From a virus (Duplodnaviria > Heunggongvirae > Uroviricota > Caudoviricetes): a stretch of 64,000 nt of DNA. The notes under the pieces are model-generated. The model searched no databases and was not told where the DNA came from. It worked only from the letters and a program-made list of their open reading frames with translations. This document shows, in pieces, positions 1 to 64,000 of this stretch; positions within the stretch are counted from its first letter, which is position 1, and the number at the start of each line of letters is the position of its first letter. Where the stretch lies: positions 1 to 64,000 of IMG/VR virus record IMGVR_UViG_3300000304_000005; one strand, 5' to 3'. Both the position numbers and the translations under genes were made by a program.

Positions 1-13
1 GGGGGGGGGTACT

Positions 14-229
14 ATGCGCGTTATTACTTGTGATAGATGCAAGAAGCAGTTATTTAAAGAGAAAAAGTTCGGGCGTTTGTCTGGGGAGTATTATGCTCCA
101 CGCGGTTTCCATGGTAATATGTGGTTTAATGGATTGTTTAACCACAGAAACATTGACGTAGACTTTGACCTTTGTGAGGATTGTGCAAAGGAACTTGCGA
201 CATGGCTTCATATCGATGATAATAAATAA
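14..229 (+). CDS. small Zn-ribbon protein (CxxC...CxxC); paralog of 1520..1732
   Basis: ORF with CDRC...CEDCA cysteine pairs. Same architecture and motifs as ORF 1520..1732. Confidence 0.4.
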   Translation: MRVITCDRCKKQLFKEKKFGRLSGEYYAPRGFHGNMWFNGLFNHRNIDVDFDLCEDCAKELATWLHIDDNK

Positions 230-239
230 TAAGAACTAT

Positions 240-276
240 GGAGGCGCAACGGTGCCTCCTTTTGCATTGATTTTTA
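240..276 (+). terminator. rho-independent terminator
   Basis: GGAGGCGCAACGGTGCCTCC hairpin followed by a T-rich run, immediately after stop at 229. Confidence 0.5.
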
Positions 277-297
277 GACGGAAAATTAGGAGGGGTA

Positions 298-1026
298 ATG
301 GCAACGCCGCAGGAGATTATCGACAAGGTTGTATTCGGTGGATTATATAAAGTAAAGTCTGGAACATGGAAGGGTGGATGTTTAAACGACCAATGCTATT
401 GCCTTGCTGTTCCGGTTATGGATTCAGACGGAAGTCTATGGATGCAAGACACATATCAACTTGATAGGCCGTTTAAAGATTGTGGAGAAAATATATCTGA
501 CGTTGCTATTCGAAAAATTTGTGGATTTGGCAAAGGGTACAATGGATATTGTTTAAAACGGGCTAGAGATTATTATTATAAGAACCAACGGAAAATTATC
601 ACGGAAAATGATTTGGATGGATTCGATTTAATTTGCGACCTACATGATTATCGTGCGCTTGAACCGTGGGAAGATTATCGTGAGTATAAAAGCAAAGACA
701 TTGTGCATCGCGCTATTTTATTTAATGAACATGGTTTCAACTGGGATTATGGAACGATGGGCGCTACATTGGTACGAAAAAATGCCGATAAAGATTCTGT
801 CTGCATGTTAAATAAAGCGATTCAAGATGCTTATTCTAATTTCAAATGGCCTGATGGATGGTATAATATTAAAGAAGTTGATAATGCCGTTAAACATTGT
901 GCAGAAGAAGGAGTATTAACAGATGAACTTAGCGTGAAAGCTTCTGCCGTTAAGATGCTAGACGGAAAATTAAAGGAGATGCGAGTAGAATTTGAAAGTT
1001 TTTATAAACTAATTAATGAATCATAA
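298..1026 (+). CDS. hypothetical protein
   Basis: 242-aa ORF preceded by GGAGG RBS. No recognisable motif. Confidence 0.4.
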   Translation: MATPQEIIDKVVFGGLYKVKSGTWKGGCLNDQCYCLAVPVMDSDGSLWMQDTYQLDRPFKDCGENISDVAIRKICGFGKGYNGYCLKRARDYYYKNQRKIITENDLDGFDLICDLHDYRALEPWEDYREYKSKDIVHRAILFNEHGFNWDYGTMGATLVRKNADKDSVCMLNKAIQDAYSNFKWPDGWYNIKEVDNAVKHCAEEGVLTDELSVKASAVKMLDGKLKEMRVEFESFYKLINES

Positions 1027-1273
1027 TATGTAGATTTCATGTGGAAAATTATATCATAATAATTTCTAAGTCAATGGGTATATAATTAATGCTCGTATAT
1101 ATGAGCACTATATAACTATTTGAAAGGATTTATTATGGTACACGAAATCAACGAAGACCAAGTAGCAGAATATATCACATATAATATTCAGCAGACAATG
1201 GAGCAATGTAATATTTCTATCGAAGAAGCTGCTGAAAGTGTAAGATATTATTTCGATATATTGTTTAATCAGG

Positions 1274-1513
1274 TTGTTTCGCAGATGGAAAATTAATTAT
1301 GAAAGGGAAAACATGAGAACTCATATTCTTACATATCGAAGTTCAAATTATAAAATTCTTGGTGAACGCATTCTATACGATATGACAAATGAACAAGCAC
1401 AAGAATTTGCTCGCAATATTAAGTCGTGGGCGCATGTAATGTTTCCCGATTGTGCTATTATCAAATTGGAAAATTTGCAGGGCGGAGATGTTATCGGTAC
1501 CTATAGTGTTTAG
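1274..1513 (+). CDS. hypothetical protein
   Basis: 79-aa ORF in a co-oriented gene string. Confidence 0.3.
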   Translation: MFRRWKINYERENMRTHILTYRSSNYKILGERILYDMTNEQAQEFARNIKSWAHVMFPDCAIIKLENLQGGDVIGTYSV

Positions 1514-1519
1514 AGATGG

Positions 1520-1732
1520 ATGGTTATGGTTACATATACCTGTGATAGATGTGGTGCAAAAATATATAGAGAAAATCCAAACTCACTAAAACGTGTAACT
1601 TATTTCCGTCCTATTGGAGCAAATGGAATATTTAAACGTGTTAGAACATTGCTTGGCGATACTCATGATGAAGAATTTTATTCAGAATTTATGCTGTGCG
1701 ATGATTGCGCGGAAAATTTGCTCAATGGATAG
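1520..1732 (+). CDS. small Zn-ribbon protein, paralog of 14..229
   Basis: CDRC...CDDCAENL motif pattern shared with ORF 14..229. Confidence 0.4.
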   Translation: MVMVTYTCDRCGAKIYRENPNSLKRVTYFRPIGANGIFKRVRTLLGDTHDEEFYSEFMLCDDCAENLLNG

Positions 1733-1750
1733 GAATCAAAGGAGAATCAA

Positions 1751-1990
1751 ATGTTTAAATGTATCCATAGTGATGTTTGCAATGAATATAATCGTAGGTA
1801 TCATAAGAAGCTAAATGGAAAATGCTCGCGTAAATGCAAGTTTTATATGAACGATAGCACGGCACAGCAATATCGAGACTCAAAAGATACCGTTCTTATC
1901 ACGGCAAAGCAAGTCGGAGATATTGTTTCCGATGCTATCATGGATGCTTTGAATGCAAGACGCACTGTTCATGAGGAGATGGAATATTGA
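1751..1990 (+). CDS. hypothetical protein
   Basis: 79-aa ORF. Stop overlaps the next start. Confidence 0.3.
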   Translation: MFKCIHSDVCNEYNRRYHKKLNGKCSRKCKFYMNDSTAQQYRDSKDTVLITAKQVGDIVSDAIMDALNARRTVHEEMEY

Positions 1991-2241
1991 TGAGTGATTT
2001 CAACTTGCCAGATGGATGCACAGTGAAACAGATTGATAGGGTTATGTTCGTTGATGATAGAGATTGTTTCGATTGCCTGTTCTGGAATCCTATCGAATAT
2101 ACAAATGGTAAAGTAGGAATCTGCGAGATGCTGTTCGATAGAATGGACATGGAAGATTTTGATATCGTTGAACATATAGCCAATTATGCTATTACAACGC
2201 ACAATGATTATTGTGGTTTATGGAAATATTTTGAAAATTAA
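1987..2241 (+). CDS. hypothetical protein
   Basis: 84-aa ORF. ATGA overlap with the upstream gene. Confidence 0.3.
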   Translation: MMSDFNLPDGCTVKQIDRVMFVDDRDCFDCLFWNPIEYTNGKVGICEMLFDRMDMEDFDIVEHIANYAITTHNDYCGLWKYFEN

Positions 2242-2253
2242 TAGGAGGTATAT

Positions 2254-3420
2254 ATGCCAAATGTTGAAGACGCTGTAAAATGGGCAGAAAATATTGCAAG
2301 AGATAATTCGCATGGGTATTCTCAAGGTGGCAGGGAGGGGAAGGATTTCGATTGTTCTTCTCTTGTTTGTCGTTCACTAAGAGCTGCTGGATTTAATGCG
2401 CCATATCCGTCTTTTTCTACACGTTCTATGGGTTCTTGGCTAGAATCTAACAATTGGGAATGGCATAATGGTACATCAGGTGTAAGACGTGGTGATATCA
2501 TGTGGAAAACCGGACATACTGCATGGGCTAGTTCCAGTACCACAATTACAGAAGCTTGTATCGATGAGAATGGTAACATTACCGGTGGTCAGGTTGGTGA
2601 CCAGACGGGGAATGAGATTCGCATTACTAGTATGAACCGATATAACTGGAAGGGATATTGGCGTTACAAGGGTGAGAAGCCTAAGAAGAACATGAACGAT
2701 GCCAAGATTGCGGATATTCCCAATCAGGTTTATACTGGCAAGGAAGTCAAGCCTGCTATCACAAGTAACGCAGGTGCTACTTTCGATGTGTCATATAAGG
2801 ATAATGTCAAAGTAGGATATGGCACTGTAACTGCAACTGGCAAGGGAGACTGGACTGGTTCTGTGTCTAAGACATTCAAGATTCTGCCTGAACAGCTTGT
2901 TAAGTTTACCGATGTTGACCCTACACAATGGTATGTAGATACTCTTGCAAAGGCTGTCGAGCTTGGTTATATCAACGGTTATTCCGGTACATCTCTTATC
3001 GACCCATATGGTAGTCTCACACGCGGTCAAGCTTGCTGCATGATTGCGAATGCTGAGGGAGCTAAACTTGAAAGTGCATTTTCTGATGTTGTAGCATCTC
3101 CATATTATTATGAAGCTGTAAATTGGGCTGAGGAAAATGAAATCGTAAATGGTGATGGAGGCGCATTTAGACCAGATGACCCCTGTACAAGGCAAGAATT
3201 CTGTTGTATGCTATATAATCTTGCTGGTAATCCTGACACTGCTGGCGAGCCAACTAGGTACAGTGATTGGAATAGCGTTGCAGACTGGGCTAGAAATGCT
3301 ATCGCATGGTGTATTGAAGTAGGTGTTCTATCTGGTAACTCCGGCATGATTCGTCCTAATGATAATTGCCAGCGTTGCGAAGCTGCCGCACTGCTGGTTA
3401 ATTATAAAAACCTAACCTAG
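2254..3420 (+). CDS. cell-wall hydrolase / endolysin: N-terminal Cys-peptidase (CHAP/NlpC-P60-like) plus three C-terminal SLH repeats
   Basis: N-terminal DFDCSSLVCR with a candidate catalytic Cys. Three C-terminal ~55-aa repeats (FTDVDPTQWYVDTLAKAVELGYINGY..., FSDVVASPYYYEAVNWAEENEIVNGD..., YSDWNSVADWARNAIAWCIEVGVLSGN...) match the S-layer-homology domain consensus. RBS AGGAGG upstream. Confidence 0.6.
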   Translation: MPNVEDAVKWAENIARDNSHGYSQGGREGKDFDCSSLVCRSLRAAGFNAPYPSFSTRSMGSWLESNNWEWHNGTSGVRRGDIMWKTGHTAWASSSTTITEACIDENGNITGGQVGDQTGNEIRITSMNRYNWKGYWRYKGEKPKKNMNDAKIADIPNQVYTGKEVKPAITSNAGATFDVSYKDNVKVGYGTVTATGKGDWTGSVSKTFKILPEQLVKFTDVDPTQWYVDTLAKAVELGYINGYSGTSLIDPYGSLTRGQACCMIANAEGAKLESAFSDVVASPYYYEAVNWAEENEIVNGDGGAFRPDDPCTRQEFCCMLYNLAGNPDTAGEPTRYSDWNSVADWARNAIAWCIEVGVLSGNSGMIRPNDNCQRCEAAALLVNYKNLT

Positions 3421-3446
3421 TCTTTTCATAATTTCCTTTCTGTTTT

Positions 3447-3480
3447 GGAGCGCTCTACCAAAAGGGTGCTCCTTTTTTTA
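3447..3480 (+). terminator. rho-independent terminator
   Basis: GGAGCGCTC...GGGTGCTCC hairpin followed by TTTTTTTATT after stop at 3420. Confidence 0.55.
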
Positions 3481-3578
3481 TTGTGAAGAAATTGTGAATA
3501 ACATTATGCCGAAATTGCGATTGGCTGAATTGATGTATACTACTTATCAATATAAAACCTAAAAAAAGAAAGGGTATT

Positions 3579-3935
3579 ATGAACGGCAAGCAATTGGCAA
3601 GGTGGTATATAGGCTTGGTAGTCTTATGGATTATCATTATCGCTACGTTGTTTGGAATGTCTGCTTTAATTCAGTACAGATTGGAAACTTCAAATACCAC
3701 GCAGACTGAAGCGCCAACAGAGATAAAACCAGATGAAACATATGATGTATATAACACTGGTATTCTTGAAGAGAAGAACATGTTCTGTCCGTATTGTGGT
3801 GTTGCTGTTATCGCTGTTAATGAGGAGGTTGTTTGCAGGAACGAGATGTGTGAGGTATATGGACTGCCTGTTCGTGTGATTAAATATGGTGGTTATATGA
3901 ATATAGATGCTGACAATAGTTCAAATGAGCAGTAA
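3579..3935 (+). CDS. membrane-anchored Zn-ribbon protein
   Basis: N-terminal hydrophobic helix and CPYCG...C..C..C pattern. Confidence 0.35.
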   Translation: MNGKQLARWYIGLVVLWIIIIATLFGMSALIQYRLETSNTTQTEAPTEIKPDETYDVYNTGILEEKNMFCPYCGVAVIAVNEEVVCRNEMCEVYGLPVRVIKYGGYMNIDADNSSNEQ

Positions 3936-3969
3936 TAGTATATTTATATCATCGTAGAAAGGAGAAGAT

Positions 3970-4446
3970 ATGAACACGGAAAATGACCATAAGTTATGTA
4001 ACGATATTTTATATGGGCATCTTAAAGCGATTGCGAAACGTTGTGATATCAATCCAGATGAATATATGGATACTGCAAGTTTAACATTTGATATTGTAGA
4101 AGTGTTGGATAAGTATTTGCCAATGGCAGGTATGCTGAGAGATAAAATGGAAACGTGGCAACACGACAAAGGACTTCAAGAATCTGCCGCAAATGATATC
4201 GCCGAATCAGTAAAGAAGATGCGAGAAGATATTGAAGCTGCCCAATGGGTACGAGAGCATGGCGGATTGGCAAATATTAAGTACAATGTAGATTCATTCA
4301 ATCTTCTAGATAGATATCAAATCGATGTGGCGCATGAACTTGGAATGAATGATATCGAAGGATATGACTTTGAAGATTTACAAGCGATGATATTAGGAGA
4401 GATTGAATATTTAAAGCAGAAGAATAAATATGGTATTAAATATTAA
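3970..4446 (+). CDS. hypothetical protein
   Basis: 158-aa ORF with RBS GGAGAAG. Confidence 0.35.
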   Translation: MNTENDHKLCNDILYGHLKAIAKRCDINPDEYMDTASLTFDIVEVLDKYLPMAGMLRDKMETWQHDKGLQESAANDIAESVKKMREDIEAAQWVREHGGLANIKYNVDSFNLLDRYQIDVAHELGMNDIEGYDFEDLQAMILGEIEYLKQKNKYGIKY

Positions 4447-4464
4447 CAGGAGTAAGGAGTAAGA

Positions 4465-5424
4465 ATGCTAGTATCTGTTATCGGTTGCGTCGCGGTTGTT
4501 GCCGGTCTTGGTGTTATGGGTTGGATGCACGATACAAACAAGAATATTGAGAAGCATAATGATAAGCATCATGATAATATGCGTAAACTTCCTGTTCTAT
4601 CCGGTCTTATTAGTGTTGCACTAGGAGCTGTGCTTATCGGTTCTCAGTGCGTGTATACTCAGGATGCAGGAGATGTGAAGGTTCTCATTGATTTCGGTGG
4701 TAACATTGCAGGCTCATCATCTGAAACCGGTTTCCATGTAAAGGCACCGTGGCAAAGTATCGTGACGTATGATATCCGCAATAATGTTATCTCTTTTGTA
4801 GCAGATGGCGCAGAGGATTATACTGGTGGCTCTGCCAATGGCCCACAGGTTACCGTCAATGATTCGTCTGGTACCAAGGCAAACATTGATATTCAAGTTA
4901 ACTATTCTCTTGACCCGTCAAAGGCTATCGAGCTTTATGAGAACTATGGTACGCAGGAGAATTTCGTTCGTGCTATCGCAGCAGTAGATGCGCGTTCTAT
5001 TCCTCGTGAAGTTTCAGGGCAGTTTGATACCATTACAATGCTAACTAATCGTGGAGAATTTACCAATGCTGTTGAGGAAGCACTAAAGGAGAAGTGGGAA
5101 CCTCTAGGTCTAAGTATTGAGCAGATTTCTGTTCAGGAAATCAGGTACGCTGACACCATTACAGATGCATATGCAAATGCGCAGCAGGCAGAAGTAGAAA
5201 AGCAAAAGGCTGAAAATGAAAAAGAAGTTGCCAAGGTAGAAGCGGAGAAAAAGGTAATTGAAAGTCAAGGAGAAGCGGATGCAAACCGCATTCTCAATGA
5301 GTCTCTTACCGATAATGTTATTGCAGAACACTATGTTGAGGCTCTAAAGCAGATTGGCAAAGATGGCAATCTCGTTGTAGTGCCTGAAGGTTCGCAGCCG
5401 ATTGTCAATAGCAATCAGAAATAA
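4465..5424 (+). CDS. SPFH/band-7 (HflC/prohibitin-like) membrane protein
   Basis: N-terminal TM helix. SPFH-like core (DVKVLIDFGGNIAG...FHVKAPWQSIVTYDIRNNVISF). Long Ala/Glu/Lys coiled-coil (AQQAEVEKQKAENEKEVAKVEAEKKVIE) typical of HflK/C. Confidence 0.55.
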   Translation: MLVSVIGCVAVVAGLGVMGWMHDTNKNIEKHNDKHHDNMRKLPVLSGLISVALGAVLIGSQCVYTQDAGDVKVLIDFGGNIAGSSSETGFHVKAPWQSIVTYDIRNNVISFVADGAEDYTGGSANGPQVTVNDSSGTKANIDIQVNYSLDPSKAIELYENYGTQENFVRAIAAVDARSIPREVSGQFDTITMLTNRGEFTNAVEEALKEKWEPLGLSIEQISVQEIRYADTITDAYANAQQAEVEKQKAENEKEVAKVEAEKKVIESQGEADANRILNESLTDNVIAEHYVEALKQIGKDGNLVVVPEGSQPIVNSNQK

Positions 5425-5433
5425 GGAATACAT

Positions 5434-5781
5434 ATGAACACAGTGGCAGTTAAAAGCCGTAATGGTACATATACCCTTTATGACAATGAAGGGGATATTG
5501 TCGGTCGTATTTGTGCTGATACAGGACGGGCAATGATTGGTAATGCATTTTATGAAAAGGTAGAAACTTGCCATGATATTTCTGAACAGTATGATTATGA
5601 CGGAATTGTTTTCCATTGTTCAGAATGCGGTTGTGAACTTTTTGTAGATACATATGTTCATCACGATAATGACATTGAATATATGTATGATAGTTATGAG
5701 CCTAACATGTGGGTAGATGGCAGAGCTGAATATCCTAAGTTCTGTCCCAATTGTGGTCGAGTTATCGTTGGCAAGGAGTAG
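5434..5781 (+). CDS. Zn-ribbon protein
   Basis: CSECGC...CPNCG motifs. Confidence 0.35.
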   Translation: MNTVAVKSRNGTYTLYDNEGDIVGRICADTGRAMIGNAFYEKVETCHDISEQYDYDGIVFHCSECGCELFVDTYVHHDNDIEYMYDSYEPNMWVDGRAEYPKFCPNCGRVIVGKE

Positions 5782-5969
5782 TTATGGAATATGTATATGA
5801 ACTAATTGATGATAACGAAGGAATCATTGGCATCTTTACCAGTGAGCAAAAAGCAATTGAAGCGGCAATTGATGATGGGTGGGTAGAGTCAGAATCAGAT
5901 TTTTATGAAGACTTGCATAATTCTCACATGTATATCGAGATAGTTCCTCTCAATGAGATTTGGTATTAA
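5751..5969 (+). CDS. hypothetical protein
   Basis: 72-aa acidic ORF overlapping the upstream stop. Confidence 0.3.
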   Translation: MWSSYRWQGVVMEYVYELIDDNEGIIGIFTSEQKAIEAAIDDGWVESESDFYEDLHNSHMYIEIVPLNEIWY

Positions 5970-5976
5970 GGTGTGA

Positions 5977-6168
5977 TTGTGCATGTCGAATGTAACAGAC
6001 GCAGAGCGTCGTAAGATTGCAAACTTTTGTCGAACACTTGGGAACAAAGAATTTAGTTTTTCATATGGTAATATTGCCAGCGCAATCAATGCGGATATTA
6101 ATCAAGATGATAAATGCTGGTTTAGGCTTGCTGATTTGATTGAGCCTTATGATGACAGATATCTATAA
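5977..6168 (+). CDS. hypothetical protein
   Basis: 63-aa ORF. Confidence 0.25.
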   Translation: MCMSNVTDAERRKIANFCRTLGNKEFSFSYGNIASAINADINQDDKCWFRLADLIEPYDDRYL

Positions 6169-6279
6169 ACTGGTTCATGATTATATCAAAGACGCAGATG
6201 AATCAAAGCGTTATGTATATGTCGATATCTGTAATCTTATCAATGCATATTTCGATGGATATCTTGAAAAGGAGCAATA

Positions 6280-6906
6280 ATGGGTATTTATATGGATGCG
6301 CTGCCCGGTAGCAGTTCATGCACAATGAATATTATCGACAATGATAAGAATATGTATAAGCTTATGACGGCAGTGGCCGGGGGTTTTGTAAAAGAAAATA
6401 ATAGTAAGATTTGGCTTAATCTCACCAACGGACTTGAACTTGCACCGCATCTTATTGCTAATGATATTCCATTTGATGTATGTCGTTTCCGTTCTTGTTC
6501 TTTCGAGCGTGCTGATTGGGGCGCGGCTATTGATTCTATGCCCGATGATATGTTGATGCGTCTTGCACAGGGTCAAAGGCAGATAATTATTGATTTCGGC
6601 GCAAATCGCCCATGTTCTCGTGCAATGCGTCAGGGTATTCCAATTGCTGTCCGCATGTTGTCTAATGCATGGGGGCTTGATATGGATGAACATATGTGGA
6701 TGTTTGACAGGAGCGGCATGGCTATGCAATGCGATGATGATTTTGCCCGTTGCGCTATGCGTCTCAATAAAAAACAGCGTCGCAGGCTTGAGTATTTCAG
6801 AAAGTATCTGAATACAAATTCTATCAATATCACTTTGCTATGTTCTTCTACGGTTCATGATGGCGATTACAATTATTACGTAGATGTGGCGATGAACAAT
6901 GTCTGA
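6280..6906 (+). CDS. hypothetical protein
   Basis: 208-aa ORF with RBS GGAGCAA. Confidence 0.35.
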   Translation: MGIYMDALPGSSSCTMNIIDNDKNMYKLMTAVAGGFVKENNSKIWLNLTNGLELAPHLIANDIPFDVCRFRSCSFERADWGAAIDSMPDDMLMRLAQGQRQIIIDFGANRPCSRAMRQGIPIAVRMLSNAWGLDMDEHMWMFDRSGMAMQCDDDFARCAMRLNKKQRRRLEYFRKYLNTNSINITLLCSSTVHDGDYNYYVDVAMNNV

Positions 6907-7090
6907 TGAATATAGGATGCTAATAGTCCAATATATATTTATTATGATATTGTGTTTTATGAATAGAATTAATTTTACATCATCATATTTACACAAGATT
7001 CGCAGTAAACAAATGTTGATTATTGTAGGATTGATTCTTATAATTAATGTTATATCGCTAACGTTGATTGCATTATTTTAATTACAAGGA

Positions 7091-7363
7091 TTGATTGAAA
7101 TGGCTACAAGAAAAAGACGAAAGAAAAAGAAAGAGCTTATTAAGGTCGATAAGTCAATCTTGAATACTACAATTCGTACAGATGTTCTTAATGAATTCAA
7201 AATTAAATGTAAAGATATCGGATGCCCTATGAATTTCGTTCTAGAAACATTCATGGAACAATTCGCGAAAGACTATTTTAAATTGCGTATCGGTGTAGGA
7301 CAATTAAAATATATCAATGAAGATATTGCAGATGAAGATAAGCCAAAGCTGGATTTGAAATAA
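7091..7363 (+). CDS. putative ribbon-helix-helix DNA-binding regulator
   Basis: Very basic N-terminus (RKRRKKKKE). Possible beta-strand then two helices. Sits directly upstream of the tyrosine recombinase. Confidence 0.3.
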   Translation: MIEMATRKRRKKKKELIKVDKSILNTTIRTDVLNEFKIKCKDIGCPMNFVLETFMEQFAKDYFKLRIGVGQLKYINEDIADEDKPKLDLK

Positions 7364-7375
7364 TAAAGATACTAT

Positions 7376-7410
7376 AGGAGGAATCTAAACGGTTCCTCCT
7401 ATTTTCTTTT
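7376..7410 (+). terminator. rho-independent terminator
   Basis: AGGAGGAATCTAAACGGTTCCTCCT hairpin followed by ATTTTCTTTT. Confidence 0.55.
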
Positions 7411-7469
7411 TATCTACTTGCCAACAACATGAACTCATGGTAGTATAAAGATGTTCGGAAGACAACTAC

Positions 7470-8270
7470 TTGGAGGGATTTGAAATGAGCAACGTGGCAT
7501 TTGATTATTACAAAAACAATTCTAATAATGCTGTTATTTATGATTTCGTTACACATCAGAAAATTGGTACAGCGACAGATAACAATAATACTTATGATGG
7601 TAATCGCGCAGGTATGAGTTGTGAGGTAGATGCTTTTCGTACAGATGAAGAGATTAAGGCTATGATTGATGTATATGATAAACATATTAATGAAGCATCG
7701 AATAACGAAAAGAAAAAATTAGCATGTCGTAACAAGATGCTGTTCATTATCGGTATCAACATCGGTTTGCGTGCCAGTGATTTGCGTACCCTTACGTGGG
7801 ATTTCTTCTTTGAGGATGTGGGTAACGGAGAACTGAAATTCAGAGATGGATATAATCTTCGTCCTAAGAAAACCCGCAAGACTGGTAAGTATGTGAAGCT
7901 GTATTTCAATGATAGTGTGAAGAAGATTATCAACTGGTATATTTCGATGTACCCGATTAATAACCTTGGCGATTTTATTTTTAAATCTCGCGTTGGTGAT
8001 GATGCGATTACTGTAAACGCTATGTGGCGCGTTATCAAGGATGCTGCGAAGGAAGCGGGTATCAAGCGAAACATTGGCACTCACAGTCTTCGTCGTACAT
8101 TCTGCCGTAGGGCATATGATAATGCCGTAGATAAAAGCAAGGCTCTACTTATCATTCAAAAAATTCTAAACCATTCAAGCCAAGCTGTTACCATGCAGTA
8201 CCTTGGATTGCTGAATGAAGAGATTGAGGATGTGTTCGATAGTATGAACATCGGCTTCGATATGATTTAA
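7470..8270 (+). CDS. int: tyrosine recombinase / integrase
   Basis: C-terminal catalytic signature GTHSLRRTF (HxLR) ... LNHSSQAVTMQY (LGH...Y nucleophile). Arg-containing LRASDLR box upstream. Confidence 0.6.
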   Translation: MEGFEMSNVAFDYYKNNSNNAVIYDFVTHQKIGTATDNNNTYDGNRAGMSCEVDAFRTDEEIKAMIDVYDKHINEASNNEKKKLACRNKMLFIIGINIGLRASDLRTLTWDFFFEDVGNGELKFRDGYNLRPKKTRKTGKYVKLYFNDSVKKIINWYISMYPINNLGDFIFKSRVGDDAITVNAMWRVIKDAAKEAGIKRNIGTHSLRRTFCRRAYDNAVDKSKALLIIQKILNHSSQAVTMQYLGLLNEEIEDVFDSMNIGFDMI

Positions 8271-8451
8271 GTAATATATTATGCTTTGAAATACTACATG
8301 AAGTATCGTATGTTCCTGTGTCAACATCCAACAAAAGAAACAATGTTTGTTTGGTAAAATGTGAAGAAAATATGCAGATGAAATCAAGTGATTATTATTT
8401 ACGAAACAAGGTATAATACGGATACGCAACAATCAGTAGATTGGAGTTCTA

Positions 8452-8868
8452 ATGGGAACCGATATTCATACTAATATCGAAGTCTTTAATAAAAAGACAG
8501 ATAAATGGGAAAGAAAAGCGTTATACTATAAAGATGATGATGGAAATTTCAAAGAAGCATGGACTGTATTAGACGATAGAAACTATGACTTATTCGGTAA
8601 GCTCGCAGGAGTTAGAACTATAGAAGAGCCGTTTGTATGTCCGCGTGGTCTGCCAGATAATTTAAGCAATGAAACGAAAGAGCTTTATGACGATGCTTCT
8701 TGGTGTCATGATGAAACATGGTATGATTACTGTGAATTGCGCTTGTATTCACAAACATGCAATGTTGTTAAGCCGTTTATTGATGCAGTTGATGTAGTTC
8801 TTGAAGCATATAGTATATATTATCCAGACCCCGGAGATGTACGCATCGTTATGTGGTTCGATTCTTAA
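8452..8868 (+). CDS. hypothetical protein
   Basis: 138-aa ORF. Confidence 0.35.
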   Translation: MGTDIHTNIEVFNKKTDKWERKALYYKDDDGNFKEAWTVLDDRNYDLFGKLAGVRTIEEPFVCPRGLPDNLSNETKELYDDASWCHDETWYDYCELRLYSQTCNVVKPFIDAVDVVLEAYSIYYPDPGDVRIVMWFDS

Positions 8869-9034
8869 AATTAGAATTCGATTTTTAAGATGTGTAAGAA
8901 TTGTGATGATAAAATTCTCAGTACAAACAAGGAGGGTTATATGTTATAATCAACTTGTTGATTGATGAAGCAGATTCATCGCATTGTGGCAATAATATAG
9001 GAGTCAAAGCTTAAAGTTTGAAAGGTATAAGAAT

Positions 9035-9685
9035 ATGATTCACGAAAAGATGACCGTACATAGGGCACTTGCAGAACTGAAGATTATCGATGACCGTATC
9101 AACACGGCTATTCACAATAGCATGTTCGTACATTCTTGTAAGAACGGAACCGATAAGGTTAATGGTGTGCCTGTATCTGATTTCAAGAAGGATATTAATT
9201 CAAATTACCAAAAGGTAACTGACCTTATCAATCGGCGTAATGCTATGAAGCGTGCAATCGTTCTATCAAATGCAACAACTAAGGTTACTGTTGGCGATAA
9301 GGAATATACTGTGGCAGAAGCTATCGATATGAAGAATCATGGTATGGATGGCCTTAAAACGCTTCTTTACGATATGACACGTCAGTATAATACTGCTGTT
9401 CGTGAGTTCAATAATAATAGCGGGGACGAACTTGAAGATAAGGCCAATCAGTATGTTATGAATATCCTGAAGTCTCAGGGAGATTCGACTGATAAGGCCG
9501 ATGCCAAGCAGGTTCAGGCACTTCATGATTCATATGTTTCCAATAATGAGTTCATTATGATTGACCCACTCGATATCGCTAAGAAGATTGAAGAGATTGA
9601 TAGTATGATTGACGAATTTAATACAGAAATTGATTCTGCGCTCTCGGTAAGTAATGCTCTTACAGTAATTGAATTCGAGTATTAA
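9035..9685 (+). CDS. hypothetical protein
   Basis: 216-aa ORF. Confidence 0.4.
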   Translation: MIHEKMTVHRALAELKIIDDRINTAIHNSMFVHSCKNGTDKVNGVPVSDFKKDINSNYQKVTDLINRRNAMKRAIVLSNATTKVTVGDKEYTVAEAIDMKNHGMDGLKTLLYDMTRQYNTAVREFNNNSGDELEDKANQYVMNILKSQGDSTDKADAKQVQALHDSYVSNNEFIMIDPLDIAKKIEEIDSMIDEFNTEIDSALSVSNALTVIEFEY

Positions 9686-10039
9686 TGGTTATCTATAGAA
9701 CAACGTTTTGTCGAGAATGCAGATATTCATTATAAGAATATCAATCGTTTATAATAGTTGTATAATTAGTTGGTCTAGCCACGCAGCCACCAATGGCAAA
9801 TAGTCTGGCAGAACAGAAATAAAGCCGTTCATGCAACCACCTCCTTGAACATAGTCAAAAAGGCAGAGGCCAAACTCCATCATGGAGCTAACAAACTATA
9901 AGACCAACACTAACAAGCAACTATTTATATATAACCTGTTGCAAGCCGAAAACCTTAAACGACTGTTCATCTTTCTTTAGCCGTTTAGAACGATGTGAAA
10001 CTGTAAACAAAATGGCTCGATATCTTGATACTTGAAATA

Positions 10040-10250
10040 GCAACGCAAATGATAATGCGTTATATGTTATGATTGAATGGTTGCTGTAAAGTTTAAAGAG
10101 TTAAAGTTCAAGGTTTAGAGTTCATAAGTTCAAAGTTTTATTTGTTATCTATTTATTCGACGTTTGATGATAGAAGTAAAGGATAAATAGATAGCTTTAA
10201 AGTTTAAACAATAAAGATTAAAGGTGTAAAGATTTATAAAATCCTTGGGT
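10040..10250. repeat. cluster of short AT-rich direct repeats (AAAGTT(T/C)AAAG / TAAAGATT variants)
   Basis: At least 6 imperfect copies of TAAAGTTTAAAG-like units in a 600-bp non-coding region between the integrase module and the tRNAs. Confidence 0.4.
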
Positions 10251-10344
10251 TACGGTTTTGCTTAGCAGTCTATGGCATTAGGTTGTCCGCAAGGCTGGCT
10301 TGCAACAGGTGTTTTGTTTTTGTTGATTGTTGTTTTGGCAACGT

Positions 10345-10416
10345 GCGCTTGTGGTGAAATGGTATCACAGCAGACTCATAATCTGTTAGTTCAGGGTCCG
10401 AATCCCTGCGGGCGCA
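10345..10416 (+). tRNA. tRNA-Met/Ile2 (anticodon CAT)
   Basis: Manual fold: acceptor GCGCTTG/CGGGCGC (two G-U pairs), D stem GTGA/TCAC, anticodon stem GCAGA/TCTGT with loop CTCATAA, T arm CAGGG-TCCGAAT-CCCTG. 72 nt. Flanks extend the acceptor helix. Confidence 0.6.
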
Positions 10417-10448
10417 CGTTGCCAAAATGATATTTGATTATGTTACGC

Positions 10449-10522
10449 GCTCCTATAGCTCAATCGGAAAGAGCCAGAGTTTTCTACACTTTAGGTTGCA
10501 GATTCAAGTTCTGCTAGGAGCG
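10449..10522 (+). tRNA. tRNA-Arg (anticodon TCT)
   Basis: Manual fold: acceptor GCTCCTA/TAGGAGC perfect 7 bp, D stem GCTC/GAGC, anticodon loop TTTCTAC, T arm GCAGA-TTCAAGT-TCTGC. 74 nt. Confidence 0.65.
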
Positions 10523-10554
10523 CGTAGTATAATTGCTACAATGTTTAAAGATGT

Positions 10555-10641
10555 GCCGGTGTGCTGGAACTGGAAGACGGAACGGATTCAAAATCCGCGG
10601 GTAGGAATACCGTGAGGGTTCGACTCCCTCCACCGGTACCA
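10555..10641 (+). tRNA. tRNA-Leu (anticodon CAA), type II with long variable arm, CCA encoded
   Basis: Acceptor GCCGGTG/CACCGGT, anticodon loop TTCAAAA, variable hairpin GGTA-GGAA-TACC, T arm GAGGG-TTCGACT-CCCTC, then ACCA. Confidence 0.55.
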
Positions 10642-10689
10642 TATCGCATTATTTTTATGTTGTTTTAACATATTGGATAGTGATATAAT

Positions 10690-11139
10690 ATGAGTAAAAA
10701 GATTATGGATAATGATGAAATAGCAGTTTATATTAATAAAAATGAACCAAGACTTATGTCGTATATCAAAGAAACACAAAATGTTGTTTCTTATCCAAGA
10801 TATATTATGGCAAAAGAATTAGGTAGAGAACTATTGCCAGACGAAGAAGTTCATCATATCGATGGTAATCCATTAAATAATGATATTAATAATCTACAAG
10901 TTCTTACAAAAGAAGAACACGATAAATTGCACGGAGAACGAAATAGAAAATATTATGATAAAACTATGATATGTCCTTGGTGTGGTAAAGAGTTTTTGTG
11001 GACAGCATATCAGCAACAAAAATTTCATAGTAATATGAGTCGTACAAAATCAAGAACCCATCATCCATTAGGCAAGCCATTTTGCTCTAAAAGTTGTGCT
11101 GGTAAATATGGCAAATTTGTGCAAATGAATTACAAGTAA
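10690..11139 (+). CDS. HNH homing endonuclease
   Basis: EVHHIDGNPLNNDINNLQVLTKEEHDKLH is a classic HNH motif. C-terminal CPWCG Zn finger. Confidence 0.6.
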   Translation: MSKKIMDNDEIAVYINKNEPRLMSYIKETQNVVSYPRYIMAKELGRELLPDEEVHHIDGNPLNNDINNLQVLTKEEHDKLHGERNRKYYDKTMICPWCGKEFLWTAYQQQKFHSNMSRTKSRTHHPLGKPFCSKSCAGKYGKFVQMNYK

Positions 11140-11149
11140 GGGAACAATT

Positions 11150-11539
11150 ATGAAGACAGACCTAAAACAGAATTACCTAAACAAGAAGTATGCGGAGCAT
11201 GACGATGAAGTTGATGTTCCGTATATTCATAAGCGTCCAAAGCGCAAGGTAAAGAAATCAAATCATAAACATGAATATAAAAACTGCGTCATTGTTGATT
11301 CTACGAATCCAAAAGTATTTCAACTTATCGGTCGTTGCAATGAATGCGGTAAGGTGATGAAGCCGGTACATGATAAGTGTATCGATAGGAAGTTTCCGAA
11401 TATCCAATATCAAACTTGGTTTATCAATTACCCCACAGAACATGAACAGGAATATGAAGATTTCAAGGAGTGGTGCAAGAAGCACTATAATACTTATGAC
11501 GTACCGGATTTCGATTTGTGGAAGACGAAGTTTATTTAG
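11150..11539 (+). CDS. hypothetical Zn-binding protein
   Basis: CNECGK...C pattern. 129 aa. Confidence 0.35.
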   Translation: MKTDLKQNYLNKKYAEHDDEVDVPYIHKRPKRKVKKSNHKHEYKNCVIVDSTNPKVFQLIGRCNECGKVMKPVHDKCIDRKFPNIQYQTWFINYPTEHEQEYEDFKEWCKKHYNTYDVPDFDLWKTKFI

Positions 11540-12003
11540 ATTGGATTAAGGATTTTATTATGTCCATAACTAGTTTCGACAGACGGATGTTTCATCAGGC
11601 ATATGTTGAGGCAACCAAGAGCACATTCGACAGATTTCACGTTGGCTGTGTTGTTGTTTACAAAGGACATGTTATTAGTCGTGGTCATAATAGCAAAAAA
11701 ACACATCCAGTCCAACAAAGGCAAAATCGTTTTAGGGTATTAAACAACTATGATAAGCCAAATAATTATTATCCACCAAGCATTCATGCAGAAGTATCTG
11801 CATTGTGCTCAATAAGTTATCCTGTAGGAATAAATATTAAGTGGGATAGGGTAAAAATATATGTAGTTAGAGTCCTTAAAAATGGGGATATGGCATGCTC
11901 TAAACCATGTGCTGCTTGTGAGAATTTGATACGTACACTTGGAATTAAAGGGTGTTATTACTCAGAAAATAATAATTGTTTGGCTTATATTGAGTATTGT
12001 TAA
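11518..12003 (+). CDS. dCMP (deoxycytidylate) deaminase
   Basis: CMP/dCMP deaminase zinc motifs HAEVSAL (HAE) and SKPCAACENLI (PCxxC). Confidence 0.6.
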   Translation: MEDEVYLDWIKDFIMSITSFDRRMFHQAYVEATKSTFDRFHVGCVVVYKGHVISRGHNSKKTHPVQQRQNRFRVLNNYDKPNNYYPPSIHAEVSALCSISYPVGINIKWDRVKIYVVRVLKNGDMACSKPCAACENLIRTLGIKGCYYSENNNCLAYIEYC

Positions 12004-12012
12004 GGAGGTGTT

Positions 12013-13446
12013 ATGTGTAAAAATATACATGAGCAATATGTTGAAAAACTTAAAAAGGTACATTCAAATATTATTGCTATTGATAAATATATTGATATGT
12101 ACACAAATATTGGGCATAAGTGTTTGAAGTGTGGCTACGAATGGAGCGTTAGACCATATAGTTTACTGCATGCAAAATACGGATGTCCAAAATGTTCATA
12201 TGTAGAAAGAGCGAAAGCAAGAAAGCTTACGCAAGAAGAATATAAAAAACGTGTATTAGAAAGTAATCCAAATGTTGAAGTAATCGGTGAATATATTAAT
12301 GCATCGACTCCAATAAAACATGTATGTAAAAAATGTGGATATGGATTAAACGGAGAATGGCTTACTATACCATCTCATATTATGAATGGGCACGGATGTC
12401 CGGTATGCTCTGGAAATATTATAGGCTCAGCCCCAGAATACAAGAATAGTATTTGGTCACAAGATGAATATCTTAATTTCTTTAAAAACTATATGTCAGA
12501 AGAACAAATGAAGATAAACATGCCAAATAGTCACGCAAAAATAGATGTTATTTGCCCTGTTTGTGGGAAACATAAGAACATATCTCCAAATACATTATGG
12601 AAACAGGGGCTTGGTTGTATTTGCAGTGATGGAGTAAGTTATCCAAATAAATTTATGTTCTCATTCTTAGAACAAATTGGGATTGATTTCAATAGAGAAC
12701 AATCATTTGAGTGGAGTAGCGGGAAAATATATGATTTTTATATTCCGTCTTTGAATTGCATTATAGAATGCAATGGAGAGCAGCATTATAAAGGATGGAA
12801 TAAAGTTAAAAATAGCGCTAAGTTTCAACGATTAAACGATGAAGAAAAATATAAGATGGCTATTGATAATGGAGTAAACAAAGATAAATATATTATTATT
12901 GATTGCAGTCGTTCAAATAAAGATTTTATTAAGCACAATATAGAGCAAAGTAATTTGTTAAATATATTGAATATTAATATATCTGACATTGATATTGAAC
13001 AATGTAATATTTTTGCTACAAGCAATTTAGTAAGACGTATTTGCGATATGTGGAACGATAAGCTTACTATCAAACAAATACAAGAAAAAACAAAAATCGT
13101 TACTGTTCGAGAATATTTAAAAAAGGGAAATGAGCTAGGATGGTGCAACGATTATACCGAAAATGAAGCTCGTAAAAGAGGCGCAAGATATAATAAAGGC
13201 AGATGGGTGAATGTTTATTGTTTGGAATTAAATAAAGTGTTTACATCTATATCAGAAGCGGCAAAACAAACCAAATTAAATTCAGAATCAATACGTATGT
13301 GCTGCTCTGGTAAATGGAATCAATATAATAATCAACATTGGTATTATCTTTATGATAAAGCTATGAAGGATGGAACTGAAATTAAGGGTGCTATTGCACT
13401 TGGTTTAATATCAGAAGAAGAGGCTATAAAACAACTTAACATTTGA
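12013..13446 (+). CDS. homing-endonuclease-like protein (tandem Zn-ribbons, endonuclease core, C-terminal NUMOD-like HTH)
   Basis: Repeated CxKCGY...CPxCS Zn-ribbon units. Core IIECNGEQHY (Vsr/PD-(D/E)xK-like). C-terminal VYCLELNKVFTSISEAAKQTKL resembles the DNA-binding modules of phage homing endonucleases. Confidence 0.4.
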   Translation: MCKNIHEQYVEKLKKVHSNIIAIDKYIDMYTNIGHKCLKCGYEWSVRPYSLLHAKYGCPKCSYVERAKARKLTQEEYKKRVLESNPNVEVIGEYINASTPIKHVCKKCGYGLNGEWLTIPSHIMNGHGCPVCSGNIIGSAPEYKNSIWSQDEYLNFFKNYMSEEQMKINMPNSHAKIDVICPVCGKHKNISPNTLWKQGLGCICSDGVSYPNKFMFSFLEQIGIDFNREQSFEWSSGKIYDFYIPSLNCIIECNGEQHYKGWNKVKNSAKFQRLNDEEKYKMAIDNGVNKDKYIIIDCSRSNKDFIKHNIEQSNLLNILNINISDIDIEQCNIFATSNLVRRICDMWNDKLTIKQIQEKTKIVTVREYLKKGNELGWCNDYTENEARKRGARYNKGRWVNVYCLELNKVFTSISEAAKQTKLNSESIRMCCSGKWNQYNNQHWYYLYDKAMKDGTEIKGAIALGLISEEEAIKQLNI

Positions 13447-13457
13447 AAGGAGGGTGA

Positions 13458-13709
13458 TTGATGGAGCAAGATGAAAATGCGCTTACAAATGATGAACAGA
13501 AATTAGTGGAAGATAATCATGAATTAATTTATCTTGTAGCAGATTGTATGGATTTAGATGTTGATGAATATTATGGTTTACTTGCAATTGCTCTATGTCA
13601 TGCTGCTCAAAAATATAAACTGAGAAAACGCGCATATGATTTTTCAGAGTTTGCTAAAATAACTATGATTCGTGAATATTTTATATATGAACGTGGTAAA
13701 TATATGTAA
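13458..13709 (+). CDS. hypothetical protein
   Basis: 83-aa ORF. Confidence 0.3.
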   Translation: MMEQDENALTNDEQKLVEDNHELIYLVADCMDLDVDEYYGLLAIALCHAAQKYKLRKRAYDFSEFAKITMIREYFIYERGKYM

Positions 13710-13744
13710 TTAATAATGTTATATGCTAAGGAGAATATATTCCT

Positions 13745-14923
13745 ATGTATCTTGATAATGCGGCTACGACAAAACCAAGGCAAGAAGTAATCGACACGAC
13801 GCTTGCATATCTTGCAGAATATTGGGAGAATCCATCTGCACTTTCATTCAATAGCCCAAAGATAAAAAAAGATATTGAAATCGCTAGAAATACCGTAGCT
13901 AAATCAATTAATGCTAAGGGCGGTCACAACATCTTCTTTACTTCTGGCGGTAGCGAGGCAAATTGTTGGGCTATTCAAGGATTCATTAACAATCGATTAA
14001 ACAATATGCATGTTCCATATATCATTACTACCAAGATTGAACATAAGTCGATTATGGAATGCGTAAAGAATCAAACGTTAGCAACGGTATATTATCTTGA
14101 TGTAAATACTGACGGATTTATTTCTATTGAAGAGCTTGATGATACAATTTCTTTAATGTTAAGCTGTGGAGTTGAACCAAAAGATATTCTCGTATCGATT
14201 CAATTTGCCAATAATGAAGTCGGTACGATTCAAGATGTTATTAATATCAGCAATGTGTGTCATATGTATGGTTGCGTTTTTCATACCGATGCTGTACAGG
14301 CTTTCGGGCATGTATATATTGACGTTGATGCTATGGGAATCGATATGTTGTCTGCTTCTGCTCATAAGATTGGTGGATGCAAAGGAACGGGCTTTCTATA
14401 CATTAAAGATGGTATTGAAATTAATCCGCTGATTTATGGTAGCCAAATGGATGGTATGCGAGGTGGAACAGAAAACGTTGCAGGAATCATGGGTATGGCT
14501 AAGGCAGTTGAGCTTATTGACCTGAATGACGCAAACAATGCCAAGTTCGCTAGGGATTATTTTATCGATAAGCTTGTTGATATCGGATGTAAACTTAATG
14601 GTCCATATGGAAGTGCTGTATCTCGTTATCGTCTGCCAAATAATATTAACGTGATTCTACCGGACAATATCAACGGAGAAAGTTTTGTTCTCGCCATTTC
14701 AATTGATGGTATTGATATTGGAACTGGTTCTGCTTGCAACTCACATTCTGTTGAACCATCGTATGTTCTTAAGGCAATGGGACTAACGGACGATGAAGCA
14801 AATTGTAGCATTCGTATATCCATTCCGAGTAATATGACGATGGATGATGTTGATAATGTTATGAATAGTATTAAACAAACTATTGATGTTATTTTATCTA
14901 TTCCAGAAAATGAAAATAATTAA
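13745..14923 (+). CDS. cysteine desulfurase (class V aminotransferase, NifS/IscS-like)
   Basis: PLP-lysine motif SASAHKIGGCKGTGFLYIK. C-terminal active-site GSACNSHSVEPSYVLKAMG (IscS SSGSAC...SHVL). Full-length 392 aa. Confidence 0.75.
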   Translation: MYLDNAATTKPRQEVIDTTLAYLAEYWENPSALSFNSPKIKKDIEIARNTVAKSINAKGGHNIFFTSGGSEANCWAIQGFINNRLNNMHVPYIITTKIEHKSIMECVKNQTLATVYYLDVNTDGFISIEELDDTISLMLSCGVEPKDILVSIQFANNEVGTIQDVINISNVCHMYGCVFHTDAVQAFGHVYIDVDAMGIDMLSASAHKIGGCKGTGFLYIKDGIEINPLIYGSQMDGMRGGTENVAGIMGMAKAVELIDLNDANNAKFARDYFIDKLVDIGCKLNGPYGSAVSRYRLPNNINVILPDNINGESFVLAISIDGIDIGTGSACNSHSVEPSYVLKAMGLTDDEANCSIRISIPSNMTMDDVDNVMNSIKQTIDVILSIPENENN

Positions 14924-14932
14924 GGTTATATA
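14923..14932 (+). promoter_or_regulatory. AAGGTTATAT promoter-like motif (copy 1)
   Basis: Exact 10-mer 20 nt upstream of the RNA ligase start. Confidence 0.4.
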
Positions 14933-14951
14933 CTAAGAGAAATGAGCTAAT

Positions 14952-17213
14952 ATGCTAGTAAATGGTGAGCGAGCGCTTGCATACATCGTAACTATCGATG
15001 ATATTACACCTATTGACGGAGCTGATAATATTGAACTTGCGCGTGTTAGTGGCTGGCGGGTAATTGTTAATAAAGAGCAATTTAAACCCGGCGATGCTGC
15101 CGTCTTCTTCGAAATTGATTCATTGGTTCCTGAAACTGAATGGTCTGAATTCTTGCGCCCAAAGAAATTTCGCGTGAAAACATATCGGCTAAATAAATTT
15201 AAAGTTGTATCGCAAGGGCTTCTTATGCCGATGGATATTCTTCCACAGAATAAAACGTTTAATGTTGGTGACGATGTTACCAACATTCTTGGTGTTACCT
15301 ATTACGTCAAGGAAGATAATTATCGTAAAGCAAAAGACGGCAATCCAAATGAGAAGTATAATCGTATGGCAGCAAAGCATCCGAAGCTTGCAAAGAAGAA
15401 GTGGTTCCGTTGGCTCATGAAGCGTATGTGGGGCAAGAAGCTGCTGTTTGTATTTTTGGGTAGACATATTGATGAGAAGAAGTATAAGTTCCCTGATTGG
15501 ATTAAACGCACGGACGAAGAAAGGTGTGAAAATACACCTTGGATTACACAGTCTAAAGAACCGTTTGTTTGCACGGAAAAAATTGACGGTTGTTTCGATT
15601 ATAATACTAAGATTAGAACCAATGAGGGCCATATTCCAATTGGTAGAATTGTTAATCAGAAATTACCGATTCTAGTTGCATCTTACAATGAAGACAAACA
15701 AATCGTAGAATATAAAAATATTGTTGATTATCATAAAATCAAAGTATCACATCCAGTTCTAAAAATTGGCGTTGGTTATCGTGGACATGGCAACAGAAAT
15801 AAATATATTACATGTACTGATAACCATGAATTTTATACACCGACCGGATGGAAACAAGCGAAGGATTTAAAGCAGGGAGATATCGTATATCATTTTACCG
15901 AGTCTTTCCCGTATGAAATTAAGCAACTTATTCTAGGAAGCTTGCTTGGAGATGCATCTATTAATGCAAACGATAAAGACGGTGGATATAGGTGTGTTCA
16001 TTTTACACAATCAGACAAGCAAATTGCTTATTTTAATTACAAGAAGAACCTTCTTGGGAAATATGCGTTGGGAGAAAGGACAAGGACAAGCGGATATGGA
16101 AGCTTGATGCATGATATGCATACTACTACAAATCTTGAGCTTAATAAATTCTTAAATGAACATTGCATGAAAAACGGGAAGAAGTTTGTTACCCAAGAAT
16201 GGTGCAACGAACTTGACCCTATGGGCCTAGCCTTCTGGTATATGGATGATGGAAGTATTGCTAACCGCGATAACGACAAGCTTGGATGTAGAATTCATAT
16301 TTCAACAAATGGGTTTTCTCTACAAGAGAATGAAACGTTGGCAAATATGCTAAGAGACAGGTTCGGCATCGAGGCTACGATTGGAGACAAAGAAACGTAT
16401 AAGGGATATACGCTTATTCTTGATGTGAAAAATACCGAAAGGTTCTGTTCGTTGATTGCTCCATATGTATGCAATAGTATGAAATACAAACTCCCCAAAA
16501 AGTATCAAGATATAAAGTGCTGCTATGATAACATTTGCTTTGATTCTGGTATGAACATTGTTGAAGTTGATATTAAGTCCATAGAGAATATTGATGAACA
16601 CAAAGAATATTTCTTTGACCTTACGATTGAAGATAATCATAATTATTTTGCACAGTCTATCCTTGTTCATAATTGTTCCACAACGGTGTTTCTAGACGCA
16701 ACAAAACGTAAGCACGATTTTGGAGTGTGCTCTAGAAATGTTAGGCAAATAACACCAGATATAGAGAATTACCATACTAAATCTTCTGGAACAAATGTGT
16801 ATTGGGAAATGGCATTGAAGTATGATATGCAAAATGCACTTGAAGATATCGCAAAGAAATATGATGTTCAACGTGTTGTGCTTCAGGGAGAGACATATGG
16901 AGAAGCCATTCAGGGAAATCCATTGCACCTAAAGTATCGTGATTTTGCCGCATTTAATCTTGTGTTTGATGGCGAGCGACTAGGTTCAATTCAGGCAAAG
17001 GAAATTCTTGATGATTACAAGATTCCCTTTGTTCCAATTATTGACGATGCATATTATATGCCAGACACATTTGAAGAGCTTAAGAAACAAGCAGACGGTA
17101 AGAGCACAATCAATCATAAATGTCTACGCGAAGGATTCGTTTATCGTAGCTATGATGGTAAGCAATCTGCTAAAAACGTTAGTGTAAAATATCTGCTTAA
17201 GCAAAAAGATTAA
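14952..17213 (+). CDS. RNA ligase (DRB0094/Rnl-like nucleotidyltransferase) interrupted by an in-frame intein
   Basis: N-terminal LAYIVTIDDITPIDGADNIELARVSGWRVIVNKEQFKPGDAAVFFEIDSLVP matches the RNA-ligase family N-domain. Ligase motif I CTEKIDG is followed immediately by the intein Cys1. Extein resumes at CSTTVFLDATKRK. Confidence 0.6.
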   Translation: MLVNGERALAYIVTIDDITPIDGADNIELARVSGWRVIVNKEQFKPGDAAVFFEIDSLVPETEWSEFLRPKKFRVKTYRLNKFKVVSQGLLMPMDILPQNKTFNVGDDVTNILGVTYYVKEDNYRKAKDGNPNEKYNRMAAKHPKLAKKKWFRWLMKRMWGKKLLFVFLGRHIDEKKYKFPDWIKRTDEERCENTPWITQSKEPFVCTEKIDGCFDYNTKIRTNEGHIPIGRIVNQKLPILVASYNEDKQIVEYKNIVDYHKIKVSHPVLKIGVGYRGHGNRNKYITCTDNHEFYTPTGWKQAKDLKQGDIVYHFTESFPYEIKQLILGSLLGDASINANDKDGGYRCVHFTQSDKQIAYFNYKKNLLGKYALGERTRTSGYGSLMHDMHTTTNLELNKFLNEHCMKNGKKFVTQEWCNELDPMGLAFWYMDDGSIANRDNDKLGCRIHISTNGFSLQENETLANMLRDRFGIEATIGDKETYKGYTLILDVKNTERFCSLIAPYVCNSMKYKLPKKYQDIKCCYDNICFDSGMNIVEVDIKSIENIDEHKEYFFDLTIEDNHNYFAQSILVHNCSTTVFLDATKRKHDFGVCSRNVRQITPDIENYHTKSSGTNVYWEMALKYDMQNALEDIAKKYDVQRVVLQGETYGEAIQGNPLHLKYRDFAAFNLVFDGERLGSIQAKEILDDYKIPFVPIIDDAYYMPDTFEELKKQADGKSTINHKCLREGFVYRSYDGKQSAKNVSVKYLLKQKD
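15591..16673 (+). mobile_element. intein (361 aa) with LAGLIDADG homing-endonuclease domain
   Basis: Starts CFDYNTKIRTNEGHIPIGRIV (A block). Ends ...SILVHN followed by extein +1 Cys. Two LAGLIDADG motifs LILGSLLGDASI and LAFWYMDDGSI. Confidence 0.6.
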
Positions 17214-17227
17214 AAGGATGTGGTTTT

Positions 17228-17596
17228 GTGTATCGTATTTATGATGCTGAAAATAATTGTTGGCGAAATGATATGATTGTATTTGATGATGGTGCATTAG
17301 GAGTGTTAAACAATTCATTATTTCACTCATATAATGTAGATGTTATTTATGATGAGTCTCCATATACTGTTCATTATCCCACTGGTATCATTGATAAAAA
17401 CGGCTTTGAGATTTTTGAAGGAGATATTTGTACATGTCCAAATGAAACCAGTGGCGTTGTGGCGTTTAGTTCTCAGATTGGCGCATATTGTATTTTTGAT
17501 GATGATAATCATCTATATTATGTTCTTGACGATGAAGGTGCTGGCTTTACTGAAATTGTTGGAAATGTGTTTGATGGTGTTAAAGTAGTTAGGTAA
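17228..17596 (+). CDS. YopX-family protein
   Basis: MYRIYDAENNCW ... IIDKNGFEIFEGDI matches the YopX signature (DKNGkeIyEGDI). Confidence 0.5.
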   Translation: MYRIYDAENNCWRNDMIVFDDGALGVLNNSLFHSYNVDVIYDESPYTVHYPTGIIDKNGFEIFEGDICTCPNETSGVVAFSSQIGAYCIFDDDNHLYYVLDDEGAGFTEIVGNVFDGVKVVR

Positions 17597-17600
17597 ATTT

Positions 17601-18473
17601 ATGGACATTCTAGACGGACGGATTGTTGCAAATCAAATTAAAGATAATGCAAGAATCTTAGTAAGTCGTATTGAAAACGAATATGATGATGTGGTTAAAT
17701 TAGTTGTTATTCAGGTCGGCAATGACCCGGCATCATGTACATATATACGCAATAAAGAAAAGGCATGCAGCTATGTTGGAATTGAAACTGAAACGCGCCG
17801 GTTTGACTCAAATATTTCAACAGATATGCTCGTTGATTTCATTGAAAATTTAAACGAAGATGATTCAGTCAATGGTATTTTAGTACAGCTGCCATTGCCA
17901 GTGCATCTCAATGAGCAAAAAATCATTAATGCTATCGACCACGATAAAGACGTTGATGGTTTTACGTTCATTAATGCCGGTAAGCTCGCTCGTAACTACA
18001 AGAAGAAAATGCAGCTTTTGCCATGTACGCCCATGGGAATCATGAATATTCTTTCATGGTATGATATCAATGTTGCCGGTAAGAATTGCGTGGTAGTCGG
18101 GAGAAGCAATATTGTTGGCAGGCCAATGGCTGAACTGCTATTAAATTCTAATGCAACGGTAACTATTTGTAATTCGTATACTTCAAACCTGAAGGATATT
18201 TGCAAGAGTGCCGATGTGCTGATTTGCGCAATCGGCAAGCCAAAGTTCTTTACCGAAGAACACATTAAAGATGGTGCTATTATTATCGATGTTGGAATGA
18301 ATAGAGATAACAACGGTAAGTTGTGTGGCGATGTAGATTTCAATAGCGTATCGAAGCTAAGCGGCGCTATCACGCCTGTTCCCGGAGGTGTCGGGCAGAT
18401 GACGGTTGCAATGCTTATGGACAATTGCATTACAGCTTATTGTTTACAGCACAACCTACTCTATATTATGTAG
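17601..18473 (+). CDS. folD: bifunctional methylenetetrahydrofolate dehydrogenase/cyclohydrolase
   Basis: Full-length similarity pattern: ILDGRIVANQIKDN..., VQLPLPVHL, DVDGFTFINAGKL, CTPMGIMNILSWY, VVVGRSNIVGRPMAELLL, PVPGGVGQMTVAML. Confidence 0.75.
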   Translation: MDILDGRIVANQIKDNARILVSRIENEYDDVVKLVVIQVGNDPASCTYIRNKEKACSYVGIETETRRFDSNISTDMLVDFIENLNEDDSVNGILVQLPLPVHLNEQKIINAIDHDKDVDGFTFINAGKLARNYKKKMQLLPCTPMGIMNILSWYDINVAGKNCVVVGRSNIVGRPMAELLLNSNATVTICNSYTSNLKDICKSADVLICAIGKPKFFTEEHIKDGAIIIDVGMNRDNNGKLCGDVDFNSVSKLSGAITPVPGGVGQMTVAMLMDNCITAYCLQHNLLYIM

Positions 18474-18544
18474 ATTTTATGAAGATATAAAAGCTAATTT
18501 GATTTTAAAACAATTATTGAGTACAATTATCTTGTAATACTAAT

Positions 18545-18554
18545 AAGGTTATAT
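18545..18554 (+). promoter_or_regulatory. AAGGTTATAT promoter-like motif (copy 2)
   Basis: Exact 10-mer 25 nt upstream of start 18579. Confidence 0.4.
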
Positions 18555-18578
18555 ATCTGTAGCTAGGAGGATATATTA

Positions 18579-19775
18579 ATGGCAAACGAAGTTAAGAAAA
18601 TTACTCGTAAGAATTGGACCTCACGATTTAATCTTGTTGGTCGGCCTAAGCTGGGAGATTATACTTTCAAGATGGACGAGCATAGCAATAAGTCTTCTTG
18701 GATTTATAACTCTATGAATCTATGTCTTGATTGCGGTGAAAAATTCGGCAATTGTTATAGTAGCATGATGGGTGGTTATTCTCCTGAGCGAGCAACTACG
18801 CTTTATGCGCATGGCAAAGATGAGAATGGTCGCGATGATTTCGGTATTCGTATGGAGATTGATTGGGATGACCGTTTTGATGAAGACCTGCTAGATAAAG
18901 TTGGCGATATGAATTTCATCAAGGTTGGCCTTGAGCGCGATGTACGCGGCCAGACTGTAATCAAGAAGTTCCTTAGTCCTTATGATGCTATTGAATATAT
19001 TCATGATAATCTTACCGAAGATATGGTAGTTAATGTTAGCGGCAATCTTCGTTACAATACATATAATGACCATGTAACCATCAATAAGGACATTACAAGT
19101 ATTTATCTATCTCGTGTTGAAGACCCAAAAGATTTCCATGCAAGCTTTACGCAATCTGTGATTATTGATAAGGAATCTTGTAATACAAAGGATATCGATA
19201 AAGACACCGGCATCATGCCAATTGATGTAATCGTTCTTGATTATATTAAAGAGTTTAATGGTCATGAAATTCGTGGACAGTGGCCTTATCATATTAATAT
19301 GGAATATCAATTCGACCTAAGTGACAAGGATAAGGTTAAGAAGATTTATGAGAGGCTGTTCAAGGTTAAGAAGGGCTATACTCAGATTACTTTTGATGGT
19401 GAATTTGTTTCCAATGGCGGCACTGTAACTCCAACCATTGATGATATTCCAGAGGATATTCGTTCTCTTATCGGAATCGTGTATACCGAAGAGGAAGCTC
19501 TTGAGCAGTGCGCTACCAACGCAAACCGTGAAAATCATATGTTCCTGAAGCGTCCTTCAATCTTTATGGTTACAGACCAGAACAATCCCGATAACAAGAA
19601 TGCTGTGCTGCAAATGTTCCCTGAGCATTATACCGAAGATGAGCTTGATATGAGTTGGGCTTACGCAGATGATGTTGATGACGAAGAGGATGACCTTCCT
19701 TTTGGGAACGACGAGAACGACGAGGATGGCAATACTGGTAATGATGATGATTGGTTGAGTATGCTAAGTGATTAA
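18579..19775 (+). CDS. putative ssDNA-binding protein (acidic C-terminal tail)
   Basis: Extremely acidic C-terminus DDVDDEEDDLPFGNDENDEDGNTGNDDDWLSML resembles SSB/gp32 tails. Cys cluster CLDCGEKFGNC. Lies upstream of the Sak4-like ATPase. Confidence 0.3.
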   Translation: MANEVKKITRKNWTSRFNLVGRPKLGDYTFKMDEHSNKSSWIYNSMNLCLDCGEKFGNCYSSMMGGYSPERATTLYAHGKDENGRDDFGIRMEIDWDDRFDEDLLDKVGDMNFIKVGLERDVRGQTVIKKFLSPYDAIEYIHDNLTEDMVVNVSGNLRYNTYNDHVTINKDITSIYLSRVEDPKDFHASFTQSVIIDKESCNTKDIDKDTGIMPIDVIVLDYIKEFNGHEIRGQWPYHINMEYQFDLSDKDKVKKIYERLFKVKKGYTQITFDGEFVSNGGTVTPTIDDIPEDIRSLIGIVYTEEEALEQCATNANRENHMFLKRPSIFMVTDQNNPDNKNAVLQMFPEHYTEDELDMSWAYADDVDDEEDDLPFGNDENDEDGNTGNDDDWLSMLSD

Positions 19776-19788
19776 TCGTTAAACAAAT

Positions 19789-19798
19789 AAGGTTATAT
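19789..19798 (+). promoter_or_regulatory. AAGGTTATAT promoter-like motif (copy 3)
   Basis: Exact 10-mer upstream of 19850. Followed by a GGTGGGGAACC/GGTTCTCCACC hairpin. Confidence 0.4.
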
Positions 19799-19849
19799 GT
19801 TGGTGGGGAACCATAGGGTTCTCCACCTAATAAAAGATTGGAGGTGTAG

Positions 19850-20611
19850 ATGAGATTTAAAAATCTTTTAGGTGAAAAATTTGGGAATGTAACGATAGTT
19901 GAGCAATTACCGGACCACTATACTTCTGGCGGTAAGAAGATTCATAAATGGCGCGGAGTATGTGATTGTGGAAGATGTGATTATGTTCGTGGTTCGACAA
20001 CTGATTTTACAAGTGGTAAAATTTGGAGATGTATGTATTGCGTTAGAGATGATGCTGCTAAGAGAATGAGTGAAAGAAATAAAAAATATAATACATATGA
20101 CTTATCTAGGGAATATGGAGTTGGCTACACCTCTAAAGGAGAAGAATTTTGGTTTGACCTAGAGGATTATGATAAAATAAAAGATTATTGTTGGTATAAG
20201 CATCATCAATATTTTGAAGCTAAGATTCCTAATAATAAAAATGATAAACATATAGCGTTACATAAATTAATTATGGACGATATTGATAATGAGTACGATA
20301 TTGACCATATTAAAACAGAATATAAACACGATAATAGAAAGTTAAATTTACGCAAAGTTAACAGACGGCAAAATAATCAAAATGCAAAATTAAAAAAGAG
20401 TAATACATCGAGCGTTACTGGTGTTTACTGGCATAAAAGAGATGAACATTGGGTTGCATCTATTAGAACCAAAGATAAATATTATCAAAAATATTTTGAT
20501 ACGTTTGATGCTGCTGTTGCTCAAAGAAAACAATGGGAAAATGATTTTTTCGGAGAGTATTGCTACGATAATTCTCAAAAGTTATATAAAGAGCTGTCAA
20601 AAACAAATTAA
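19850..20611 (+). CDS. HNH-AP2 type homing endonuclease
   Basis: HNH region IDHIKTEYKHDNRKLNLRKVNRRQN. C-terminal AP2-like TGVYWHKRDEHWVASIRTKDKYYQKYFDTFDAAVAQRKQWE. Paralog of 28204 and of pseudogene 35457. Confidence 0.55.
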   Translation: MRFKNLLGEKFGNVTIVEQLPDHYTSGGKKIHKWRGVCDCGRCDYVRGSTTDFTSGKIWRCMYCVRDDAAKRMSERNKKYNTYDLSREYGVGYTSKGEEFWFDLEDYDKIKDYCWYKHHQYFEAKIPNNKNDKHIALHKLIMDDIDNEYDIDHIKTEYKHDNRKLNLRKVNRRQNNQNAKLKKSNTSSVTGVYWHKRDEHWVASIRTKDKYYQKYFDTFDAAVAQRKQWENDFFGEYCYDNSQKLYKELSKTN

Positions 20612-20612
20612 T

Positions 20613-20622
20613 AAGGTTATAT
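20613..20622 (+). promoter_or_regulatory. AAGGTTATAT promoter-like motif (copy 4)
   Basis: Exact 10-mer 24 nt upstream of 20646. Confidence 0.4.
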
Positions 20623-20645
20623 GTTATTAAGAAAGGTGTAGGAGT

Positions 20646-21803
20646 ATGGCGTTTGGAAAGCGAAATTCAATTAATCTTGATATTTTAAGTTATAACATCA
20701 TGTTGCTTGGAGAAAGTGGTGCTGGAAAAACTTCTCTTATTAATGATGTATGCACTAAATATACCGGGAATCCCGAATCAGCTCTATTTCTTGAAATCGG
20801 ATTGGAAAGAGGGGCAGATTCTATTTCGGGAATTAATTATATTAACTGTCCTGAATGGGATATGGATTATGATGAATTCGATAATGCAGCAGGGTTTTAT
20901 ACTGTATGTGAAGATATTATCGAAAATAAAACAGCTGAATATCCAGACCTTAAAGTTGTTGTATGGGACACCCTCGACCAATTAATTAGCGTAACCGAAT
21001 CTGAGGTTATCCGCATGTGGAACCGCGAATGTCGTGCGGCGGGGCATCCCGAGAAGGCGGCAAAAACTATTAATGGTTGTTATTCCGGTTATGGTCGTGG
21101 CGAAAAGAAGGCAATTGAAATGATGCTTGATGTTATGAATCGTCTACGTCGCGTCGGTGTTGCAACCATTATTATCGGCCATGTTAAAACAAAATCTATC
21201 GAAGACCCATTAACAGGACAATCATATCAGATTCTTACTTCAGACCAACAGCAGAATTATTTTAATGCTATCAAGAAAAACCTTCATTTCCTTGGTCTTC
21301 TTTATATTGACCGCGAGCTTGCAGCAGAGAAGACTGGAAAGAAAGTGTTTGGCACCAATAAGGATGAAACGATAAATCGTATTGTTGGTGAAACACGCAA
21401 AGTTCGTTTCCGTGATGACGGAGCCGTAGTTGATTGTAAGTCTCGTTTTGCTGATATCGTTCCTGAAATTGATTGTGACGCAGAACAATTTATCAATGCT
21501 ATCGAAGACGCAATTAAATCAGAGCAGGCAAAATCAGGTGTATCTCTAGACGAAGCAAAGAAAAAGCAGGCAAAGCACGAAGCAGAACTCGAAGCTCGTG
21601 TAGCAAAAAATGAATCTGTAGCAAAATCTCAGAAGGAACTTGATAATATTATTGATGAGATTGTGTCTTATTTCACTGAGAACAAATCTGATATAGATAA
21701 GATTAAACCGGTTTTAAAGAAGATTAAGGATGAGGGTTATTCTAATCCAAAAGATATCGATGACATTGATTTCGCAAAGAAAATTCTTGACATGTGCAAG
21801 TAA
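20646..21803 (+). CDS. AAA_24 / Sak4-like recombination ATPase
   Basis: Walker A LLGESGAGKTSL. Walker B-like VVVWDTLD. C-terminal coiled-coil. Confidence 0.45.
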   Translation: MAFGKRNSINLDILSYNIMLLGESGAGKTSLINDVCTKYTGNPESALFLEIGLERGADSISGINYINCPEWDMDYDEFDNAAGFYTVCEDIIENKTAEYPDLKVVVWDTLDQLISVTESEVIRMWNRECRAAGHPEKAAKTINGCYSGYGRGEKKAIEMMLDVMNRLRRVGVATIIIGHVKTKSIEDPLTGQSYQILTSDQQQNYFNAIKKNLHFLGLLYIDRELAAEKTGKKVFGTNKDETINRIVGETRKVRFRDDGAVVDCKSRFADIVPEIDCDAEQFINAIEDAIKSEQAKSGVSLDEAKKKQAKHEAELEARVAKNESVAKSQKELDNIIDEIVSYFTENKSDIDKIKPVLKKIKDEGYSNPKDIDDIDFAKKILDMCK

Positions 21804-21858
21804 ATCGTTATGATTTAATGATGTGGCTTGAGGTACTATATGTATCTCAAGCCACTAA

Positions 21859-21919
21859 AAATTCACACGAACGTATAAATCAAGATAAATAACTGATATT
21901 TTTATGCGTTCATGTGAAT
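21859..21919. promoter_or_regulatory. 13-bp inverted repeat (AATTCACACGAACG ... CGTTCATGTGAATT), candidate operator
   Basis: Seen directly. Flanks an AT-rich spacer just upstream of the start at 21924. Confidence 0.3.
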
Positions 21920-21923
21920 TTTC

Positions 21924-22388
21924 ATGGAGGTTATTATGGCTCAAAAATATCCATCTATGACTAAAGAAGAAAAAGAAGATTGGTATGCTCTCGATGATTA
22001 TGTTCGCCATAATGTAATGGGATATACAGACCAAGGATTAAACAAGAGAATGGTATATCGCCTAAAAGGATTGCGATACGGACAATATATAGCAAACAAT
22101 AACGCTCGCAAATGCTCCAATTATTCATTCAAAACAATCTTAAATACATTTAAAGCATGTTCGTTAAAGATTAAAAATGGCTTACAAGGAAAACATTTTG
22201 CAGATGAGAATCAAAAATTTAATTATATCATGGCGATTATTGATAATAATATTGCCGATGTAAGAACACGCGAGATATATCTAGAAAAATCACAAGACGA
22301 AATGGAAAAGAAAGATATTGAAACTCCTATAACTAAGAGCAACTACAAACCAAAAGCTAAGGAATATAAGTTTTCTGATTTGTGGTAA
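21924..22388 (+). CDS. hypothetical protein
   Basis: 154-aa ORF. Confidence 0.35.
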   Translation: MEVIMAQKYPSMTKEEKEDWYALDDYVRHNVMGYTDQGLNKRMVYRLKGLRYGQYIANNNARKCSNYSFKTILNTFKACSLKIKNGLQGKHFADENQKFNYIMAIIDNNIADVRTREIYLEKSQDEMEKKDIETPITKSNYKPKAKEYKFSDLW

Positions 22389-22406
22389 GGAGGTTGCTGT
22401 AAATAA

Positions 22407-23891
22407 ATGGCAGAAATCAATAAGAAAAAAAAGACCGCTGTGCAAGAGCAAAAAGAAACCATTGCCAAAAAAGTATTGCAATACAAACTTGGCAGCGAGG
22501 CTTCCGTTGTTGCCATGATGTTTGAAGACCCAAACCTGCTTAAAGAATCAAATCTTACAGAAAATGATTTTCATACTGAATGGTGGAAGGTATACTTTAG
22601 AATTTTAACCGGCATCGTTATTACAGAAGAAAAAGAATATGCATCAGAAGTAGATATCGGATTATATCTAAATAAACATCCAGAGCAAAAGAAAAGATAT
22701 GATGAATATGGTGGCTATGAAACAATTAAACGAGCTAAAGAAACGGTAAACATTAAAAACTTTGATGGATATCTTAAAGATTTACGCAAATGGAATGTAG
22801 TACTTAAGATGATTGGGAGAGGTTTTCCGTGCGATGACGGAATGCTTTCTAAATTTTGCGATATGTCCGTAGAAGATATCTATGATGAATATACGGTGTA
22901 TCTTAACGATATCTTTTCAAACGTTGACAATAACATTCAAGCATATAACGGTTTTGATGAAATGCGAGAACTGATTGATGAGCTTGACAGCGGTGTTGGA
23001 CAGGGTATTCCGTTTGCAAATTGCGATATCCTTAATGCTGAAACTGGCGGTATGCTTGGTGGTAACATTATTGGTATCGGTGCAAGTTCTGGTGTTGGTA
23101 AATCAACTTTAAGCATTAACTATATTTTCCCGTCTATGGTGAAATATAATATGCGTGCAGTTTTTATTATCAATGAGGAAGACCAGACCAAGTTCAAAAA
23201 AGAAGCATTGATTTGGTGCTGTACGAATATATTGAAAAAGCCAATTCAGAAAAAGATTCTGCGCGATGGCGGATTCGATAACGAAACAAGAAATACTTTA
23301 TATGAAGCAGCAGAATGGTTTGAGAAACAAAAAGATAATCATAACATCACAATTATCCCCCTAGAACAATATACTGCTCGAACAGTCATTAAGCTTATTA
23401 AGAAATACAGCAAGATGAATTATGATGTAATTGTTCTTGATACATTAAAAGAAAGTTATGATTCGCGCAACAAAGAATCTTGGAAATCGTTGATGACAGA
23501 TTGCGTTGATTTTTACGACTGCATTAAGCATACGAATACATGTATGGTGATTACATATCAGCTTGTAAAAAACAAAAGCAGATATCTAAGCAACGCAGAC
23601 ATTGGTATTTCAAAGGGAATCCTAGATGTATTCAGTGTTAATATCTTTTTCCGTAGGCCATTCAAAACAGAGTTTAAGGGAGAAAGAGAATCTTTATATT
23701 GCTATAAATTTGAAGGCGATTCAAAAAAGTCTAAGGTTGCATTTACATTAGACAAGGAGAAGCACTATATGATTGGTTTTATCAGTAAAAACCGATTTGG
23801 TCAAAGTGATATTCAGATAGTAAGTGAAGCAGATTTTTCTATCAATAAATATCAAGATATAGGTTATTGTATGGTACCGCAGGATTTCTAG
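22407..23891 (+). CDS. DnaB-like replicative helicase
   Basis: RecA-fold C-domain with Walker A GIGASSGVGKSTL, Walker B VIVLDTL, and arginine finger region. Confidence 0.5.
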   Translation: MAEINKKKKTAVQEQKETIAKKVLQYKLGSEASVVAMMFEDPNLLKESNLTENDFHTEWWKVYFRILTGIVITEEKEYASEVDIGLYLNKHPEQKKRYDEYGGYETIKRAKETVNIKNFDGYLKDLRKWNVVLKMIGRGFPCDDGMLSKFCDMSVEDIYDEYTVYLNDIFSNVDNNIQAYNGFDEMRELIDELDSGVGQGIPFANCDILNAETGGMLGGNIIGIGASSGVGKSTLSINYIFPSMVKYNMRAVFIINEEDQTKFKKEALIWCCTNILKKPIQKKILRDGGFDNETRNTLYEAAEWFEKQKDNHNITIIPLEQYTARTVIKLIKKYSKMNYDVIVLDTLKESYDSRNKESWKSLMTDCVDFYDCIKHTNTCMVITYQLVKNKSRYLSNADIGISKGILDVFSVNIFFRRPFKTEFKGERESLYCYKFEGDSKKSKVAFTLDKEKHYMIGFISKNRFGQSDIQIVSEADFSINKYQDIGYCMVPQDF

Positions 23892-23910
23892 GTGTGGTAT
23901 AATAACAGCC

Positions 23911-23920
23911 AAGGTTATAT
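23911..23920 (+). promoter_or_regulatory. AAGGTTATAT promoter-like motif (copy 5)
   Basis: Exact 10-mer upstream of the primase gene. Confidence 0.4.
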
Positions 23921-23944
23921 GCGATGTGAGGTGATGAAAGCACA

Positions 23945-25024
23945 ATGGACATTCAATCGCTAAAAAAATATATTCATGATGAACATAAAATTGAATATGT
24001 GCTTTCATCACTTGGTTGTCACAATATTAAACATAATGAAAAAGGAATATGTTATTATGCGGCACATAAAGATGGCGATAACCCAAAAGGTATTGTTATT
24101 TATGACACTGATTATTTAAATTATATTAGTTATTCTCGAAATGTAGCGCCTAATGATAAACAAGATATCATTAGTTTGATTCAATATACAAATAAAATGG
24201 GTTTTGTTGATGCTTTAAAATGGCTGCATAAACTATTAAACATTAAATGGGGAGCATATACAAAGCCAACAAAAAAGCGAAATATGTCCGAGGAAATATT
24301 ATCTGTATTTGAAAATGCTGTTAAACCGAGAACGGTTATTGATGCTGAAGATATTCACGAAATTGACGAAGAAGCCATTAATGATTATGTTCCAATGCTA
24401 CATGTCGATTGGTTTAAAGAGGGCATCATGCCATGGACACGTAAAAAATTCGGACTATGTTATTCGTATAAATACAATCGAATGGTAGTTCCGCTTCGAT
24501 ATTGGGCAGATGGTTCTTTGCTTGGATTCAATCAGAGAACTATGATTTCCAACTGGAAAGAACTTGGTATATCTAAATATTTCACAACCCCCAGTTATCA
24601 AAAGAGATTGAATCTATATGGACTTTGGGAGAACAAAGAATATATAGAAAAGAAAAAGCGTTGCGTGATTGTTGAAGCAGAAAAAAGCGTACTCAAAAGA
24701 GATTCTATTGGTGATTGTACATTGATTGCATTACAGGGTAAGAATATCAGTGATGAACAAGTACGCATCATATCTTCATTGGATGTTAAAGAAATAATTG
24801 TTGCTCTTGATAATGATGTTGATATTAACGAGATACGATTTATATGTGAAAAGTTTTATAGGATAAGAAATGTTTCATATATTAAAGATAAATATAAATT
24901 ATTAGGAGACAAAGATAGTCCTTGCGACAAAGGAGACGATGTATATAATTATTTGTTTAAACACCGAATTAATTATGATTCTATAGAACATCAGAAACTT
25001 ATGCAATCAATGAATAACCGATAG
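23945..25024 (+). CDS. putative DNA primase (Toprim)
   Basis: Toprim-like VIVEAEKSV ... ALDNDVD acidic motifs. N-terminal Cys/His cluster. Positioned after the helicase. Confidence 0.4.
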   Translation: MDIQSLKKYIHDEHKIEYVLSSLGCHNIKHNEKGICYYAAHKDGDNPKGIVIYDTDYLNYISYSRNVAPNDKQDIISLIQYTNKMGFVDALKWLHKLLNIKWGAYTKPTKKRNMSEEILSVFENAVKPRTVIDAEDIHEIDEEAINDYVPMLHVDWFKEGIMPWTRKKFGLCYSYKYNRMVVPLRYWADGSLLGFNQRTMISNWKELGISKYFTTPSYQKRLNLYGLWENKEYIEKKKRCVIVEAEKSVLKRDSIGDCTLIALQGKNISDEQVRIISSLDVKEIIVALDNDVDINEIRFICEKFYRIRNVSYIKDKYKLLGDKDSPCDKGDDVYNYLFKHRINYDSIEHQKLMQSMNNR

Positions 25025-25033
25025 GAGAGCAAA

Positions 25034-25246
25034 ATGAAAGTTTATTTTAGAAATAGCAATGGTAAAAAAATTTTAATCGGCAACGCGAAAGATAATGACG
25101 AAGCTATGAAAGTCATTAATGAATTCTGTGATGAACGCGGATTCAAAATTTATTATACTCGTATGTGGATTGATGGCGATAATCAAAACAGAACATGGAT
25201 TGACGTAGGTGACCACCTGTGTTTCTTTCTTATTGAAAAAGATTGA
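25034..25246 (+). CDS. hypothetical protein
   Basis: 70-aa ORF with RBS GGAGAG. Confidence 0.3.
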   Translation: MKVYFRNSNGKKILIGNAKDNDEAMKVINEFCDERGFKIYYTRMWIDGDNQNRTWIDVGDHLCFFLIEKD

Positions 25247-25376
25247 TGTGGGAAGACGATTAAAAGAAGAATGCATCGGAGAAGAACATATTAATGTTCA
25301 AGGATGTTTAATGAAAATAATGCTATAATGCAATGATGTCATACAGTATTGATATGATTGATTAAAAGAGAAAGGA

Positions 25377-25814
25377 TTGATAATGAGTTATATGTGTGCA
25401 GCTTGTTCAGAAGTATATGACCAGTATTTTAGCCAGTGTCCAAAAGTAGGATGCAATGGCAGTGCAGAAGATGGTGAAATTATTTATGTAGACGAGATGT
25501 TTGCGCCAGTTATCTCTATGTTGAATAAGAAGGGATATGAGGTTAAGTCATCTTATTTTGGTAATCCAAATAATAATATGACGGGCAATCCATATATTGT
25601 TCTACATGAATTTTTATACGAAGAGTGCGGAGCAGATGAATTAAAGGATATATTTGATAAGTTGCCATCTCCTTGGAAGTTAGTGGATAAAAATGAATGT
25701 CCGACCATTGAAGCTTATGTTGGTGACCATAATAAAGTTAAACGTTTTAAGAACCTTCTCAATGCTCATATCACACTTGCTGATTTTGTAGATATGTTAC
25801 CAAAGCTTTGGTGA
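25377..25814 (+). CDS. hypothetical Zn-ribbon protein
   Basis: N-terminal CAAC...C..GC motif. Confidence 0.35.
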   Translation: MIMSYMCAACSEVYDQYFSQCPKVGCNGSAEDGEIIYVDEMFAPVISMLNKKGYEVKSSYFGNPNNNMTGNPYIVLHEFLYEECGADELKDIFDKLPSPWKLVDKNECPTIEAYVGDHNKVKRFKNLLNAHITLADFVDMLPKLW

Positions 25815-25823
25815 GGTATTTAA

Positions 25824-26984
25824 ATGTCTAGATTAAGCTTTGATGAACTTGATAAAATTAAAAAGAAATATGGAGTGTCAATCCTTTGGAGTTGGAGTCG
25901 AATAGATTCATATATAACTTCACCATACGAATATTATTTAAAGTATATTCTGCATAAAAAAGAAGATGTTCAAAACTGTGCTTATGCTCCATGTGGTTCT
26001 CTTGTTCACGATTGTCTAGAGCGGTATTATAATGGCAGCATTACTAGCGAACAGATGTTGGAAGAGTTCGAAGATGGATGGCTGACAAATATTGATATTG
26101 CAGATTTAAAGTTCGACCGTAATGATAATGCCAAGAATGAATCTATTAAAAAGAAATACAAATACGATATTGAGCATTTTTTTAAGAACCATAAACCAAT
26201 GGCAAATAAAGTTGCTACTGAGAAATTTGTAACAGCTAAGATTGGCCCTCATGTTCTTCAAGGATATATCGATGCTACATATAAAGATAATGATAAGAAT
26301 TTCTGCATTATCGACTTTAAAACCTCTACGAAATTTAGTGGTAAGAACCTTGAAGAAAAGTCTGGGCAGCTTACTGTTTATGCAATTGCTTTAACTCAAA
26401 TGGGTGTTCCTCTTGATAAGATTCGTATCGGTTTCAATATGCTTAAATATTGTACGGTTGAATATCAGCAGAAGAATGGAACGATAAAGACAAGAGATAT
26501 CGAGCGTTGTAAAATCGGTGAATCATTGCAAGCAAATGCAAAGATGTGGCTGAAAGATGTAGGATATTCTACTGATGAAATTGACGAGTATTTAAAAGGG
26601 CTTGTTGATACAAATAGCATCGATTCATTACCAAACGATGTTCGTTGTCGATATAAAATGCTTGACTGTTTTGTATGGGTTCCGTTAACGCAAAATCTTG
26701 TAGATAAATGGACAGAGGACATCGTATCAACCATCAATAAAATCCTATCTGTAGAAAAGCAATATAATCAAACTCATGATGAGATGCTATGGTGGGATGA
26801 TGATGAGCATGTAAAAACCGAGTCGTTCTATTTTGCAACTCTTTGTGGTTATTCTGCATCGATGCACAAACCATATGCTAAATATCTTGACGACATTAAC
26901 ATGGAGAGCAATAATGTTGGATTATTTAATAATAATATGGTGAATGATGATTCTGATTTATCTTGGCTAGACACCTTGTTATAA
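25824..26984 (+). CDS. PD-(D/E)xK family exonuclease (RecB/Cas4-like)
   Basis: Core motif YIDATYKDNDKNFCIIDFKTS (D...D/ExK). Confidence 0.5.
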   Translation: MSRLSFDELDKIKKKYGVSILWSWSRIDSYITSPYEYYLKYILHKKEDVQNCAYAPCGSLVHDCLERYYNGSITSEQMLEEFEDGWLTNIDIADLKFDRNDNAKNESIKKKYKYDIEHFFKNHKPMANKVATEKFVTAKIGPHVLQGYIDATYKDNDKNFCIIDFKTSTKFSGKNLEEKSGQLTVYAIALTQMGVPLDKIRIGFNMLKYCTVEYQQKNGTIKTRDIERCKIGESLQANAKMWLKDVGYSTDEIDEYLKGLVDTNSIDSLPNDVRCRYKMLDCFVWVPLTQNLVDKWTEDIVSTINKILSVEKQYNQTHDEMLWWDDDEHVKTESFYFATLCGYSASMHKPYAKYLDDINMESNNVGLFNNNMVNDDSDLSWLDTLL

Positions 26985-27020
26985 CAGAAACATTCGTTTA
27001 TTTTATGAGGGATAACAGAA

Positions 27021-27299
27021 ATGTTTATTGACTTTGACGAACAGTTTGAAATCAAAGAGTGTTCATTTGATGTTGAAAGCAATGGTCATACAGACCACCA
27101 AGTAATGCAAGCTCCAAAAATGGTCATTATCCAACAATTTCTTTCATTGATTCAACAAGCTATTAGCACAGATAGTCCTGCTAGAATCACAATGGCTACA
27201 ATGGTTCCAGTGTGGAGTGATAAAATTACAGGATATCGTAATATGAAGTCAACGCTTGAATTCAAGAACAATGCCTATCTTCATAAAGAAAATATGTAG
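27021..27299 (+). CDS. hypothetical protein
   Basis: 92-aa ORF. Confidence 0.25.
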   Translation: MFIDFDEQFEIKECSFDVESNGHTDHQVMQAPKMVIIQQFLSLIQQAISTDSPARITMATMVPVWSDKITGYRNMKSTLEFKNNAYLHKENM

Positions 27300-27342
27300 A
27301 TATTATGTAGCGACACAACAAATAAATATATATGCTATAATG

Positions 27343-27373
27343 CTGGGGAGGTTGGGAAATCAGCCTCCCCTTA
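27343..27373 (+). terminator. hairpin terminator-like element
   Basis: GGGGAGG...CCTCCCC hairpin then TTATT. TATAAT box just upstream (27336). Confidence 0.35.
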
Positions 27374-27397
27374 TTAGAATAGAGAGATGGGATATAT

Positions 27398-28201
27398 ATG
27401 GTTAATAATGATGTGCTATATAATCGACTTCAACAGCAACTTAATGAAGCACTAAATTCTAATCATAGCATCTATGATTGGTTCATAATTGCATCTAATG
27501 GCAGCATGAACTACGGTCTTGACAACGAAGATTCGGATATCGATTCAAAGCTTCTGGTGATTCCAAGCCTTCATGATTTAGTATTTAACAATCGACAGAA
27601 CTATCTGCACGAGATGTCTGATAACGACGAACATGTAGAAATTAAAGATATCGCACTATATATGAAAACAATTTTAAAGCAGAATATCAATTTTGTTGAA
27701 ACGCTATTTGCAAAATGTACAATCGTAAACCAGAAATATAAGAAGTATTGGCATGTTCTTCAAGAGCGCCGTGAAGAAATAGCGCGATATGACGAAAAAC
27801 GAGCTTGTCAATGTATGTTGGGAATGATGAAGCAGAAGCGAAAGCAAATGATAAAGCCTACTCCGGGTAGACAGAAAAGCATTGACATGATTGGATATGA
27901 CGCAAAGAGTTATCATCATCTATTGAGACTGTATTATTTTTTGAATCATTATCTTAATGGCATGAATTATGAAGATTGTCTGATTATGAGAAGTATGGAT
28001 GAACAAACAATTCTTATGGCTGCTAAAAAGGGAATATATGGTTTAAAACTAGCTATATATGACGCTGATTTAAAGATAAAAATGGCAGAAAATATTATTG
28101 CTAATTATATGTTTAATATTGATGAAAGTGAGCAAAAGCATATCGAAGGTTTAATTGATGGTGTTGTATACGGCGTTATCGAAAGAACTGTAAAGGAATA
28201 A
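27398..28201 (+). CDS. Pol-beta superfamily nucleotidyltransferase
   Basis: Motif NGS-x10-DID (IIASNGSMNYGLDNEDSDIDSKLLVIP) fits hG[GS]x9-13 Dh[DE]h. Confidence 0.45.
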   Translation: MVNNDVLYNRLQQQLNEALNSNHSIYDWFIIASNGSMNYGLDNEDSDIDSKLLVIPSLHDLVFNNRQNYLHEMSDNDEHVEIKDIALYMKTILKQNINFVETLFAKCTIVNQKYKKYWHVLQERREEIARYDEKRACQCMLGMMKQKRKQMIKPTPGRQKSIDMIGYDAKSYHHLLRLYYFLNHYLNGMNYEDCLIMRSMDEQTILMAAKKGIYGLKLAIYDADLKIKMAENIIANYMFNIDESEQKHIEGLIDGVVYGVIERTVKE

Positions 28202-28203
28202 AT

Positions 28204-28992
28204 ATGAAAGATAAATATTCCGATAGACTCGGTGAAATACAGTTGATGCATTGTGGCGATTACGCAAAGATAATTGAATATAATAGTTCTCTTGACGTGG
28301 TTGTTCAATTTCAGGATGAACATGGTTATATATGCCATGTAGAATATTGGAACTTCAAGAAAGGTCATGTAAAGAACCCCTATCATAAAAATAAATATGG
28401 TGGCTATGTTGGAGAGGGAAAATATAAATCCACAGAAAATAGAAAAGGTACTTATATATATAATGCTTGGATAAGAATGCTAGAAAGAAGTAAAAACAAG
28501 AAGTTTAAAGAGAAATTTCCTGCATATAAAGACGTAGATTGCTGTGATGAATGGCTGTGCTTTCAAAACTTCGCTGAATGGTATGAAGAAAATTATTACG
28601 AAGTTAATGGTCAATCAATGGAGGTAGATAAAGACTGGTTGCATCAAGGCAACAAAATATATTGTCCTGAATTTTGTTCTGTTGTTCCAAGTATAATTAA
28701 CTCATGTTTGCTGACACATGAGAAAACCAAAGGTAATCTTCCGATTGGCATTTCTAAAACTACAGGCAATAAATATAAGGCAAGAATAAGTATCGAAGGA
28801 AAAAGAAAAGATTTAGGAGTTTATGTTGATTTGATTGATGCATTAAATGCGTATAAGAAAGCAAAAATAGATTATGTAAAATATTTGGCAAATAAATATA
28901 GGGACGTACTTCCAAAAAAAGTATATAACCAAATGATACATTTTGATAAAAGATTCGAGGTGGAATTTCCTGAGTATGCAGCGATACATTAA
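28204..28992 (+). CDS. HNH-AP2 type homing endonuclease
   Basis: C-terminal AP2-like NKYKARISIEGKRKDLGVYVDLIDALNAYKKAK. N-terminal region paralogous to 19850. Confidence 0.45.
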   Translation: MKDKYSDRLGEIQLMHCGDYAKIIEYNSSLDVVVQFQDEHGYICHVEYWNFKKGHVKNPYHKNKYGGYVGEGKYKSTENRKGTYIYNAWIRMLERSKNKKFKEKFPAYKDVDCCDEWLCFQNFAEWYEENYYEVNGQSMEVDKDWLHQGNKIYCPEFCSVVPSIINSCLLTHEKTKGNLPIGISKTTGNKYKARISIEGKRKDLGVYVDLIDALNAYKKAKIDYVKYLANKYRDVLPKKVYNQMIHFDKRFEVEFPEYAAIH

Positions 28993-31900
28993 TTTTCATA
29001 AGCACACACATTACTCGAATTTGCGAAGTCTTGATTGTATCTCGAAACCAGAAGATTATATGAAACGTGCGGTAGAATTAGGGCATAAAGAATATGTAAC
29101 TACTGAACATGGATTTCAATCAAACATTTATGAGGCATATACACTTTGCCAGAAGTACGGACTTAAATGCGTATACGGAGTCGAAGCGTATTATGTAGAT
29201 GATATATACGATAAAACTTCTCGTGCTAACTACCATATTGTTTTGATTGCTTTAACTGAAAAGGCACGCAAAGAAATCAATAAAATTATGTCCATTGCAA
29301 ATACAGATGGATTTTATTATAAGCCGCGTATTGACCTTAAATGCCTATTATCGCTTACACCTACAGATACAATTGTAACTACCGCATGTGTTGCATCTCG
29401 TATGTTTAAAGATGGCTGGGAAAAGAAATTTCTTATTCCCGTCTATAATCATTTTAAAGATAATTTTTATCTCGAAGTGCAAAATCATAACGAATCTATT
29501 CAGATTGAACACAATAAAAAGCTATTACAAGTTAAAGACAAATATGGTATCAAGCTAATTCATGCAAACGATAGTCATTATATTTATCCTAAAGATGCAA
29601 AATATCGTGATTTGTTTTTAAAAGCCAAAGGAATCGTGTACGAAGATGAAAGTAACTTTATACTTGATTATCCTGATTATGACACTGTTGTTCAACGATA
29701 CAAAGAGCAAGGCGTGCTTAATGACGAACAGATTCAAGAAGCATTAGATAATACGTTAATTATCGACAAGGCAGAAGGAATTACTATCAATAAAGAATTT
29801 AAAATTCCAAAAATATCAGATGGAGATAGTAATAAAGCTTTACGTAAAATTTTACGGAATGCGTGGAAAGAAGAAAAGAAAAAGATTTCTACTGATAGAA
29901 TTAAAGAATATGAAAACGCTATTTATTATGAAACGAAAATCGTAAAAAATTGTGGAATGGCGGACTACTTTATTCTCGACCATGAAATTGTAAAAAAGGC
30001 TGTGAATGAATATGGTGCGGTTCTAACAAGAAGCGGTCGTGGCTCTGCTGTATCATTTTATATCAACCATCTTCTTGGTCTTACCGAAGTTGACCGTCTG
30101 AACTCGCCAATCACCCTATATCCAACTAGGTTTATGAGCGCAGAACGAATTCTTTCATCCCGTTCATTACCGGATATTGACCTTAATTTTGCAGATGTAA
30201 AACCCGTTATTAAAGCGTCGAAAGATATTTTAGGCGATGATGGCATTTATTATATGATTGCTTATAAGCCATTACAGGAAGCGTCGGCATTTAGACTTTG
30301 GTGTAAAGCTATCGGAATGCATATTGATGAATATAACGATGTAGCTAAGAATATGGATTCATATATAGAAGATAGAAAATGGGGAAAAATAATTGAAGAT
30401 AGCAAGGTATTCAGAAAAGTTATTGAAAGTGTAGCTCCATCTCCATGTTCCTTTTTGCTTCTAGATAAACCCATATCTGAAGAAGTTGGCCTTATCAAAG
30501 TAGGAGATGAAATTTGCTGTGCTATCGATGGTTACAACTGTGATGTATATAAGTTTCTTAAGAACGATTATCTAACGGTTTCTGTATATCGTATTATTTC
30601 TATGGTGTATGAATTAATTGGTAGACCAATCGATGATATTGAAACACTTCTATCAAATTGCGATGATAAAGTATGGGATATCTATGCAAAAGGCTTAACC
30701 ACTACGGTTAACCAGTGTGATTCTGATATCGGCAAGAATATGTTGAAGCAATATCAGCCTAAAACACTAGCAGAAATTTCAGCATGGGTAGCTGCGATTC
30801 GTCCGGGGTTTGCTTCTTTGCTTAATAATTTTCTTGAACGCAAGCCATATTCTACAGGTGTAGATTCTCTTGATGAAATTCTTGAAGATTCATTCCATTA
30901 TTTGTTATACCAAGAGTCTATCATGAAATATCTTGTTTGGTTAGGTATCGAGGAAAAGGGAACATATGATATCATCAAGAAGATTGCCAAAAAGAAATTC
31001 ACGCCACAAGAGCAAGAAGAATTACATAAGAAACTCGAAGAAGGTTGGGTAAAAAAATTAGGAACAAATGAAGGGTTTGCACAAACATGGCAGGTCGTTC
31101 AGGATGCTGCAAGGTATTCTTTTAATGCATCACATTCTCTCAGTGTAGCAATCGATAGTCTTTATGGAGCTTATTTAAAATCTCATTATCCGCTTGAATA
31201 TTTTACAGTTGTGCTATCCCTATATGCAGACGATAACGATAGAACTCCAAAATTGATTTCAGAATTACCGTATTTTGGAGTATCTTTGAAGCCTATTAAG
31301 TTTGGTAAATCAAGCGCTGATTACACGATGGATAAGAATACCAACTCAATCTATCGTGGTATCGCGTCTGTTAAATATTGCAACGCTCAAATTGCAGATG
31401 AACTTATGCAGCTATCGAAAACCCACTATGATTCATTCATCGATTTGCTTTACGATATCGACAACAAAACCTCGGTCAATTCCCGACAATTAGAAATTTT
31501 AACGAAGTTGAATTTCTTTTCTGATTTTGGTAAGAACAAACGCCTTCTTCGAATCATAGATATCTATGATAAATTTGCAAATGCAAAAATCATTTCGAAG
31601 AAGAAGCTTGATGGCCTTGATATTTCAGAGTTTCTAATTAAAAAATATGCCGGTAAAGAAACTAAATCTCAATATCGAGAGCTTGACAATGCCGGACTGA
31701 TGAAGGAACTGTGCAATCGAATCGATGATGATTCTATGAATATCGTAGACCAAGTGAAGGCTGAGAACGAATATCTTGGAAGCGTAAGCTATACTAATCC
31801 AAAAGTAAAAGGCTATTACTGGATTGTGACAATGTTTAATGATTCTCGTAACTCAACTAGACCATATGTAACTATTCGTCGTATATGTAATGGCGAAGAA

Positions 31901-32083
31901 ATTCAAACTAGAATCAAGCGGGCTTCTGTATTTAAAGAACAACCGTTCGGTTTATATTCTATTTTGCGAATGGACAAGATTGTATATGAGCCGAAGAAAA
32001 AGAAAATGCCTGATGGAACTTGGGTTGATAGCGATGTAACAGAGCCTATCTTGTGCGGATATGAAACAATCAAGAAGGAGTAA
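28943..32083 (+). CDS. dnaE: DNA polymerase III alpha subunit (PHP + polymerase core)
   Basis: PHP domain HKHTHYSNLRSLD...TTEHG...GVEAYYVDD. 1046 aa. Confidence 0.7.
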   Translation: MIKDSRWNFLSMQRYINFHKHTHYSNLRSLDCISKPEDYMKRAVELGHKEYVTTEHGFQSNIYEAYTLCQKYGLKCVYGVEAYYVDDIYDKTSRANYHIVLIALTEKARKEINKIMSIANTDGFYYKPRIDLKCLLSLTPTDTIVTTACVASRMFKDGWEKKFLIPVYNHFKDNFYLEVQNHNESIQIEHNKKLLQVKDKYGIKLIHANDSHYIYPKDAKYRDLFLKAKGIVYEDESNFILDYPDYDTVVQRYKEQGVLNDEQIQEALDNTLIIDKAEGITINKEFKIPKISDGDSNKALRKILRNAWKEEKKKISTDRIKEYENAIYYETKIVKNCGMADYFILDHEIVKKAVNEYGAVLTRSGRGSAVSFYINHLLGLTEVDRLNSPITLYPTRFMSAERILSSRSLPDIDLNFADVKPVIKASKDILGDDGIYYMIAYKPLQEASAFRLWCKAIGMHIDEYNDVAKNMDSYIEDRKWGKIIEDSKVFRKVIESVAPSPCSFLLLDKPISEEVGLIKVGDEICCAIDGYNCDVYKFLKNDYLTVSVYRIISMVYELIGRPIDDIETLLSNCDDKVWDIYAKGLTTTVNQCDSDIGKNMLKQYQPKTLAEISAWVAAIRPGFASLLNNFLERKPYSTGVDSLDEILEDSFHYLLYQESIMKYLVWLGIEEKGTYDIIKKIAKKKFTPQEQEELHKKLEEGWVKKLGTNEGFAQTWQVVQDAARYSFNASHSLSVAIDSLYGAYLKSHYPLEYFTVVLSLYADDNDRTPKLISELPYFGVSLKPIKFGKSSADYTMDKNTNSIYRGIASVKYCNAQIADELMQLSKTHYDSFIDLLYDIDNKTSVNSRQLEILTKLNFFSDFGKNKRLLRIIDIYDKFANAKIISKKKLDGLDISEFLIKKYAGKETKSQYRELDNAGLMKELCNRIDDDSMNIVDQVKAENEYLGSVSYTNPKVKGYYWIVTMFNDSRNSTRPYVTIRRICNGEEIQTRIKRASVFKEQPFGLYSILRMDKIVYEPKKKKMPDGTWVDSDVTEPILCGYETIKKE

Positions 32084-32092
32084 CGCAAGAAG

Positions 32093-34417
32093 ATGTATAA
32101 GAATAAGAATCAAAATCCATCGGTTAAATTCAAGGCAACTGTTATCAGAGCTATTTATGAAAAAGATGGATTCGGTATCTATGCTACGCAGGTAAGCACA
32201 CGTGCATATCCATTTCTTAAGTTGAACCAGTATGGCAATGTAAGCATCATGGGAGATATTGCGCCATTAACCATCGGTGTTGAATATGAAATCACGGCAT
32301 CAGAAGAAGAAGCGAAATATGGATATCAGTATAGAGTATCCAATATTTGTCGCGATGTACCAGTAGGACAAGAAGCTGTACGTGCATTTCTAAATGAAAT
32401 TCTTACTGTGAATCAGGCTGATGAATTGTATAGTAAATATCCCGATATCATCGAACGTGTTCGTAAAGATAAACTTGATGATATTGATTTATCTCAATTG
32501 CATGGTATCGGTGAATATACATTTAATAAAATCGTTGAAAAGATTACAAAGAATTTTCATTTAGCGGATATTGTCGCAGAATTTAAAGGTGTATTGACTT
32601 TAAACATGATGAATAAACTATATGATAGATATGGTTCTATTCAAAATATCAAAAAACAATTGAAGAAAGCTCCGTATAGTGCGTTGACAAATATTGATGG
32701 AGTCGGATTTAAAATTGCAAATTCAATTATCCTTACATTGCAAGACGAAGGAATATTTGATTTTGGATTTGATATCAAAACAAGTGTCGATAGATGTTCC
32801 GCATGCATTATTTACCTTCTCAGAGAAAACGAGAAGGAGGGGCATACAAAGATGAATCTTTGGGATGTAAAAAAACAATGTGAAGACCTTGTTCCGATGT
32901 GTGCAGATAAGTTCTATCAGGCACTGGATAACAACGATATCTATTACAATATTGATAGTGCAGAGGTTGCAATTCAAAGCACGCATATAAAGGAAGCTTA
33001 TATCGCTCAAATTATCATTGATAATATAAACAACATTAATCTGTGGAAATGTGATATAAAGAAATATAAAAATATTAACGAGATAGAACTTACAGATGAA
33101 CAATTAAAAGTTGTACAAAACGTATGCATGTATCCAATTAGTATCCTGAATGGCCCTGCCGGTTCGGGAAAGACAGCTAGTACGCAGGCAATTATCGCAA
33201 TGCTTGATGACTTGGGAAAGACATACAAAATCATGTCACCAACCGGTAAAGCTGCTAAGGTTATCAGCGAATATACTGGACGTGAAGCAACAACTATTCA
33301 TCGCGGCTTGGGCTATGGTCCTCCAACGAAATTAAATCCTGCCGGTGTATGGTATTATAATGACCAGCATAAAGTGCAAGAAGACGTTATGATTATCGAT
33401 GAGGTTTCAATGGTGGATGTCAATTTATTCTATCGTCTTATATCGGCAATTGACTTTACACATACAAAACTTCTTATGATTGGAGACAATGCGCAGCTGC
33501 CATCTGTCGGCTGCGGAAACATACTTCATGACTTTATGCAAAGCAATTTGATTCCAACGGTAACGCTAGCAAAAATTTTCCGATATGGAGAAGGCGGCTT
33601 AATGAAAGTTGCTACAGATATCCGTATGGGGAAACGATATCTTGATTCATCAATGAAAGACAAGAAAACGTTGTTTGGCAAGAACGGCGATTATGTATTC
33701 TTAGATGTTGCGCCTGAGAAATCAGTTAGAATCGCTGTAGAAATTTATAAGAAACTGATAGAATCAGGATGCAAAATTGAAGATGTACAAGTTATTACAC
33801 CTAAAAATGTGGGTAAATATGGAACTGTCGAGCTTAATAAGCTTCTTCAACTTGTTGCAAATCCGAATGCAAAAGATAAAGATGCAATATGTATGACGTT
33901 CGATAATGTTGTATATTATGAGGGCGATTTAATTATCGAAACAAAAAACAATTATGATGCTCCATTATCTCCTGATTATCCTATTCCTAGCTATATTTTC
34001 GTACCAGACGATGAAGAAATTGTACCTACGGCATTTATCGCAAATGGTGAAAACGGTATAGTTAAGAAAGTTGGTAAAAATTTCATCGATATTGCATTCG
34101 GCGATGTCGTTGTTCGATATGATAGGGCTATGGCACAAATGATTAATCTTGGATATGCAATCACTTGTCATAAATCGCAGGGTTCATCTATTAATAACGT
34201 TATTTTAATCACCACTCAATCCGATATCTTCACTCTTAATTCAAATCTTGTATATGTTGGCTGCACACGAGCGAGAAATCGTTGTTTCCATATTGGTTCG
34301 GTAGATACAATGAATAAAGTTATTAAAAAGAAAATTAATCTTACTCGTCATACATTTATGCAGCAATTACTTAGAGAATATGTAAAAAATATGAAGGCAC
34401 AAAATACAAATAATTAA
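32093..34417 (+). CDS. RecD/Dda-like SF1 helicase
   Basis: Walker A ILNGPAGSGKT, Walker B MIIDEVSMVD, motif V/VI ITCHKSQGSSINNVILI. Confidence 0.65.
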   Translation: MYKNKNQNPSVKFKATVIRAIYEKDGFGIYATQVSTRAYPFLKLNQYGNVSIMGDIAPLTIGVEYEITASEEEAKYGYQYRVSNICRDVPVGQEAVRAFLNEILTVNQADELYSKYPDIIERVRKDKLDDIDLSQLHGIGEYTFNKIVEKITKNFHLADIVAEFKGVLTLNMMNKLYDRYGSIQNIKKQLKKAPYSALTNIDGVGFKIANSIILTLQDEGIFDFGFDIKTSVDRCSACIIYLLRENEKEGHTKMNLWDVKKQCEDLVPMCADKFYQALDNNDIYYNIDSAEVAIQSTHIKEAYIAQIIIDNINNINLWKCDIKKYKNINEIELTDEQLKVVQNVCMYPISILNGPAGSGKTASTQAIIAMLDDLGKTYKIMSPTGKAAKVISEYTGREATTIHRGLGYGPPTKLNPAGVWYYNDQHKVQEDVMIIDEVSMVDVNLFYRLISAIDFTHTKLLMIGDNAQLPSVGCGNILHDFMQSNLIPTVTLAKIFRYGEGGLMKVATDIRMGKRYLDSSMKDKKTLFGKNGDYVFLDVAPEKSVRIAVEIYKKLIESGCKIEDVQVITPKNVGKYGTVELNKLLQLVANPNAKDKDAICMTFDNVVYYEGDLIIETKNNYDAPLSPDYPIPSYIFVPDDEEIVPTAFIANGENGIVKKVGKNFIDIAFGDVVVRYDRAMAQMINLGYAITCHKSQGSSINNVILITTQSDIFTLNSNLVYVGCTRARNRCFHIGSVDTMNKVIKKKINLTRHTFMQQLLREYVKNMKAQNTNN

Positions 34418-34418
34418 A

Positions 34419-34461
34419 CAATGACGGTTGGTGTACAATACAAGTATGCCAACTGTCATTG
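34419..34461 (+). terminator. hairpin terminator-like element
   Basis: 13-bp stem CAATGACGGTTGG/CCAACTGTCATTG after the helicase stop. Confidence 0.4.
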
Positions 34462-34492
34462 TTATATGCTATAAAAATAAAAAAGGAGTAGT

Positions 34493-35440
34493 GTGAAAAG
34501 TTCAACTATAACTATGCTTTGTGGCTTACCGGCTTCAGGCAAATCAACATATGCAAAGAAACTTGCAAAAGATATGAATGCAATAATCATTAGTTCCGAT
34601 GCATTGCGATTAGAGATGTTTGGTGACGAGACGGACCAAAACTATAATCAGCAGGTATTTCAAGAGCTTCATAAAAGAGCAAAAAAACATCTGCGTGCTG
34701 GTAGAAACATAATTTATGATTCTACGAATATATCATCTAAACGCAGGCGAGGATTTCTCAATGAGCTTAAGAATATCGATTGCCGTAAGGAATGCATTAT
34801 TATAGCAACTCCATATGAACAATGCCTTGAGAACAATAGGAACAGAGAGCGCAAAGTTCCAGAATGGGTAATCGAGAAAATGTATCGCAAGTGGCAAACC
34901 CCACATACATTTGAGGGTTTTGATAAGGTTGATATTAAATATTGGGACAATGAACATTTTGTAGAAGAAACAGATATTGTGAATTCTCTTCTTGATTTTG
35001 ACCAGCAAAATCCTCATCATTCACTTACTCTTGGTGAACATTTACTGAAGACATGGCAAACATGTCACCTTAATGATTTTAATCTTATTGATTCTTTGGA
35101 TATTTTAAGCGCATGTCTCGTGCATGATTGTGGCAAACCATTTGTTAAGACGTTTACCAATGTAAAAGGAGAGGCCACAAATATCGCACATTATTATGAC
35201 CATGAACATGTATCAGCATATGAATCATTGTTTATACAGCAAGGTGTTCTAAAAGAAGGCTGGGATTATATTGCTCCAAATATCGTGAATGTTTCTGCTC
35301 TTGTTACATGGCATATGCAACCCTACTATTGGGAGAAAGACAACAACGAAAAGCTCCGAAATAAATACAAAAAGATTTGGGGAGAAGAACTTTATCGTTC
35401 TATTATGGCGTTACACGAAGCAGATAAAGCTGCGCATTAA
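34493..35440 (+). CDS. polynucleotide kinase (P-loop) fused to HD-domain phosphohydrolase
   Basis: N-terminal MLCGLPASGKSTYAKKLA ... RNRERKVPEWVIEKMYRKWQTP (T4 Pnk-like kinase). C-terminal HD motifs HHSLTLGEH ... LVHDCGKP ... D. Confidence 0.6.
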   Translation: MKSSTITMLCGLPASGKSTYAKKLAKDMNAIIISSDALRLEMFGDETDQNYNQQVFQELHKRAKKHLRAGRNIIYDSTNISSKRRRGFLNELKNIDCRKECIIIATPYEQCLENNRNRERKVPEWVIEKMYRKWQTPHTFEGFDKVDIKYWDNEHFVEETDIVNSLLDFDQQNPHHSLTLGEHLLKTWQTCHLNDFNLIDSLDILSACLVHDCGKPFVKTFTNVKGEATNIAHYYDHEHVSAYESLFIQQGVLKEGWDYIAPNIVNVSALVTWHMQPYYWEKDNNEKLRNKYKKIWGEELYRSIMALHEADKAAH

Positions 35441-35456
35441 ATATGGAGTATAATAT

Positions 35457-36170
35457 ATGAATTTAACAGGTCGTGTTTTTGATAGATTAACCGTAGTAAA
35501 AAGAGCCGAAGATATTGTATATCCTAATGGTAGAAAAGTGCCACAATGGTTATGTGAATGTAACTGTGACGAAAAAACAAATATAATTGTACGTCAAGAC
35601 TCATTATTGAATAAAAGATGTAGGTCTTGTGGTTGTCTAAAAAGAGAAACAACTAGTAAACGATTTAAGAAGTATAATACATATGATTTGTCTGGTGAAT
35701 ATGGTATTGGCTACACGTAAAAAGAAGAAGAGTTTTATTTTGACTTAGAAGATTACGATAAAATAAAAGATTATTGTTGGTGTATAAATCAAGATGGGTA
35801 TGTGTTCAATAGTAGTTCTAGAATACTCATGCATAGATTAGTAACCGATTGTCCGCAAAATATGTTTGTAGACCATCAGCATGGAGAAGAAAGCAGAAAC
35901 GATAATAGGAAGACAAATTTAAGAATATGTACTGTACAAGAAAACAATAGGAACCATAAAATATGCGAAAGAAACACGTCTGGTGTAACTGGTGTTAGCT
36001 TTGATAAAACAAGAAACAAATGGGAGGCCAGTATAAAGTTCAATAATAAGAATTATAAAAAGCGCTTTGATTCTTTTGATGATGCCGTAACACAACGTAA
36101 AAAATGGGAAGATGACTTTTTTGGAGAATATAGTTATTATAATAGCCAAAAAACCAACAGAAAGGAATGA
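35457..36170 (+). pseudogene. HNH-AP2 homing endonuclease paralog with in-frame TAA stop at 35718-35720
   Basis: ORFs 35457..35720 and 35802..36170 share one frame. The translation across the stop aligns with the intact paralog 19850..20611 (YDLSGEYGIGYT*KEEEFYFDLEDYDKIKDYCW vs YDLSREYGVGYTSKGEEFWFDLEDYDKIKDYCW). Confidence 0.55.
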
Positions 36171-36745
36171 CAATGATTCAAATCAGACAGAGTGTGTTCG
36201 AAACAAACTCATCATCGACTCACAGCATTTGCATTCAGAAGAATCCTGTAGATGCAGACTATAGAGAAATCACATTTAGTTTAGGTGAGTTTGGATGGAA
36301 CGAGGGCATTGCAAATTTTGGTGATTACCTATATACCGCTATCATGTGTAATAATACCTCTGATTCAAAAGACAACAAGCTTCTTAAGAAACTTAAAGAC
36401 ATTCTTGATAAACATCATATTCGATATTGTTTTGAAAAGCCTATCTATGATGATAAATATGGTTGGTTATCTAATGGGTATATCGACCATTCATATAATC
36501 TTGGTGACTTTGTAGATATTGTACTTAATGATGAAGACCTTCTTCTTCGTGGCCTATTTGGCGAAGATAGCGTGGTATATACGGGCAACGACAATACCGA
36601 TTATGAAGATAATCTGTGCGGTATAGCATGCGACTATATTTGGGTAAAAGATAAAGACGAAAATTGGGTTAAAAAGAAAGTAGGAAATTGGGATAATCCG
36701 TATTATGACCCAGATAACTTTGATTATTTTTATAAGGATAATTGA
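36167..36745 (+). CDS. hypothetical protein, family with N-terminal VFETNSSSTHSI motif (copy 1)
   Basis: 192-aa ORF. N-terminus IRQSVFETNSSSTHSICI. Confidence 0.45.
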   Translation: MTMIQIRQSVFETNSSSTHSICIQKNPVDADYREITFSLGEFGWNEGIANFGDYLYTAIMCNNTSDSKDNKLLKKLKDILDKHHIRYCFEKPIYDDKYGWLSNGYIDHSYNLGDFVDIVLNDEDLLLRGLFGEDSVVYTGNDNTDYEDNLCGIACDYIWVKDKDENWVKKKVGNWDNPYYDPDNFDYFYKDN

Positions 36746-37185
36746 TATTACATATAGGTAAGAATCTACAGAAAGGAATCAAAATGCTACAAATGCGCAA
36801 GAATGTATTCGAGACGAATTCGTCATCCACTCATTCAATTACTATGTGTACTCAAGATGAATATGATGCATGGGCAAATGGCAAGGTTCTTCTGAATGAT
36901 GGTTGGTGGAGCGGGGACAACGAGTCAGAATTCAAGGATAAGAAATTTGTAACTCGCGAAGAGGCGGAAGATATTATCAAGCACGATAAATATCATGAAC
37001 CGACAGATGAACTATCTAATCTTAGCGATGAGGAATTTGACGAATATTGTCACGATATGGATTATGGGCTATATTCAATGGATAGATATTTTGAGAACGA
37101 ATATCTTGAATGGTTTAACGAAAAGTATACGACTCCATCTGGCGAGACGGTTGTCGCATTTGGATTATACGGGCAGAATTACTAG
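36742..37185 (+). CDS. hypothetical protein, family with N-terminal VFETNSSSTHSI motif (copy 2)
   Basis: 147-aa ORF. N-terminus MRKNVFETNSSSTHSITM. Tandem paralog of 36167. Confidence 0.45.
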   Translation: MILHIGKNLQKGIKMLQMRKNVFETNSSSTHSITMCTQDEYDAWANGKVLLNDGWWSGDNESEFKDKKFVTREEAEDIIKHDKYHEPTDELSNLSDEEFDEYCHDMDYGLYSMDRYFENEYLEWFNEKYTTPSGETVVAFGLYGQNY

Positions 37186-37195
37186 GAGATAATCA

Positions 37196-37573
37196 ATGGA
37201 AGTAATTCAGGAACTTGCTAATCGGCTTGGTGTTGCTGTAGAGAATCTTTTATCTGCGTATGCTCCGTTTTGTCTCGGTACCAATATCGGCAATGTAACA
37301 TGTTCATTTATTATTTTGGTTGGCAGCATCATTGTGATGATTTTATCATTAAGAGCCATGATGCGTAATTATCGTGCGTTATGTGCCACATATGATAAGC
37401 ATATCAGTGAAAGGCCACAGGTTTGGGTATATGGCGCAATTGCAGCAATTATGATGTTTGTAATATCAATTTCCATTGCAGTTTTTGTACGCAGCCTACC
37501 ATATCTTATTGGCTGCATTATGTCTCCACAAGGAGCGGCAATTCATGAACTAATTAAGATGGTGACGAGGTAA
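37196..37573 (+). CDS. small membrane protein
   Basis: Three predicted hydrophobic helices. Confidence 0.35.
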   Translation: MEVIQELANRLGVAVENLLSAYAPFCLGTNIGNVTCSFIILVGSIIVMILSLRAMMRNYRALCATYDKHISERPQVWVYGAIAAIMMFVISISIAVFVRSLPYLIGCIMSPQGAAIHELIKMVTR

Positions 37574-37578
37574 TTAAT

Positions 37579-38484
37579 ATGGCTAATATCGTACACTATA
37601 AAAACGGAAACTATACTGTTATGCTCGACCTTGATACGGGCACAAAAATTCGTTATAACAATAAGGATAATCTTACGCCAGAGTTCCCAGAGTCGATGGA
37701 TGTTCTTATCTCAAAGCGCTGCAATAAACAATGTCCGATGTGCCATGAGCGTTGTTCGCCAGAAGGTAAGCATGCAGACATCATGCATTCTAAATTTATT
37801 GAAAATCTTCATCCGTATACAGAAATTGCGCTTAATGGCAATGAGCCACTTCATCCAGATTTGATTCCATTTCTTGATAAATGCAAATCTCTCAAACTCG
37901 TTCCATCTCTTACTGTCCATCAAGATACATTTATGAACAATTCCGATTTACTTAAAAAACTTTGCGACGAAAAACTGATTTACGGCTTAGGTGTGTCTCT
38001 TGATGATGTTTCCGATATTGATGCGTGTAATGATTTTGTTTGGAAACTAAAGGAATTTCCTAATGCTGTCATCCATGTTATTAATGGTATGGTGAAGGTT
38101 GATGACTTATGGTTCCTCGCATCGATGGGATTTAAGATTCTTATTCTTGGGTATAAGAAATTTGGACGTGGTATCGGATTCTATGGAAACTGCAATCATG
38201 AGATTGAATATTATAAGAAAAAGCTATATGATGCTCTCCCTGAAATAATTGATGAGAAGTGGTTTGAAGTTGTCAGTTTCGACAACCTAGCTATCGAGCA
38301 ACTTGATGTGAAGCGACTGATGACAGAAGATGAATGGAACAAATTCTATATGGGAGATGACGGGACGCATACGTTTTATGTAGATTTGGTGAATAATAAA
38401 TTTGCTAAGAGCAGCACATCCACTAAGCGGTATGATTTGATAGATGATGTCAAGACTATGTTCAATGTAATTAGGAACGAATGA
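37579..38484 (+). CDS. radical SAM domain protein
   Basis: CNKQCPMC (Cx3Cx2C) cluster motif near the N-terminus. 301 aa. Distinct from NrdG at 42705. Confidence 0.45.
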   Translation: MANIVHYKNGNYTVMLDLDTGTKIRYNNKDNLTPEFPESMDVLISKRCNKQCPMCHERCSPEGKHADIMHSKFIENLHPYTEIALNGNEPLHPDLIPFLDKCKSLKLVPSLTVHQDTFMNNSDLLKKLCDEKLIYGLGVSLDDVSDIDACNDFVWKLKEFPNAVIHVINGMVKVDDLWFLASMGFKILILGYKKFGRGIGFYGNCNHEIEYYKKKLYDALPEIIDEKWFEVVSFDNLAIEQLDVKRLMTEDEWNKFYMGDDGTHTFYVDLVNNKFAKSSTSTKRYDLIDDVKTMFNVIRNE

Positions 38485-38799
38485 TAAAGAAGAAGAAAAT
38501 ATGATTACTGATGATGGCCGTATTTATGGATGATTTTTTGAAGCAATCGAACTTCCAAAAGAACAATATAATTGGTGTGAATATCTTGCAAAACTTATCA
38601 TGCCAGATTCAACTTAATAGTTGAAAATCTAATGTAGATTTTGTATGATTTTTATGTAGTGTATAGAGTGGTATATTTAAGGGTACAATAGTAAACCACA
38701 AGATATGCCACTCTTAAGGCATTGAATGTACTAAATATTGTAGGTTGGCATTTTTAACAATAAAAGCCATATGTCAAAAATGAAAGGCGCGGTGATGTT

Positions 38800-39465
38800 A
38801 TGGTTGATTTCCAAATCATTAAAAAAGATGGAACACTAGAACCATACAACGAACAAAAGATTATCAATGCCTGTAAGAAAGCAGCAGCAAGAGCGCTTGA
38901 TGATTTGTCTGATGATGACTATCAGAATGTGTGCGATGCAGTAATGAGCTATATTACAGAGCATTACGATAATGGTTCTGATATTCCTGTCAAAACGATT
39001 CATTCAATCGTTGAACAAACACTAGTTGACCTATATCCTAAGACTGGCGAAGCATACCGTGAATACCGTAATTACAAAGTTGACTTTGTAGCCATGCTTG
39101 ACGATGTATATCAGAAGAGCCAGTCAATTCGATACCTCGGAGACGTAAGCAACGCAAACACAGATTCATCTATGATTTCTACGCAGCGCTCGCTTATCTA
39201 TGGACAGCTAAATAAGAATCTATATCGTAAGTTCTTTTTGAATAAAGATGAGCTTCAAGCATCAAATGATGGATACATTTATATCCATGACATGAAAGAC
39301 CGTCTCGACGGATTTAACTGTTGTTTGTTTGATATGGGGAACGTTGTTAAAAGCGGATTTGAGATGGGCAACGTCTGGTATAACGAGCCTAAGACTCTTG
39401 ATGTTGCATTCGATGTCATATCAGATGTGACTATGAGCGCGGCAAGCCAACAGTACGGTAAGTAA
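38800..39465 (+). CDS. nrdD: anaerobic ribonucleoside-triphosphate reductase, exon 1 (ATP-cone plus start of catalytic domain)
   Basis: ATP-cone MVDFQIIKKDGTLEPYNEQKIINACKKA. ORF ends at a stop right after ...QQYGK, at an intron-like boundary GGTAAG|TAAAAATTGCC. Confidence 0.6.
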   Translation: MVDFQIIKKDGTLEPYNEQKIINACKKAAARALDDLSDDDYQNVCDAVMSYITEHYDNGSDIPVKTIHSIVEQTLVDLYPKTGEAYREYRNYKVDFVAMLDDVYQKSQSIRYLGDVSNANTDSSMISTQRSLIYGQLNKNLYRKFFLNKDELQASNDGYIYIHDMKDRLDGFNCCLFDMGNVVKSGFEMGNVWYNEPKTLDVAFDVISDVTMSAASQQYGK

Positions 39466-39770
39466 AAATTGCCGTAGTAAAACCTGCTTAACCCTGCCAA
39501 GGGGTGTGTAATTATGTATATTATGCTAACGGTGAAACCTAAGTCGATAGATATGGTAATACCGTGTTATCTTTAACCAACTCCTATATAGATAAGGAGC
39601 GAAAATGATTTATGGGTTAAAGAGAATGTAGAGGACATCGAAAGGGTATCTTAATTTTAAAGCTAGAATTAAGAGAGTAACCGAGTAGAGTAAATTGCGA
39701 GATAGGCACGCAATTGAAACAGCAGGAAACGTTTAGCAAACGTTTAAGATATGTTGCAACCAAGTAACCA
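39466..39770 (+). mobile_element. group-I-like intron 1 in nrdD (ORF-less, ~305 nt)
   Basis: Non-coding insert between two nrdD-like ORF segments. Shares motifs GTAAAACCT, GGGTGTGT, ATGCTAACGG with inserts 2 and 3. Boundaries approximate. Confidence 0.45.
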
Positions 39771-40271
39771 GTATGGAAACATATGTCTTGGTTGGGTTTT
39801 ACAATTCCACGAGTCGAGACTATTCTTGCTCCTTATGCAGAGAAGTCATATAAGAAGTATTATGATGAATATTTCGATATCGTGAATGAAGATAGCGACG
39901 AAGCAAAAGAGAACGCAGAGAAGTATGCTGATAAAAAGGTATATCGAGATATGGAACAGGGCTTCCAGTCTTGGGAGTATCGATTCAATACTGTTGGTTC
40001 TTCTCGTGGCGATTATCCATTCATTGCCATCTCGTTTGGCATTGGTACAAGCAAGTTCGAGAGAATGGCAAGTGAGGCAGCGCTACGTGTTCGTATGGGC
40101 GGGCAGGGTAAGCCGGGATTTAAGCGTCCAGTCCTATTCCCTAAGCTAACATTCCTTTACGATGAGAATCTTCATGGCGAAGGAAAAGAGCTGGAATATC
40201 TTTTCGATATCGCTATTGAGTGCAGCAGCAAGACAATGTACCCTAAACAAAATTGGGGCTTGGCAGCGTAA
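39771..40271 (+). CDS. nrdD: nrdD exon 2
   Basis: ORF NTVGSSRGDYPFIAISFGIGTS...KRPVLFPKLTFLYDENLHG, class III RNR-like. Frame opens after TAA at 39765. Confidence 0.5.
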   Translation, partial: VWKHMSWLGFTIPRVETILAPYAEKSYKKYYDEYFDIVNEDSDEAKENAEKYADKKVYRDMEQGFQSWEYRFNTVGSSRGDYPFIAISFGIGTSKFERMASEAALRVRMGGQGKPGFKRPVLFPKLTFLYDENLHGEGKELEYLFDIAIECSSKTMYPKQNWGLAA

Positions 40272-41351
40272 GCTACCAAGAAAACTTCGTGAACCTGTAA
40301 TTTCAGGGTGTGTAACTCACGTTAGTAACCGTAGGAAATGACGGCTAAGAGTTATGCTAACAGGGGAATGTTCATTTTATATGAACGCTATCCTGTGGAG
40401 TTTAATCATTATAATCTTGTTTCGATTTACTTGGAGGCAAGATGGATGATAGAAAAATATACTATGTTTATAAATGGATAAGATTAGACATGAATCAAGT
40501 GTTTTATATTGGAAAAGGACACGGTAATAGATATAAAGATAGAAGTATGAGAAATAGGTATTTCAACAATGTTGTCAATAAAGTTGGAATGGATAATATA
40601 GTAATCAAATTTATAGAAACCGATTTAGACGAAGAAACTGCGTTTGAAAAAGAAAGATATTATATTAAATATTATAAAGAGCTTGGACATAGACTAACAA
40701 ATTTAACTAGCGGAGGTGATGGCAGTTCAGACTGGTACTCTTTTCTATCAGACGAAGAAAAAGAGCGGCATAGAGAGATATCTAAAAGTTTCTTGGGCAG
40801 ACACCATACAGAAGAAACGAAAAAGAAAATGAGTAAGTCTATGACTGGTCTTAAACACCGTTTCACAGATGAATCTCGTCAAAGACTGATAGATAGCGTA
40901 AAATCTAGGCCAGCTCCGTTTAAAGGTAAACATCTTTCTGAAGAAACAAAAGAAAAAATAAGACAAACTCGCTTGGGAACACAAAGCAAAAATGCTAAAG
41001 AAGTTTTGGTACTGAATACAGATTACGATATTATTGACAACATTCGTTCAAGAGCAGATACATTTAAGAAATATCAATATGTAAAACAACATGAAATTAG
41101 AAAATGTCTTGAAGGTAACTCAAAGCTTTTCGATACTAAAAATTGTTTGTTTTATCAAAATATATGTTTCATTTATAAACAAGATTATGATAGATTAAAT
41201 TCTCAATCGACTATCGAAACGGTAGCATAAGACGTAGCTTATGTGAGAACGGAGTAGAGTACACATAATGTGAAATTCATTGTGTGGAAGTGCGAAGAAT
41301 CCAATGACAGTTCATTGGATTATGATATAGTCAAAGCCCAACACGTATTGT
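40272..41351 (+). mobile_element. group-I-like intron 2 in nrdD carrying a GIY-YIG homing endonuclease ORF
   Basis: 1.08-kb insert. 5' region shares GGGTGTGTAA...ATGCTAACAGG motifs with introns 1 and 3. Contains a free-standing HEG. Boundaries approximate. Confidence 0.45.
40442..41230 (+). CDS. GIY-YIG homing endonuclease (intron-encoded) with NUMOD3 repeats
   Basis: IYYVYKWIRLDMNQVFYIGKGHGNRY matches the GIY-YIG signature. Repeated HTEETKKKMSKSMTGLKH / LSEETKEKIRQTRLG NUMOD3-like motifs. Confidence 0.65.
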   Translation: MDDRKIYYVYKWIRLDMNQVFYIGKGHGNRYKDRSMRNRYFNNVVNKVGMDNIVIKFIETDLDEETAFEKERYYIKYYKELGHRLTNLTSGGDGSSDWYSFLSDEEKERHREISKSFLGRHHTEETKKKMSKSMTGLKHRFTDESRQRLIDSVKSRPAPFKGKHLSEETKEKIRQTRLGTQSKNAKEVLVLNTDYDIIDNIRSRADTFKKYQYVKQHEIRKCLEGNSKLFDTKNCLFYQNICFIYKQDYDRLNSQSTIETVA

Positions 41352-41462
41352 GAGAGCGTGGTATGGTAACATACATGGGCTTGGATTTTTTAAGTCTCAC
41401 AGGAGAGGGATATATCCCATCTATGTATAAGAAATATGGTAAAGTAGTATCGCTTATGGGTA
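41352..41462 (+). CDS. nrdD: nrdD mini-exon 3 (~37 codons)
   Basis: Open frame ERGMVTYMGLDFLSLTGEGYIPSMYKKYGKVVSLMGK. Ends at GGTAAG|TGAAAATGCAGCC, nearly identical to the exon 1/intron 1 junction. Below the ORF-track size cutoff. Confidence 0.4.
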
Positions 41463-41465
41463 AGT

Positions 41466-41705
41466 GAAAATGCAGCCCATGTAAAACCTATTGAACCTTG
41501 CTTAAAGGGTGTGTGAGAAATCATGCTAACGGATAGGTCTTATGGAGACGAGGGTTTATGATATAAGATGAGTCCGTGCCAAGCCTATAGATAGTCTATA
41601 GGAAGGTGTATCGACCAACTGTGATGAGTGTAGCAGTGTAGGACGGGAGATAAGCACCCGTTCCAAGCAATAGGCTCGATGAAGAATTAGCAATTCTGAG
41701 AGAAC
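41466..41705 (+). mobile_element. group-I-like intron 3 in nrdD (ORF-less)
   Basis: Starts TGAAAATGCAGCCCATGTAAAACCT...GGGTGTGTGA...ATGCTAACGG, which parallels the intron 1 5' region. Boundaries approximate. Confidence 0.4.
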
Positions 41706-41714
41706 ATATGGTCA

Positions 41715-42701
41715 GTGCGAATAGCGATATTCGATAAAACGTGCAGAGCTTCGCTTTCTCCTTGGTACGTCCGTGGTGGAATGGAACCGGCAGACGATGA
41801 TGATTATCCTGTGTTTGAAGGGCGCTGTAATTTGGGAGCGATTTCTCTACATCTGCCAATGATTCTTGCTAAGGCTCTCCAAGAGAATATGGATTTTTAT
41901 GAGGTTCTTGACTATTATCTTGAGATGATTCGTAACCTTCACAAGAGAACTTATGCGTTCCTTGCAGAGAAACCTGCATCTACGAATCCGCTTGCCTTTA
42001 TGCAAGGTGGCCTACTAGGCGGTACGCTTAAAGCAGATGAGAAGATTGGCAAGCTGCTTCCTCCGATGACGATGAGTTTTGGCATCACGGCATTGAACGA
42101 ACTACAAGAGCTATATAACGGCAAGTCACTTGTTGAAGATGGTGAATTCGCTCTTGAAGTGATGCAGTATATCAACGACTATGTAAACCGCATCAAGAAG
42201 GAAGACAATATCCTGTGGGCTGTTTACGGAACTCCTGCCGAGTCGCTATGTGGATTACAGGTAGAACAATTCCGTAAGAAGTATGGCATTGTCAGGGGAG
42301 TATCAGACCGAGAGTATGTTTCTAACTCGTTCCACTGTGGAGTTTGGGAGGACATTACTCCAATTCAGAAGCAAGACTTAGAGGGTAGATTCTGGAATAT
42401 GTTCAATGGTGGTAAGATTCAATATTGTCGCTATCCTGTTTCATACAACCATGAAGCACAGAAGACCCTTGTTCGTCGTGGTATGCAGAAGGGATTCTAT
42501 GAGGGGTGCAACCTAGCGCTTTCATATTGCGAAGATTGTGGTTATGAGCAGCTTGAAATGGATGTATGTCCTAAGTGTGGTAGTGAAAACATCACGCAGA
42601 TTGACCGCATGAACGGGTATATTGGATATACTAAGATTCATGGTAAGAGTCGTTATAACCATGCTAAGGTTGTAGAAATCAAAGAACGCAAAAGCATGTA
42701 G
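41715..42701 (+). CDS. nrdD: nrdD final exon (C-terminal half with Zn-ribbon and glycyl-radical motif)
   Basis: CEDCGYE...CPKCGSE Zn ribbon. Glycyl radical motif DRMNGYIGYT (RxxGY). The listed start is a GTG. The true exon begins around 41700-41715. Confidence 0.6.
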   Translation: MRIAIFDKTCRASLSPWYVRGGMEPADDDDYPVFEGRCNLGAISLHLPMILAKALQENMDFYEVLDYYLEMIRNLHKRTYAFLAEKPASTNPLAFMQGGLLGGTLKADEKIGKLLPPMTMSFGITALNELQELYNGKSLVEDGEFALEVMQYINDYVNRIKKEDNILWAVYGTPAESLCGLQVEQFRKKYGIVRGVSDREYVSNSFHCGVWEDITPIQKQDLEGRFWNMFNGGKIQYCRYPVSYNHEAQKTLVRRGMQKGFYEGCNLALSYCEDCGYEQLEMDVCPKCGSENITQIDRMNGYIGYTKIHGKSRYNHAKVVEIKERKSM

Positions 42702-42704
42702 TCT

Positions 42705-43226
42705 GTGAGGTGTTGTACAATGAACTATCATATGATTAGAACAGACGATATGCTTAACGGCGATGGACTAAGAGTAGTTGTCTTCCTTGCAATGTGCGAC
42801 CATCATTGTCCCGGATGTCATAACCCAGAGACATGGAACGGATATGGCAGCAAACCATTTGACGAAGAAGCCAAAAATATGGTATATGCAGAGCTTGACA
42901 AGGATTATATTTCTGGCATTACTTTGTCTGGCGGTGACCCATTGAACGAAGCTAATATCGATGATGTCCTTGAGTTAATCAAAGATATTAGAATTAAATA
43001 TCCCAACAAGACCATATGGCTCTATACGGGATTTTCGTGGGAGAAAATTGTTTCTAATGTAAAACTGTATAATATTGCAAGATTGTGTGACGTTGTTGTT
43101 GACGGTAGATTTGTTCAAGAGCTTGCAGATGTCAATTATCCTTGGGCTGGTTCAACGAATCAAAGAGTAATTGATATTAATAAAACAATGGCTAATCAGA
43201 AGCTTACATTGCTTAATAATAGTTAG
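42705..43226 (+). CDS. nrdG: anaerobic RNR activating enzyme (radical SAM)
   Basis: MCDHHCPGCHNPETW (Cx3Cx2C). 173 aa. Immediately downstream of nrdD. Confidence 0.7.
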   Translation: MRCCTMNYHMIRTDDMLNGDGLRVVVFLAMCDHHCPGCHNPETWNGYGSKPFDEEAKNMVYAELDKDYISGITLSGGDPLNEANIDDVLELIKDIRIKYPNKTIWLYTGFSWEKIVSNVKLYNIARLCDVVVDGRFVQELADVNYPWAGSTNQRVIDINKTMANQKLTLLNNS

Positions 43227-43234
43227 GCTTTACA

Positions 43235-44356
43235 ATGATTGGCATATATAAGATTACAAATCTTCTTAATGGTAAATGTTATATCGGTCAAAGCGTAGAT
43301 ATTGAGAGGCGTGTTCGGGACCATATAAAAGCATCTAAAAGTGAGTATTCGACAGAATACGATTCCCCTATTCACAAATCTATACGAATTCATGGCGTTA
43401 AAAACTTTTCCTTTGAGACTATAGAAGAGTGTAAAGCGGAACAGCTTAATGATAAAGAGATATATTGGATACAATATTATGACACGTATTTACACGGATA
43501 CAACCAAACAATTGGAGGCAATATTGGAGACAGCGTAAAACGAGCTGTGTGCGGATATGATTTTAAGGGGAATAAACTTTACGAATATAATACAATACGT
43601 GAGGCTGAAAAAGTTCACGCTCGTGGTATTTGTGAAAGCTGTATAAACAGAACACAAGATAGAACAGCAAATGGATACTATTGGTTCTATAAAGATGATG
43701 TGAATGGTTTATCAGAAGAAGAAGTTTTCCAAATGATTTTCGAGCGTTCTCCTACTGTTTGTTGTCAGCTAGATAAAGATACTGGCGAATTGATTGATGA
43801 ATATTTTACTGCCAAAGAAGCAGCGGAAGCGCTTGGATATAATTCAATAGGAAACATAACTTCTTGTTGTCTCGGAAATAGAAGAATTGCTGTTGATTTT
43901 CAATGGTGTTATAGAAGGGATTTAAAAAACAGAATAAATAAGCAACCCCCTCCTGTAAACACTTACAGCAAACCTGTTACTCAATATAGGTTATCTGGCA
44001 TGAAACTAAAAGAATGGGAAAGCGGTAGGGTGGCAGCAATAGCAACTGGATGTTCTGATGCTCATCTATCACAAGTGTGCAATGGCAAGAGACAACAGTG
44101 TGGGGGATATCAATGGAGATACACATCTGATAATATAGAACAGCTTGAAGATATAAGAACCGAGACAGTTATTGATTTAGATACAAACTATATTTTCCCA
44201 ACAATTAATCATGCAGCGAAACATTTTAATATTGCACATCAAACAATGAAGAAGATATGTTTGGGAGAAACAGATAGATATCCAGATATTCATGCTGTTT
44301 TTATACTATTAGATTCACCAGAAATGCAAAACACGACAGAAGCGGATGACAACTAA
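43235..44356 (+). CDS. GIY-YIG homing endonuclease
   Basis: MIGIYKITNLLNGKCYIGQSVDIERRVRDH matches the GIY-YIG signature. C-terminal repeated HTH-like modules. Confidence 0.55.
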   Translation: MIGIYKITNLLNGKCYIGQSVDIERRVRDHIKASKSEYSTEYDSPIHKSIRIHGVKNFSFETIEECKAEQLNDKEIYWIQYYDTYLHGYNQTIGGNIGDSVKRAVCGYDFKGNKLYEYNTIREAEKVHARGICESCINRTQDRTANGYYWFYKDDVNGLSEEEVFQMIFERSPTVCCQLDKDTGELIDEYFTAKEAAEALGYNSIGNITSCCLGNRRIAVDFQWCYRRDLKNRINKQPPPVNTYSKPVTQYRLSGMKLKEWESGRVAAIATGCSDAHLSQVCNGKRQQCGGYQWRYTSDNIEQLEDIRTETVIDLDTNYIFPTINHAAKHFNIAHQTMKKICLGETDRYPDIHAVFILLDSPEMQNTTEADDN

Positions 44357-44697
44357 CGTCATATGCAACAATGCAATATTCTGCAATTCGCAATATATGA
44401 CAACGACGGCGCAGACAAAAAACAAACAAGCCAATCAGGTGTGTAGAACATATGAATACAAAACATCTCACAACAACATGTTCTGCGCCGTCGTATAATT
44501 ATCTCGTCAGCAAAAGAACATAACAAAAGGAGAACAATGAGCACATATGAGGTGACGAGAACAAGCTCGTATAAAATACACTTATGAAATCTATGATGAT
44601 TGGCATGAATAATGAAGTTATATATTTATCGAACAACAAAATTTAATAAACTTCCATATGATGTAAATTAGTATATTGAAATTTACAACTAACGTCT

Positions 44698-44707
44698 AAG
44701 GTTATAT
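44698..44707 (+). promoter_or_regulatory. AAGGTTATAT promoter-like motif (copy 6)
   Basis: Same 10-mer as at 14923, 18545, 19789, 20613 and 23911. Confidence 0.35.
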
Positions 44708-44846
44708 ACAAGCGGCACATTCTGATTATATCTAAGAAATATATGTAAGAATTATGAACACGTTAATTGTTAAATAAATACAGAGTGTGCCGCTGTATTA
44801 TTAAACAGCCATCATAAACAACAAAACTATAGAAAGGTGTAAAAGT

Positions 44847-45515
44847 ATGAAGACAACTGGTGTTACCGAGATGAAGCACATTGCCAACGATTATCCAGTA
44901 GAATGCGTTCCAAGCAACTACCCAGAAAATATCGACACGCCATCAAGTGATAACGACTTTGCATATTTAAAGGCGCTATATGAGAAGCAAAATAATCCTC
45001 GGTTTGAGATTGTATCATTTGAGCAATTCAAGAATGATTGGCTTGATGCTTTCAAGGGGCTATGGGATGAAGATAATGAGAACGATATGAATGATATCAA
45101 GTACATCTATAACTGCCTAACCATCCCAAGTCGTTCAACTAAGCACAGTGCAGGATATGATTTCAAGTCTCCAATCAATTTCAAGCTTCAGCCCGGTGAA
45201 TCAATCATGATTCCAACTGGTATCCGCTCTTATATGCCAAAGAATATGGTACTGATGATTTTCCCTCGTAGCGGACTAGGCACAAAGTATCGGCTAGGAC
45301 TTTGTAACACTGCGAGCGTAATCGACAGTGATTATTTTTATTCTAATAATGAAGGACATATTTACATTAAAATGATTAATGAAGGAGACAAGGTGGTCAC
45401 AGTTGACCAAGGTCAGGCATTCGTACAGGGAATCTTTATTGAATACTTCACTACCTATGATGATAATGCAGATGGTGTCCGTACTGGCGGCATGGGAAGC
45501 ACCGATAAGAAGTAG
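44847..45515 (+). CDS. dut: dUTPase / dCTP deaminase family protein
   Basis: Motifs IMIPTGIRSY, PRSGLGTKYRL, TASVIDSDY (dUTPase motif III-like), GDKVVTVDQGQAFVQ. Confidence 0.55.
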   Translation: MKTTGVTEMKHIANDYPVECVPSNYPENIDTPSSDNDFAYLKALYEKQNNPRFEIVSFEQFKNDWLDAFKGLWDEDNENDMNDIKYIYNCLTIPSRSTKHSAGYDFKSPINFKLQPGESIMIPTGIRSYMPKNMVLMIFPRSGLGTKYRLGLCNTASVIDSDYFYSNNEGHIYIKMINEGDKVVTVDQGQAFVQGIFIEYFTTYDDNADGVRTGGMGSTDKK

Positions 45516-45524
45516 GTATAATTA

Positions 45525-45827
45525 ATGAAAATCTTAAATATGCCACGCGGAGCTGGGAAAACCACAAAGCTTATTCATGCAAGTGAAGTTGCCGGCTATC
45601 CAATTCTATGCTCAAATCTTTTCATGGTTGACAACGTAAAGAAGATGGCAGAAGAGATGAGATGCGATATTCCCAAACCAATGACTGTTGCTGATTTTAG
45701 GCATAAATTTTATCAAGATGAGAATGTGCTTGTCGATGAAATCCTTGCCAACAATCTATTGGCAACTGCATTGAATCAATATATCGGTGCAAATGTAGTT
45801 GCTTGCACGATGACTCTAGAAAGTTAA
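45525..45827 (+). CDS. hypothetical P-loop protein
   Basis: MPRGAGKTTKLIH Walker-A-like. 100 aa. Confidence 0.3.
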   Translation: MKILNMPRGAGKTTKLIHASEVAGYPILCSNLFMVDNVKKMAEEMRCDIPKPMTVADFRHKFYQDENVLVDEILANNLLATALNQYIGANVVACTMTLES

Positions 45828-45834
45828 GGACAAT

Positions 45835-46194
45835 ATGTTTGAAACGACTGATTGGGGAGCAACATATATGAAGTTTGGCTATGGGGATATCACCGTAGGC
45901 CCATCATTTGACGATAATGTATGTTCTCTACTTTTTATCGATAATGGTAAAGAACCCGATGAGAACTTTGTATTAAGTGGATACGAAAATGTTTATCAGC
46001 CTAATACTCCTGAGTGGTATGAATATGAACATGATTGGTATGACAACGAAAGATGGAAAAACATCAGAGTTGCCATGAAATATCGTTGTGATACCGAACA
46101 GCATACAGCACAATCAATTAAAGTTCTCGATAGACAAATAGAATATCTAAATATGATTAAGAATCATCTTATTGAAAAATTAAATATGAATTAA
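45835..46194 (+). CDS. hypothetical protein
   Basis: 119-aa ORF. Confidence 0.35.
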   Translation: MFETTDWGATYMKFGYGDITVGPSFDDNVCSLLFIDNGKEPDENFVLSGYENVYQPNTPEWYEYEHDWYDNERWKNIRVAMKYRCDTEQHTAQSIKVLDRQIEYLNMIKNHLIEKLNMN

Positions 46195-46202
46195 ATGTGG
46201 AG

Positions 46203-46240
46203 ATAGGGGCGGTGCAAAACTATCGCCCCTACTTGTTATA
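46203..46240 (+). terminator. rho-independent terminator
   Basis: TAGGGGCG...CGCCCCTA hairpin followed by CTTGTTATAT. Confidence 0.45.
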
Positions 46241-46274
46241 TAATGCTTCTAGTCATAATTATGATTGGAGGTAT

Positions 46275-46574
46275 ATGAAAGAAACGAAATTTATCCAAGC
46301 AACAGATGATTGGTATCCGTGTTATGAAGGAAACAAAGTTAGGTTAACCATTGTGCTTTTGTACAATTCAGATAAACAATATAGCAAATATAACTGCATA
46401 AAGATTATTGCTGCTGGCGCTGATGATTATTATCTTGAAGCAGAGTATCATAGCAAATCTAAAACAACATTAGAATTGATGTATCTCACATGGGCAAAAC
46501 AAATATTTAATGAAGCTCATGACGGAATCAATAAACAATGGTTTTTAAGCAGAGGGTTAGAAAGAGGTATTTAA
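46275..46574 (+). CDS. hypothetical protein (start moved to internal Met after the terminator hairpin)
   Basis: RBS GGAGG 7 nt upstream of ATG at 46275. The upstream part of the listed ORF overlaps a terminator hairpin. Confidence 0.35.
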   Translation: MKETKFIQATDDWYPCYEGNKVRLTIVLLYNSDKQYSKYNCIKIIAAGADDYYLEAEYHSKSKTTLELMYLTWAKQIFNEAHDGINKQWFLSRGLERGI

Positions 46575-47024
46575 ATGACTTGGTATGTTAATCCTATGCC
46601 GAATATTGGTGATACTTGGGATATCACGGAAAAATTCGATACAAAAAAAGAAGCTATCGAATACGGCATTCAAGAATATAAAGACCATCTTGCAGGAATC
46701 TCAACAGAACTATTTGATAACGACTACAATTATCCAGACTCTCCGTCCAGCTGGTTTGAAATAGGTGAGAGGATGGATTTCATACCAGAAGTTTATGCCG
46801 ATTTAATAATTGAGCAAGTTGTAGAACAAGCATATTGTCAATGTGGCGAAGTTTCAGAAGATTGGCTTCGTTGGGATACCATTACAAAAGAACAGCTAAA
46901 AGAACTACAAGATAATATGCAAAAGGTGTTTGATGAATGGCTAAAAAAGCATGACCTTGAACCCACATTCTATAACATTATTAACATTGAAGAGATTGAT
47001 GCGAAGAATTATGTACGGGAGTGA
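46575..47024 (+). CDS. hypothetical protein
   Basis: 149-aa acidic ORF. Confidence 0.35.
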   Translation: MTWYVNPMPNIGDTWDITEKFDTKKEAIEYGIQEYKDHLAGISTELFDNDYNYPDSPSSWFEIGERMDFIPEVYADLIIEQVVEQAYCQCGEVSEDWLRWDTITKEQLKELQDNMQKVFDEWLKKHDLEPTFYNIINIEEIDAKNYVRE

Positions 47025-47391
47025 TATATTGCAGAAAGTAAAATTAAATTCGCATAATACGAATGCAGCAATCAAAGCGCATATTCTTGATGACAAACAT
47101 ATGCGAGAAATTGGATTCACGGACCATAATCCTGATGTGTGGTATTATTGGCGTTTTATGCCTAAGCCATATGACATAAGTTTTAACGTAACGATTCCCA
47201 AAGATGGTTCCGATATCAAAATCGATGTTCTTGATGAAAGTTTCTTGCAGATATATGATTTTCAATATTATCTATCTAAGAATCCTGCAAACAAGTTTGC
47301 GCTTGATGTTCAAAAATTTGTATATGAGCAAATGGAGTATCTTATGAAGCACAGTATCCTTAGCAATTGGAAACCCGGAGACTACATCTAA
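46951..47391 (+). CDS. hypothetical protein
   Basis: 146-aa ORF overlapping the previous 3' end. Alternative downstream start possible. Confidence 0.3.
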   Translation: MTLNPHSITLLTLKRLMRRIMYGSDILQKVKLNSHNTNAAIKAHILDDKHMREIGFTDHNPDVWYYWRFMPKPYDISFNVTIPKDGSDIKIDVLDESFLQIYDFQYYLSKNPANKFALDVQKFVYEQMEYLMKHSILSNWKPGDYI

Positions 47392-47409
47392 GAATAATAT
47401 GGTGATTAT

Positions 47410-48090
47410 ATGGCAAATTATATGATGCGATATAAAGGTAAATATCGCGTGTTATGTGAACTCGACATGGACACGAATGATTTTCCTCGTAATTCTGATG
47501 GCAAGATAGATGATGACGTTGGTTTGTATATTCCATGTAAGTATAACGGTAAAATCTATGCTTACGGACGTGAAGGCAAGTATATGCAGCTATGTGCTTA
47601 TATCCCATCTCGTACACGCGGGCGCAATATCAAGAAGCAAATGAACAAAGACAAGGTACCTTATCATCATTATGATGAGACAGATGAGGAAGTATCCTTC
47701 CTATTTCCATCGACAGAAATTGACATTGTAGCTAAACTTGTAGGCGCAAAAGTGTCGGGGGCTAATATCAGTCCGTTCTCGTCAAAAAACTTACCTCGTA
47801 CCAAAGTTGAAATACCAACTGATAAAATGCAAGTATATAAAAATATTACGTCTCGTTTAAATCGTAATGATATGTTGGTCATCAAAGCAATCAACAAGTC
47901 ATTTATGGATGAAATCCTTGCAAAAAAACTGCGTCCCAAGGGGCAACGCAAACCATATGATTATCGTGAAGAACAGAAAAAACTAGGACTTGCAAGAGAT
48001 GTAAAAGGGTATATTTATGAAAAAGGAATGATAGATGAATATCTATCTTACCTAGATGAAAAAGTAACCGAACATCTGAACAAGCAGTAG
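47410..48090 (+). CDS. hypothetical protein
   Basis: 226-aa ORF. Confidence 0.4.
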   Translation: MANYMMRYKGKYRVLCELDMDTNDFPRNSDGKIDDDVGLYIPCKYNGKIYAYGREGKYMQLCAYIPSRTRGRNIKKQMNKDKVPYHHYDETDEEVSFLFPSTEIDIVAKLVGAKVSGANISPFSSKNLPRTKVEIPTDKMQVYKNITSRLNRNDMLVIKAINKSFMDEILAKKLRPKGQRKPYDYREEQKKLGLARDVKGYIYEKGMIDEYLSYLDEKVTEHLNKQ

Positions 48091-48243
48091 AAAGGAAATA
48101 CTATGAACACTATCGCAATGCTAGAAGCCCGCAAGAATCGTCTGATGCGTAATGGTAAGAATTCTGAGGGGCAAGGCGTACTCCGCAAGATTGAGCGCGA
48201 AATCAGGAAGCTGAAGACTTCTTCTCAAATGTAAGGAATTGTT

Positions 48244-48531
48244 ATGCGTGAACAGACTAAAATTCCACGCTGTTGTGCTAACTGCCAGTGTTGGGATGTA
48301 TTAAATGAAAACGAAATTTATGAGTATTATGATTGCGCAGAAGGAACTTGCCATCGATACCCGGTAAATATTAAATGCATTATTGGGCATGATATGAATA
48401 AAAATGAAATTTATGATGTACACTCTTCATATAAAGATACGCCTCTTATGACACACCCAGTAACATTTGCAGGTGATTGGTGTTTTGAATATATCCCAAG
48501 CGATACTCCGCGCTTTATCGGTGATATTTAA
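48244..48531 (+). CDS. hypothetical Cys-rich protein
   Basis: 95-aa ORF with CCANCQC...C...C pattern. Confidence 0.3.
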   Translation: MREQTKIPRCCANCQCWDVLNENEIYEYYDCAEGTCHRYPVNIKCIIGHDMNKNEIYDVHSSYKDTPLMTHPVTFAGDWCFEYIPSDTPRFIGDI

Positions 48532-48544
48532 CAAATAAATATAT

Positions 48545-49243
48545 ATGCTAAAAGGAGATGATATGGATAATGATAATGATATATATAAAATAAATTATTA
48601 TATATATATGACACAAAATATTATTACTAATAAAAAATATATTGGTAAAAGAATGTGCAGATGCAACATTGAAGATGATAAATATTTAGGAAGCGGTAAG
48701 ATATTAAAGCAAGCAATTAAAAAATATGGCAAAGAAAACTTTAAAAAAACTATACTAGAAATCTGTAGCACAGAAGAACAATTAAATCGCAGAGAAAAAT
48801 ATTGGATAAAACATTTTAACGCCTGTGCCAGTGATTCATTTTATAATATAGCAAAAGGCGGCGATGGCGGAGATACGTTTACACACTTGCCTATAGAAGA
48901 ACAAAACAGAATAAAAGAAATACAAAGTCAATGTAGTTCAGGGCATAATAATCCTATGTATGGCAAACACCATACACAAAGCACCAAAGAAAAAATACGT
49001 CTTGGACAGCAAAAATATTTAAATTCTAATAAAAAATGGGGTAAATCAGGAATGACAGGAGAATTAAATTCTTTGTCGCAAGATATTAAATGCCTCGAAA
49101 CAAATAAAAGTTTTCATGGTATAAGAGAAGCTTCTCGAATAACAGGAATACCAGCTCCTAATATTATCAGGTCATTAAAAAGCAATGGATACTATTCAGC
49201 TGGTAAATTAAACGGAAACAAATTACATTGGGTGTATTGTTAA
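48545..49243 (+). CDS. GIY-YIG homing endonuclease with NUMOD3
   Basis: YYIYMTQNIITNKKYIGKRM...YLGSGKIL matches GIY-YIG. NPMYGKHHTQSTKEKIR is a NUMOD3-like motif. Confidence 0.55.
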   Translation: MLKGDDMDNDNDIYKINYYIYMTQNIITNKKYIGKRMCRCNIEDDKYLGSGKILKQAIKKYGKENFKKTILEICSTEEQLNRREKYWIKHFNACASDSFYNIAKGGDGGDTFTHLPIEEQNRIKEIQSQCSSGHNNPMYGKHHTQSTKEKIRLGQQKYLNSNKKWGKSGMTGELNSLSQDIKCLETNKSFHGIREASRITGIPAPNIIRSLKSNGYYSAGKLNGNKLHWVYC

Positions 49244-49256
49244 AGGAGATAGATGC

Positions 49257-49958
49257 ATGATTAAATTTGAGAATGCTGAGACTATGGGTTGGGAACACGT
49301 TATCAGAGGAATGCGAAATCCTTTAAACTCATGGAGTAAATCAGATAGTGAATGGCAAACTGATTATTTTGGAACTGACATCTTCTCTGAAACTTCGTAT
49401 TACAAAACTAATAGCAAATTTGAAGTTGGCTCCAATGACTTGAATCTTATGAAGCGTCTTCATAATGCCGGTACCGACCATCGTAAATTCATGCGTATGA
49501 TTGCAGTATATGTCGATATCACAGCGCCTTTATATTGGTGGAAAGAGTTTGACACATACAAGGTTGGAACGGTTGCAAACTCGTGTAGCACGATGCATAC
49601 AATTCATAAAAAGGCATTCACGCAAAATGATTTTTCTTGTGAACATCTCGACCCGGCAAATCTTCTGGTACTTGATGAAATTATCTTTAATCTGAACACG
49701 TCACGAGACCGATATTTGAAAAGCAAGGATAAGAACGACTGGTGGCAAATGATTCAACTTCTGCCGAGTTCGTACAACCAGAAACGAACGGTTATGCTAA
49801 ACTATGAAGTTCTTGCAAATATGTATAAGTCTCGTAAGAATCATAAACTTGATGAGTGGAGAGAGCTGTGCAAGTGGATTGAATCATTGCCTTATTTTGA
49901 GCTTATCACGGGTATTAAGAATACAAATGAACAGGTGACGGCAAATGACAAAGATTGA
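49257..49958 (+). CDS. ThyX-like (flavin-dependent thymidylate synthase family) protein with divergent active-site motif
   Basis: Pattern HRKFMRMIAVYVDITAPLYWWKEFDTYKVGTVANSCS parallels the ThyX core H..F.h.F.h.AP.F..RQ.FRHR....N..S, but RHR is replaced by DTYK. Downstream LANMYKSRKNHKLDEWREL resembles the ThyX C-terminal helix. Confidence 0.4.
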   Translation: MIKFENAETMGWEHVIRGMRNPLNSWSKSDSEWQTDYFGTDIFSETSYYKTNSKFEVGSNDLNLMKRLHNAGTDHRKFMRMIAVYVDITAPLYWWKEFDTYKVGTVANSCSTMHTIHKKAFTQNDFSCEHLDPANLLVLDEIIFNLNTSRDRYLKSKDKNDWWQMIQLLPSSYNQKRTVMLNYEVLANMYKSRKNHKLDEWRELCKWIESLPYFELITGIKNTNEQVTANDKD

Positions 49959-50436
49959 AGTCCTGCAAAGCAAGAATTCACAACAAGCAAAGATAGATGT
50001 TATCATTGACAAACTCGTCTCATACATTAAAGACTATACTAAACACGAACTCGAAGATGTATTAAATAATGAAGAACAATCTAGCGGCAATGAACCTGAT
50101 TATATTGCTTCTTATACCGATATCTGTAACAGTATTAAGCATCAAATGAATTATAACGAAGACGATTCTTGCCAAGATGAACAAGATGTACAACATGACT
50201 CGGTAAATCATCCAAATCACTATAACGATGGAAACATTGAGGTTATTGATTTTATTGAAGATAAAAATCTTGGCTTTCATCTTGGCAATGCAATCAAATA
50301 TATTTCTCGTGCCGGTAAAAAACATGAACAAGGTATGAGTAATAAGCAAAAGGAAATTAATGATTTACGTAAAGCCATGTGGTATATCAATTGTAAGATT
50401 GACCAGTTAAAGAACGAGGGAAAAGATGAAAATTAA
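49945..50436 (+). CDS. DUF3310-like phage protein
   Basis: HPNHYNDGNIEVIDFIEDKNLGFHLGNAIKYISRAGKK matches the conserved DUF3310 core seen in many phages. Confidence 0.4.
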   Translation: MTKIEVLQSKNSQQAKIDVIIDKLVSYIKDYTKHELEDVLNNEEQSSGNEPDYIASYTDICNSIKHQMNYNEDDSCQDEQDVQHDSVNHPNHYNDGNIEVIDFIEDKNLGFHLGNAIKYISRAGKKHEQGMSNKQKEINDLRKAMWYINCKIDQLKNEGKDEN

Positions 50437-50732
50437 AGCCAAGCAAATTATAGCAACAATAATCTTAATGATTTTTGCTATAATCTTAATTGCAAGCTTT
50501 CCAATTGTATTGGTTGTCGCATCATTCTTTGCTATAGCTAATTTATTTATGTGGGCTTTAGATAATTGCGGAATTGATTTTTAATTGTTAAATCTACAAT
50601 AATAACAAATATGATTACTAATAAAGATAAAACAACACTAAAATCTGAGATTGAGCGGATATTAAACGAAATCTTAAACGATAAACATGATGCTAAAATT
50701 CAAGTACAATTCATAAGACAAACGTAAAAATA

Positions 50733-50772
50733 AGGGATATAGCCAACATAGGCTATATCCCAATTCTTTTTT
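50733..50772 (+). terminator. rho-independent terminator ending the plus-strand block
   Basis: GGGATATAGCC-AACAT-AGGCTATATCCC hairpin followed by AATTCTTTTTT. Confidence 0.6.
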
Positions 50773-50928
50773 ATCAAAAACTTGCTATCATCTTTTATGT
50801 TGATTTCAAATTATATATTTGTATTATATTTAAAACGTTAAGCTGATAATGTTATATATACGTTTTGTCTTAAACGTTATGGTTAATGTTATAATATAAT
50901 ACAATACGCAATATATTTCATTGGCGTA

Positions 50929-50966
50929 AAAAAATGGGCAGCACGATTTAACGCACAGCCCATCTG
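50929..50966 (-). terminator. rho-independent terminator ending the minus-strand block
   Basis: Minus-strand reading: AGATGGGCTGTGCGTTAAATCGTGCTGCCCATTTTTTT. Confidence 0.55.
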
Positions 50967-51097
50967 TTAAAAGAATAATAAATTATTACTCTTTAATATC
51001 TTGGTCAGCATCCAAAAGAGATTGCACCTCGTCTCGCCAAATACTTGGTACTCGCTCGATTGTATATAAACCTTTTTTAATTAAATTATAATAAATT

Positions 51098-51370
51098 TTA
51101 GCCATTTACATCACCAGCAATCATAGTACCCAATTCCGCTATTGCTAACATTATTTCCGCATTCTGCGAATCGCTTTGCTCTTTTGCCATTTGAAGATAT
51201 TCATCGATAGAATACTGAAACTCATGATACTCATAAACAACAGCATCTTTCATTTCTTCATCGGTAATTTCCAATTTTTTAATGTCAGTATGAACATAGA
51301 CAACATTTTTATTGATAACAAAAGGAAGCGCTTGCTCCGCTGAGCCTTGAACTATACCGATATCTTTCAT
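51098..51370 (-). CDS. hypothetical acidic protein downstream of DGR RT
   Basis: 90-aa ORF abutting the RT stop. Strongly acidic, so unlikely to be Avd. Confidence 0.35.
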   Translation of the reverse strand: MKDIGIVQGSAEQALPFVINKNVVYVHTDIKKLEITDEEMKDAVVYEYHEFQYSIDEYLQMAKEQSDSQNAEIMLAIAELGTMIAGDVNG

Positions 51371-51372
51371 GA

Positions 51373-52419
51373 TTACCTTCCCTTCTTAATGTTTTCACGA
51401 TAGTATTTATTAATATATGGTACCAATGGAGCAGAATATTTTTCATATAATCTTCTGCTATTGCACCATTTTAACCAACCTGCATAGCTGTTGAATGTAC
51501 AGTAATCAGAGAACGTCAATTCATCTCGATGTTTGTACATATTCAGCATCTTTCGTTTATATCTCTGGCATGTTCCTTTTCTTAATAAAATAAAATTATT
51601 AAATGTTCTATATCCAACAAAATCAACACCTCTAATATTTGTCGGGAAGACCTGCCAGTTAGGTTTCATTTCAAGTTTTAACTCGTTGTGTAGATATTCT
51701 TGCATCTTGACAAGTTGTTTGTGAAGAATATCTTTTGATGCATTGAACACAACCATATCATCCATATATCTAATAACATATTTACATTTAAGCTCTTCTT
51801 TAAGCCAATGGTCGAAATATGCTAGATAAAAATTGGCAAGATATTGTGATATATAAGAACCGATTGGAACCCCAACATCACCATGGCTATCTATAATCAA
51901 ATCAAGCAACCATAATAACTCAGGGTCTTTAAATTTCTTCCTAAGCAATTGCTTCAAGATATCATGGTCTATGTTTTGATAAAAATGCCTAATATCTATT
52001 TTCAAACAATACATAGAATTCTCTTCATCTTTAATGCTCTTCTTCGTTTTCTTCAGAGCATAATGAATCCCTCTATCTTTCAATGACGCACATGTAAAAT
52101 CAGTAAATACCTTATTAAACACATGTTCGATTTGCAACAGAATAGCCCATTGAATTATTCTGTGTGGATAATATGGAAGTTTCCATAACTCTCTTTCCTT
52201 GCCCTTATCATTAATTACCGATACAGTATAATCCTGCATTGAAATATGATATGTATGCTCTTTGAGCATCTTTTGAATCTTTTTCATATAGGGCATAGGA
52301 TTCTTATCAATTTTTTTAACAGCTCTATAAAACTGTTTATCTTTGCGTGCATTTTGATGTGCCGCATATAAATTTTCTATAGAATAGATTTTCGAATACA
52401 CATTTCCTAGTCTTTTCAT
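51373..52419 (-). CDS. diversity-generating retroelement reverse transcriptase
   Basis: RT motifs including YMDDMVVF (YxDD) and the DGR-specific motif 4 variant PIGSYISQ (IGxxxSQ instead of group II QGxxxSP). 348 aa with no maturase/X domain. Adjacent TR/VR pair. Confidence 0.7.
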   Translation of the reverse strand: MKRLGNVYSKIYSIENLYAAHQNARKDKQFYRAVKKIDKNPMPYMKKIQKMLKEHTYHISMQDYTVSVINDKGKERELWKLPYYPHRIIQWAILLQIEHVFNKVFTDFTCASLKDRGIHYALKKTKKSIKDEENSMYCLKIDIRHFYQNIDHDILKQLLRKKFKDPELLWLLDLIIDSHGDVGVPIGSYISQYLANFYLAYFDHWLKEELKCKYVIRYMDDMVVFNASKDILHKQLVKMQEYLHNELKLEMKPNWQVFPTNIRGVDFVGYRTFNNFILLRKGTCQRYKRKMLNMYKHRDELTFSDYCTFNSYAGWLKWCNSRRLYEKYSAPLVPYINKYYRENIKKGR

Positions 52420-52792
52420 ATATTTCCTTAATATTTATTACGTTTTCTTCTCGAACTTTCGAATCCCAATAATGAGATTATATATATGGCATACATGTTT
52501 AAATCAAACACGCTACAACAACTTATACTCATTGATTTAAGATGTATAGCAATCTATATCATCATCATTTTTTTTCGTCGTGTTGATATGTTATATTCTA
52601 CTCCCCTTCTTTACAGACAACATTAAAAGAACAAATCAACACAATATATATTGAAACCTACTAATACAATTTTATTGAAAAATATGTTTTGCCAAGAGGC
52701 ATGGCATAAATACTCGTACTGATTATCTATCATCGGGATTTAAGGAATAAAGTCCCGACAATAAGCAAAATAAAAATAAATAAATTAACGTA

Positions 52793-52921
52793 ATGAAGTA
52801 GGTGAGTGGTGATATTCGAATTCACACCTGAAGGTGAATTGTTCACATTCAACTGGAAAGTGCCTGCATTAGTACCATTATTCCAATAGCTGCCGAAATT
52901 AGGAACGTGACCAGTGTACAA
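52793..52921 (-). repeat. DGR template repeat (TR)
   Basis: 129-nt repeat aligning with the 3' end of gene 53175..54500. All of >20 mismatches are TR-T (sense-strand A) versus VR C/A/G on the given strand. Confidence 0.7.
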
Positions 52922-53174
52922 ATTAGCCCAATAAAAAAATACTAATCAATACAACTCCGTTGGAATTAATAATTTTATTGTTACTAAAACAATTATTATT
53001 ACTATCAACAGCGTCTAAAGAAATAACTCACGGAGATATATCTCAGACAGAAACCACCGTTTTCATATTTATGCCTATATAAAACCATAATTTATTGCAT
53101 GGCATTACCATGCCATATAGCTTTAATTAAAATAAAATAAAATTTAAATTAAATTACTGCTTTGAAGTTATTCT

Positions 53175-54500
53175 TTATGCGGGGTTAGAAGAAAACTTCT
53201 TATAAAGCAGGCGAGCGGTGATATCCGAATACACACCTGAAGGCGAACTGTTCACACTCAACAGGAAAGCGCCCGCACCAGCACCAAGATGCCAACAGCC
53301 GCCGAAACCAGGAACGCGACCAGCGTCCAAACGAGCCCAATCTGTATAGTATGTGGAAGCCGAGCCACCTACAGCTTTCGCTACAAAGCCACCATGAGTA
53401 GTGCCGACAATCTCGCTCATATAATTACCAATATCCGAAGTAACACCGCTAGGAACGCTATATTGATAATTTGTTCCATTAGCAACACCATCAAAATTCT
53501 TATAATAAGTTAAGATATTACGAGACGCATCAGAATAGCAACCATCTACCCAAGCTAGGCAATTACCCCAGAAATCCTCAATACCAAGCCATTTGATATG
53601 TGCAGTGTTACTAGCAGTACCATACATAAATCCAAGTGAATCTGTAGCACCGGTATTCGTCTTAGCGCTTGCGCCAACGTAGCCCTGACCAAGAGCGGCT
53701 TGACCGTCACGGGTCTTATAAATCAACAAGAACAGACATTGCAAAAGCGTCATAGGATAGAATGAGAAAAGTTCATATCCATCACCACGAGCATTCGCAT
53801 ATGCACGAGAATTGATAAGACTGATATCAGTTGTCGGCTCTGCACCGGAAATGGAATAAAGCTTATTGCTGTCTACATGACCAAGATAAGCGCCGATATA
53901 AATCTTATCGCAATCACCCAAAGTCTCTTTACTATGGGCAGCATAACAATATGTATCAGCATCGGGGTCATTTGTAACCCAAATATAATGATAATCATCA
54001 TCCATAGTCATCTTATAACCCATCTTGGGAATTTCAACCATAACATCACCAGCGGTGGTAGAGTTAATTGTAGATTCCGTACCATCTTCCTTTTGAGCAT
54101 AGTTATTAGGATTCAGATAATACTCAACCTGACCATCTTTAAGCAGACATGGCTTGATATCTCTAAATAACGGCGTATCCTTCCACTTATCCCAACCCGG
54201 ACTCATACCTTCTGCATCGCCAATATATTCAACAGCAGTAGCAGGGTCGCTTGTATCTCGCCTAATACGCACGCCATAATATTTCTTGCCAGTACCGGCA
54301 ATCATATCAACTTCGGTCTTGCTGTAAACCTCTAGGTTTTCCCTAGCATCATCAGCATTAGAAGCACCGGTTCCACCCTTGCTAACAGGTAGAACACCGG
54401 ACACATCATTCATTGTATGGGTATGGCCTTTAGGAGAACCCCAGTTCTTAATAAGCTCTGATAGCAAGGTAACACCCTTTTGTCCCATATACTTACCCAT
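53175..54500 (-). CDS. DGR target: tail-fibre-like receptor-binding protein with C-terminal variable (C-type-lectin-like) region
   Basis: N-terminus has tail-fibre-type HTHT/NxxGxLP motifs. The C-terminal ~45 aa (GRVPGFGGCWHLGAGAGAFLLSVNSSPSGVYSDITARLLY) is the diversified copy of the TR translation (GHVPNFGSYWNNGTNAGTFQLNVNNSPSGVNSNITTHLLHY). Confidence 0.65.
   Translation of the reverse strand: MGKYMGQKGVTLLSELIKNWGSPKGHTHTMNDVSGVLPVSKGGTGASNADDARENLEVYSKTEVDMIAGTGKKYYGVRIRRDTSDPATAVEYIGDAEGMSPGWDKWKDTPLFRDIKPCLLKDGQVEYYLNPNNYAQKEDGTESTINSTTAGDVMVEIPKMGYKMTMDDDYHYIWVTNDPDADTYCYAAHSKETLGDCDKIYIGAYLGHVDSNKLYSISGAEPTTDISLINSRAYANARGDGYELFSFYPMTLLQCLFLLIYKTRDGQAALGQGYVGASAKTNTGATDSLGFMYGTASNTAHIKWLGIEDFWGNCLAWVDGCYSDASRNILTYYKNFDGVANGTNYQYSVPSGVTSDIGNYMSEIVGTTHGGFVAKAVGGSASTYYTDWARLDAGRVPGFGGCWHLGAGAGAFLLSVNSSPSGVYSDITARLLYKKFSSNPA
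53203..53331 (-). repeat. DGR variable repeat (VR)
   Basis: Direct alignment to the TR. Substitutions are confined to positions that are adenine in the TR sense strand (Asn AAY codons become Gly/His/Leu/Ser/Tyr/Asp/Ala). Confidence 0.7.
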
Positions 54501-54746
54501 AAAATCACCTCCAAAATATAAGGCCCCGTCAAATCAACAGGGCCTTAACTTATATGTTCATATTACTTAAAATAACCCTTCAATACGTGTAAATATCAGA
54601 GGGTAATTTGCCTTTGTTATAGAAGAACATGCAATAACCCGTTGCCTTGGGAAAATGCATTTTAATGTCGTACCATGAAGCACCGTTTGAATACCTGATT
54701 ACATCTTGATATAGAAACACTTCTTCTTCAAGTAAATCTCTAACTT

Positions 54747-55187
54747 TTAAACCGAACGACTCTTGACCTGTAGGAGAGCTGATGATAGTTCATCCAATTT
54801 ATCTTGCAATCCTGCAACCTGCGAGATGGAATGTGTATGAATCTCATCAGCCTTAGCGTTTAACTCGCCTTGCAGACCGGTGATATTTGCAATGGTATGT
54901 GTATGGTTTTTATCTGCTTTGCCATCCAAAGACACTTGCCAGCCCTCAATATCGGATGCAGTGTGCTTATGACCCACAGAAGACTTATCGTTTAAAGCGT
55001 TATATAGGCCGTTGACATCTGCCATCTCATGTTCGTGAAGCAATTGCGCAGCACCTAAAGATTGTGGAGAGTGCGTGTGTTCTTTAAGCGAATATGCCAA
55101 TGCGTTATACTGGTCTTGTAGTTCCTTAAAATAGTCTAAACTATTTGGTGTGATAACCTTAATCGCCATACTCATCACTACAATCAA
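54747..55187 (-). CDS. tail-fibre-like protein with HTH(T/S) repeat motifs
   Basis: Repeats KNHTHTIANITGLQGELNAKADEIHTHSISQVAGLQDKL typical of phage fibre shafts. Confidence 0.4.
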   Translation of the reverse strand: MIVVMSMAIKVITPNSLDYFKELQDQYNALAYSLKEHTHSPQSLGAAQLLHEHEMADVNGLYNALNDKSSVGHKHTASDIEGWQVSLDGKADKNHTHTIANITGLQGELNAKADEIHTHSISQVAGLQDKLDELSSALLQVKSRSV

Positions 55188-55780
55188 TCAAACATAGCGC
55201 TGGCATTGGCATTGATTGCCGCAATGATATCACCGGTAGCACCATTCCAGATTGCCATAATCTCAGCATTAGACAACTCATCTGTAGCACAGCTTTCATA
55301 TAGGTCATTCTTAATCTCTTGTTTAATTTGCTCAGCCGTGATACGCTCGATATTCTCTACATATTGATAATCGCTTGGTTTCGCTCTTTGATAAACAGGA
55401 ATCTCAATCTTCAAAATAGTCTTCTGTGAAGACACGTCGGTTTTATCCGTGATATAAACATACACAAGCAATGGGTATCTATCTTGAAGAAGAATATTAG
55501 GTACAGCGACGCTGATTGTGGTTGCATTTTCAACGGTAGACCTTACGATAAGTGCCTCCTTGCTCAAAGCATTCGCGAAATGAACTTCTGGTGCAATTGT
55601 GAATATGCCGTCATCGCCATTATGAACGACGATTTTCATAGTTTGGTCAACGTCCCATTGCGTATAATGGTCAACATAATTACCATAAACATCTAAACAA
55701 TCTACATCCAACATGTCAACACCTCCATTCATTATCAATATCCTCGTATATCTTCTATAAACGTGTTGCTCTTCAGGCAT
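55184..55780 (-). CDS. hypothetical structural protein
   Basis: 198-aa ORF in the tail gene string. Confidence 0.35.
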   Translation of the reverse strand: MPEEQHVYRRYTRILIMNGGVDMLDVDCLDVYGNYVDHYTQWDVDQTMKIVVHNGDDGIFTIAPEVHFANALSKEALIVRSTVENATTISVAVPNILLQDRYPLLVYVYITDKTDVSSQKTILKIEIPVYQRAKPSDYQYVENIERITAEQIKQEIKNDLYESCATDELSNAEIMAIWNGATGDIIAAINANASAMFD

Positions 55781-56343
55781 TCCTCGTAAGCCTCGGTTAT
55801 GATACGATATGCGATATCAACCTCACCATTGGTCATTCCGTTCTTAGTGATGATATCCTCATAATCGTTATATATTTTCATAACCCTGTTGAATTGCTCT
55901 CGTGTGAAAAGGTTGTCCGTATTGGATACACGGGCTGCAAAATCGATAATCGTGTTGCGCTTGTTCTCGATGATAAGCTCCAATATATCTTTGCTCTGTG
56001 CATCTAGTTTATCGCTTACCATATTGATGAGTTGTCTATTCTCGATACCTCTATCCGTAACCTCATTCATCCAAGCGTTTCTCTTCACTATGTTATCATC
56101 ACTGTAATGCTTGTTCACATCATTAAGCAACGTCTTTACCTCATCAACGATTTCAGGCATATGAGCCAATGCGTTTCTTGCTTCCTTTCTTTTCTTGAGC
56201 CAATGTTTAACTCTCATAAATTCAGGAACCACCTTGCCTTTAAAAGTTAAAAAATCTCCGATTAACTGCATCACACAATATATCAAGATGATGCCCACCA
56301 CAATAAAAGCGGGGAGTTCTAACACCTCTAGATAATCAAGCAT
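55735..56343 (-). CDS. hypothetical protein with N-terminal TM helix
   Basis: 202-aa ORF with one N-terminal hydrophobic helix. Adjacent to the lysis genes. Confidence 0.3.
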   Translation of the reverse strand: MLDYLEVLELPAFIVVGIILIYCVMQLIGDFLTFKGKVVPEFMRVKHWLKKRKEARNALAHMPEIVDEVKTLLNDVNKHYSDDNIVKRNAWMNEVTDRGIENRQLINMVSDKLDAQSKDILELIIENKRNTIIDFAARVSNTDNLFTREQFNRVMKIYNDYEDIITKNGMTNGEVDIAYRIITEAYEECLKSNTFIEDIRGY

Positions 56344-56494
56344 ATATCATACACGTCCTTTCGTTAAGGAATCATAGAAACAAAAGGACATCGATAAAAT
56401 GCCCTCGATAAATTCCAACTTACATTATTTAAAAAAGAAGAGATTAATATTAATGTCGTTTGCTATTTTTATCATTTAAAACCGTTCTTAGGAC

Positions 56495-56745
56495 CTATAA
56501 ATATCTGCAATCTATCCATTCCCTCGCCGAATATACCAGCATATCGCCATCGTCTATAAAGTAATGTGCAGATGCTTTTCTGTTCACGCTCTTGAAGTAT
56601 ACAGTATTGTTATACGCAGAACCCTCTTTGGTAGAAGTTGTGCCGACATTGTGAATCACAATCCATTTCTTCTGATTACTACCGACATATCTGTTGATTG
56701 TTGTAATATTGTTTTTAATGATTGGCACAACAGTCAATCTCTCCT
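56495..56745 (-). pseudogene. N-acetylmuramoyl-L-alanine amidase (amidase_2) N-terminal fragment
   Basis: KWIVIHNVGTTS...NRKASAHYFIDDGDM matches the first ~80 residues of amidase_2/PGRP lysins, but the ORF stops before the remaining catalytic residues. Preceded by a terminator. Likely start is a TTG after AAAGGAGAG. Confidence 0.3.
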
Positions 56746-56777
56746 TTGTTATTTGATAATAGAATAAAGCAATAATC

Positions 56778-56812
56778 AAAAAAGAGGGAGGCTCAATTAA
56801 GAACCTCCCCAA
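56778..56812 (-). terminator. rho-independent terminator after holin gene
   Basis: Minus-strand reading: GGGGAGGTTCTTAATTGAGCCTCCC followed by TCTTTTTTG. Confidence 0.5.
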
Positions 56813-56844
56813 AATTTAAAACATATATATTTAGTTGTTACAAA

Positions 56845-57129
56845 CTATTTAGACTTAGGCTTATCATAAGTCATAGCCTGAGCGGAGTCACCAATGCCCT
56901 CGGTAGTAGGGTCAGTAACGGTGTTCCATAGGGAAACAAGCATGGATACTACGACAACGGGATTGCCCATTGCGGTGAGAAGGGTGGAGCCTAGAGTAGT
57001 CCAAGAGGTCATATCCTCCCAAGACATACCGACACCGACGATAAGAGGAAGCGCGATAGATGCAATAACTTGTGCCCACCACATAGGATTATTTACACGT
57101 ACAGTCCAGTTAATGTTCATAAACATCAC
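56845..57129 (-). CDS. holin
   Basis: 94 aa. N-terminal NPMWWAQVIASIALPLIVGVG TM helix, second TM, and charged C-terminus. Resembles Gram-positive phage holins. Confidence 0.5.
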   Translation of the reverse strand: MMFMNINWTVRVNNPMWWAQVIASIALPLIVGVGMSWEDMTSWTTLGSTLLTAMGNPVVVVSMLVSLWNTVTDPTTEGIGDSAQAMTYDKPKSK

Positions 57130-57162
57130 TCCTTAATTAGTTTTTTTGTTTAAGCAACGCTT

Positions 57163-57480
57163 TTATTCAGCATCGTTTGATTCAGCATATTGACTCAGAA
57201 GATTATTGTATTCCTCGTTTTCCTTTTCATATTGCTGCGTTGCAGACTTACGAACCTCGTCATAGAAATCACGTACAACATATTCCATGATTACGAATGG
57301 AAGACCCGAATCATTTGCTGCTTGAATAAGTTTTTGTAAAAACTCATTACGAACAAGAACAAGAGGTTTGCGTAGCTTGATGTCTTCTTCTGTCGGGGTG
57401 TTTTGAGCTTGAGTAGCTGTATCTGCATGAGCAGCAGTATTATTATCAATAGGCTCTGCGTTCACTTTCTTTGTTGTCAT
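57163..57480 (-). CDS. hypothetical protein
   Basis: 105-aa ORF. Confidence 0.35.
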   Translation of the reverse strand: MTTKKVNAEPIDNNTAAHADTATQAQNTPTEEDIKLRKPLVLVRNEFLQKLIQAANDSGLPFVIMEYVVRDFYDEVRKSATQQYEKENEEYNNLLSQYAESNDAE

Positions 57481-57530
57481 ATTCTTATCCTTTCTTATTA
57501 TTGATTATAATTATTGCAAGTTATTATCAG

Positions 57531-57890
57531 CTATGATTCGCTAAGACTTAGAGGTTGTCCTTCTTCAAAAACATCTGTTGCGCCTTCGAATTTTGATAGC
57601 TGTTTAAGTGCATGATATGCACCTGTAATAGACATAGTTTCATCATAAGGAACAATATATGATGATATATCCATATATGGCATAGAAACACTATTATCGT
57701 TTCCACTTTCAAAAATTTTTTGTTTATTGCGAGAATCGCTATTAAGATAACTTGCTACTTCTATAATATTTTCTTGATTTACTAATATATTGAGCATTGT
57801 AATACGATGATAGCTTGTTTCAATACCATTTGGCTGTACAATTAATTTGTTAAGCGCCATAAAACTGAACCTCCACTTAAAAATTACCAT
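57531..57890 (-). CDS. hypothetical protein
   Basis: 119-aa ORF overlapping the giant tail gene stop. Confidence 0.35.
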   Translation of the reverse strand: MVIFKWRFSFMALNKLIVQPNGIETSYHRITMLNILVNQENIIEVASYLNSDSRNKQKIFESGNDNSVSMPYMDISSYIVPYDETMSITGAYHALKQLSKFEGATDVFEEGQPLSLSES

Positions 57891-60800
57891 CCAAATACAT
57901 GAATAGCAACACGATAACCTCTACTTGCTTGCATATCTTCTTGCCAAGATGCTATTGTAAAACCAGATGCAGACATTTGTCGTGAGATAATATGAATTTT
58001 GTTGAAGTCTGGGTTTGTAGAGCCACTATTACTCATTAATGTTAATTGTACGGTATAATCTTCATAAGAAGAAAACCCCGTAATGGACGTTGGAAAAGTA
58101 ACTGTTTGAGTATTTTCACCATATGTTTTAAATGTCATAGATACAGTAGCAAATAATTCTACTTTGCCGGATTTATATTTACGATAACGCCATATACCAC
58201 TAGTGCCTTGTGATGTAACCCAATCAGCCAGCGTATTTCCAAAAATTTTTATCTGTTGATTTAATCCATATAAATAAAACATTTCTCCGCCAGTTGATTC
58301 ATAAACTCTAAATTCTCTACCGGATATACGAACACTTGTTTGTCCACTCGTAAGATAAAAATATCCGCCACATACATTATCTATTGTTAGCGAAGGTACA
58401 TCTCCGCCACTAGCTGATATAGACAGTGCATGTAAAGAACCATTATTATACTGTTGATAAAAATCTAATCCAGAAGAACCAAGTATCATTCTACTTTTAC
58501 TGTTAGCACCAAGTGTTATTGAGTTACCAGTAAATGTAGATAAAACAGTATTACCTGATTTAATATCAACGCTATTACTATCAATATAAGTGTTAAAACT
58601 ATTACTTTTGCCAATTCGTGCATAACTTGACCCAAACTCTGACAGGGCAGTTGTCCCGTATCTTATTTTTACACTGTTAGTATCAATATAAGTATTATAT
58701 CCGCTAGTAGTTCCTATTCTTGCCGTACTGCCAAAATATGCAACTTCTGTATTTCCATTATAAACTTCGAGCTGTCCAGTAGAAGCCAATTTAACCTTGG
58801 ATACGGTATCGTTAGTACCTGTATTATATCTGCCGATTGTTAATCCAGATGCATCATATTCCATAAAGCCACGAACATAGCTAGCATTTTCATTAGCACC
58901 ATTAATCGCCTGTGCGAGAACAGGCTCGGTATATTCTGTGACTGCTATGGGGTCACCTTCTCTACTATACTTTATCCAATGAATTTCAGAACGAGTCCAA
59001 ATATAATGACCGCTTGACCACGCAGGTTGCGTAGTAGACCATGAACCACCTTCTTGTTTTGTGGCAGATGTAGATAGATAATACTGTTCAAATATATCGC
59101 TGATATAATCACCATTTTTACCATTTGTGCCATTTATACCGTCTTGACCCTTAGCGCCTTGAATACATACGGCTTTAGAATAAGAAGATACGCCTTCTGG
59201 CGTAGTTGTCTTCGTCCTTTGCCAGATATATTTTCCAGCCTGCCATTGTGGTGAATTGGTAGACCACGATGTAGGCGCTACTGTAGGACTATTACTGATG
59301 CCATATTCAACATCAACGGTTTTGATAGAACCGTTTGCGATATCAATGGCATTACCAGCGGCATCTACAGCACTAGTGATTTCGACCCTAAGCTGTCCAG
59401 CGGTTGCTTCTATTTTTGTCGATAAATCACTTATATTACCATTAACAGTGCTTATGCTACTCGAAAGTTCCGCCCTAATCGCCGATGCGGTTTGAGTTAA
59501 GCTACTAGATAGATTTTGTGTTTCAATACCAAGCTGACTTACAGTTTGCTTCGTCTGGCTATATTCAGAACTAAGACCACTAAGGTCCGCTTTGATACTT
59601 GCAATCTCAGTATTCGTTTCAACAAGAATTCTATCAGGGTCACCTAAGTCATTAATTGTGTGAACCTCAGAATATGAATTCACAATATTAACGCCGCCAT
59701 TAATAGTTAGATTTCCGTCTTTATCGACATATAAAAGCTTATTTAAAGACGGATTACCCTGAGAATCCTTAACCTCTTTTTGAATTGTGAAAATATTATC
59801 CGATTGTGTACCATCGGCATTTGTTGTCAATGTGAAGCCATTGCCATCCATAGTGATGCTGTTGTTCTTATTATAGATTCCGACCTCTTCAGAAAGAATG
59901 ATATTACCGACAATAGTATCGGCGATAACGCCATATGCTTCTTCATTCTTCTTGGTCTTTGGATTCCAGAACATGAAGTTGCCAATACCAGCACGAGCAG
60001 TTTCCCAACCATCGCTTGTGACATATAGACCTCGGTTGATGAGCTTCAATTGTCTATCGTCATATGTATCTGTAATAGGCAGGTATTCACGTGCAAGAAG
60101 ACCACGTTCTCCCCATTCGATATTCTGATTTTCAGCGTTACCGACAATGGTCATGTTGGTCAAATCTAGACCATCAGCAACCCAACCGCTAACCATATTG
60201 CTTGTATTCTTTCCATCAGCAGCTTGACGCTTTACAGAATCATATGAAGTAGCCATAGAAGAAGCTTGGTCTAGTACGCTTTGGATATCGCTCACAGAAT
60301 CTTTAGATTTAATTACATCTGAAAATTCAACGTCGATATCCTCTATGTCATCATAATCAATTGAATAACCAATGAGCCTGAGCTTATATATAGTATCATC
60401 AACCATAATCCTTAGCCAATTACCGACACTGAAACTATCGATGATAGGAGTGAATTTATCAATAAGCAATAGATTTTTCAAGCTACTCGATATAGAGTGT
60501 TGCTGCTCGGCTGATTTATGAATTTCCTGTGTGGCAATCTCTATGAATTCCTGCGCTCTATCAAATAATTCCTTATTATCTAGAGCATCAGAAATAAAGT
60601 TGTCATTTGAATATTTATCTTCACGACGATATGCGCAAAAATCAAGCCATAAATCTTCACCGATATATTTCTCGAAATCAAGAGCATCATGGATTTCATT
60701 ACGATATTCATCTAAATAATTCTGCAAACCATATTTTACAATATCACCATCTGCATTTTTCGTTCCCACGATAACACTGATTTCATGCTCTCGCAAAGAA

Positions 60801-62572
60801 ATCTCTGAATTGATAGCATTAAGCTTGCGAAGATACGGATAATATAAATCATCATATAGATTTGGGTCGCCGCTGCTCCATGTTTCTTTATCCGCAATAC
60901 CTTGCTCGATAAGGATATCAAGAACGGCTTGACACGCACCTTGAAAAGACTTCAACCTGTTGAGACTATATTTACGAAGCTCGTTAACAAAACTGGAATA
61001 TTCCATTTCGAACAAACCTATAATATCAACATCTTCAATCTTATCACGCGAAAGCTGCTTTTCAACCTTCTGCTTCACGAATTCAACATAATTCTCATTA
61101 ATTGAAACCACAACATTTCCACCGGTTGCGGTATCTTCTTCATCATAATAATTCGTAACAGTAAAGCTACCCGTCCAAGTGCAAGTGCTGCTTCCTTTTA
61201 TAAGAGAAGAAGAGTTGATTTTAATTTTGAATCTCGTATCAACAACCAATCTTGCCATAGACAAGATAGCGTTGTCTGCCGTGGCATTCGATATAACATC
61301 TACGTTTTGAACCGCAACAGGGGAGAGATTGGCTGTGTTAAGTTTCGCCAACTCCTTATTCGCATCGGTTTCCATAGTCTCGACGCTAGGCATCATAGAG
61401 CTTGTCAAATATAAATTGAAGTCAATCGTATTATAATAAGCATTCATCAAAGCAGGATAACCAACAATGGGAACATTTATTTTTTCCAAATGCTCATTAA
61501 ACACCTTATATTTATCTACAAGTTGGTTATATAAATTGAGAGCGCCGGTTACACTCTGCATAACAACGTGCTCTTTTTGATAATATTCATATAGCTTATC
61601 ATATGAATCAATTTTATCGACCAACTCTTTCGGCATATCATGCTTCATATCATCAGAGAAATACCATAGATAATCAGTGCCATTAGGATTACAGTTGCGG
61701 ATAGTTGCCGTCATCAAATCGTCTCCACCTTCAAGTTTAAAACAATTCTTTACAGCGTCCGTATCCGTTTCGAATCCTATATTATCCGCAAGCTCATCTG
61801 ATGTAATAAAAATCGTTGTATCATCGCCATATCCCGGCTCAACATTTTCGCTACCACATTTAGGGCATATATCATCCTGTTCCACAGAATCCCATCTATG
61901 ACCGCAATCATCACAATGATTCTGTAAATCATAGACTTCTATACTACGATTCAACTCTCCCGTATGACCATCCGTTTCAGCCTTCAAGATAAAAATGCAT
62001 TTAATCTCATCTGCGATATCTTGAAACGCATCTACGATAGATGTATTGTCAAAAGAAAATGTACGCTGTATTTTTGCGATACTACCATCAACATGAGTAA
62101 TCTTATAATGAGGTGCTTTCTCCGTAATCCTATTAAGAAGCGATATCTCCGGATTTGTCGCATCAAATAAAACAGTTGGTTCTTTATAATCATCGCGCGC
62201 GATATCGTCTTCCGTATTAATTTCAATATTATACAGATTAATCTGTCCAAGCTCTGCCCATCCAAGACCCGTAGCAAATATAGTCTTTACGGTTTCAGCA
62301 GTTTCATCAAGCTCAACAGTTATCTCAAACCACTCGTTCCATTCGACGCAATAGATTAATTTGAAATTCGTTATCTCATCCCATAGCGTACATTCTTTGC
62401 CATCTAGCTCTTTATATACTTTAAATGACATCTCAGAAGCATCATTAAAACTATCTGAAATACTGATACTTTGAGCATCTATCTGCCCAAGTTTATCACC
62501 ATTACGCTGTGCTAATACAACGGTCGGTGCCTCTGGGTTATTAGCAGCATCAAACATGATTCTAATAGCCAT
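57884..62572 (-). CDS. large tail-associated lysin/host-specificity protein (Tal-like) with internal Zn-ribbon
   Basis: 1562-aa ORF directly downstream of a Dit-like gene. CDDCGHRWDSVEQDDICPKCGSEN Zn ribbon. C-terminal Gly/Ser/Thr/Asn-rich fibre-like region. Confidence 0.55.
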   Translation of the reverse strand: MAIRIMFDAANNPEAPTVVLAQRNGDKLGQIDAQSISISDSFNDASEMSFKVYKELDGKECTLWDEITNFKLIYCVEWNEWFEITVELDETAETVKTIFATGLGWAELGQINLYNIEINTEDDIARDDYKEPTVLFDATNPEISLLNRITEKAPHYKITHVDGSIAKIQRTFSFDNTSIVDAFQDIADEIKCIFILKAETDGHTGELNRSIEVYDLQNHCDDCGHRWDSVEQDDICPKCGSENVEPGYGDDTTIFITSDELADNIGFETDTDAVKNCFKLEGGDDLMTATIRNCNPNGTDYLWYFSDDMKHDMPKELVDKIDSYDKLYEYYQKEHVVMQSVTGALNLYNQLVDKYKVFNEHLEKINVPIVGYPALMNAYYNTIDFNLYLTSSMMPSVETMETDANKELAKLNTANLSPVAVQNVDVISNATADNAILSMARLVVDTRFKIKINSSSLIKGSSTCTWTGSFTVTNYYDEEDTATGGNVVVSINENYVEFVKQKVEKQLSRDKIEDVDIIGLFEMEYSSFVNELRKYSLNRLKSFQGACQAVLDILIEQGIADKETWSSGDPNLYDDLYYPYLRKLNAINSEISLREHEISVIVGTKNADGDIVKYGLQNYLDEYRNEIHDALDFEKYIGEDLWLDFCAYRREDKYSNDNFISDALDNKELFDRAQEFIEIATQEIHKSAEQQHSISSSLKNLLLIDKFTPIIDSFSVGNWLRIMVDDTIYKLRLIGYSIDYDDIEDIDVEFSDVIKSKDSVSDIQSVLDQASSMATSYDSVKRQAADGKNTSNMVSGWVADGLDLTNMTIVGNAENQNIEWGERGLLAREYLPITDTYDDRQLKLINRGLYVTSDGWETARAGIGNFMFWNPKTKKNEEAYGVIADTIVGNIILSEEVGIYNKNNSITMDGNGFTLTTNADGTQSDNIFTIQKEVKDSQGNPSLNKLLYVDKDGNLTINGGVNIVNSYSEVHTINDLGDPDRILVETNTEIASIKADLSGLSSEYSQTKQTVSQLGIETQNLSSSLTQTASAIRAELSSSISTVNGNISDLSTKIEATAGQLRVEITSAVDAAGNAIDIANGSIKTVDVEYGISNSPTVAPTSWSTNSPQWQAGKYIWQRTKTTTPEGVSSYSKAVCIQGAKGQDGINGTNGKNGDYISDIFEQYYLSTSATKQEGGSWSTTQPAWSSGHYIWTRSEIHWIKYSREGDPIAVTEYTEPVLAQAINGANENASYVRGFMEYDASGLTIGRYNTGTNDTVSKVKLASTGQLEVYNGNTEVAYFGSTARIGTTSGYNTYIDTNSVKIRYGTTALSEFGSSYARIGKSNSFNTYIDSNSVDIKSGNTVLSTFTGNSITLGANSKSRMILGSSGLDFYQQYNNGSLHALSISASGGDVPSLTIDNVCGGYFYLTSGQTSVRISGREFRVYESTGGEMFYLYGLNQQIKIFGNTLADWVTSQGTSGIWRYRKYKSGKVELFATVSMTFKTYGENTQTVTFPTSITGFSSYEDYTVQLTLMSNSGSTNPDFNKIHIISRQMSASGFTIASWQEDMQASRGYRVAIHVFGW

Positions 62573-62587
62573 ATCGAAACACCTCCT

Positions 62588-63397
62588 TTAAAGTCCGATT
62601 TTTATCCTTGGTGTATAAACCAATTCAATAGTACATGGCAATGATATGGTAAGATGATTTGCATTATCTCTATATGTTTTGGCAATACGTAAAAATCGCC
62701 AATTGAAATCATTTTGAATCTTGTGAGATGCGAGGGAAGTTTCTATAACCGGATAATTCAACTTAATTACTTCGCCCTTCTCACAATTCTTGATGAACAT
62801 CGTCCTATCTTCAATATCGTTATGAATCTCCAAATCACCAGAAGCATCCATAGTAATCTGCATTTCAGGATAGATATACCCCTCTTCATCAGACTGACTC
62901 ATAATGGTTTTCGTTCCATTGGCAATTAAATTCTTAATAGCTACTTTAACAGGCTTATAATATGCAAACGGGCTATTGGTAACCATCTGCAATTCAAACC
63001 CACATAGGATACCGCCAACTTCAATGCGGCTAACATTGAAACTGGCCTCAAAATATATATTCACATATTCATAATTCGTAAAAGAAAACTTGTGAAATTC
63101 TTTGCGATTAAGCCAACGCATAACATCGCGCATCTCTTCTACTGTAATCTCTTCAATCGAACTGATACATGTGTTCTTGCATATCTGAAATGTTGCCGTA
63201 AGATAATCAGAATACTCAACACTGGTTAATTCATATTTAGCTCCGCGTTGAGTGGGGATGGTATTAAATGTGAGTTCAGAACCATTTGTTATCGTATCGG
63301 TGCCACTTGAATCAAACTTACAGATAAGATAACCTTTATCGCTAAGTCTTTCACCATCATATATGAAGTCGTATACTCTCACACAACGCACCTCCAA
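62588..63397 (-). CDS. distal tail protein (Dit-like)
   Basis: 269-aa ORF between TMP-like and Tal-like genes, the typical siphovirus order. Confidence 0.4.
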   Translation of the reverse strand: MEVRCVRVYDFIYDGERLSDKGYLICKFDSSGTDTITNGSELTFNTIPTQRGAKYELTSVEYSDYLTATFQICKNTCISSIEEITVEEMRDVMRWLNRKEFHKFSFTNYEYVNIYFEASFNVSRIEVGGILCGFELQMVTNSPFAYYKPVKVAIKNLIANGTKTIMSQSDEEGYIYPEMQITMDASGDLEIHNDIEDRTMFIKNCEKGEVIKLNYPVIETSLASHKIQNDFNWRFLRIAKTYRDNANHLTISLPCTIELVYTPRIKIGL

Positions 63398-63406
63398 TCG
63401 AAAATA

Positions 63407-63766
63407 CTATTTAATCAGAAGTTTAACAAGCCACCAGCGTCCCTTGAAAACCTCTTCATTTAATGCCTTACGCATCAATTTTACATCCGAAATAAGTCTA
63501 TCGTATTCTTTTGATTTTTCTCTTACACTAGAAATGATTTCTTTCAATTCATCTCTCATAGGTTCAACAGAAGCAATAATCTCATCCTTTTGTCTACATT
63601 TTTCATCAAGTTCAGAAATTTGTTTTTTCAACAATTTTATTTCCTCTGTTTGGCGTTTGATGATTTCACCGCTTCTATTCTTACTTTTCTTTTTGCCATT
63701 CATATTCTTAACCTTTCTTATCAAAAATAGGGGAGACGTGTGTAAATACGTCTCCCCATAACGCAA
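63407..63766 (-). CDS. coiled-coil protein
   Basis: 119-aa ORF rich in Lys/Glu heptads. Confidence 0.3.
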   Translation of the reverse strand: MRYGETYLHTSPLFLIRKVKNMNGKKKSKNRSGEIIKRQTEEIKLLKKQISELDEKCRQKDEIIASVEPMRDELKEIISSVREKSKEYDRLISDVKLMRKALNEEVFKGRWWLVKLLIK

Positions 63767-63837
63767 TATTTAATTGTATAAAATTTGTAAGATTATACAC
63801 ATATACATACAATCTTATTTAACCATCTTATAATTAC

Positions 63838-64000
63838 CGAATCGCCTTGCTCTTAGTCAAGGAGCTTTTACCGGCAATCTTATCAATAGTCATAGAAGAA
63901 ATAAGGCGTTCGAAATTCTTATCTTTTTGCATAGATGCAAGAAGCTGTTCGTAATTCTGTACGTTAGGTAGATTAAACACGACATTCTCAAGATTTTGTG
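63838..64000 (-). CDS. 3' end of an upstream minus-strand gene (possibly tape-measure protein), partial
   Basis: Open frame running off the window end and terminating ...SLTKSKAIR*. Located upstream of the Dit/Tal module. Confidence 0.25.

Follow-up and report, generated by a model that had tools for sequence, protein, structure and literature searches.

Among described systems, those closest to the phage locus considered here are the radical SAM (rSAM) maturases of RiPPs, namely SkfB/SkfA, SuiB/SuiA and EpeE(YydG)/EpeX, in which the rSAM gene likewise lies beside a single gene or a tandem set of genes for proteins that have a conserved N-terminal segment in common and differ beyond it. A second likeness is to the anaerobic sulfatase-maturating enzymes (anSME), with the C/S-x-P-x-R motif of sulfatases, and to PflA and NrdG, with an RVxG-type glycine loop; in these systems one rSAM enzyme serves several different clients, themselves folded enzymes, that bear a short invariant motif, and converts a precursor to its active form. 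The single-cluster enzymes viperin/pVip and BlsE act on cytidine nucleotides or nucleosides, and are brought to mind by the nucleotide-metabolism neighbourhood of our locus, which includes a Pnkp-like kinase and NrdD/NrdG. Finally, the internal proteins of phage T4 are diverse and share a conserved N-terminal capsid-targeting sequence, thereby recalling the tandem, fast-diversifying small proteins of this locus with their short N-terminal sequence at a fixed position.

The stretch of DNA that we analysed, a window of 64,000 nucleotides from a caudoviricete genome, carries one copy of a widespread, hitherto undescribed two-component phage module that comprises a single-cluster rSAM enzyme and variable small acidic proteins with a common N-terminal tag. 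All four ORFs named in an earlier, sequence-only reading of the window are present as claimed, namely two tag-bearing proteins (P1 and P2), a membrane protein and the rSAM enzyme (Table 1). The true starts of P1 and P2 are most likely the ATG codons at 36173 and 36784, chosen because an identical putative ribosome-binding site lies 6 nt upstream of each and because the distance from tag to initiator methionine is then as in the homologues; both sites sit within a common ACAGAAAGGAAT. With these starts the two genes do not overlap and are separated by a 38-nt spacer. An Rfam scan of positions 34000-45000 returned no matches, and neither did a megablast comparison of the region with 50,697 phage records; no description of the module was found in the literature on the motif, phage rSAM systems, Lak phage, Ma-LMM01 or Arash.

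Table 1. Features of the module and its surroundings in the window
Feature	Coordinates	Strand	Basis or remark
P1, 190-aa tag-bearing protein	36173..36745	+	listed ORF start 36167
P1 tag, MIQIRQSVFETNSSSTHSI (aa 1-19)	36173..36229	+	logo, conservation counts, model pLDDT
P1 ribosome-binding site (predicted), GAAAGGA	36160..36166	+	6 nt upstream of ATG 36173
P2, 133-aa tag-bearing protein, body end ...YTTPSGETVVAFGLYGQNY	36784..37185	+	listed ORF start TTG 36742
P2 tag, MLQMRKNVFETNSSSTHSI (aa 1-19)	36784..36840	+	BLASTP against P1, logo
P2 ribosome-binding site (predicted), GAAAGGA, same as that of P1	36771..36777	+	6 nt upstream of ATG 36784
Membrane protein, 125 aa, 2-3 TM segments	37196..37573	+	PHROG 1486, hydropathy profile
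rSAM, 301-aa single-cluster radical SAM enzyme	37579..38484	+	PHROG 16999, motif, model
CX3CX2C codons, C48-N-K-Q-C52-P-M-C55, predicted [4Fe-4S] ligands	37720..37743	+	sequence
NrdG, separate gene	42705-43226		TIGR02491, E = 1.8e-54

The two small proteins had been described as sharing an almost identical N-terminal block before diverging, and this is indeed the case: BLASTP of P1 against P2 aligns the block and nothing beyond it (15/23 identical, 21/23 positive, E = 2e-8). The common element is a tag of about 19 residues with the consensus MxQ[IV]RxxVFETNSSSTHS[IL]. Across the 12 codons of VFETNSSSTHSI, eight differ between P1 and P2 and all eight changes are synonymous, indicating that the tag is conserved at the protein level and ruling out a DNA repeat or recent gene conversion. 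A logo was built from 137 distinct proteins, and conservation was counted over 150 P1-like representatives with less than 50% mutual identity. In the latter, conservation reaches 98-100% at each of the tag residues F, E, T, N, S, S, S and H, and mean pairwise identity is 85% within the tag against 35% in the remainder of the protein. Judged from these alignments, the conservation of the tag is far beyond chance. Its position is fixed at 8-10 residues from the methionine in the homologues, and it contains no Gly, no Cys, no S-x-P-x-R and a single T-H-S without H-x-S repeats. The matches of a search with a 46-aa alignment of the tag region were fragments of 29-81 aa only. The AF2 model of P1 is confident over the body, and model residues 1-14 (numbered from the start at 36167, and so corresponding to tag residues 1-12) have pLDDT below 50, the mean rising from 30 over residues 1-10 to 60 over residues 11-20. 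The low values over most of the P1 tag would fit a free N-terminal peptide.

The label "paralogs" given earlier to P1 and P2 is misleading, as their bodies, once the tag is removed, show no detectable homology (hhalign probability 0.2%). Both proteins are acidic (P1, pI 4.4, net charge -16; P2, pI 4.3, net charge -19), and a P2 orthologue is found in Lak-B7 (L005, 8672-8974). A further class of body, G3, scores below 1% in hhalign against every other class, and the P1-type, G4, G5 and G6 bodies are remote homologues of one another (55-94%). The tag is borne by at least three unrelated body classes. P1-type bodies are characterized by the motifs GEFGW, GYIDH and TGNDN and a C-terminal YFYK(G/D)N. 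The tagged proteins have no relative in Pfam, NCBIfam, PADLOC or the PDB, a Pfam scan of eight further tag-bearing bodies gave no matches, and the P1 model matched no known fold. The earlier statement that none of the four proteins has an obvious assignment was sustained by scans of Pfam, NCBIfam, PADLOC and PHROGs, in the last of which they matched only families of unknown function or those labelled "Fe-S oxidoreductase" and "membrane protein"; sequence and profile searches with P1 and P2 likewise found no known structural or replication family. Comparison of the P1 motifs with SGNH-hydrolases, HAD, Toprim, B12-binding and 2H-phosphoesterase domains was unproductive, the order of the motifs being different or the model matching none of these folds. 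A role of the C-terminal FGxYG/YKGN as a glycyl-radical "spare part" was also rejected, given that these motifs are not in all body classes, that PflA-type activases are structurally distant and that NrdG is encoded separately.

HAD phosphatases carry a DxDxT motif at their start, and the tag might by comparison be the N-terminal catalytic motif of a single, extremely divergent enzyme superfamily, with the rSAM enzyme connected to it only through the pathway, as producer or consumer of a shared metabolite. The tag residues E, N, S, S, S and H are typical of catalysis or metal binding, the first β-strand of the P1 fold (model aa 17-24) comes straight after the tag, and the remote homology among P1-type, G4, G5 and G6 bodies is as such a superfamily would have it. 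Nevertheless, we regard this as improbable, given that P2-type and G3 bodies have neither homology to the P1-type nor its other motifs, that some P2-type proteins are just ~92-100 aa long with little else conserved, and that AF2, at the above mean pLDDT values, leaves the tag unpacked on the body.

Tag and enzyme co-occur whichever of the two is taken as the starting point. Of 160 related loci reached from the rSAM side, 146 (76/80 from IMG/VR and 70/80 genome loci) have one to six tag genes on the same strand within 5-7 kb, the last of which usually ends ~10 nt before the rSAM start. Starting from the tag, an rSAM gene is found within 8 kb in 74 of 79 loci; four of the five exceptions have at most 4 kb of downstream sequence, three of these ending within 1 kb of the tag, and in the fifth the contig does carry an rSAM gene, at a distance of ~14 kb. 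A survey of 50,697 phage records placed P1 homologues in the very set of Lak and Microcystis-phage records that encode the rSAM, and in no others. All-against-all clustering of ORFs from 86 loci revealed no universal members besides the rSAM (86/86) and the tag proteins (80/86), and no protease or exporter linked to the module. Enzyme and tag are tightly coupled functionally, and this co-occurrence upholds the idea that these genes form a functional cluster. The conserved functional unit is the rSAM with one to six tag-bearing proteins rather than the block of four genes proposed earlier: the membrane protein (PHROG 1486 "membrane protein", E = 6.9e-7) is present in only four of the 86 loci (L002, L003, L008 and the window) and is a passenger, a lineage-specific insertion between P2 and rSAM that lies outside the conserved module. 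Its assignment as a membrane protein stands, and the three TM segments ascribed to it are better counted as two, possibly three, in light of two strong hydrophobic stretches (~29-58 and ~74-110) in the hydropathy profile.

Carriers of the module include Lak megaphages, bloom-controlling Microcystis phages (the Ma-LMM01 group), gut Firmicute phages, abundant phages of the human and ruminant gut, and Salmonella phage Arash. Its abundance is reflected in more than 7,000 rSAM clusters at 90% identity, ~2,700 P1-type representatives at 50% identity and at least 443 contigs in IMG/VR. The system is amenable to experiment, cultured carriers being available in Ma-LMM01, in Arash (on S. Typhimurium ATCC 14028) and, as loci, in Eubacterium plexicaudatum ASF492 and Lachnospiraceae MD308. 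Since enzyme and tag are found together in hundreds of phages that are otherwise unrelated, they probably make up a protein-maturation system not described before. The commonest architecture is P1-type, P2-type and rSAM (64 loci), and a P2-type protein is the sole partner of the rSAM in 16 loci, G3 in 19 and a P1-type protein in 18. Tandem arrays of four to six tag genes by one enzyme occur in Lak-B7, L020 and L139, four being found in Lak megaphages, and such arrays resemble multi-precursor maturase loci, an analogy that would favour the tag as a site of modification.

These tandem arrays of diverse small acidic proteins with a short, position-locked N-terminal sequence, so like the T4 internal proteins, might also suggest that the tag is a targeting signal for the capsid, for secretion or for degradation, its adjacency to the rSAM being mechanistically meaningless. 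The V-F-E of the tag, moreover, resembles the hydrophobic-x-Glu sites of prohead proteases. We nonetheless consider this explanation very improbable in view of the near-perfect two-way co-occurrence of enzyme and tag in Lak phages, cyanophages, gut Firmicute phages and a Salmonella phage, and of the residues after the putative cleavage site, which are as invariant as those before it. In Arash the two are even fused: the tag, at the extreme N-terminus, a P1-type body and the rSAM form one protein of 476 aa, which argues for physical interaction of tag protein and rSAM. The particle proteome of Arash lists Gp143 and Gp149 and not this fusion protein, Gp146 (PMC10585845), which also speaks against targeting to the capsid. 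An Acb1-like gene lies two genes downstream of the Arash fusion and is the sole hint at the anti-defence role proposed in the sequence-only reading, for which PADLOC gave no significant match.

The rSAM enzyme has C48-x3-C52-x2-C55 as its sole invariant cysteines in alignments across the Lak, Ma-LMM01/Microcystis-phage and gut-phage members. Its model comprises an N-terminal three-stranded β-sheet (aa 4-26), a partial (β/α)6 TIM barrel and a C-terminal domain that is conserved in the family (SFDNLA...FYMGDDG) and has no counterpart among the family models searched. These features show a radical SAM fold with a single cluster, and the protein matches PHROG 16999 "Fe-S oxidoreductase" (E = 3.2e-34). 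The window enzyme has no Pfam match at E ≤ 0.1, and several homologues have a precomputed match to PF04055, the Arash fusion scoring 51.4 bits against a cut-off of 29.5. Sequence and profile searches of the PDB with P1, P2, G3 and rSAM returned generic rSAM-core matches only, and the solved structures nearest to the rSAM model are the peptide maturases SkfB, SuiB and EpeE. The enzyme is, as had been noted, an orphan distinct from NrdG, and it does not combine a match to the NrdG/PflA family models with a glycyl radical enzyme of its own as the only client. Nor did Pfam, NCBIfam and PDB profile searches yield a housekeeping match of the QueE type, or a model match accompanied by QueC, QueD or FolE genes. 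Auxiliary-cluster cysteines of the SPASM/twitch kind are absent, with no SPASM or Fer4 match in Pfam, and there is no Pfam match to an RRE (PqqD-like) domain, the modelled N-terminus being a three-stranded sheet without helices. The module does share with SPASM/twitch maturases the presence of adjacent genes (one to six) with a conserved recognition sequence, though their products are folded proteins.

Several known rSAM families were discarded as assignments. The match to prokaryotic viperin (pVip; PADLOC E = 0.006, 14.1 bits) covers only the cluster-binding region; that to HxsC of the His-Xaa-Ser system (HxsB/HxsC) reaches 16.9 bits against a TIGR03977 cut-off of 267.9, and the tag has no H-x-S repeats; and an anSME is contradicted by the lack of both C/S-x-P-x-R in the tag and auxiliary-cluster cysteines in the enzyme. 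Rhodothermus phage RM378 and Klebsiella phage KP15 carry more remote homologues of the rSAM, which fall outside the family, having no adjoining tag gene and a different architecture. In RM378 the remote homologue adjoins a nucleotidyltransferase whose annotation is that of a probable poly(A) polymerase.

Given the above observations, our preferred, though still tentative, reading is that the rSAM enzyme may well bind and modify the tag; the tag as substrate, its docking mode, the chemistry and the role of the matured proteins are all points that we infer. The flexible tag would dock on the enzyme, possibly as an extra strand on its N-terminal three-stranded sheet, and enter the barrel, where the 5'-deoxyadenosyl radical would take a hydrogen from an invariant Ser, Asn or His of the tag, resulting in a matured client protein. 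As there is no auxiliary Fe-S cluster, a redox-neutral or self-contained outcome would be expected, such as epimerisation, Ser dehydration or an intra-tag cross-link, and a two-electron oxidation of the SPASM-enzyme type is less likely. Among the functions suggested in the sequence-only reading, peptide modification gains some support from the two-way co-occurrence and from SkfB, SuiB and EpeE as nearest structures. A more elaborate version, which we regard as unlikely in its entirety, is that one enzyme places a radical-derived modification on the universal 19-residue tag of whole folded proteins, which modification could take the form of a D-residue, an electrophile (dehydro or carbonyl) or an intra-tag cross-link serving as a protein-derived cofactor or warhead; the tag would be borne by diversifying, unrelated acidic effectors, one to six per genome, that would engage host targets, for instance defence or nucleic-acid enzymes, at an early stage.

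Certain features count against the tag as substrate. The enzyme has neither an RRE nor the SPASM/twitch cysteines that cross-linking RiPP maturases typically possess; the enzyme-like invariant polar motifs of P1 (GYIDH, TGNDN) could point to a catalytic partner rather than a client; and a fusion of enzyme and substrate, as in Arash, is unusual, a subunit or domain relationship fitting at least equally well. An account that we regard as possible, if somewhat doubtful, is that the tag is a docking peptide or active-site completer that recruits interchangeable P1-, P2- or G3-type partners to the enzyme. The acidic body of the partner would bind a third-party substrate, for instance a nucleotide, a nucleic acid or a host protein, on which the holoenzyme would then act. 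The joining of a P1-type domain and the rSAM in one chain, as in Arash, is what is classically seen with subunits or with consecutive steps, and invariant D107-H108 and T139-G140-N141-D142-N143 in P1-type bodies, the fixed trio that makes up the commonest architecture, and neighbours in replication, nucleotide metabolism and RNA repair (the kinase and NrdD/NrdG in the window, the RM378 nucleotidyltransferase) would all be in keeping with it. On the other hand, each of three unrelated body classes can be the sole partner, so that no single body is an obligate subunit, and there are up to six partners for one enzyme. A run of nine consecutive near-invariant small polar residues, furthermore, is what one would sooner expect in a substrate or an active-site segment than in a docking peptide.

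If the rSAM does modify the tag, the module would represent a new, virus-encoded class of post-translational protein maturation and a new substrate motif for radical SAM chemistry. As it is common and widespread, solving its function would annotate thousands of "hypothetical" genes, and the tag, being short, portable and recognised on unrelated bodies, could serve as a protein-engineering handle.

Set against the known systems, the module differs in several respects. The T4 capsid-targeting sequence has no known enzyme partner, whereas the tag described here is coupled to an rSAM and in Arash forms one chain with it, a protein not reported from the particle proteome. Viperins differ in needing no co-encoded tagged partners, and the pVip match is insignificant. 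In contrast to the clients of anSME, PflA and NrdG, the tagged proteins carry an N-terminal element that holds neither of the respective motifs, and the enzyme, unlike anSME, has no auxiliary clusters. Relative to the RiPP maturases, the rSAM is devoid of both an RRE (PqqD-like) domain and SPASM/twitch cysteines, and the module is phage-borne with no linked protease or exporter. Its clients are folded proteins of 90-330 aa instead of short peptides, and their conserved segment spans only ~19 residues which are probably the reactive site itself rather than a disposable leader.

The coupling of the 301-aa radical SAM enzyme of the window (rSAM) to proteins that begin with the tag, the N-terminal block common to the adjacent small acidic proteins P1 and P2, can be regarded as established with high confidence. 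The enzyme was detected by tblastn in 25 of 50,697 phage genomes, namely those of Salmonella phage Arash, 15 Lak megaphages and 9 members of the Ma-LMM01 group of Microcystis phages, and P1 was recovered from 24 of these genomes, the Lak and Microcystis ones, 1-2 kb from rSAM every time. The gene order in Ma-LMM01 is gp130 (tag protein), gp129 (unrelated) and gp128 (rSAM); in Lak-B7 four tandem genes come after rSAM, all beginning MK[IV]Q[IV]R..VFETNSSSTH[ST], two of which are orthologues of P1 and P2. From 443 rSAM relatives in IMG/VR, 80 loci were taken for inspection of their neighbours, and 76 of these contain one to six same-strand ORFs with the motif; of the four lacking a nearby tag ORF, two have no upstream sequence. 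Between one and six tag ORFs are also present in 70 of 80 further, more divergent loci (39-58% identity) from bacterial and archaeal assemblies. In the reverse search, rSAM lies within 8 kb of the tag in 74 of 79 loci picked by the pattern [VTC]FETNSSS; four of the five exceptions have at most 4 kb downstream of the tag (three of these end within 1 kb), and the fifth, L212, reveals that in the exceptional locus L067 the tag gene and rSAM share a contig 14 kb apart (IMGVR_UViG_3300029705_000040, 164 kb; tag gene at ~88.8 kb, rSAM at ~103.3 kb). This separation implies that adjacency is usual, not obligatory, and in most loci rSAM starts about 10 nt after the end of the last tag gene.

All-against-all comparison of the ORFs of 86 loci recovered nothing universal besides rSAM, in 86/86, and tag proteins, in 80/86; the next commonest cluster, a mobile HNH endonuclease, occurs in 46 loci. 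The sequence-only reading had treated P1, P2, the membrane protein and rSAM as a four-gene block; as the membrane protein occurs in only 4 of the 86 loci, the constant parts reduce to rSAM and the tag proteins. Passenger genes lying between rSAM and the tag genes differ from lineage to lineage. The gp129 gene of Ma-LMM01 does not encode a membrane protein, and its product matches a Pfam domain (see table).

In the window itself, the four ORFs are all present, and the enzyme is, as had been noted, distinct from NrdG, which is the product of another gene. The proposed common block of P1 and P2 was recovered by BLASTP as the sole aligning region (15/23 identical, E = 2e-8). Internal ATGs in both genes are preceded by an identical GAAAGGA ending 6 nt upstream, within a shared ACAGAAAGGAAT, and from these starts the motif-to-Met offset equals that in all homologues. 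On account of this spacing and offset, P1 and P2 are best read as proteins of 190 and 133 aa. The gaps between the P1, P2, membrane-protein and rSAM genes are then 38, 10 and 5 nt, a tight packing, and no terminator-like sites were found between 34300 and 39000. Of the codons for VFETNSSSTHSI, 8/12 differ between P1 and P2 and every change is synonymous, which argues for selection on the peptide, not the DNA.

Coordinates of features in the window and in compared loci (L numbers)
Feature	Sequence	Positions	Remarks
P1	window	36167-36745 (listed); internal ATG 36173	PHROGs family 28997 (unknown function)
P2	window	36742-37185 (listed); internal ATG 36784	
Small membrane protein	window	37196-37573	two strong hydrophobic stretches; PHROGs family 1486 ('membrane protein')
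rSAM	window	37579-38484	301 aa; C48-x3-C52-x2-C55; PHROGs family 16999 ('Fe-S oxidoreductase')
NrdG	window	42705-43226	TIGR02491, E = 1.8e-54
nrdD (class III ribonucleotide reductase) pieces	window	38800-39465, 39783-40271, 41715-42701	
GIY-YIG homing-endonuclease ORF	window	40442-41230	inside second nrdD gap
HNH endonuclease, two ORFs	window	35457-35720, 35802-36170	PHROG 374, PHROG 99; directly upstream of P1
P-loop kinase	window	34493-35440	315 aa; AAA_33/KTI12, E = 2.9e-28; weak C-terminal HD-domain match
Three clustered tRNA genes	window	10345-10641	Met-CAT, Arg-TCT, Leu-CAA
Sign switch of GC skew and gene orientation	window	about 50000-51000	
Ma-LMM01 gp129	L004	5634-5972	Pfam 'Phage ProQ C-terminal-like domain', E = 6.7e-15
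Arash gp143c	L086	6398-6850	annotated 'RNA ligase'; Pfam Acb1 (anti-CBASS 2H phosphodiesterase), E = 1.3e-15
RM378 gp108	L167	4013-4852	
Disrupted P2-type genes	L034-L039, L046	about 6591-6990	

The tag consensus in 137 distinct proteins is M-x-Q-[IV]-R-x-x-V-F-E-T-N-S-S-S-T-H-S-[IL]-x-I, with the Phe 8-10 residues from Met, and its Arg, third Ser and His are invariant although the search pattern did not force them. The rSAM family comprises at least 7,258 clusters at 90% identity and the P1 family 652 clusters; nearly all of 2,699 P1-type representatives (50% identity, E <= 1e-3) align from residue 1-6. A whole-length profile yielded 150 P1-type representatives, in which conservation of the tag residues F, E, T, N, S, S, S and H is 98-100%, and pairwise identity is 85% in the tag versus 35% in the rest of the protein.

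When the tag was cut off and family profiles of the remaining bodies were compared by hhalign, P1-type bodies grouped with classes G5 (93.6%) and G4 (70%), G5 with G6 (55%), and P2-type bodies with G7 (85%). P1 and P2 scored 0.2% against each other, and hence their earlier description as paralogs does not hold for the tag-less proteins. The G3 class (C-x7-C-x3-C-x-C, 183-332 aa) scored below 1% against every other class, and from these profiles the bodies behind the tag appear to be unrelated. P1-type and P2-type genes are found together in 64 loci, the arrangement of the window; 16 loci have P2-type genes alone, 19 have G3 alone and 18 have P1-type genes alone. Strong acidity marks the tag proteins of every class, with a median pI of 4.4-4.9 (neighbouring ORFs: 5.7) and, in the larger classes, a net charge of -13 to -16. 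No body contains a Pfam domain; P1 and P2 gave no match in Pfam, NCBIfam or PADLOC, and P1, P2 and G3 none among all PDB chains in sequence and profile searches.

Several further peculiarities of the tag proteins were observed. The classes, including P1 and P2, are aromatic-rich (11-17% F/W/Y), and a large number of the retrieved tag ORFs measure just 30-80 aa. G3 carries a conserved C-x-RYF-x2-GCL-x-DC-x-CG motif, is encoded directly upstream of rSAM (for example in L119, L127, L132, L136, L137, L146 and L148), never shares a locus with P1- or P2-type genes in the flanks examined, and accompanies a more divergent rSAM clade, whose members share ~40-47% identity with the enzyme of the window. 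Disruptions shortly after the tag affect some P2-type genes: a number of related contigs and L028 have one and the same +1 frameshift at an A-rich site, and in L024 a Trp codon is changed to TAG. Pseudogenes, assembly errors and programmed events are all possible explanations.

The module of the window sits in a genome region concerned with replication and nucleotide metabolism. Its nrdD is interrupted, as in the related locus L002 with GIY-YIG and HNH inserts, and no group I/II introns were found at the interruptions with Rfam, even at E <= 1. The split HNH endonuclease gene upstream of P1 may represent a homing endonuclease that has decayed or suffered a frameshift. The kinase looks, from its domain matches, like a polynucleotide kinase/phosphatase; its L002 homologue has 473 aa and a weak precomputed HNH_3 match. 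An SPbeta-like replication set (YorF, YorH, PolC-type Pol III alpha, RecD2) is found in loci closely related to the window and in further members of the family.

Of the functions raised by the sequence-only reading, peptide modification is now the best-supported, though unproven. We tentatively favour a role of the tag as the client that rSAM binds and modifies, because a free, invariant N-terminal peptide sits on unrelated bodies, several tandem tag genes adjoin one enzyme, and any one body class suffices as its sole partner. A less probable but serious alternative is that the tag docks partner proteins as adaptors or subunits, a third party being the substrate. This is favoured by the enzyme-like motifs of P1 and by the fusion protein Arash gp146c (annotated 'methyltransferase'), in which MYLTQIRYGFATNSSSSHS... 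is followed by a P1-type body (GYGW, GYIDHES, GGNDN) and an rSAM domain (PF04055, E = 1.9e-13). Even here the tag remains at the free N-terminus. That the tag is a purely catalytic N-terminal motif is unlikely, fitting poorly with an unpacked tag and with unrelated, at times tiny, bodies. A targeting signal is very improbable, as it leaves the linkage to the enzyme unexplained; Gp146 is not listed in the published Arash particle proteome, where Gp143 and Gp149 are present (PMC10585845), a weak argument against a virion-targeting role. Among the neighbours of all copies of the module, only gp143c, two genes downstream of the fusion, hints at anti-defence, through its Acb1 match. In Ma-LMM01, gp128-gp130 probably belong to the large middle expression class, being absent from the named early genes gp054-063 and the gp037-041 cluster (PMC5780444).

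The rSAM of the window has no Pfam match, insignificant NCBIfam and PADLOC matches, and cluster-region matches only among all PDB chains in sequence and profile searches. Its structural model (pLDDT 90.3) displays an N-terminal three-stranded sheet, a partial TIM barrel and a C-terminal helical/hairpin domain. Rhodothermus phage RM378 gp108, a remote homologue with 24% identity to the rSAM domain of Arash, has neither the sheet region nor an adjacent tag gene, a single case consistent with possible docking of the tag on this sheet. The only invariant cysteines are the three cluster ligands, implying that there is no auxiliary cluster; with a single cluster, the predicted chemistry is epimerisation, serine dehydration or an intra-tag cross-link, not two-electron oxidation. 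A literature search on the motif and the module found no description, and the module represents a widespread, undescribed phage system that is open to experiment. Structural comparison of the enzyme model with known radical SAM proteins gave scores of 17.7 for SkfB, 17.3 for SuiB, 15.3 for EpeE, 15.0 for both BlsE and viperin, 14.1 for both anSME and ChlB, 13.3 for MoaA, 10.8 for PflA and 9.4 for QueE. The closeness of viperin and BlsE speaks for the adaptor or subunit alternative, and modification of the tag by rSAM is favoured by the closest structures being peptide and protein maturases.

Follow-up and report, generated by a model that had tools for sequence, protein, structure and literature searches.

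Diversity-generating retroelements (DGRs) that target tail fibres number in the thousands among phages. To our knowledge, the element of Bordetella phage BPP-1, arranged mtd-avd-TR-brt, is the sole DGR whose mechanism has been dissected, and it requires the accessory protein Avd; we know of no study of the mechanism of Avd-independent DGRs. An accessory protein, be it Avd, HRDC, MSL or CH1, is not needed for membership of the family, since 29% of curated DGRs, those of architecture A, have none (PMC5758913). Lineage 3, to which the reverse transcriptase (RT) of crAssphage LMMB was assigned by its authors, is devoid of avd (PMC5758913; PMC7290462).

We describe here a locus found in a stretch of 64,000 nucleotides (the window) of IMG/VR record IMGVR_UViG_3300000304_000005, which belongs to a ~126 kb phage of Clostridia type, whose polymerase shares 60% identity with the c-st phage enzyme. 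The locus is a genuine DGR of a large Clostridium-type phage, and we put at about 93% the probability that it is active, or was so very recently, with the order target-TR-spacer-RT, the variable repeat (VR) lying in the target and the template repeat (TR) behind it, and without Avd. The hallmarks that can be tested from sequence (type of RT, adenine-specific difference between TR and VR, C-terminal VR, fold of the target and polymorphism in related genomes) are all present, so that the preliminary description was right to see a DGR here. Every part lies on the minus strand: the target gene, with VR at its 3' end, then TR, the spacer and the RT gene. This core order target-TR-RT, on a single strand and with no accessory gene, is that of architecture A1 (Wu et al., 2018). 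The absence of an avd gene, a point that had been missed at first reading, makes the element a member of the known Avd-less class, and because a class without the usual helper protein has already been described, the cassette is a good example of it more than a new type of system. Similarity and architecture, rather than a tree, make lineage 3, as in crAss-like phages, the most likely assignment. A bidirectional terminator-like hairpin (50734..50761, not assigned to a strand) stands where the minus-strand tail/DGR operon meets plus-strand genes. A scan of the window that ignored adenine positions returned this one VR and no second target, while a megablast search of 50,697 phage records gave no near-identical match to the DNA of the cassette.

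A phmmer search with BPP-1 Avd as query, covering every stop-to-stop ORF in the window and in 86 loci, returned nothing at E up to 10. The 19 families found in a Pfam scan of 40 small ORFs of the window comprise none of Avd type. Among 81 loci of the nearest RT relatives (80 from IMG/VR, plus that of phage Perkons), ORFs upstream of RT are C-termini of targets or spurious, and the gap between VR and TR in relatives is too small for avd.

The BPP-1 element is akin to that of the window in having a tail-fibre target whose C-terminal VR sits on a C-type-lectin fold (predicted here), in its AAY-rich TR and adenine-specific mutagenesis, and in the GC-rich 3' end of VR, distinct from that of TR. By contrast, besides lacking avd, the window cassette has a spacer of 376 nt between TR and RT, against ~140 nt, and this spacer has no match to Rfam RT-10; ~90 nt separate the VR end from the downstream hairpin, against 4 nt, and TR comprises many isolated adenines, third-codon positions included. 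Avd-less elements of architecture A1/lineage 3 (PMC5758913), for example that of crAssphage LMMB (PMC7290462), share with the window the order TG-VR(IMH)-TR(IMH*)-RT on one strand, the absence of avd and a tail-collar or tail-fibre target. The window VR also ends in an xRL motif, as CLec3 VRs do, and the LMMB RT is ~38% identical to ours. Yet the ~126-kb Clostridia-type phage is neither crAss-like nor a Bacteroides phage, and IMH and IMH*, reported as identical in LMMB (PMC7290462), show three A/G differences here.

The closest cultured relative is Psychrobacillus phage Perkons (MT325768), where ORF176-TR-ORF175 reproduces the target-TR-RT layout with an RT 53% and a target 33% identical to those of the window. 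There too mismatches lie at TR adenines (32/32), with an excess of A>G (24/32), and the spacer is RT-17-like; the Perkons cassette differs by a spacer of 163 nt, a long perfect hairpin directly after VR and another gene after RT. Its record annotates a 'reverse transcriptase' alone, and a 2026 paper on Perkons makes no mention of a DGR: this phage carries an unannotated homologous element.

The reverse transcriptase and its neighbours

The RT (51373..52419, minus strand; 348 aa, pI 9.6) matches phrog_1423 (E 6e-113) and RVT_1 (E 2e-19), the latter being the sole domain found; neither a maturase nor an endonuclease domain is present. Among solved structures, its closest relative is bRT of BPP-1 (8ub7), with which it aligns full-length, over residues 3-325 (E 4e-31); the two enzymes share IGxxxSQ and YMDD, VGVPIGSYISQ and YMDD of the window protein being aligned with VGIPIGSLTSQ and YMDD of bRT. 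This agrees with the initial assignment to the DGR type, made from IGxxxSQ and the missing maturase. Two other identities were considered and rejected. For a group II intron, the RT/maturase model TIGR04416 gives 105 bits, far from its cut-off of 300, the intron RT LtrA matches at E 8.5e-12 and group II RTs no better than E 1e-11, and Rfam showed no intron RNA, either in the region, with E values up to 1 admitted, or in the whole window at gathering score. For a retron, the known RTs are related much more weakly (E 1e-8 at best), and Rfam searches of the region matched no retron RNA family. NCBIfam is without a DGR RT model, and in this collection the protein gives only sub-threshold matches to group II, Drt and retron models. 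Among the 81 loci of its nearest relatives, 63 display a same-strand VR-TR-RT cassette with at least 75% of mismatches at adenines.

Between TR and RT, a candidate structured RNA (52591..52706, minus strand) has sub-threshold matches to the Rfam motifs RT-17 (26.5 bits, for a gathering score of 40.4; E 0.007 for a 561-nt search) and RT-14 (28 bits, for 48.1). It would comprise a P1 hairpin, UGCC-UCUU-GGCA (52701..52690, minus strand), continued by AAAAC, then by a UAGUAG core (52663..52658). The Perkons spacer reaches 31.4 bits with RT-17 and its P1 covaries, and RT-18 is found above threshold upstream of RT in 10 of 15 relatives. In position, strand, P1 and UAGUAG core, the window spacer therefore resembles RT-17, RT-14 and RT-18 motifs, at a score that, being below gathering, makes it no certified member. 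Consensus folding of four sequences is weak and partly misaligned (covariation term +0.62), and folding of the single sequence has a z-score of -1.2, which is why the structure of this RNA is one that we infer.

Directly after RT comes an acidic ORF of 90 aa (51098..51370, minus strand; pI 4.25), probably a tail-fibre companion gene and no component of the DGR. Its synteny with RT made it attractive as an accessory that would replace Avd, in the manner of acidic CH1 of lineage 3a DGRs. Indeed, 65 of 73 related loci have a small acidic ORF (pI 4.1-4.7) directly 3' of RT, and tblastn with one of these retrieved seven phage records, the match abutting an RT gene in all six that are annotated. The window protein is weakly linked to this family (phmmer E 1e-3, common phrog_18126), and CH1 is described as acidic and confined to avd-less DGRs (PMC5758913). 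This was nevertheless dropped as the main reading, and we hold it to be improbable, in view of closer homologues of the 90-aa protein (49-55% identity) located directly after tail-fibre genes, with no RT within 8 kb, a ~40-aa ORF and holin/lysin genes coming next. Because these homologues follow fibre genes without any RT, the synteny would be explained if TR-RT had entered between a fibre gene and the companion that normally comes after it. Furthermore, Perkons has a different gene at this place, and CH1 has a length of 160-169 aa. A tblastn search of phages with the 90-aa protein itself gave no match.

The repeat pair and its target protein

TR (52796..52932, minus strand) comprises 137 nt, with 10 AAY codons. 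VR (53205..53341, minus strand), of the same length, covers codons ~387-432 of a 441-aa protein; the repeat search extended the alignment to 52793-52932 and 53202-53341, without gap and at an offset of 409. The pair that had been noticed initially is thus real, as is the placement of VR at the end of a tail-fibre-like gene, of which it forms the final ~45 codons, and ORF 52730..52921 is, as had been proposed, TR read in the VR frame. At 129 bp, by contrast, the repeats had been cut too short, homology running 11 nt further 5', and the VR coordinates then given implied an offset of 410.

Compared base by base, the two copies differ at 27 of 140 nt, and 25 of these mismatches (19 A>G, 3 A>C, 3 A>T) are at adenines of TR on the minus, sense, strand. 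Given 38 adenines in 140 nt, the hypergeometric probability of such a bias is about 5e-16, so the adenine-specific mutagenic signature claimed at the outset holds, although not at every difference: two mismatches escape it. One, T>G at 52918, is private to the window genome and absent from eight relatives; the other, C>T at 52795, just beyond the 3' end of homology, is shared by all of the seven close relatives (in a further relative, L088, the equivalent TR base is A and that of VR also T). Within the 137 nt of homology the proportion is 25/26, and in eight relatives 100% of mismatches are at adenines; 13 of the 38 TR adenines are unchanged in the window genome. Asn codons have become Gly, His, Leu, Ser, Tyr and Asp, as previously listed, and Arg as well, while Ala, attributed to Asn in that list, derives here from Thr (ACT) codons. 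Adenine mutation can create a stop codon from none of the codons of TR. One AAY codon has been lost from the window TR, where TAT (52890..52888) stands for AAT of other genomes.

The repeats end differently. The last 14 nt of VR, CCGCTCGCCTGCTT (53205..53218, minus strand), GC-rich and invariant in nine genomes, would play the part of IMH, by analogy with BPP-1. Its counterpart in TR, CCACTCACCTACTT (52796..52809, minus strand), a putative IMH*, has three fixed A/G differences from it, the TR adenines 52807, 52803 and 52799 being G in 9/9 VRs, one of them synonymous. There are also two hairpins. The hairpin GCAUGG-UAAUG-CCAUGC (53097..53113, minus strand), 61 nt past the stop codon of the target, could be a terminator, a target-site stem-loop, or both; in L088 its stem reads GCGCGG/CCGCGC, which makes two compensatory pair changes. 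Just 3' of TR, UCGGGA ... UCCCGA (52733..52758, minus strand) retains its stem in L088, with a loop shortened to four U, and Perkons has at the equivalent place a 7-bp hairpin, as read from its sequence.

The target (53175..54500, minus strand) belongs to phrog_5302 'tail protein' (E 9.5e-63). Its N-terminus bears fibre repeats, and residues ~70-437 form, in an AF2 model of pLDDT 87.7, a C-type-lectin/FGE-like domain. The best PDB folds for this model are TaqVP of Thermus aquaticus (5vf4; E 2e-11) and, after it, Mtd (1yu0-4; E 5e-5), then TvpA (E 1.5e-3), with weaker structural matches to FGE/EgtB-type folds. These three known variable proteins share with the target a C-type-lectin/FGE-type fold and variable residues at the C-terminus; they differ from it by a sequence identity of 10-15%, and TM-scores over the whole chain are 0.43-0.49 because the N-terminal domains differ. 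Modelling thus agrees with a VR placed at the 3' end of a gene for a variation-tolerant fold, as the preliminary description had anticipated. The 90%-identity cluster of the target holds 69 variants, and in an alignment of 16 proteins nearly all differences fall in columns 388-427.

Variation among related genomes

Relatives were drawn from ENA and Logan assemblies, of metagenomes such as ERZ24773554, ERZ28614777 and ERR4096352. Eight genomes, 96.4-98.1% identical outside VR, make up the close set, which provides the best evidence for the DGR, and L088 is the ninth. Nine genomes have nine distinct VRs, and the eight close ones eight different VRs. Among the latter, 28 of the 38 VR sites opposite TR adenines are polymorphic (74%), while this is the case for 2/99 VR sites opposite other bases (2%), for 2/137 sites of TR (1.5%), the lowest rate in the cassette, and for 11.8% of sites in the remainder of the target gene. 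Polymorphism is thus confined to VR positions opposite TR adenines, where the preliminary description had suggested that it be sought. A pattern scan of JGI metagenome contigs, specific for VR, gave 0 matches.

Could this variation be that of any receptor-binding tip, which often is hypervariable, under ordinary positive selection or recombination, with the RT coming from a group II intron, a retron, a defence RT or another retroelement unconnected with it, given its weak matches to group II, Drt and retron models? Variation is restricted to sites at which a second copy, non-coding and 409 nt distant, has A. Those weak matches all fall far short of the cut-offs, Rfam gave no intron RNA, bRT stands well ahead of all other solved relatives and the cassette recurs with 63/81 of the RT relatives, so that this explanation is effectively refuted. 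A fossil DGR, now inert, with VR differences that would be old inherited polymorphisms, has some points in its favour: what was compared is assembled consensus genomes and not reads from within a population, an AAY codon has been lost from the window TR, and the window VR carries a private non-adenine change. Such inertness is nonetheless highly improbable. Mean identity at the TR-adenine sites of VR is only 52% among genomes 96-98% identical elsewhere, 23 of these sites having three or more alleles; the RT ORF is intact in all genomes compared, and no segment of the cassette is better conserved than TR. That the non-adenine sites of VR are at 2%, when the rest of the gene is at 11.8%, requires continuing overwriting from TR. 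Changes of TR at bases other than adenine are also found in VR: G>T at 52926 in one close relative (L083) is mirrored in its own VR, and so is a block of TR changes in L088, as predicted by directional transfer from TR to VR.

The spectrum of substitutions is skewed, A>G making up ~70% of changes, and at six internal TR adenines every one of the nine VRs has G, features that we counted against the DGR reading, as we did the non-adenine mismatch at 52918, the sub-threshold scores of the spacer RNA and the distance of the hairpin from VR; in BPP-1, by contrast, A>T is what the commonest misincorporation yields (PMC7826257). An adenine that stands isolated nearly always turns into G. When flanked by C or G, such adenines gave G in 24 of 26 cases at synonymous sites, and never C or T. 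One might propose, although it is doubtful, that TR in this Avd-less lineage has two functional classes of adenines, those of AAY being randomised to four bases and isolated ones being turned into G in a near-deterministic way, with the RT-17/RT-18-type RNA as a self-priming scaffold. If true, this would point to a context-dependent rule of misincorporation of an Avd-independent RT or, alternatively, to a repair step restoring the resident G at isolated G.T mismatches. We know of neither such a rule nor such a repair step described for BPP-1.

A proposed course of diversification and its meaning

Since BPP-1 needs Avd and none is detectable at the window locus, the enzymology that follows, modelled on BPP-1, is an extrapolation to an enzyme that would work without Avd. 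A transcript with TR and the structured spacer downstream would be bound by RT, and synthesis of cDNA would begin in the IMH*-like segment that closes TR on its 3' side. The enzyme would copy U, C and G faithfully and misincorporate opposite A, and the cDNA would then replace the homologous VR in the tail-fibre gene, with the GC-rich IMH-like end of VR marking the recipient while itself being spared overwriting. The outcome would be about 1e16 peptide variants on the predicted ligand-binding face of the C-type-lectin domain, at the tip of the fibre, and no stops. This variation presumably allows the phage to switch receptor and host range.

With many near-identical genomes that have different VRs, the locus is a clean natural experiment, where ongoing diversification is visible, and the genome set gives a site-by-site spectrum of substitutions after selection. 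What an adenine becomes seems to vary with the bases around it. The location of RT-17 and RT-18, two orphan motifs of Rfam, is precisely the one expected of the spacer RNA of a DGR, and Perkons, a cultured phage with a homologous cassette, is a possible model for Avd-independent DGRs.

Cassette layout, repeats and reverse transcriptase

The window is AT-rich tailed-phage DNA (about 36% GC). Its plus strand carries replication genes up to about 50.6 kb, while a tail module occupies the minus strand between 64 kb and 51 kb. The cassette closes this module, also on the minus strand. It comprises the 441-aa target ORF (54500..53175), a gap of 242 nt, a repeat copy outside the target (52932..52793, the TR side), a spacer, an RT ORF of 348 aa (52419..51373) and an ORF of 90 aa (51370..51098). 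The second repeat copy (53341..53202) is within the target ORF's 3′ end. There is no ORF between VR, TR and RT.

The repeat copies align ungapped at an offset of 409. Base by base, they show 27 mismatches over 140 nt. All but two of these fall where the non-coding copy has an adenine (hypergeometric p = 5e-16) and read, from TR to VR, 19 A>G, 3 A>C and 3 A>T. The preliminary description had placed every difference at a TR adenine, which is correct for 25 of the 27. Of the two exceptions, C>T at 52795 falls one base past the point where the homology truly ends on the 3′ side, and the seven close relatives share it; T>G at 52918 occurs in the window genome alone. With both explained, the repeat is 137 nt long (TR 52932..52796, VR 53341..53205); the repeat pair described earlier is real and slightly longer than the 129 bp first given. 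The TR has ten AAY codons, and adenine mutation can create a stop from none of its codons. Alanine codons of the VR, formerly traced to Asn, derive instead from Thr (ACT) codons. The window genome has lost one fully variable TR codon, as it reads TAT at 52888-52890 in place of the AAT of eight relatives; the VR codon opposite, TGT, fits a TR T that was copied faithfully.

In the RT, Pfam detects RVT_1 alone. Its closest solved structure is bRT, the Bordetella phage DGR enzyme (8ub7; residues 3-325, E 4e-31), with aligned motifs VGVPIGSYISQ/VGIPIGSLTSQ and YMDD. Group II intron RTs reach no better than E 8.5e-12, and retron RTs about 1e-8. The DGR-type enzyme proposed from its IGxxxSQ motif is borne out. 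NCBIfam, which has no DGR model, scores it at 105 bits with the group II RT/maturase model (cut-off 300), and neither intron nor retron RNA is detected by Rfam in the cassette region or the window as a whole. A same-strand VR-TR-RT cassette with at least 75% adenine mismatches occurs in 63 of 81 loci (the 80 nearest RT relatives in IMG/VR and phage Perkons); the others are mostly cut off upstream of the RT.

Among cultured phages with this cassette, Psychrobacillus phage Perkons (MT325768) is the closest (53% identity for the RT, 33% for the target). Its DGR spans 4555-7077, with the VR (5479-5615) in ORF176, the TR at 5701-5837 and ORF175 as RT, and all 32 of its TR/VR mismatches are at TR adenines. 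It is unannotated as such: the record labels only a 'reverse transcriptase', and the 2026 paper on Perkons never mentions a DGR.

Diversification across genomes

The closest database relative of the target represents a 90%-identity cluster of 69 member sequences. Sixteen of the cluster proteins are near-identical except in columns 388-427, at codons with TR adenines. DNA was recovered for eight further genomes and, with the window genome, nine genomes carry nine distinct VRs. Eight genomes share 96.4-98.1% identity outside the VR. Among them, 28 of 38 VR sites opposite TR adenines are polymorphic (23 with at least three alleles) versus 2 of 99 opposite other bases, which is the adenine-confined polymorphism that the preliminary description had proposed to look for. 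The TR itself varies at 2 of 137 sites, the rest of the target gene at 11.8% and the RT gene at 8.5%. Non-adenine VR sites show less polymorphism than the remainder of the gene, a pattern that fits a conserved template overwriting them repeatedly. Moreover, lineage-specific non-adenine changes in the TR reappear in the cognate VR (G>T at 52926 in the related genome L083, a block of changes in another, L088), as directional TR-to-VR transfer predicts. By sequence comparison the DGR is genuine and evidently active.

The spectrum of bases depends on the site. At the 22 AAY adenines the VRs of the nine genomes hold A (36%), G (38%), T (14%) and C (13%), and isolated TR adenines flanked by C or G are nearly always met by G. 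Six internal isolated sites are fixed as G in 9/9 genomes; over TR 52799-52915 (VR 53208-53324), nine TR adenines, three synonymous sites among them, have G in every one of the nine VRs. The three synonymous isolated sites give G 24/26, A 2/26 and neither C nor T, which differs from AAY sites (Fisher's exact p = 6e-8, the genomes not being fully independent). Since one database variant retains Thr at codon 410, isolated sites are writable. The excess of A>G recurs in Perkons and L088, spectra are balanced in two other lineages of the clade, and in BPP-1, by contrast, A>T is the commonest misincorporation (PMC7826257). A context-dependent insertion rule of this RT is a possible cause; so are repair of isolated G.T mismatches to the resident G, and a ratchet of G>A drift in the TR of an AT-rich genome.

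The fibre protein and its phage

The target matches phage tail protein families (phrog_5302, E 9.5e-63), and its upstream neighbour has phage-tail repeats. Its AlphaFold model (71 homologues; pLDDT 87.7) is confident: over residues 70-437 most 10-residue blocks reach 94-99, and the value dips to 75-89 around residues 331-350. The top PDB matches of this model are TaqVP (E 2e-11), Mtd (E 5e-5), then TvpA, then FGE/EgtB-type C-type-lectin folds; the best are known DGR variable proteins, and the C-type-lectin/FGE fold suspected earlier is what the model resembles. A 56%-identical homologue on a 141-kb contig (L089, 5001-6296) has no RT or TR nearby, hence the C-type-lectin fibre tip also exists non-diversified.

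The phage is large: a 126-kb JGI contig carries a protein identical to the 90-aa protein. Near-identical DNA was found in none of 50,697 phage records. The endolysin (2254-3420, +) has three SLH domains, which suggests an S-layer-bearing host. Together with a tyrosine recombinase (7470-8270, +) and a DnaE-type polymerase (28943-32083, +; 60% identity to Clostridium phage c-st, 50% to phiCD211, 44% to Perkons), it points to a large temperate Clostridia-type phage.

Selfish endonucleases abound in this genome. The gene nrdD (38800-42701, +), which encodes the anaerobic ribonucleotide reductase, is broken up into three ORFs, all on the plus strand: 38800-39465 has an ATP-cone and NRDD profile 2-104, 39783-40271 has profile 105-239, and 41715-42701 has profile 263-560. 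A NUMOD3 homing-endonuclease ORF (40442-41230, +) lies in the second of the gaps. The arrangement resembles two introns, although a group I intron is not detected by Rfam at gathering score. A 753-aa ORF (14952-17213, +) may encode a protein with an intein: its N-terminus is RNA-ligase-like, and residues 323-517 form a LAGLIDADG endonuclease domain. Free-standing homing endonucleases of HNH type (12013-13446, +) and of GIY-YIG type with NUMOD3 (48545-49243, +) are also present, as are three clustered tRNA genes (10345-10638, +).

Repeat ends, spacer RNA and accessory genes

The final 14 nt of the VR, CCGCTCGCCTGCTT, are unchanged in nine genomes, the last variable position being 52810. The TR end, CCACTCACCTACTT, differs from them by three A/G differences, one synonymous, which by sequence would fit an IMH/IMH* pair (the VR and TR 3′ ends in BPP-1). 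A hairpin 61 nt past the target stop codon (53113..53097) is kept in L088 via two compensatory pair changes.

Few parts of the cassette are as conserved as the first ~160 nt 3′ of the TR (3.1% of sites polymorphic). On the correct strand the spacer scores below threshold with the Rfam motifs RT-17 (26.5 bits, E 0.007 for a 561-nt search) and RT-14 (28 bits); the Perkons spacer reaches 31.4 bits with RT-17, and the P1 hairpin covaries (UUGGC/GCCAA in Perkons, UGCC/GGCA here). Because consensus folding gave no clear structure, that of the spacer RNA is something we only infer. Of 15 sampled relatives, 10 (loci L003, L004, L006, L009, L019, L036, L051, L052, L069 and L076) have an above-threshold RT-18 match, which lies 3-90 nt upstream of where the RT begins and downstream of the TR. 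This orphan motif is probably the spacer RNA of those Avd-less DGRs; RT-10 lies between TR and brt in BPP-1, and other RT motifs were speculated to belong to other DGRs (Weinberg et al., 2017; PMC5737381).

Might the acidic 90-aa ORF (pI 4.25) be an accessory factor of the DGR? Of 73 related loci, 65 have a small acidic ORF directly behind the RT, and all tblastn matches of one of these ORFs, in phages of Faecalibacterium and Butyrivibrio, lie next to RT genes. Yet the 90-aa protein has closer homologues (49-55% identity) that stand directly 3′ of ordinary tail-fibre genes without an RT, followed by a ~40-aa ORF and then lysis genes, which makes such a role improbable; insertion of TR-RT between the fibre gene and its usual companion gene is the simpler reading. 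The block tail fibre, ~90-aa acidic ORF, ~35-44-aa ORF, holin/endolysin is conserved in prophage-like contigs (L099-L104, around 4001-4270), among them a Lachnospiraceae MAG.

For Avd itself, phmmer with the BPP-1 protein gives no match in the window or 86 loci, and none of the 19 Pfam families returned for 40 small window ORFs is of Avd type. In relatives the VR-TR spacing, 200-340 nt, is too short for an avd. Accessory-free architecture A accounts for 29% of DGRs, and lineage 3 is without avd (Wu et al., 2018; PMC5758913). The crAssphage LMMB, whose RT is ~38% identical to ours, was placed in this lineage with the layout TG-VR(IMH)-TR(IMH*)-RT (PMC7290462). On the absence of Avd and this likeness in RT and layout, we file the element as architecture A1, probably of lineage 3: it joins an already known Avd-less class of DGRs.
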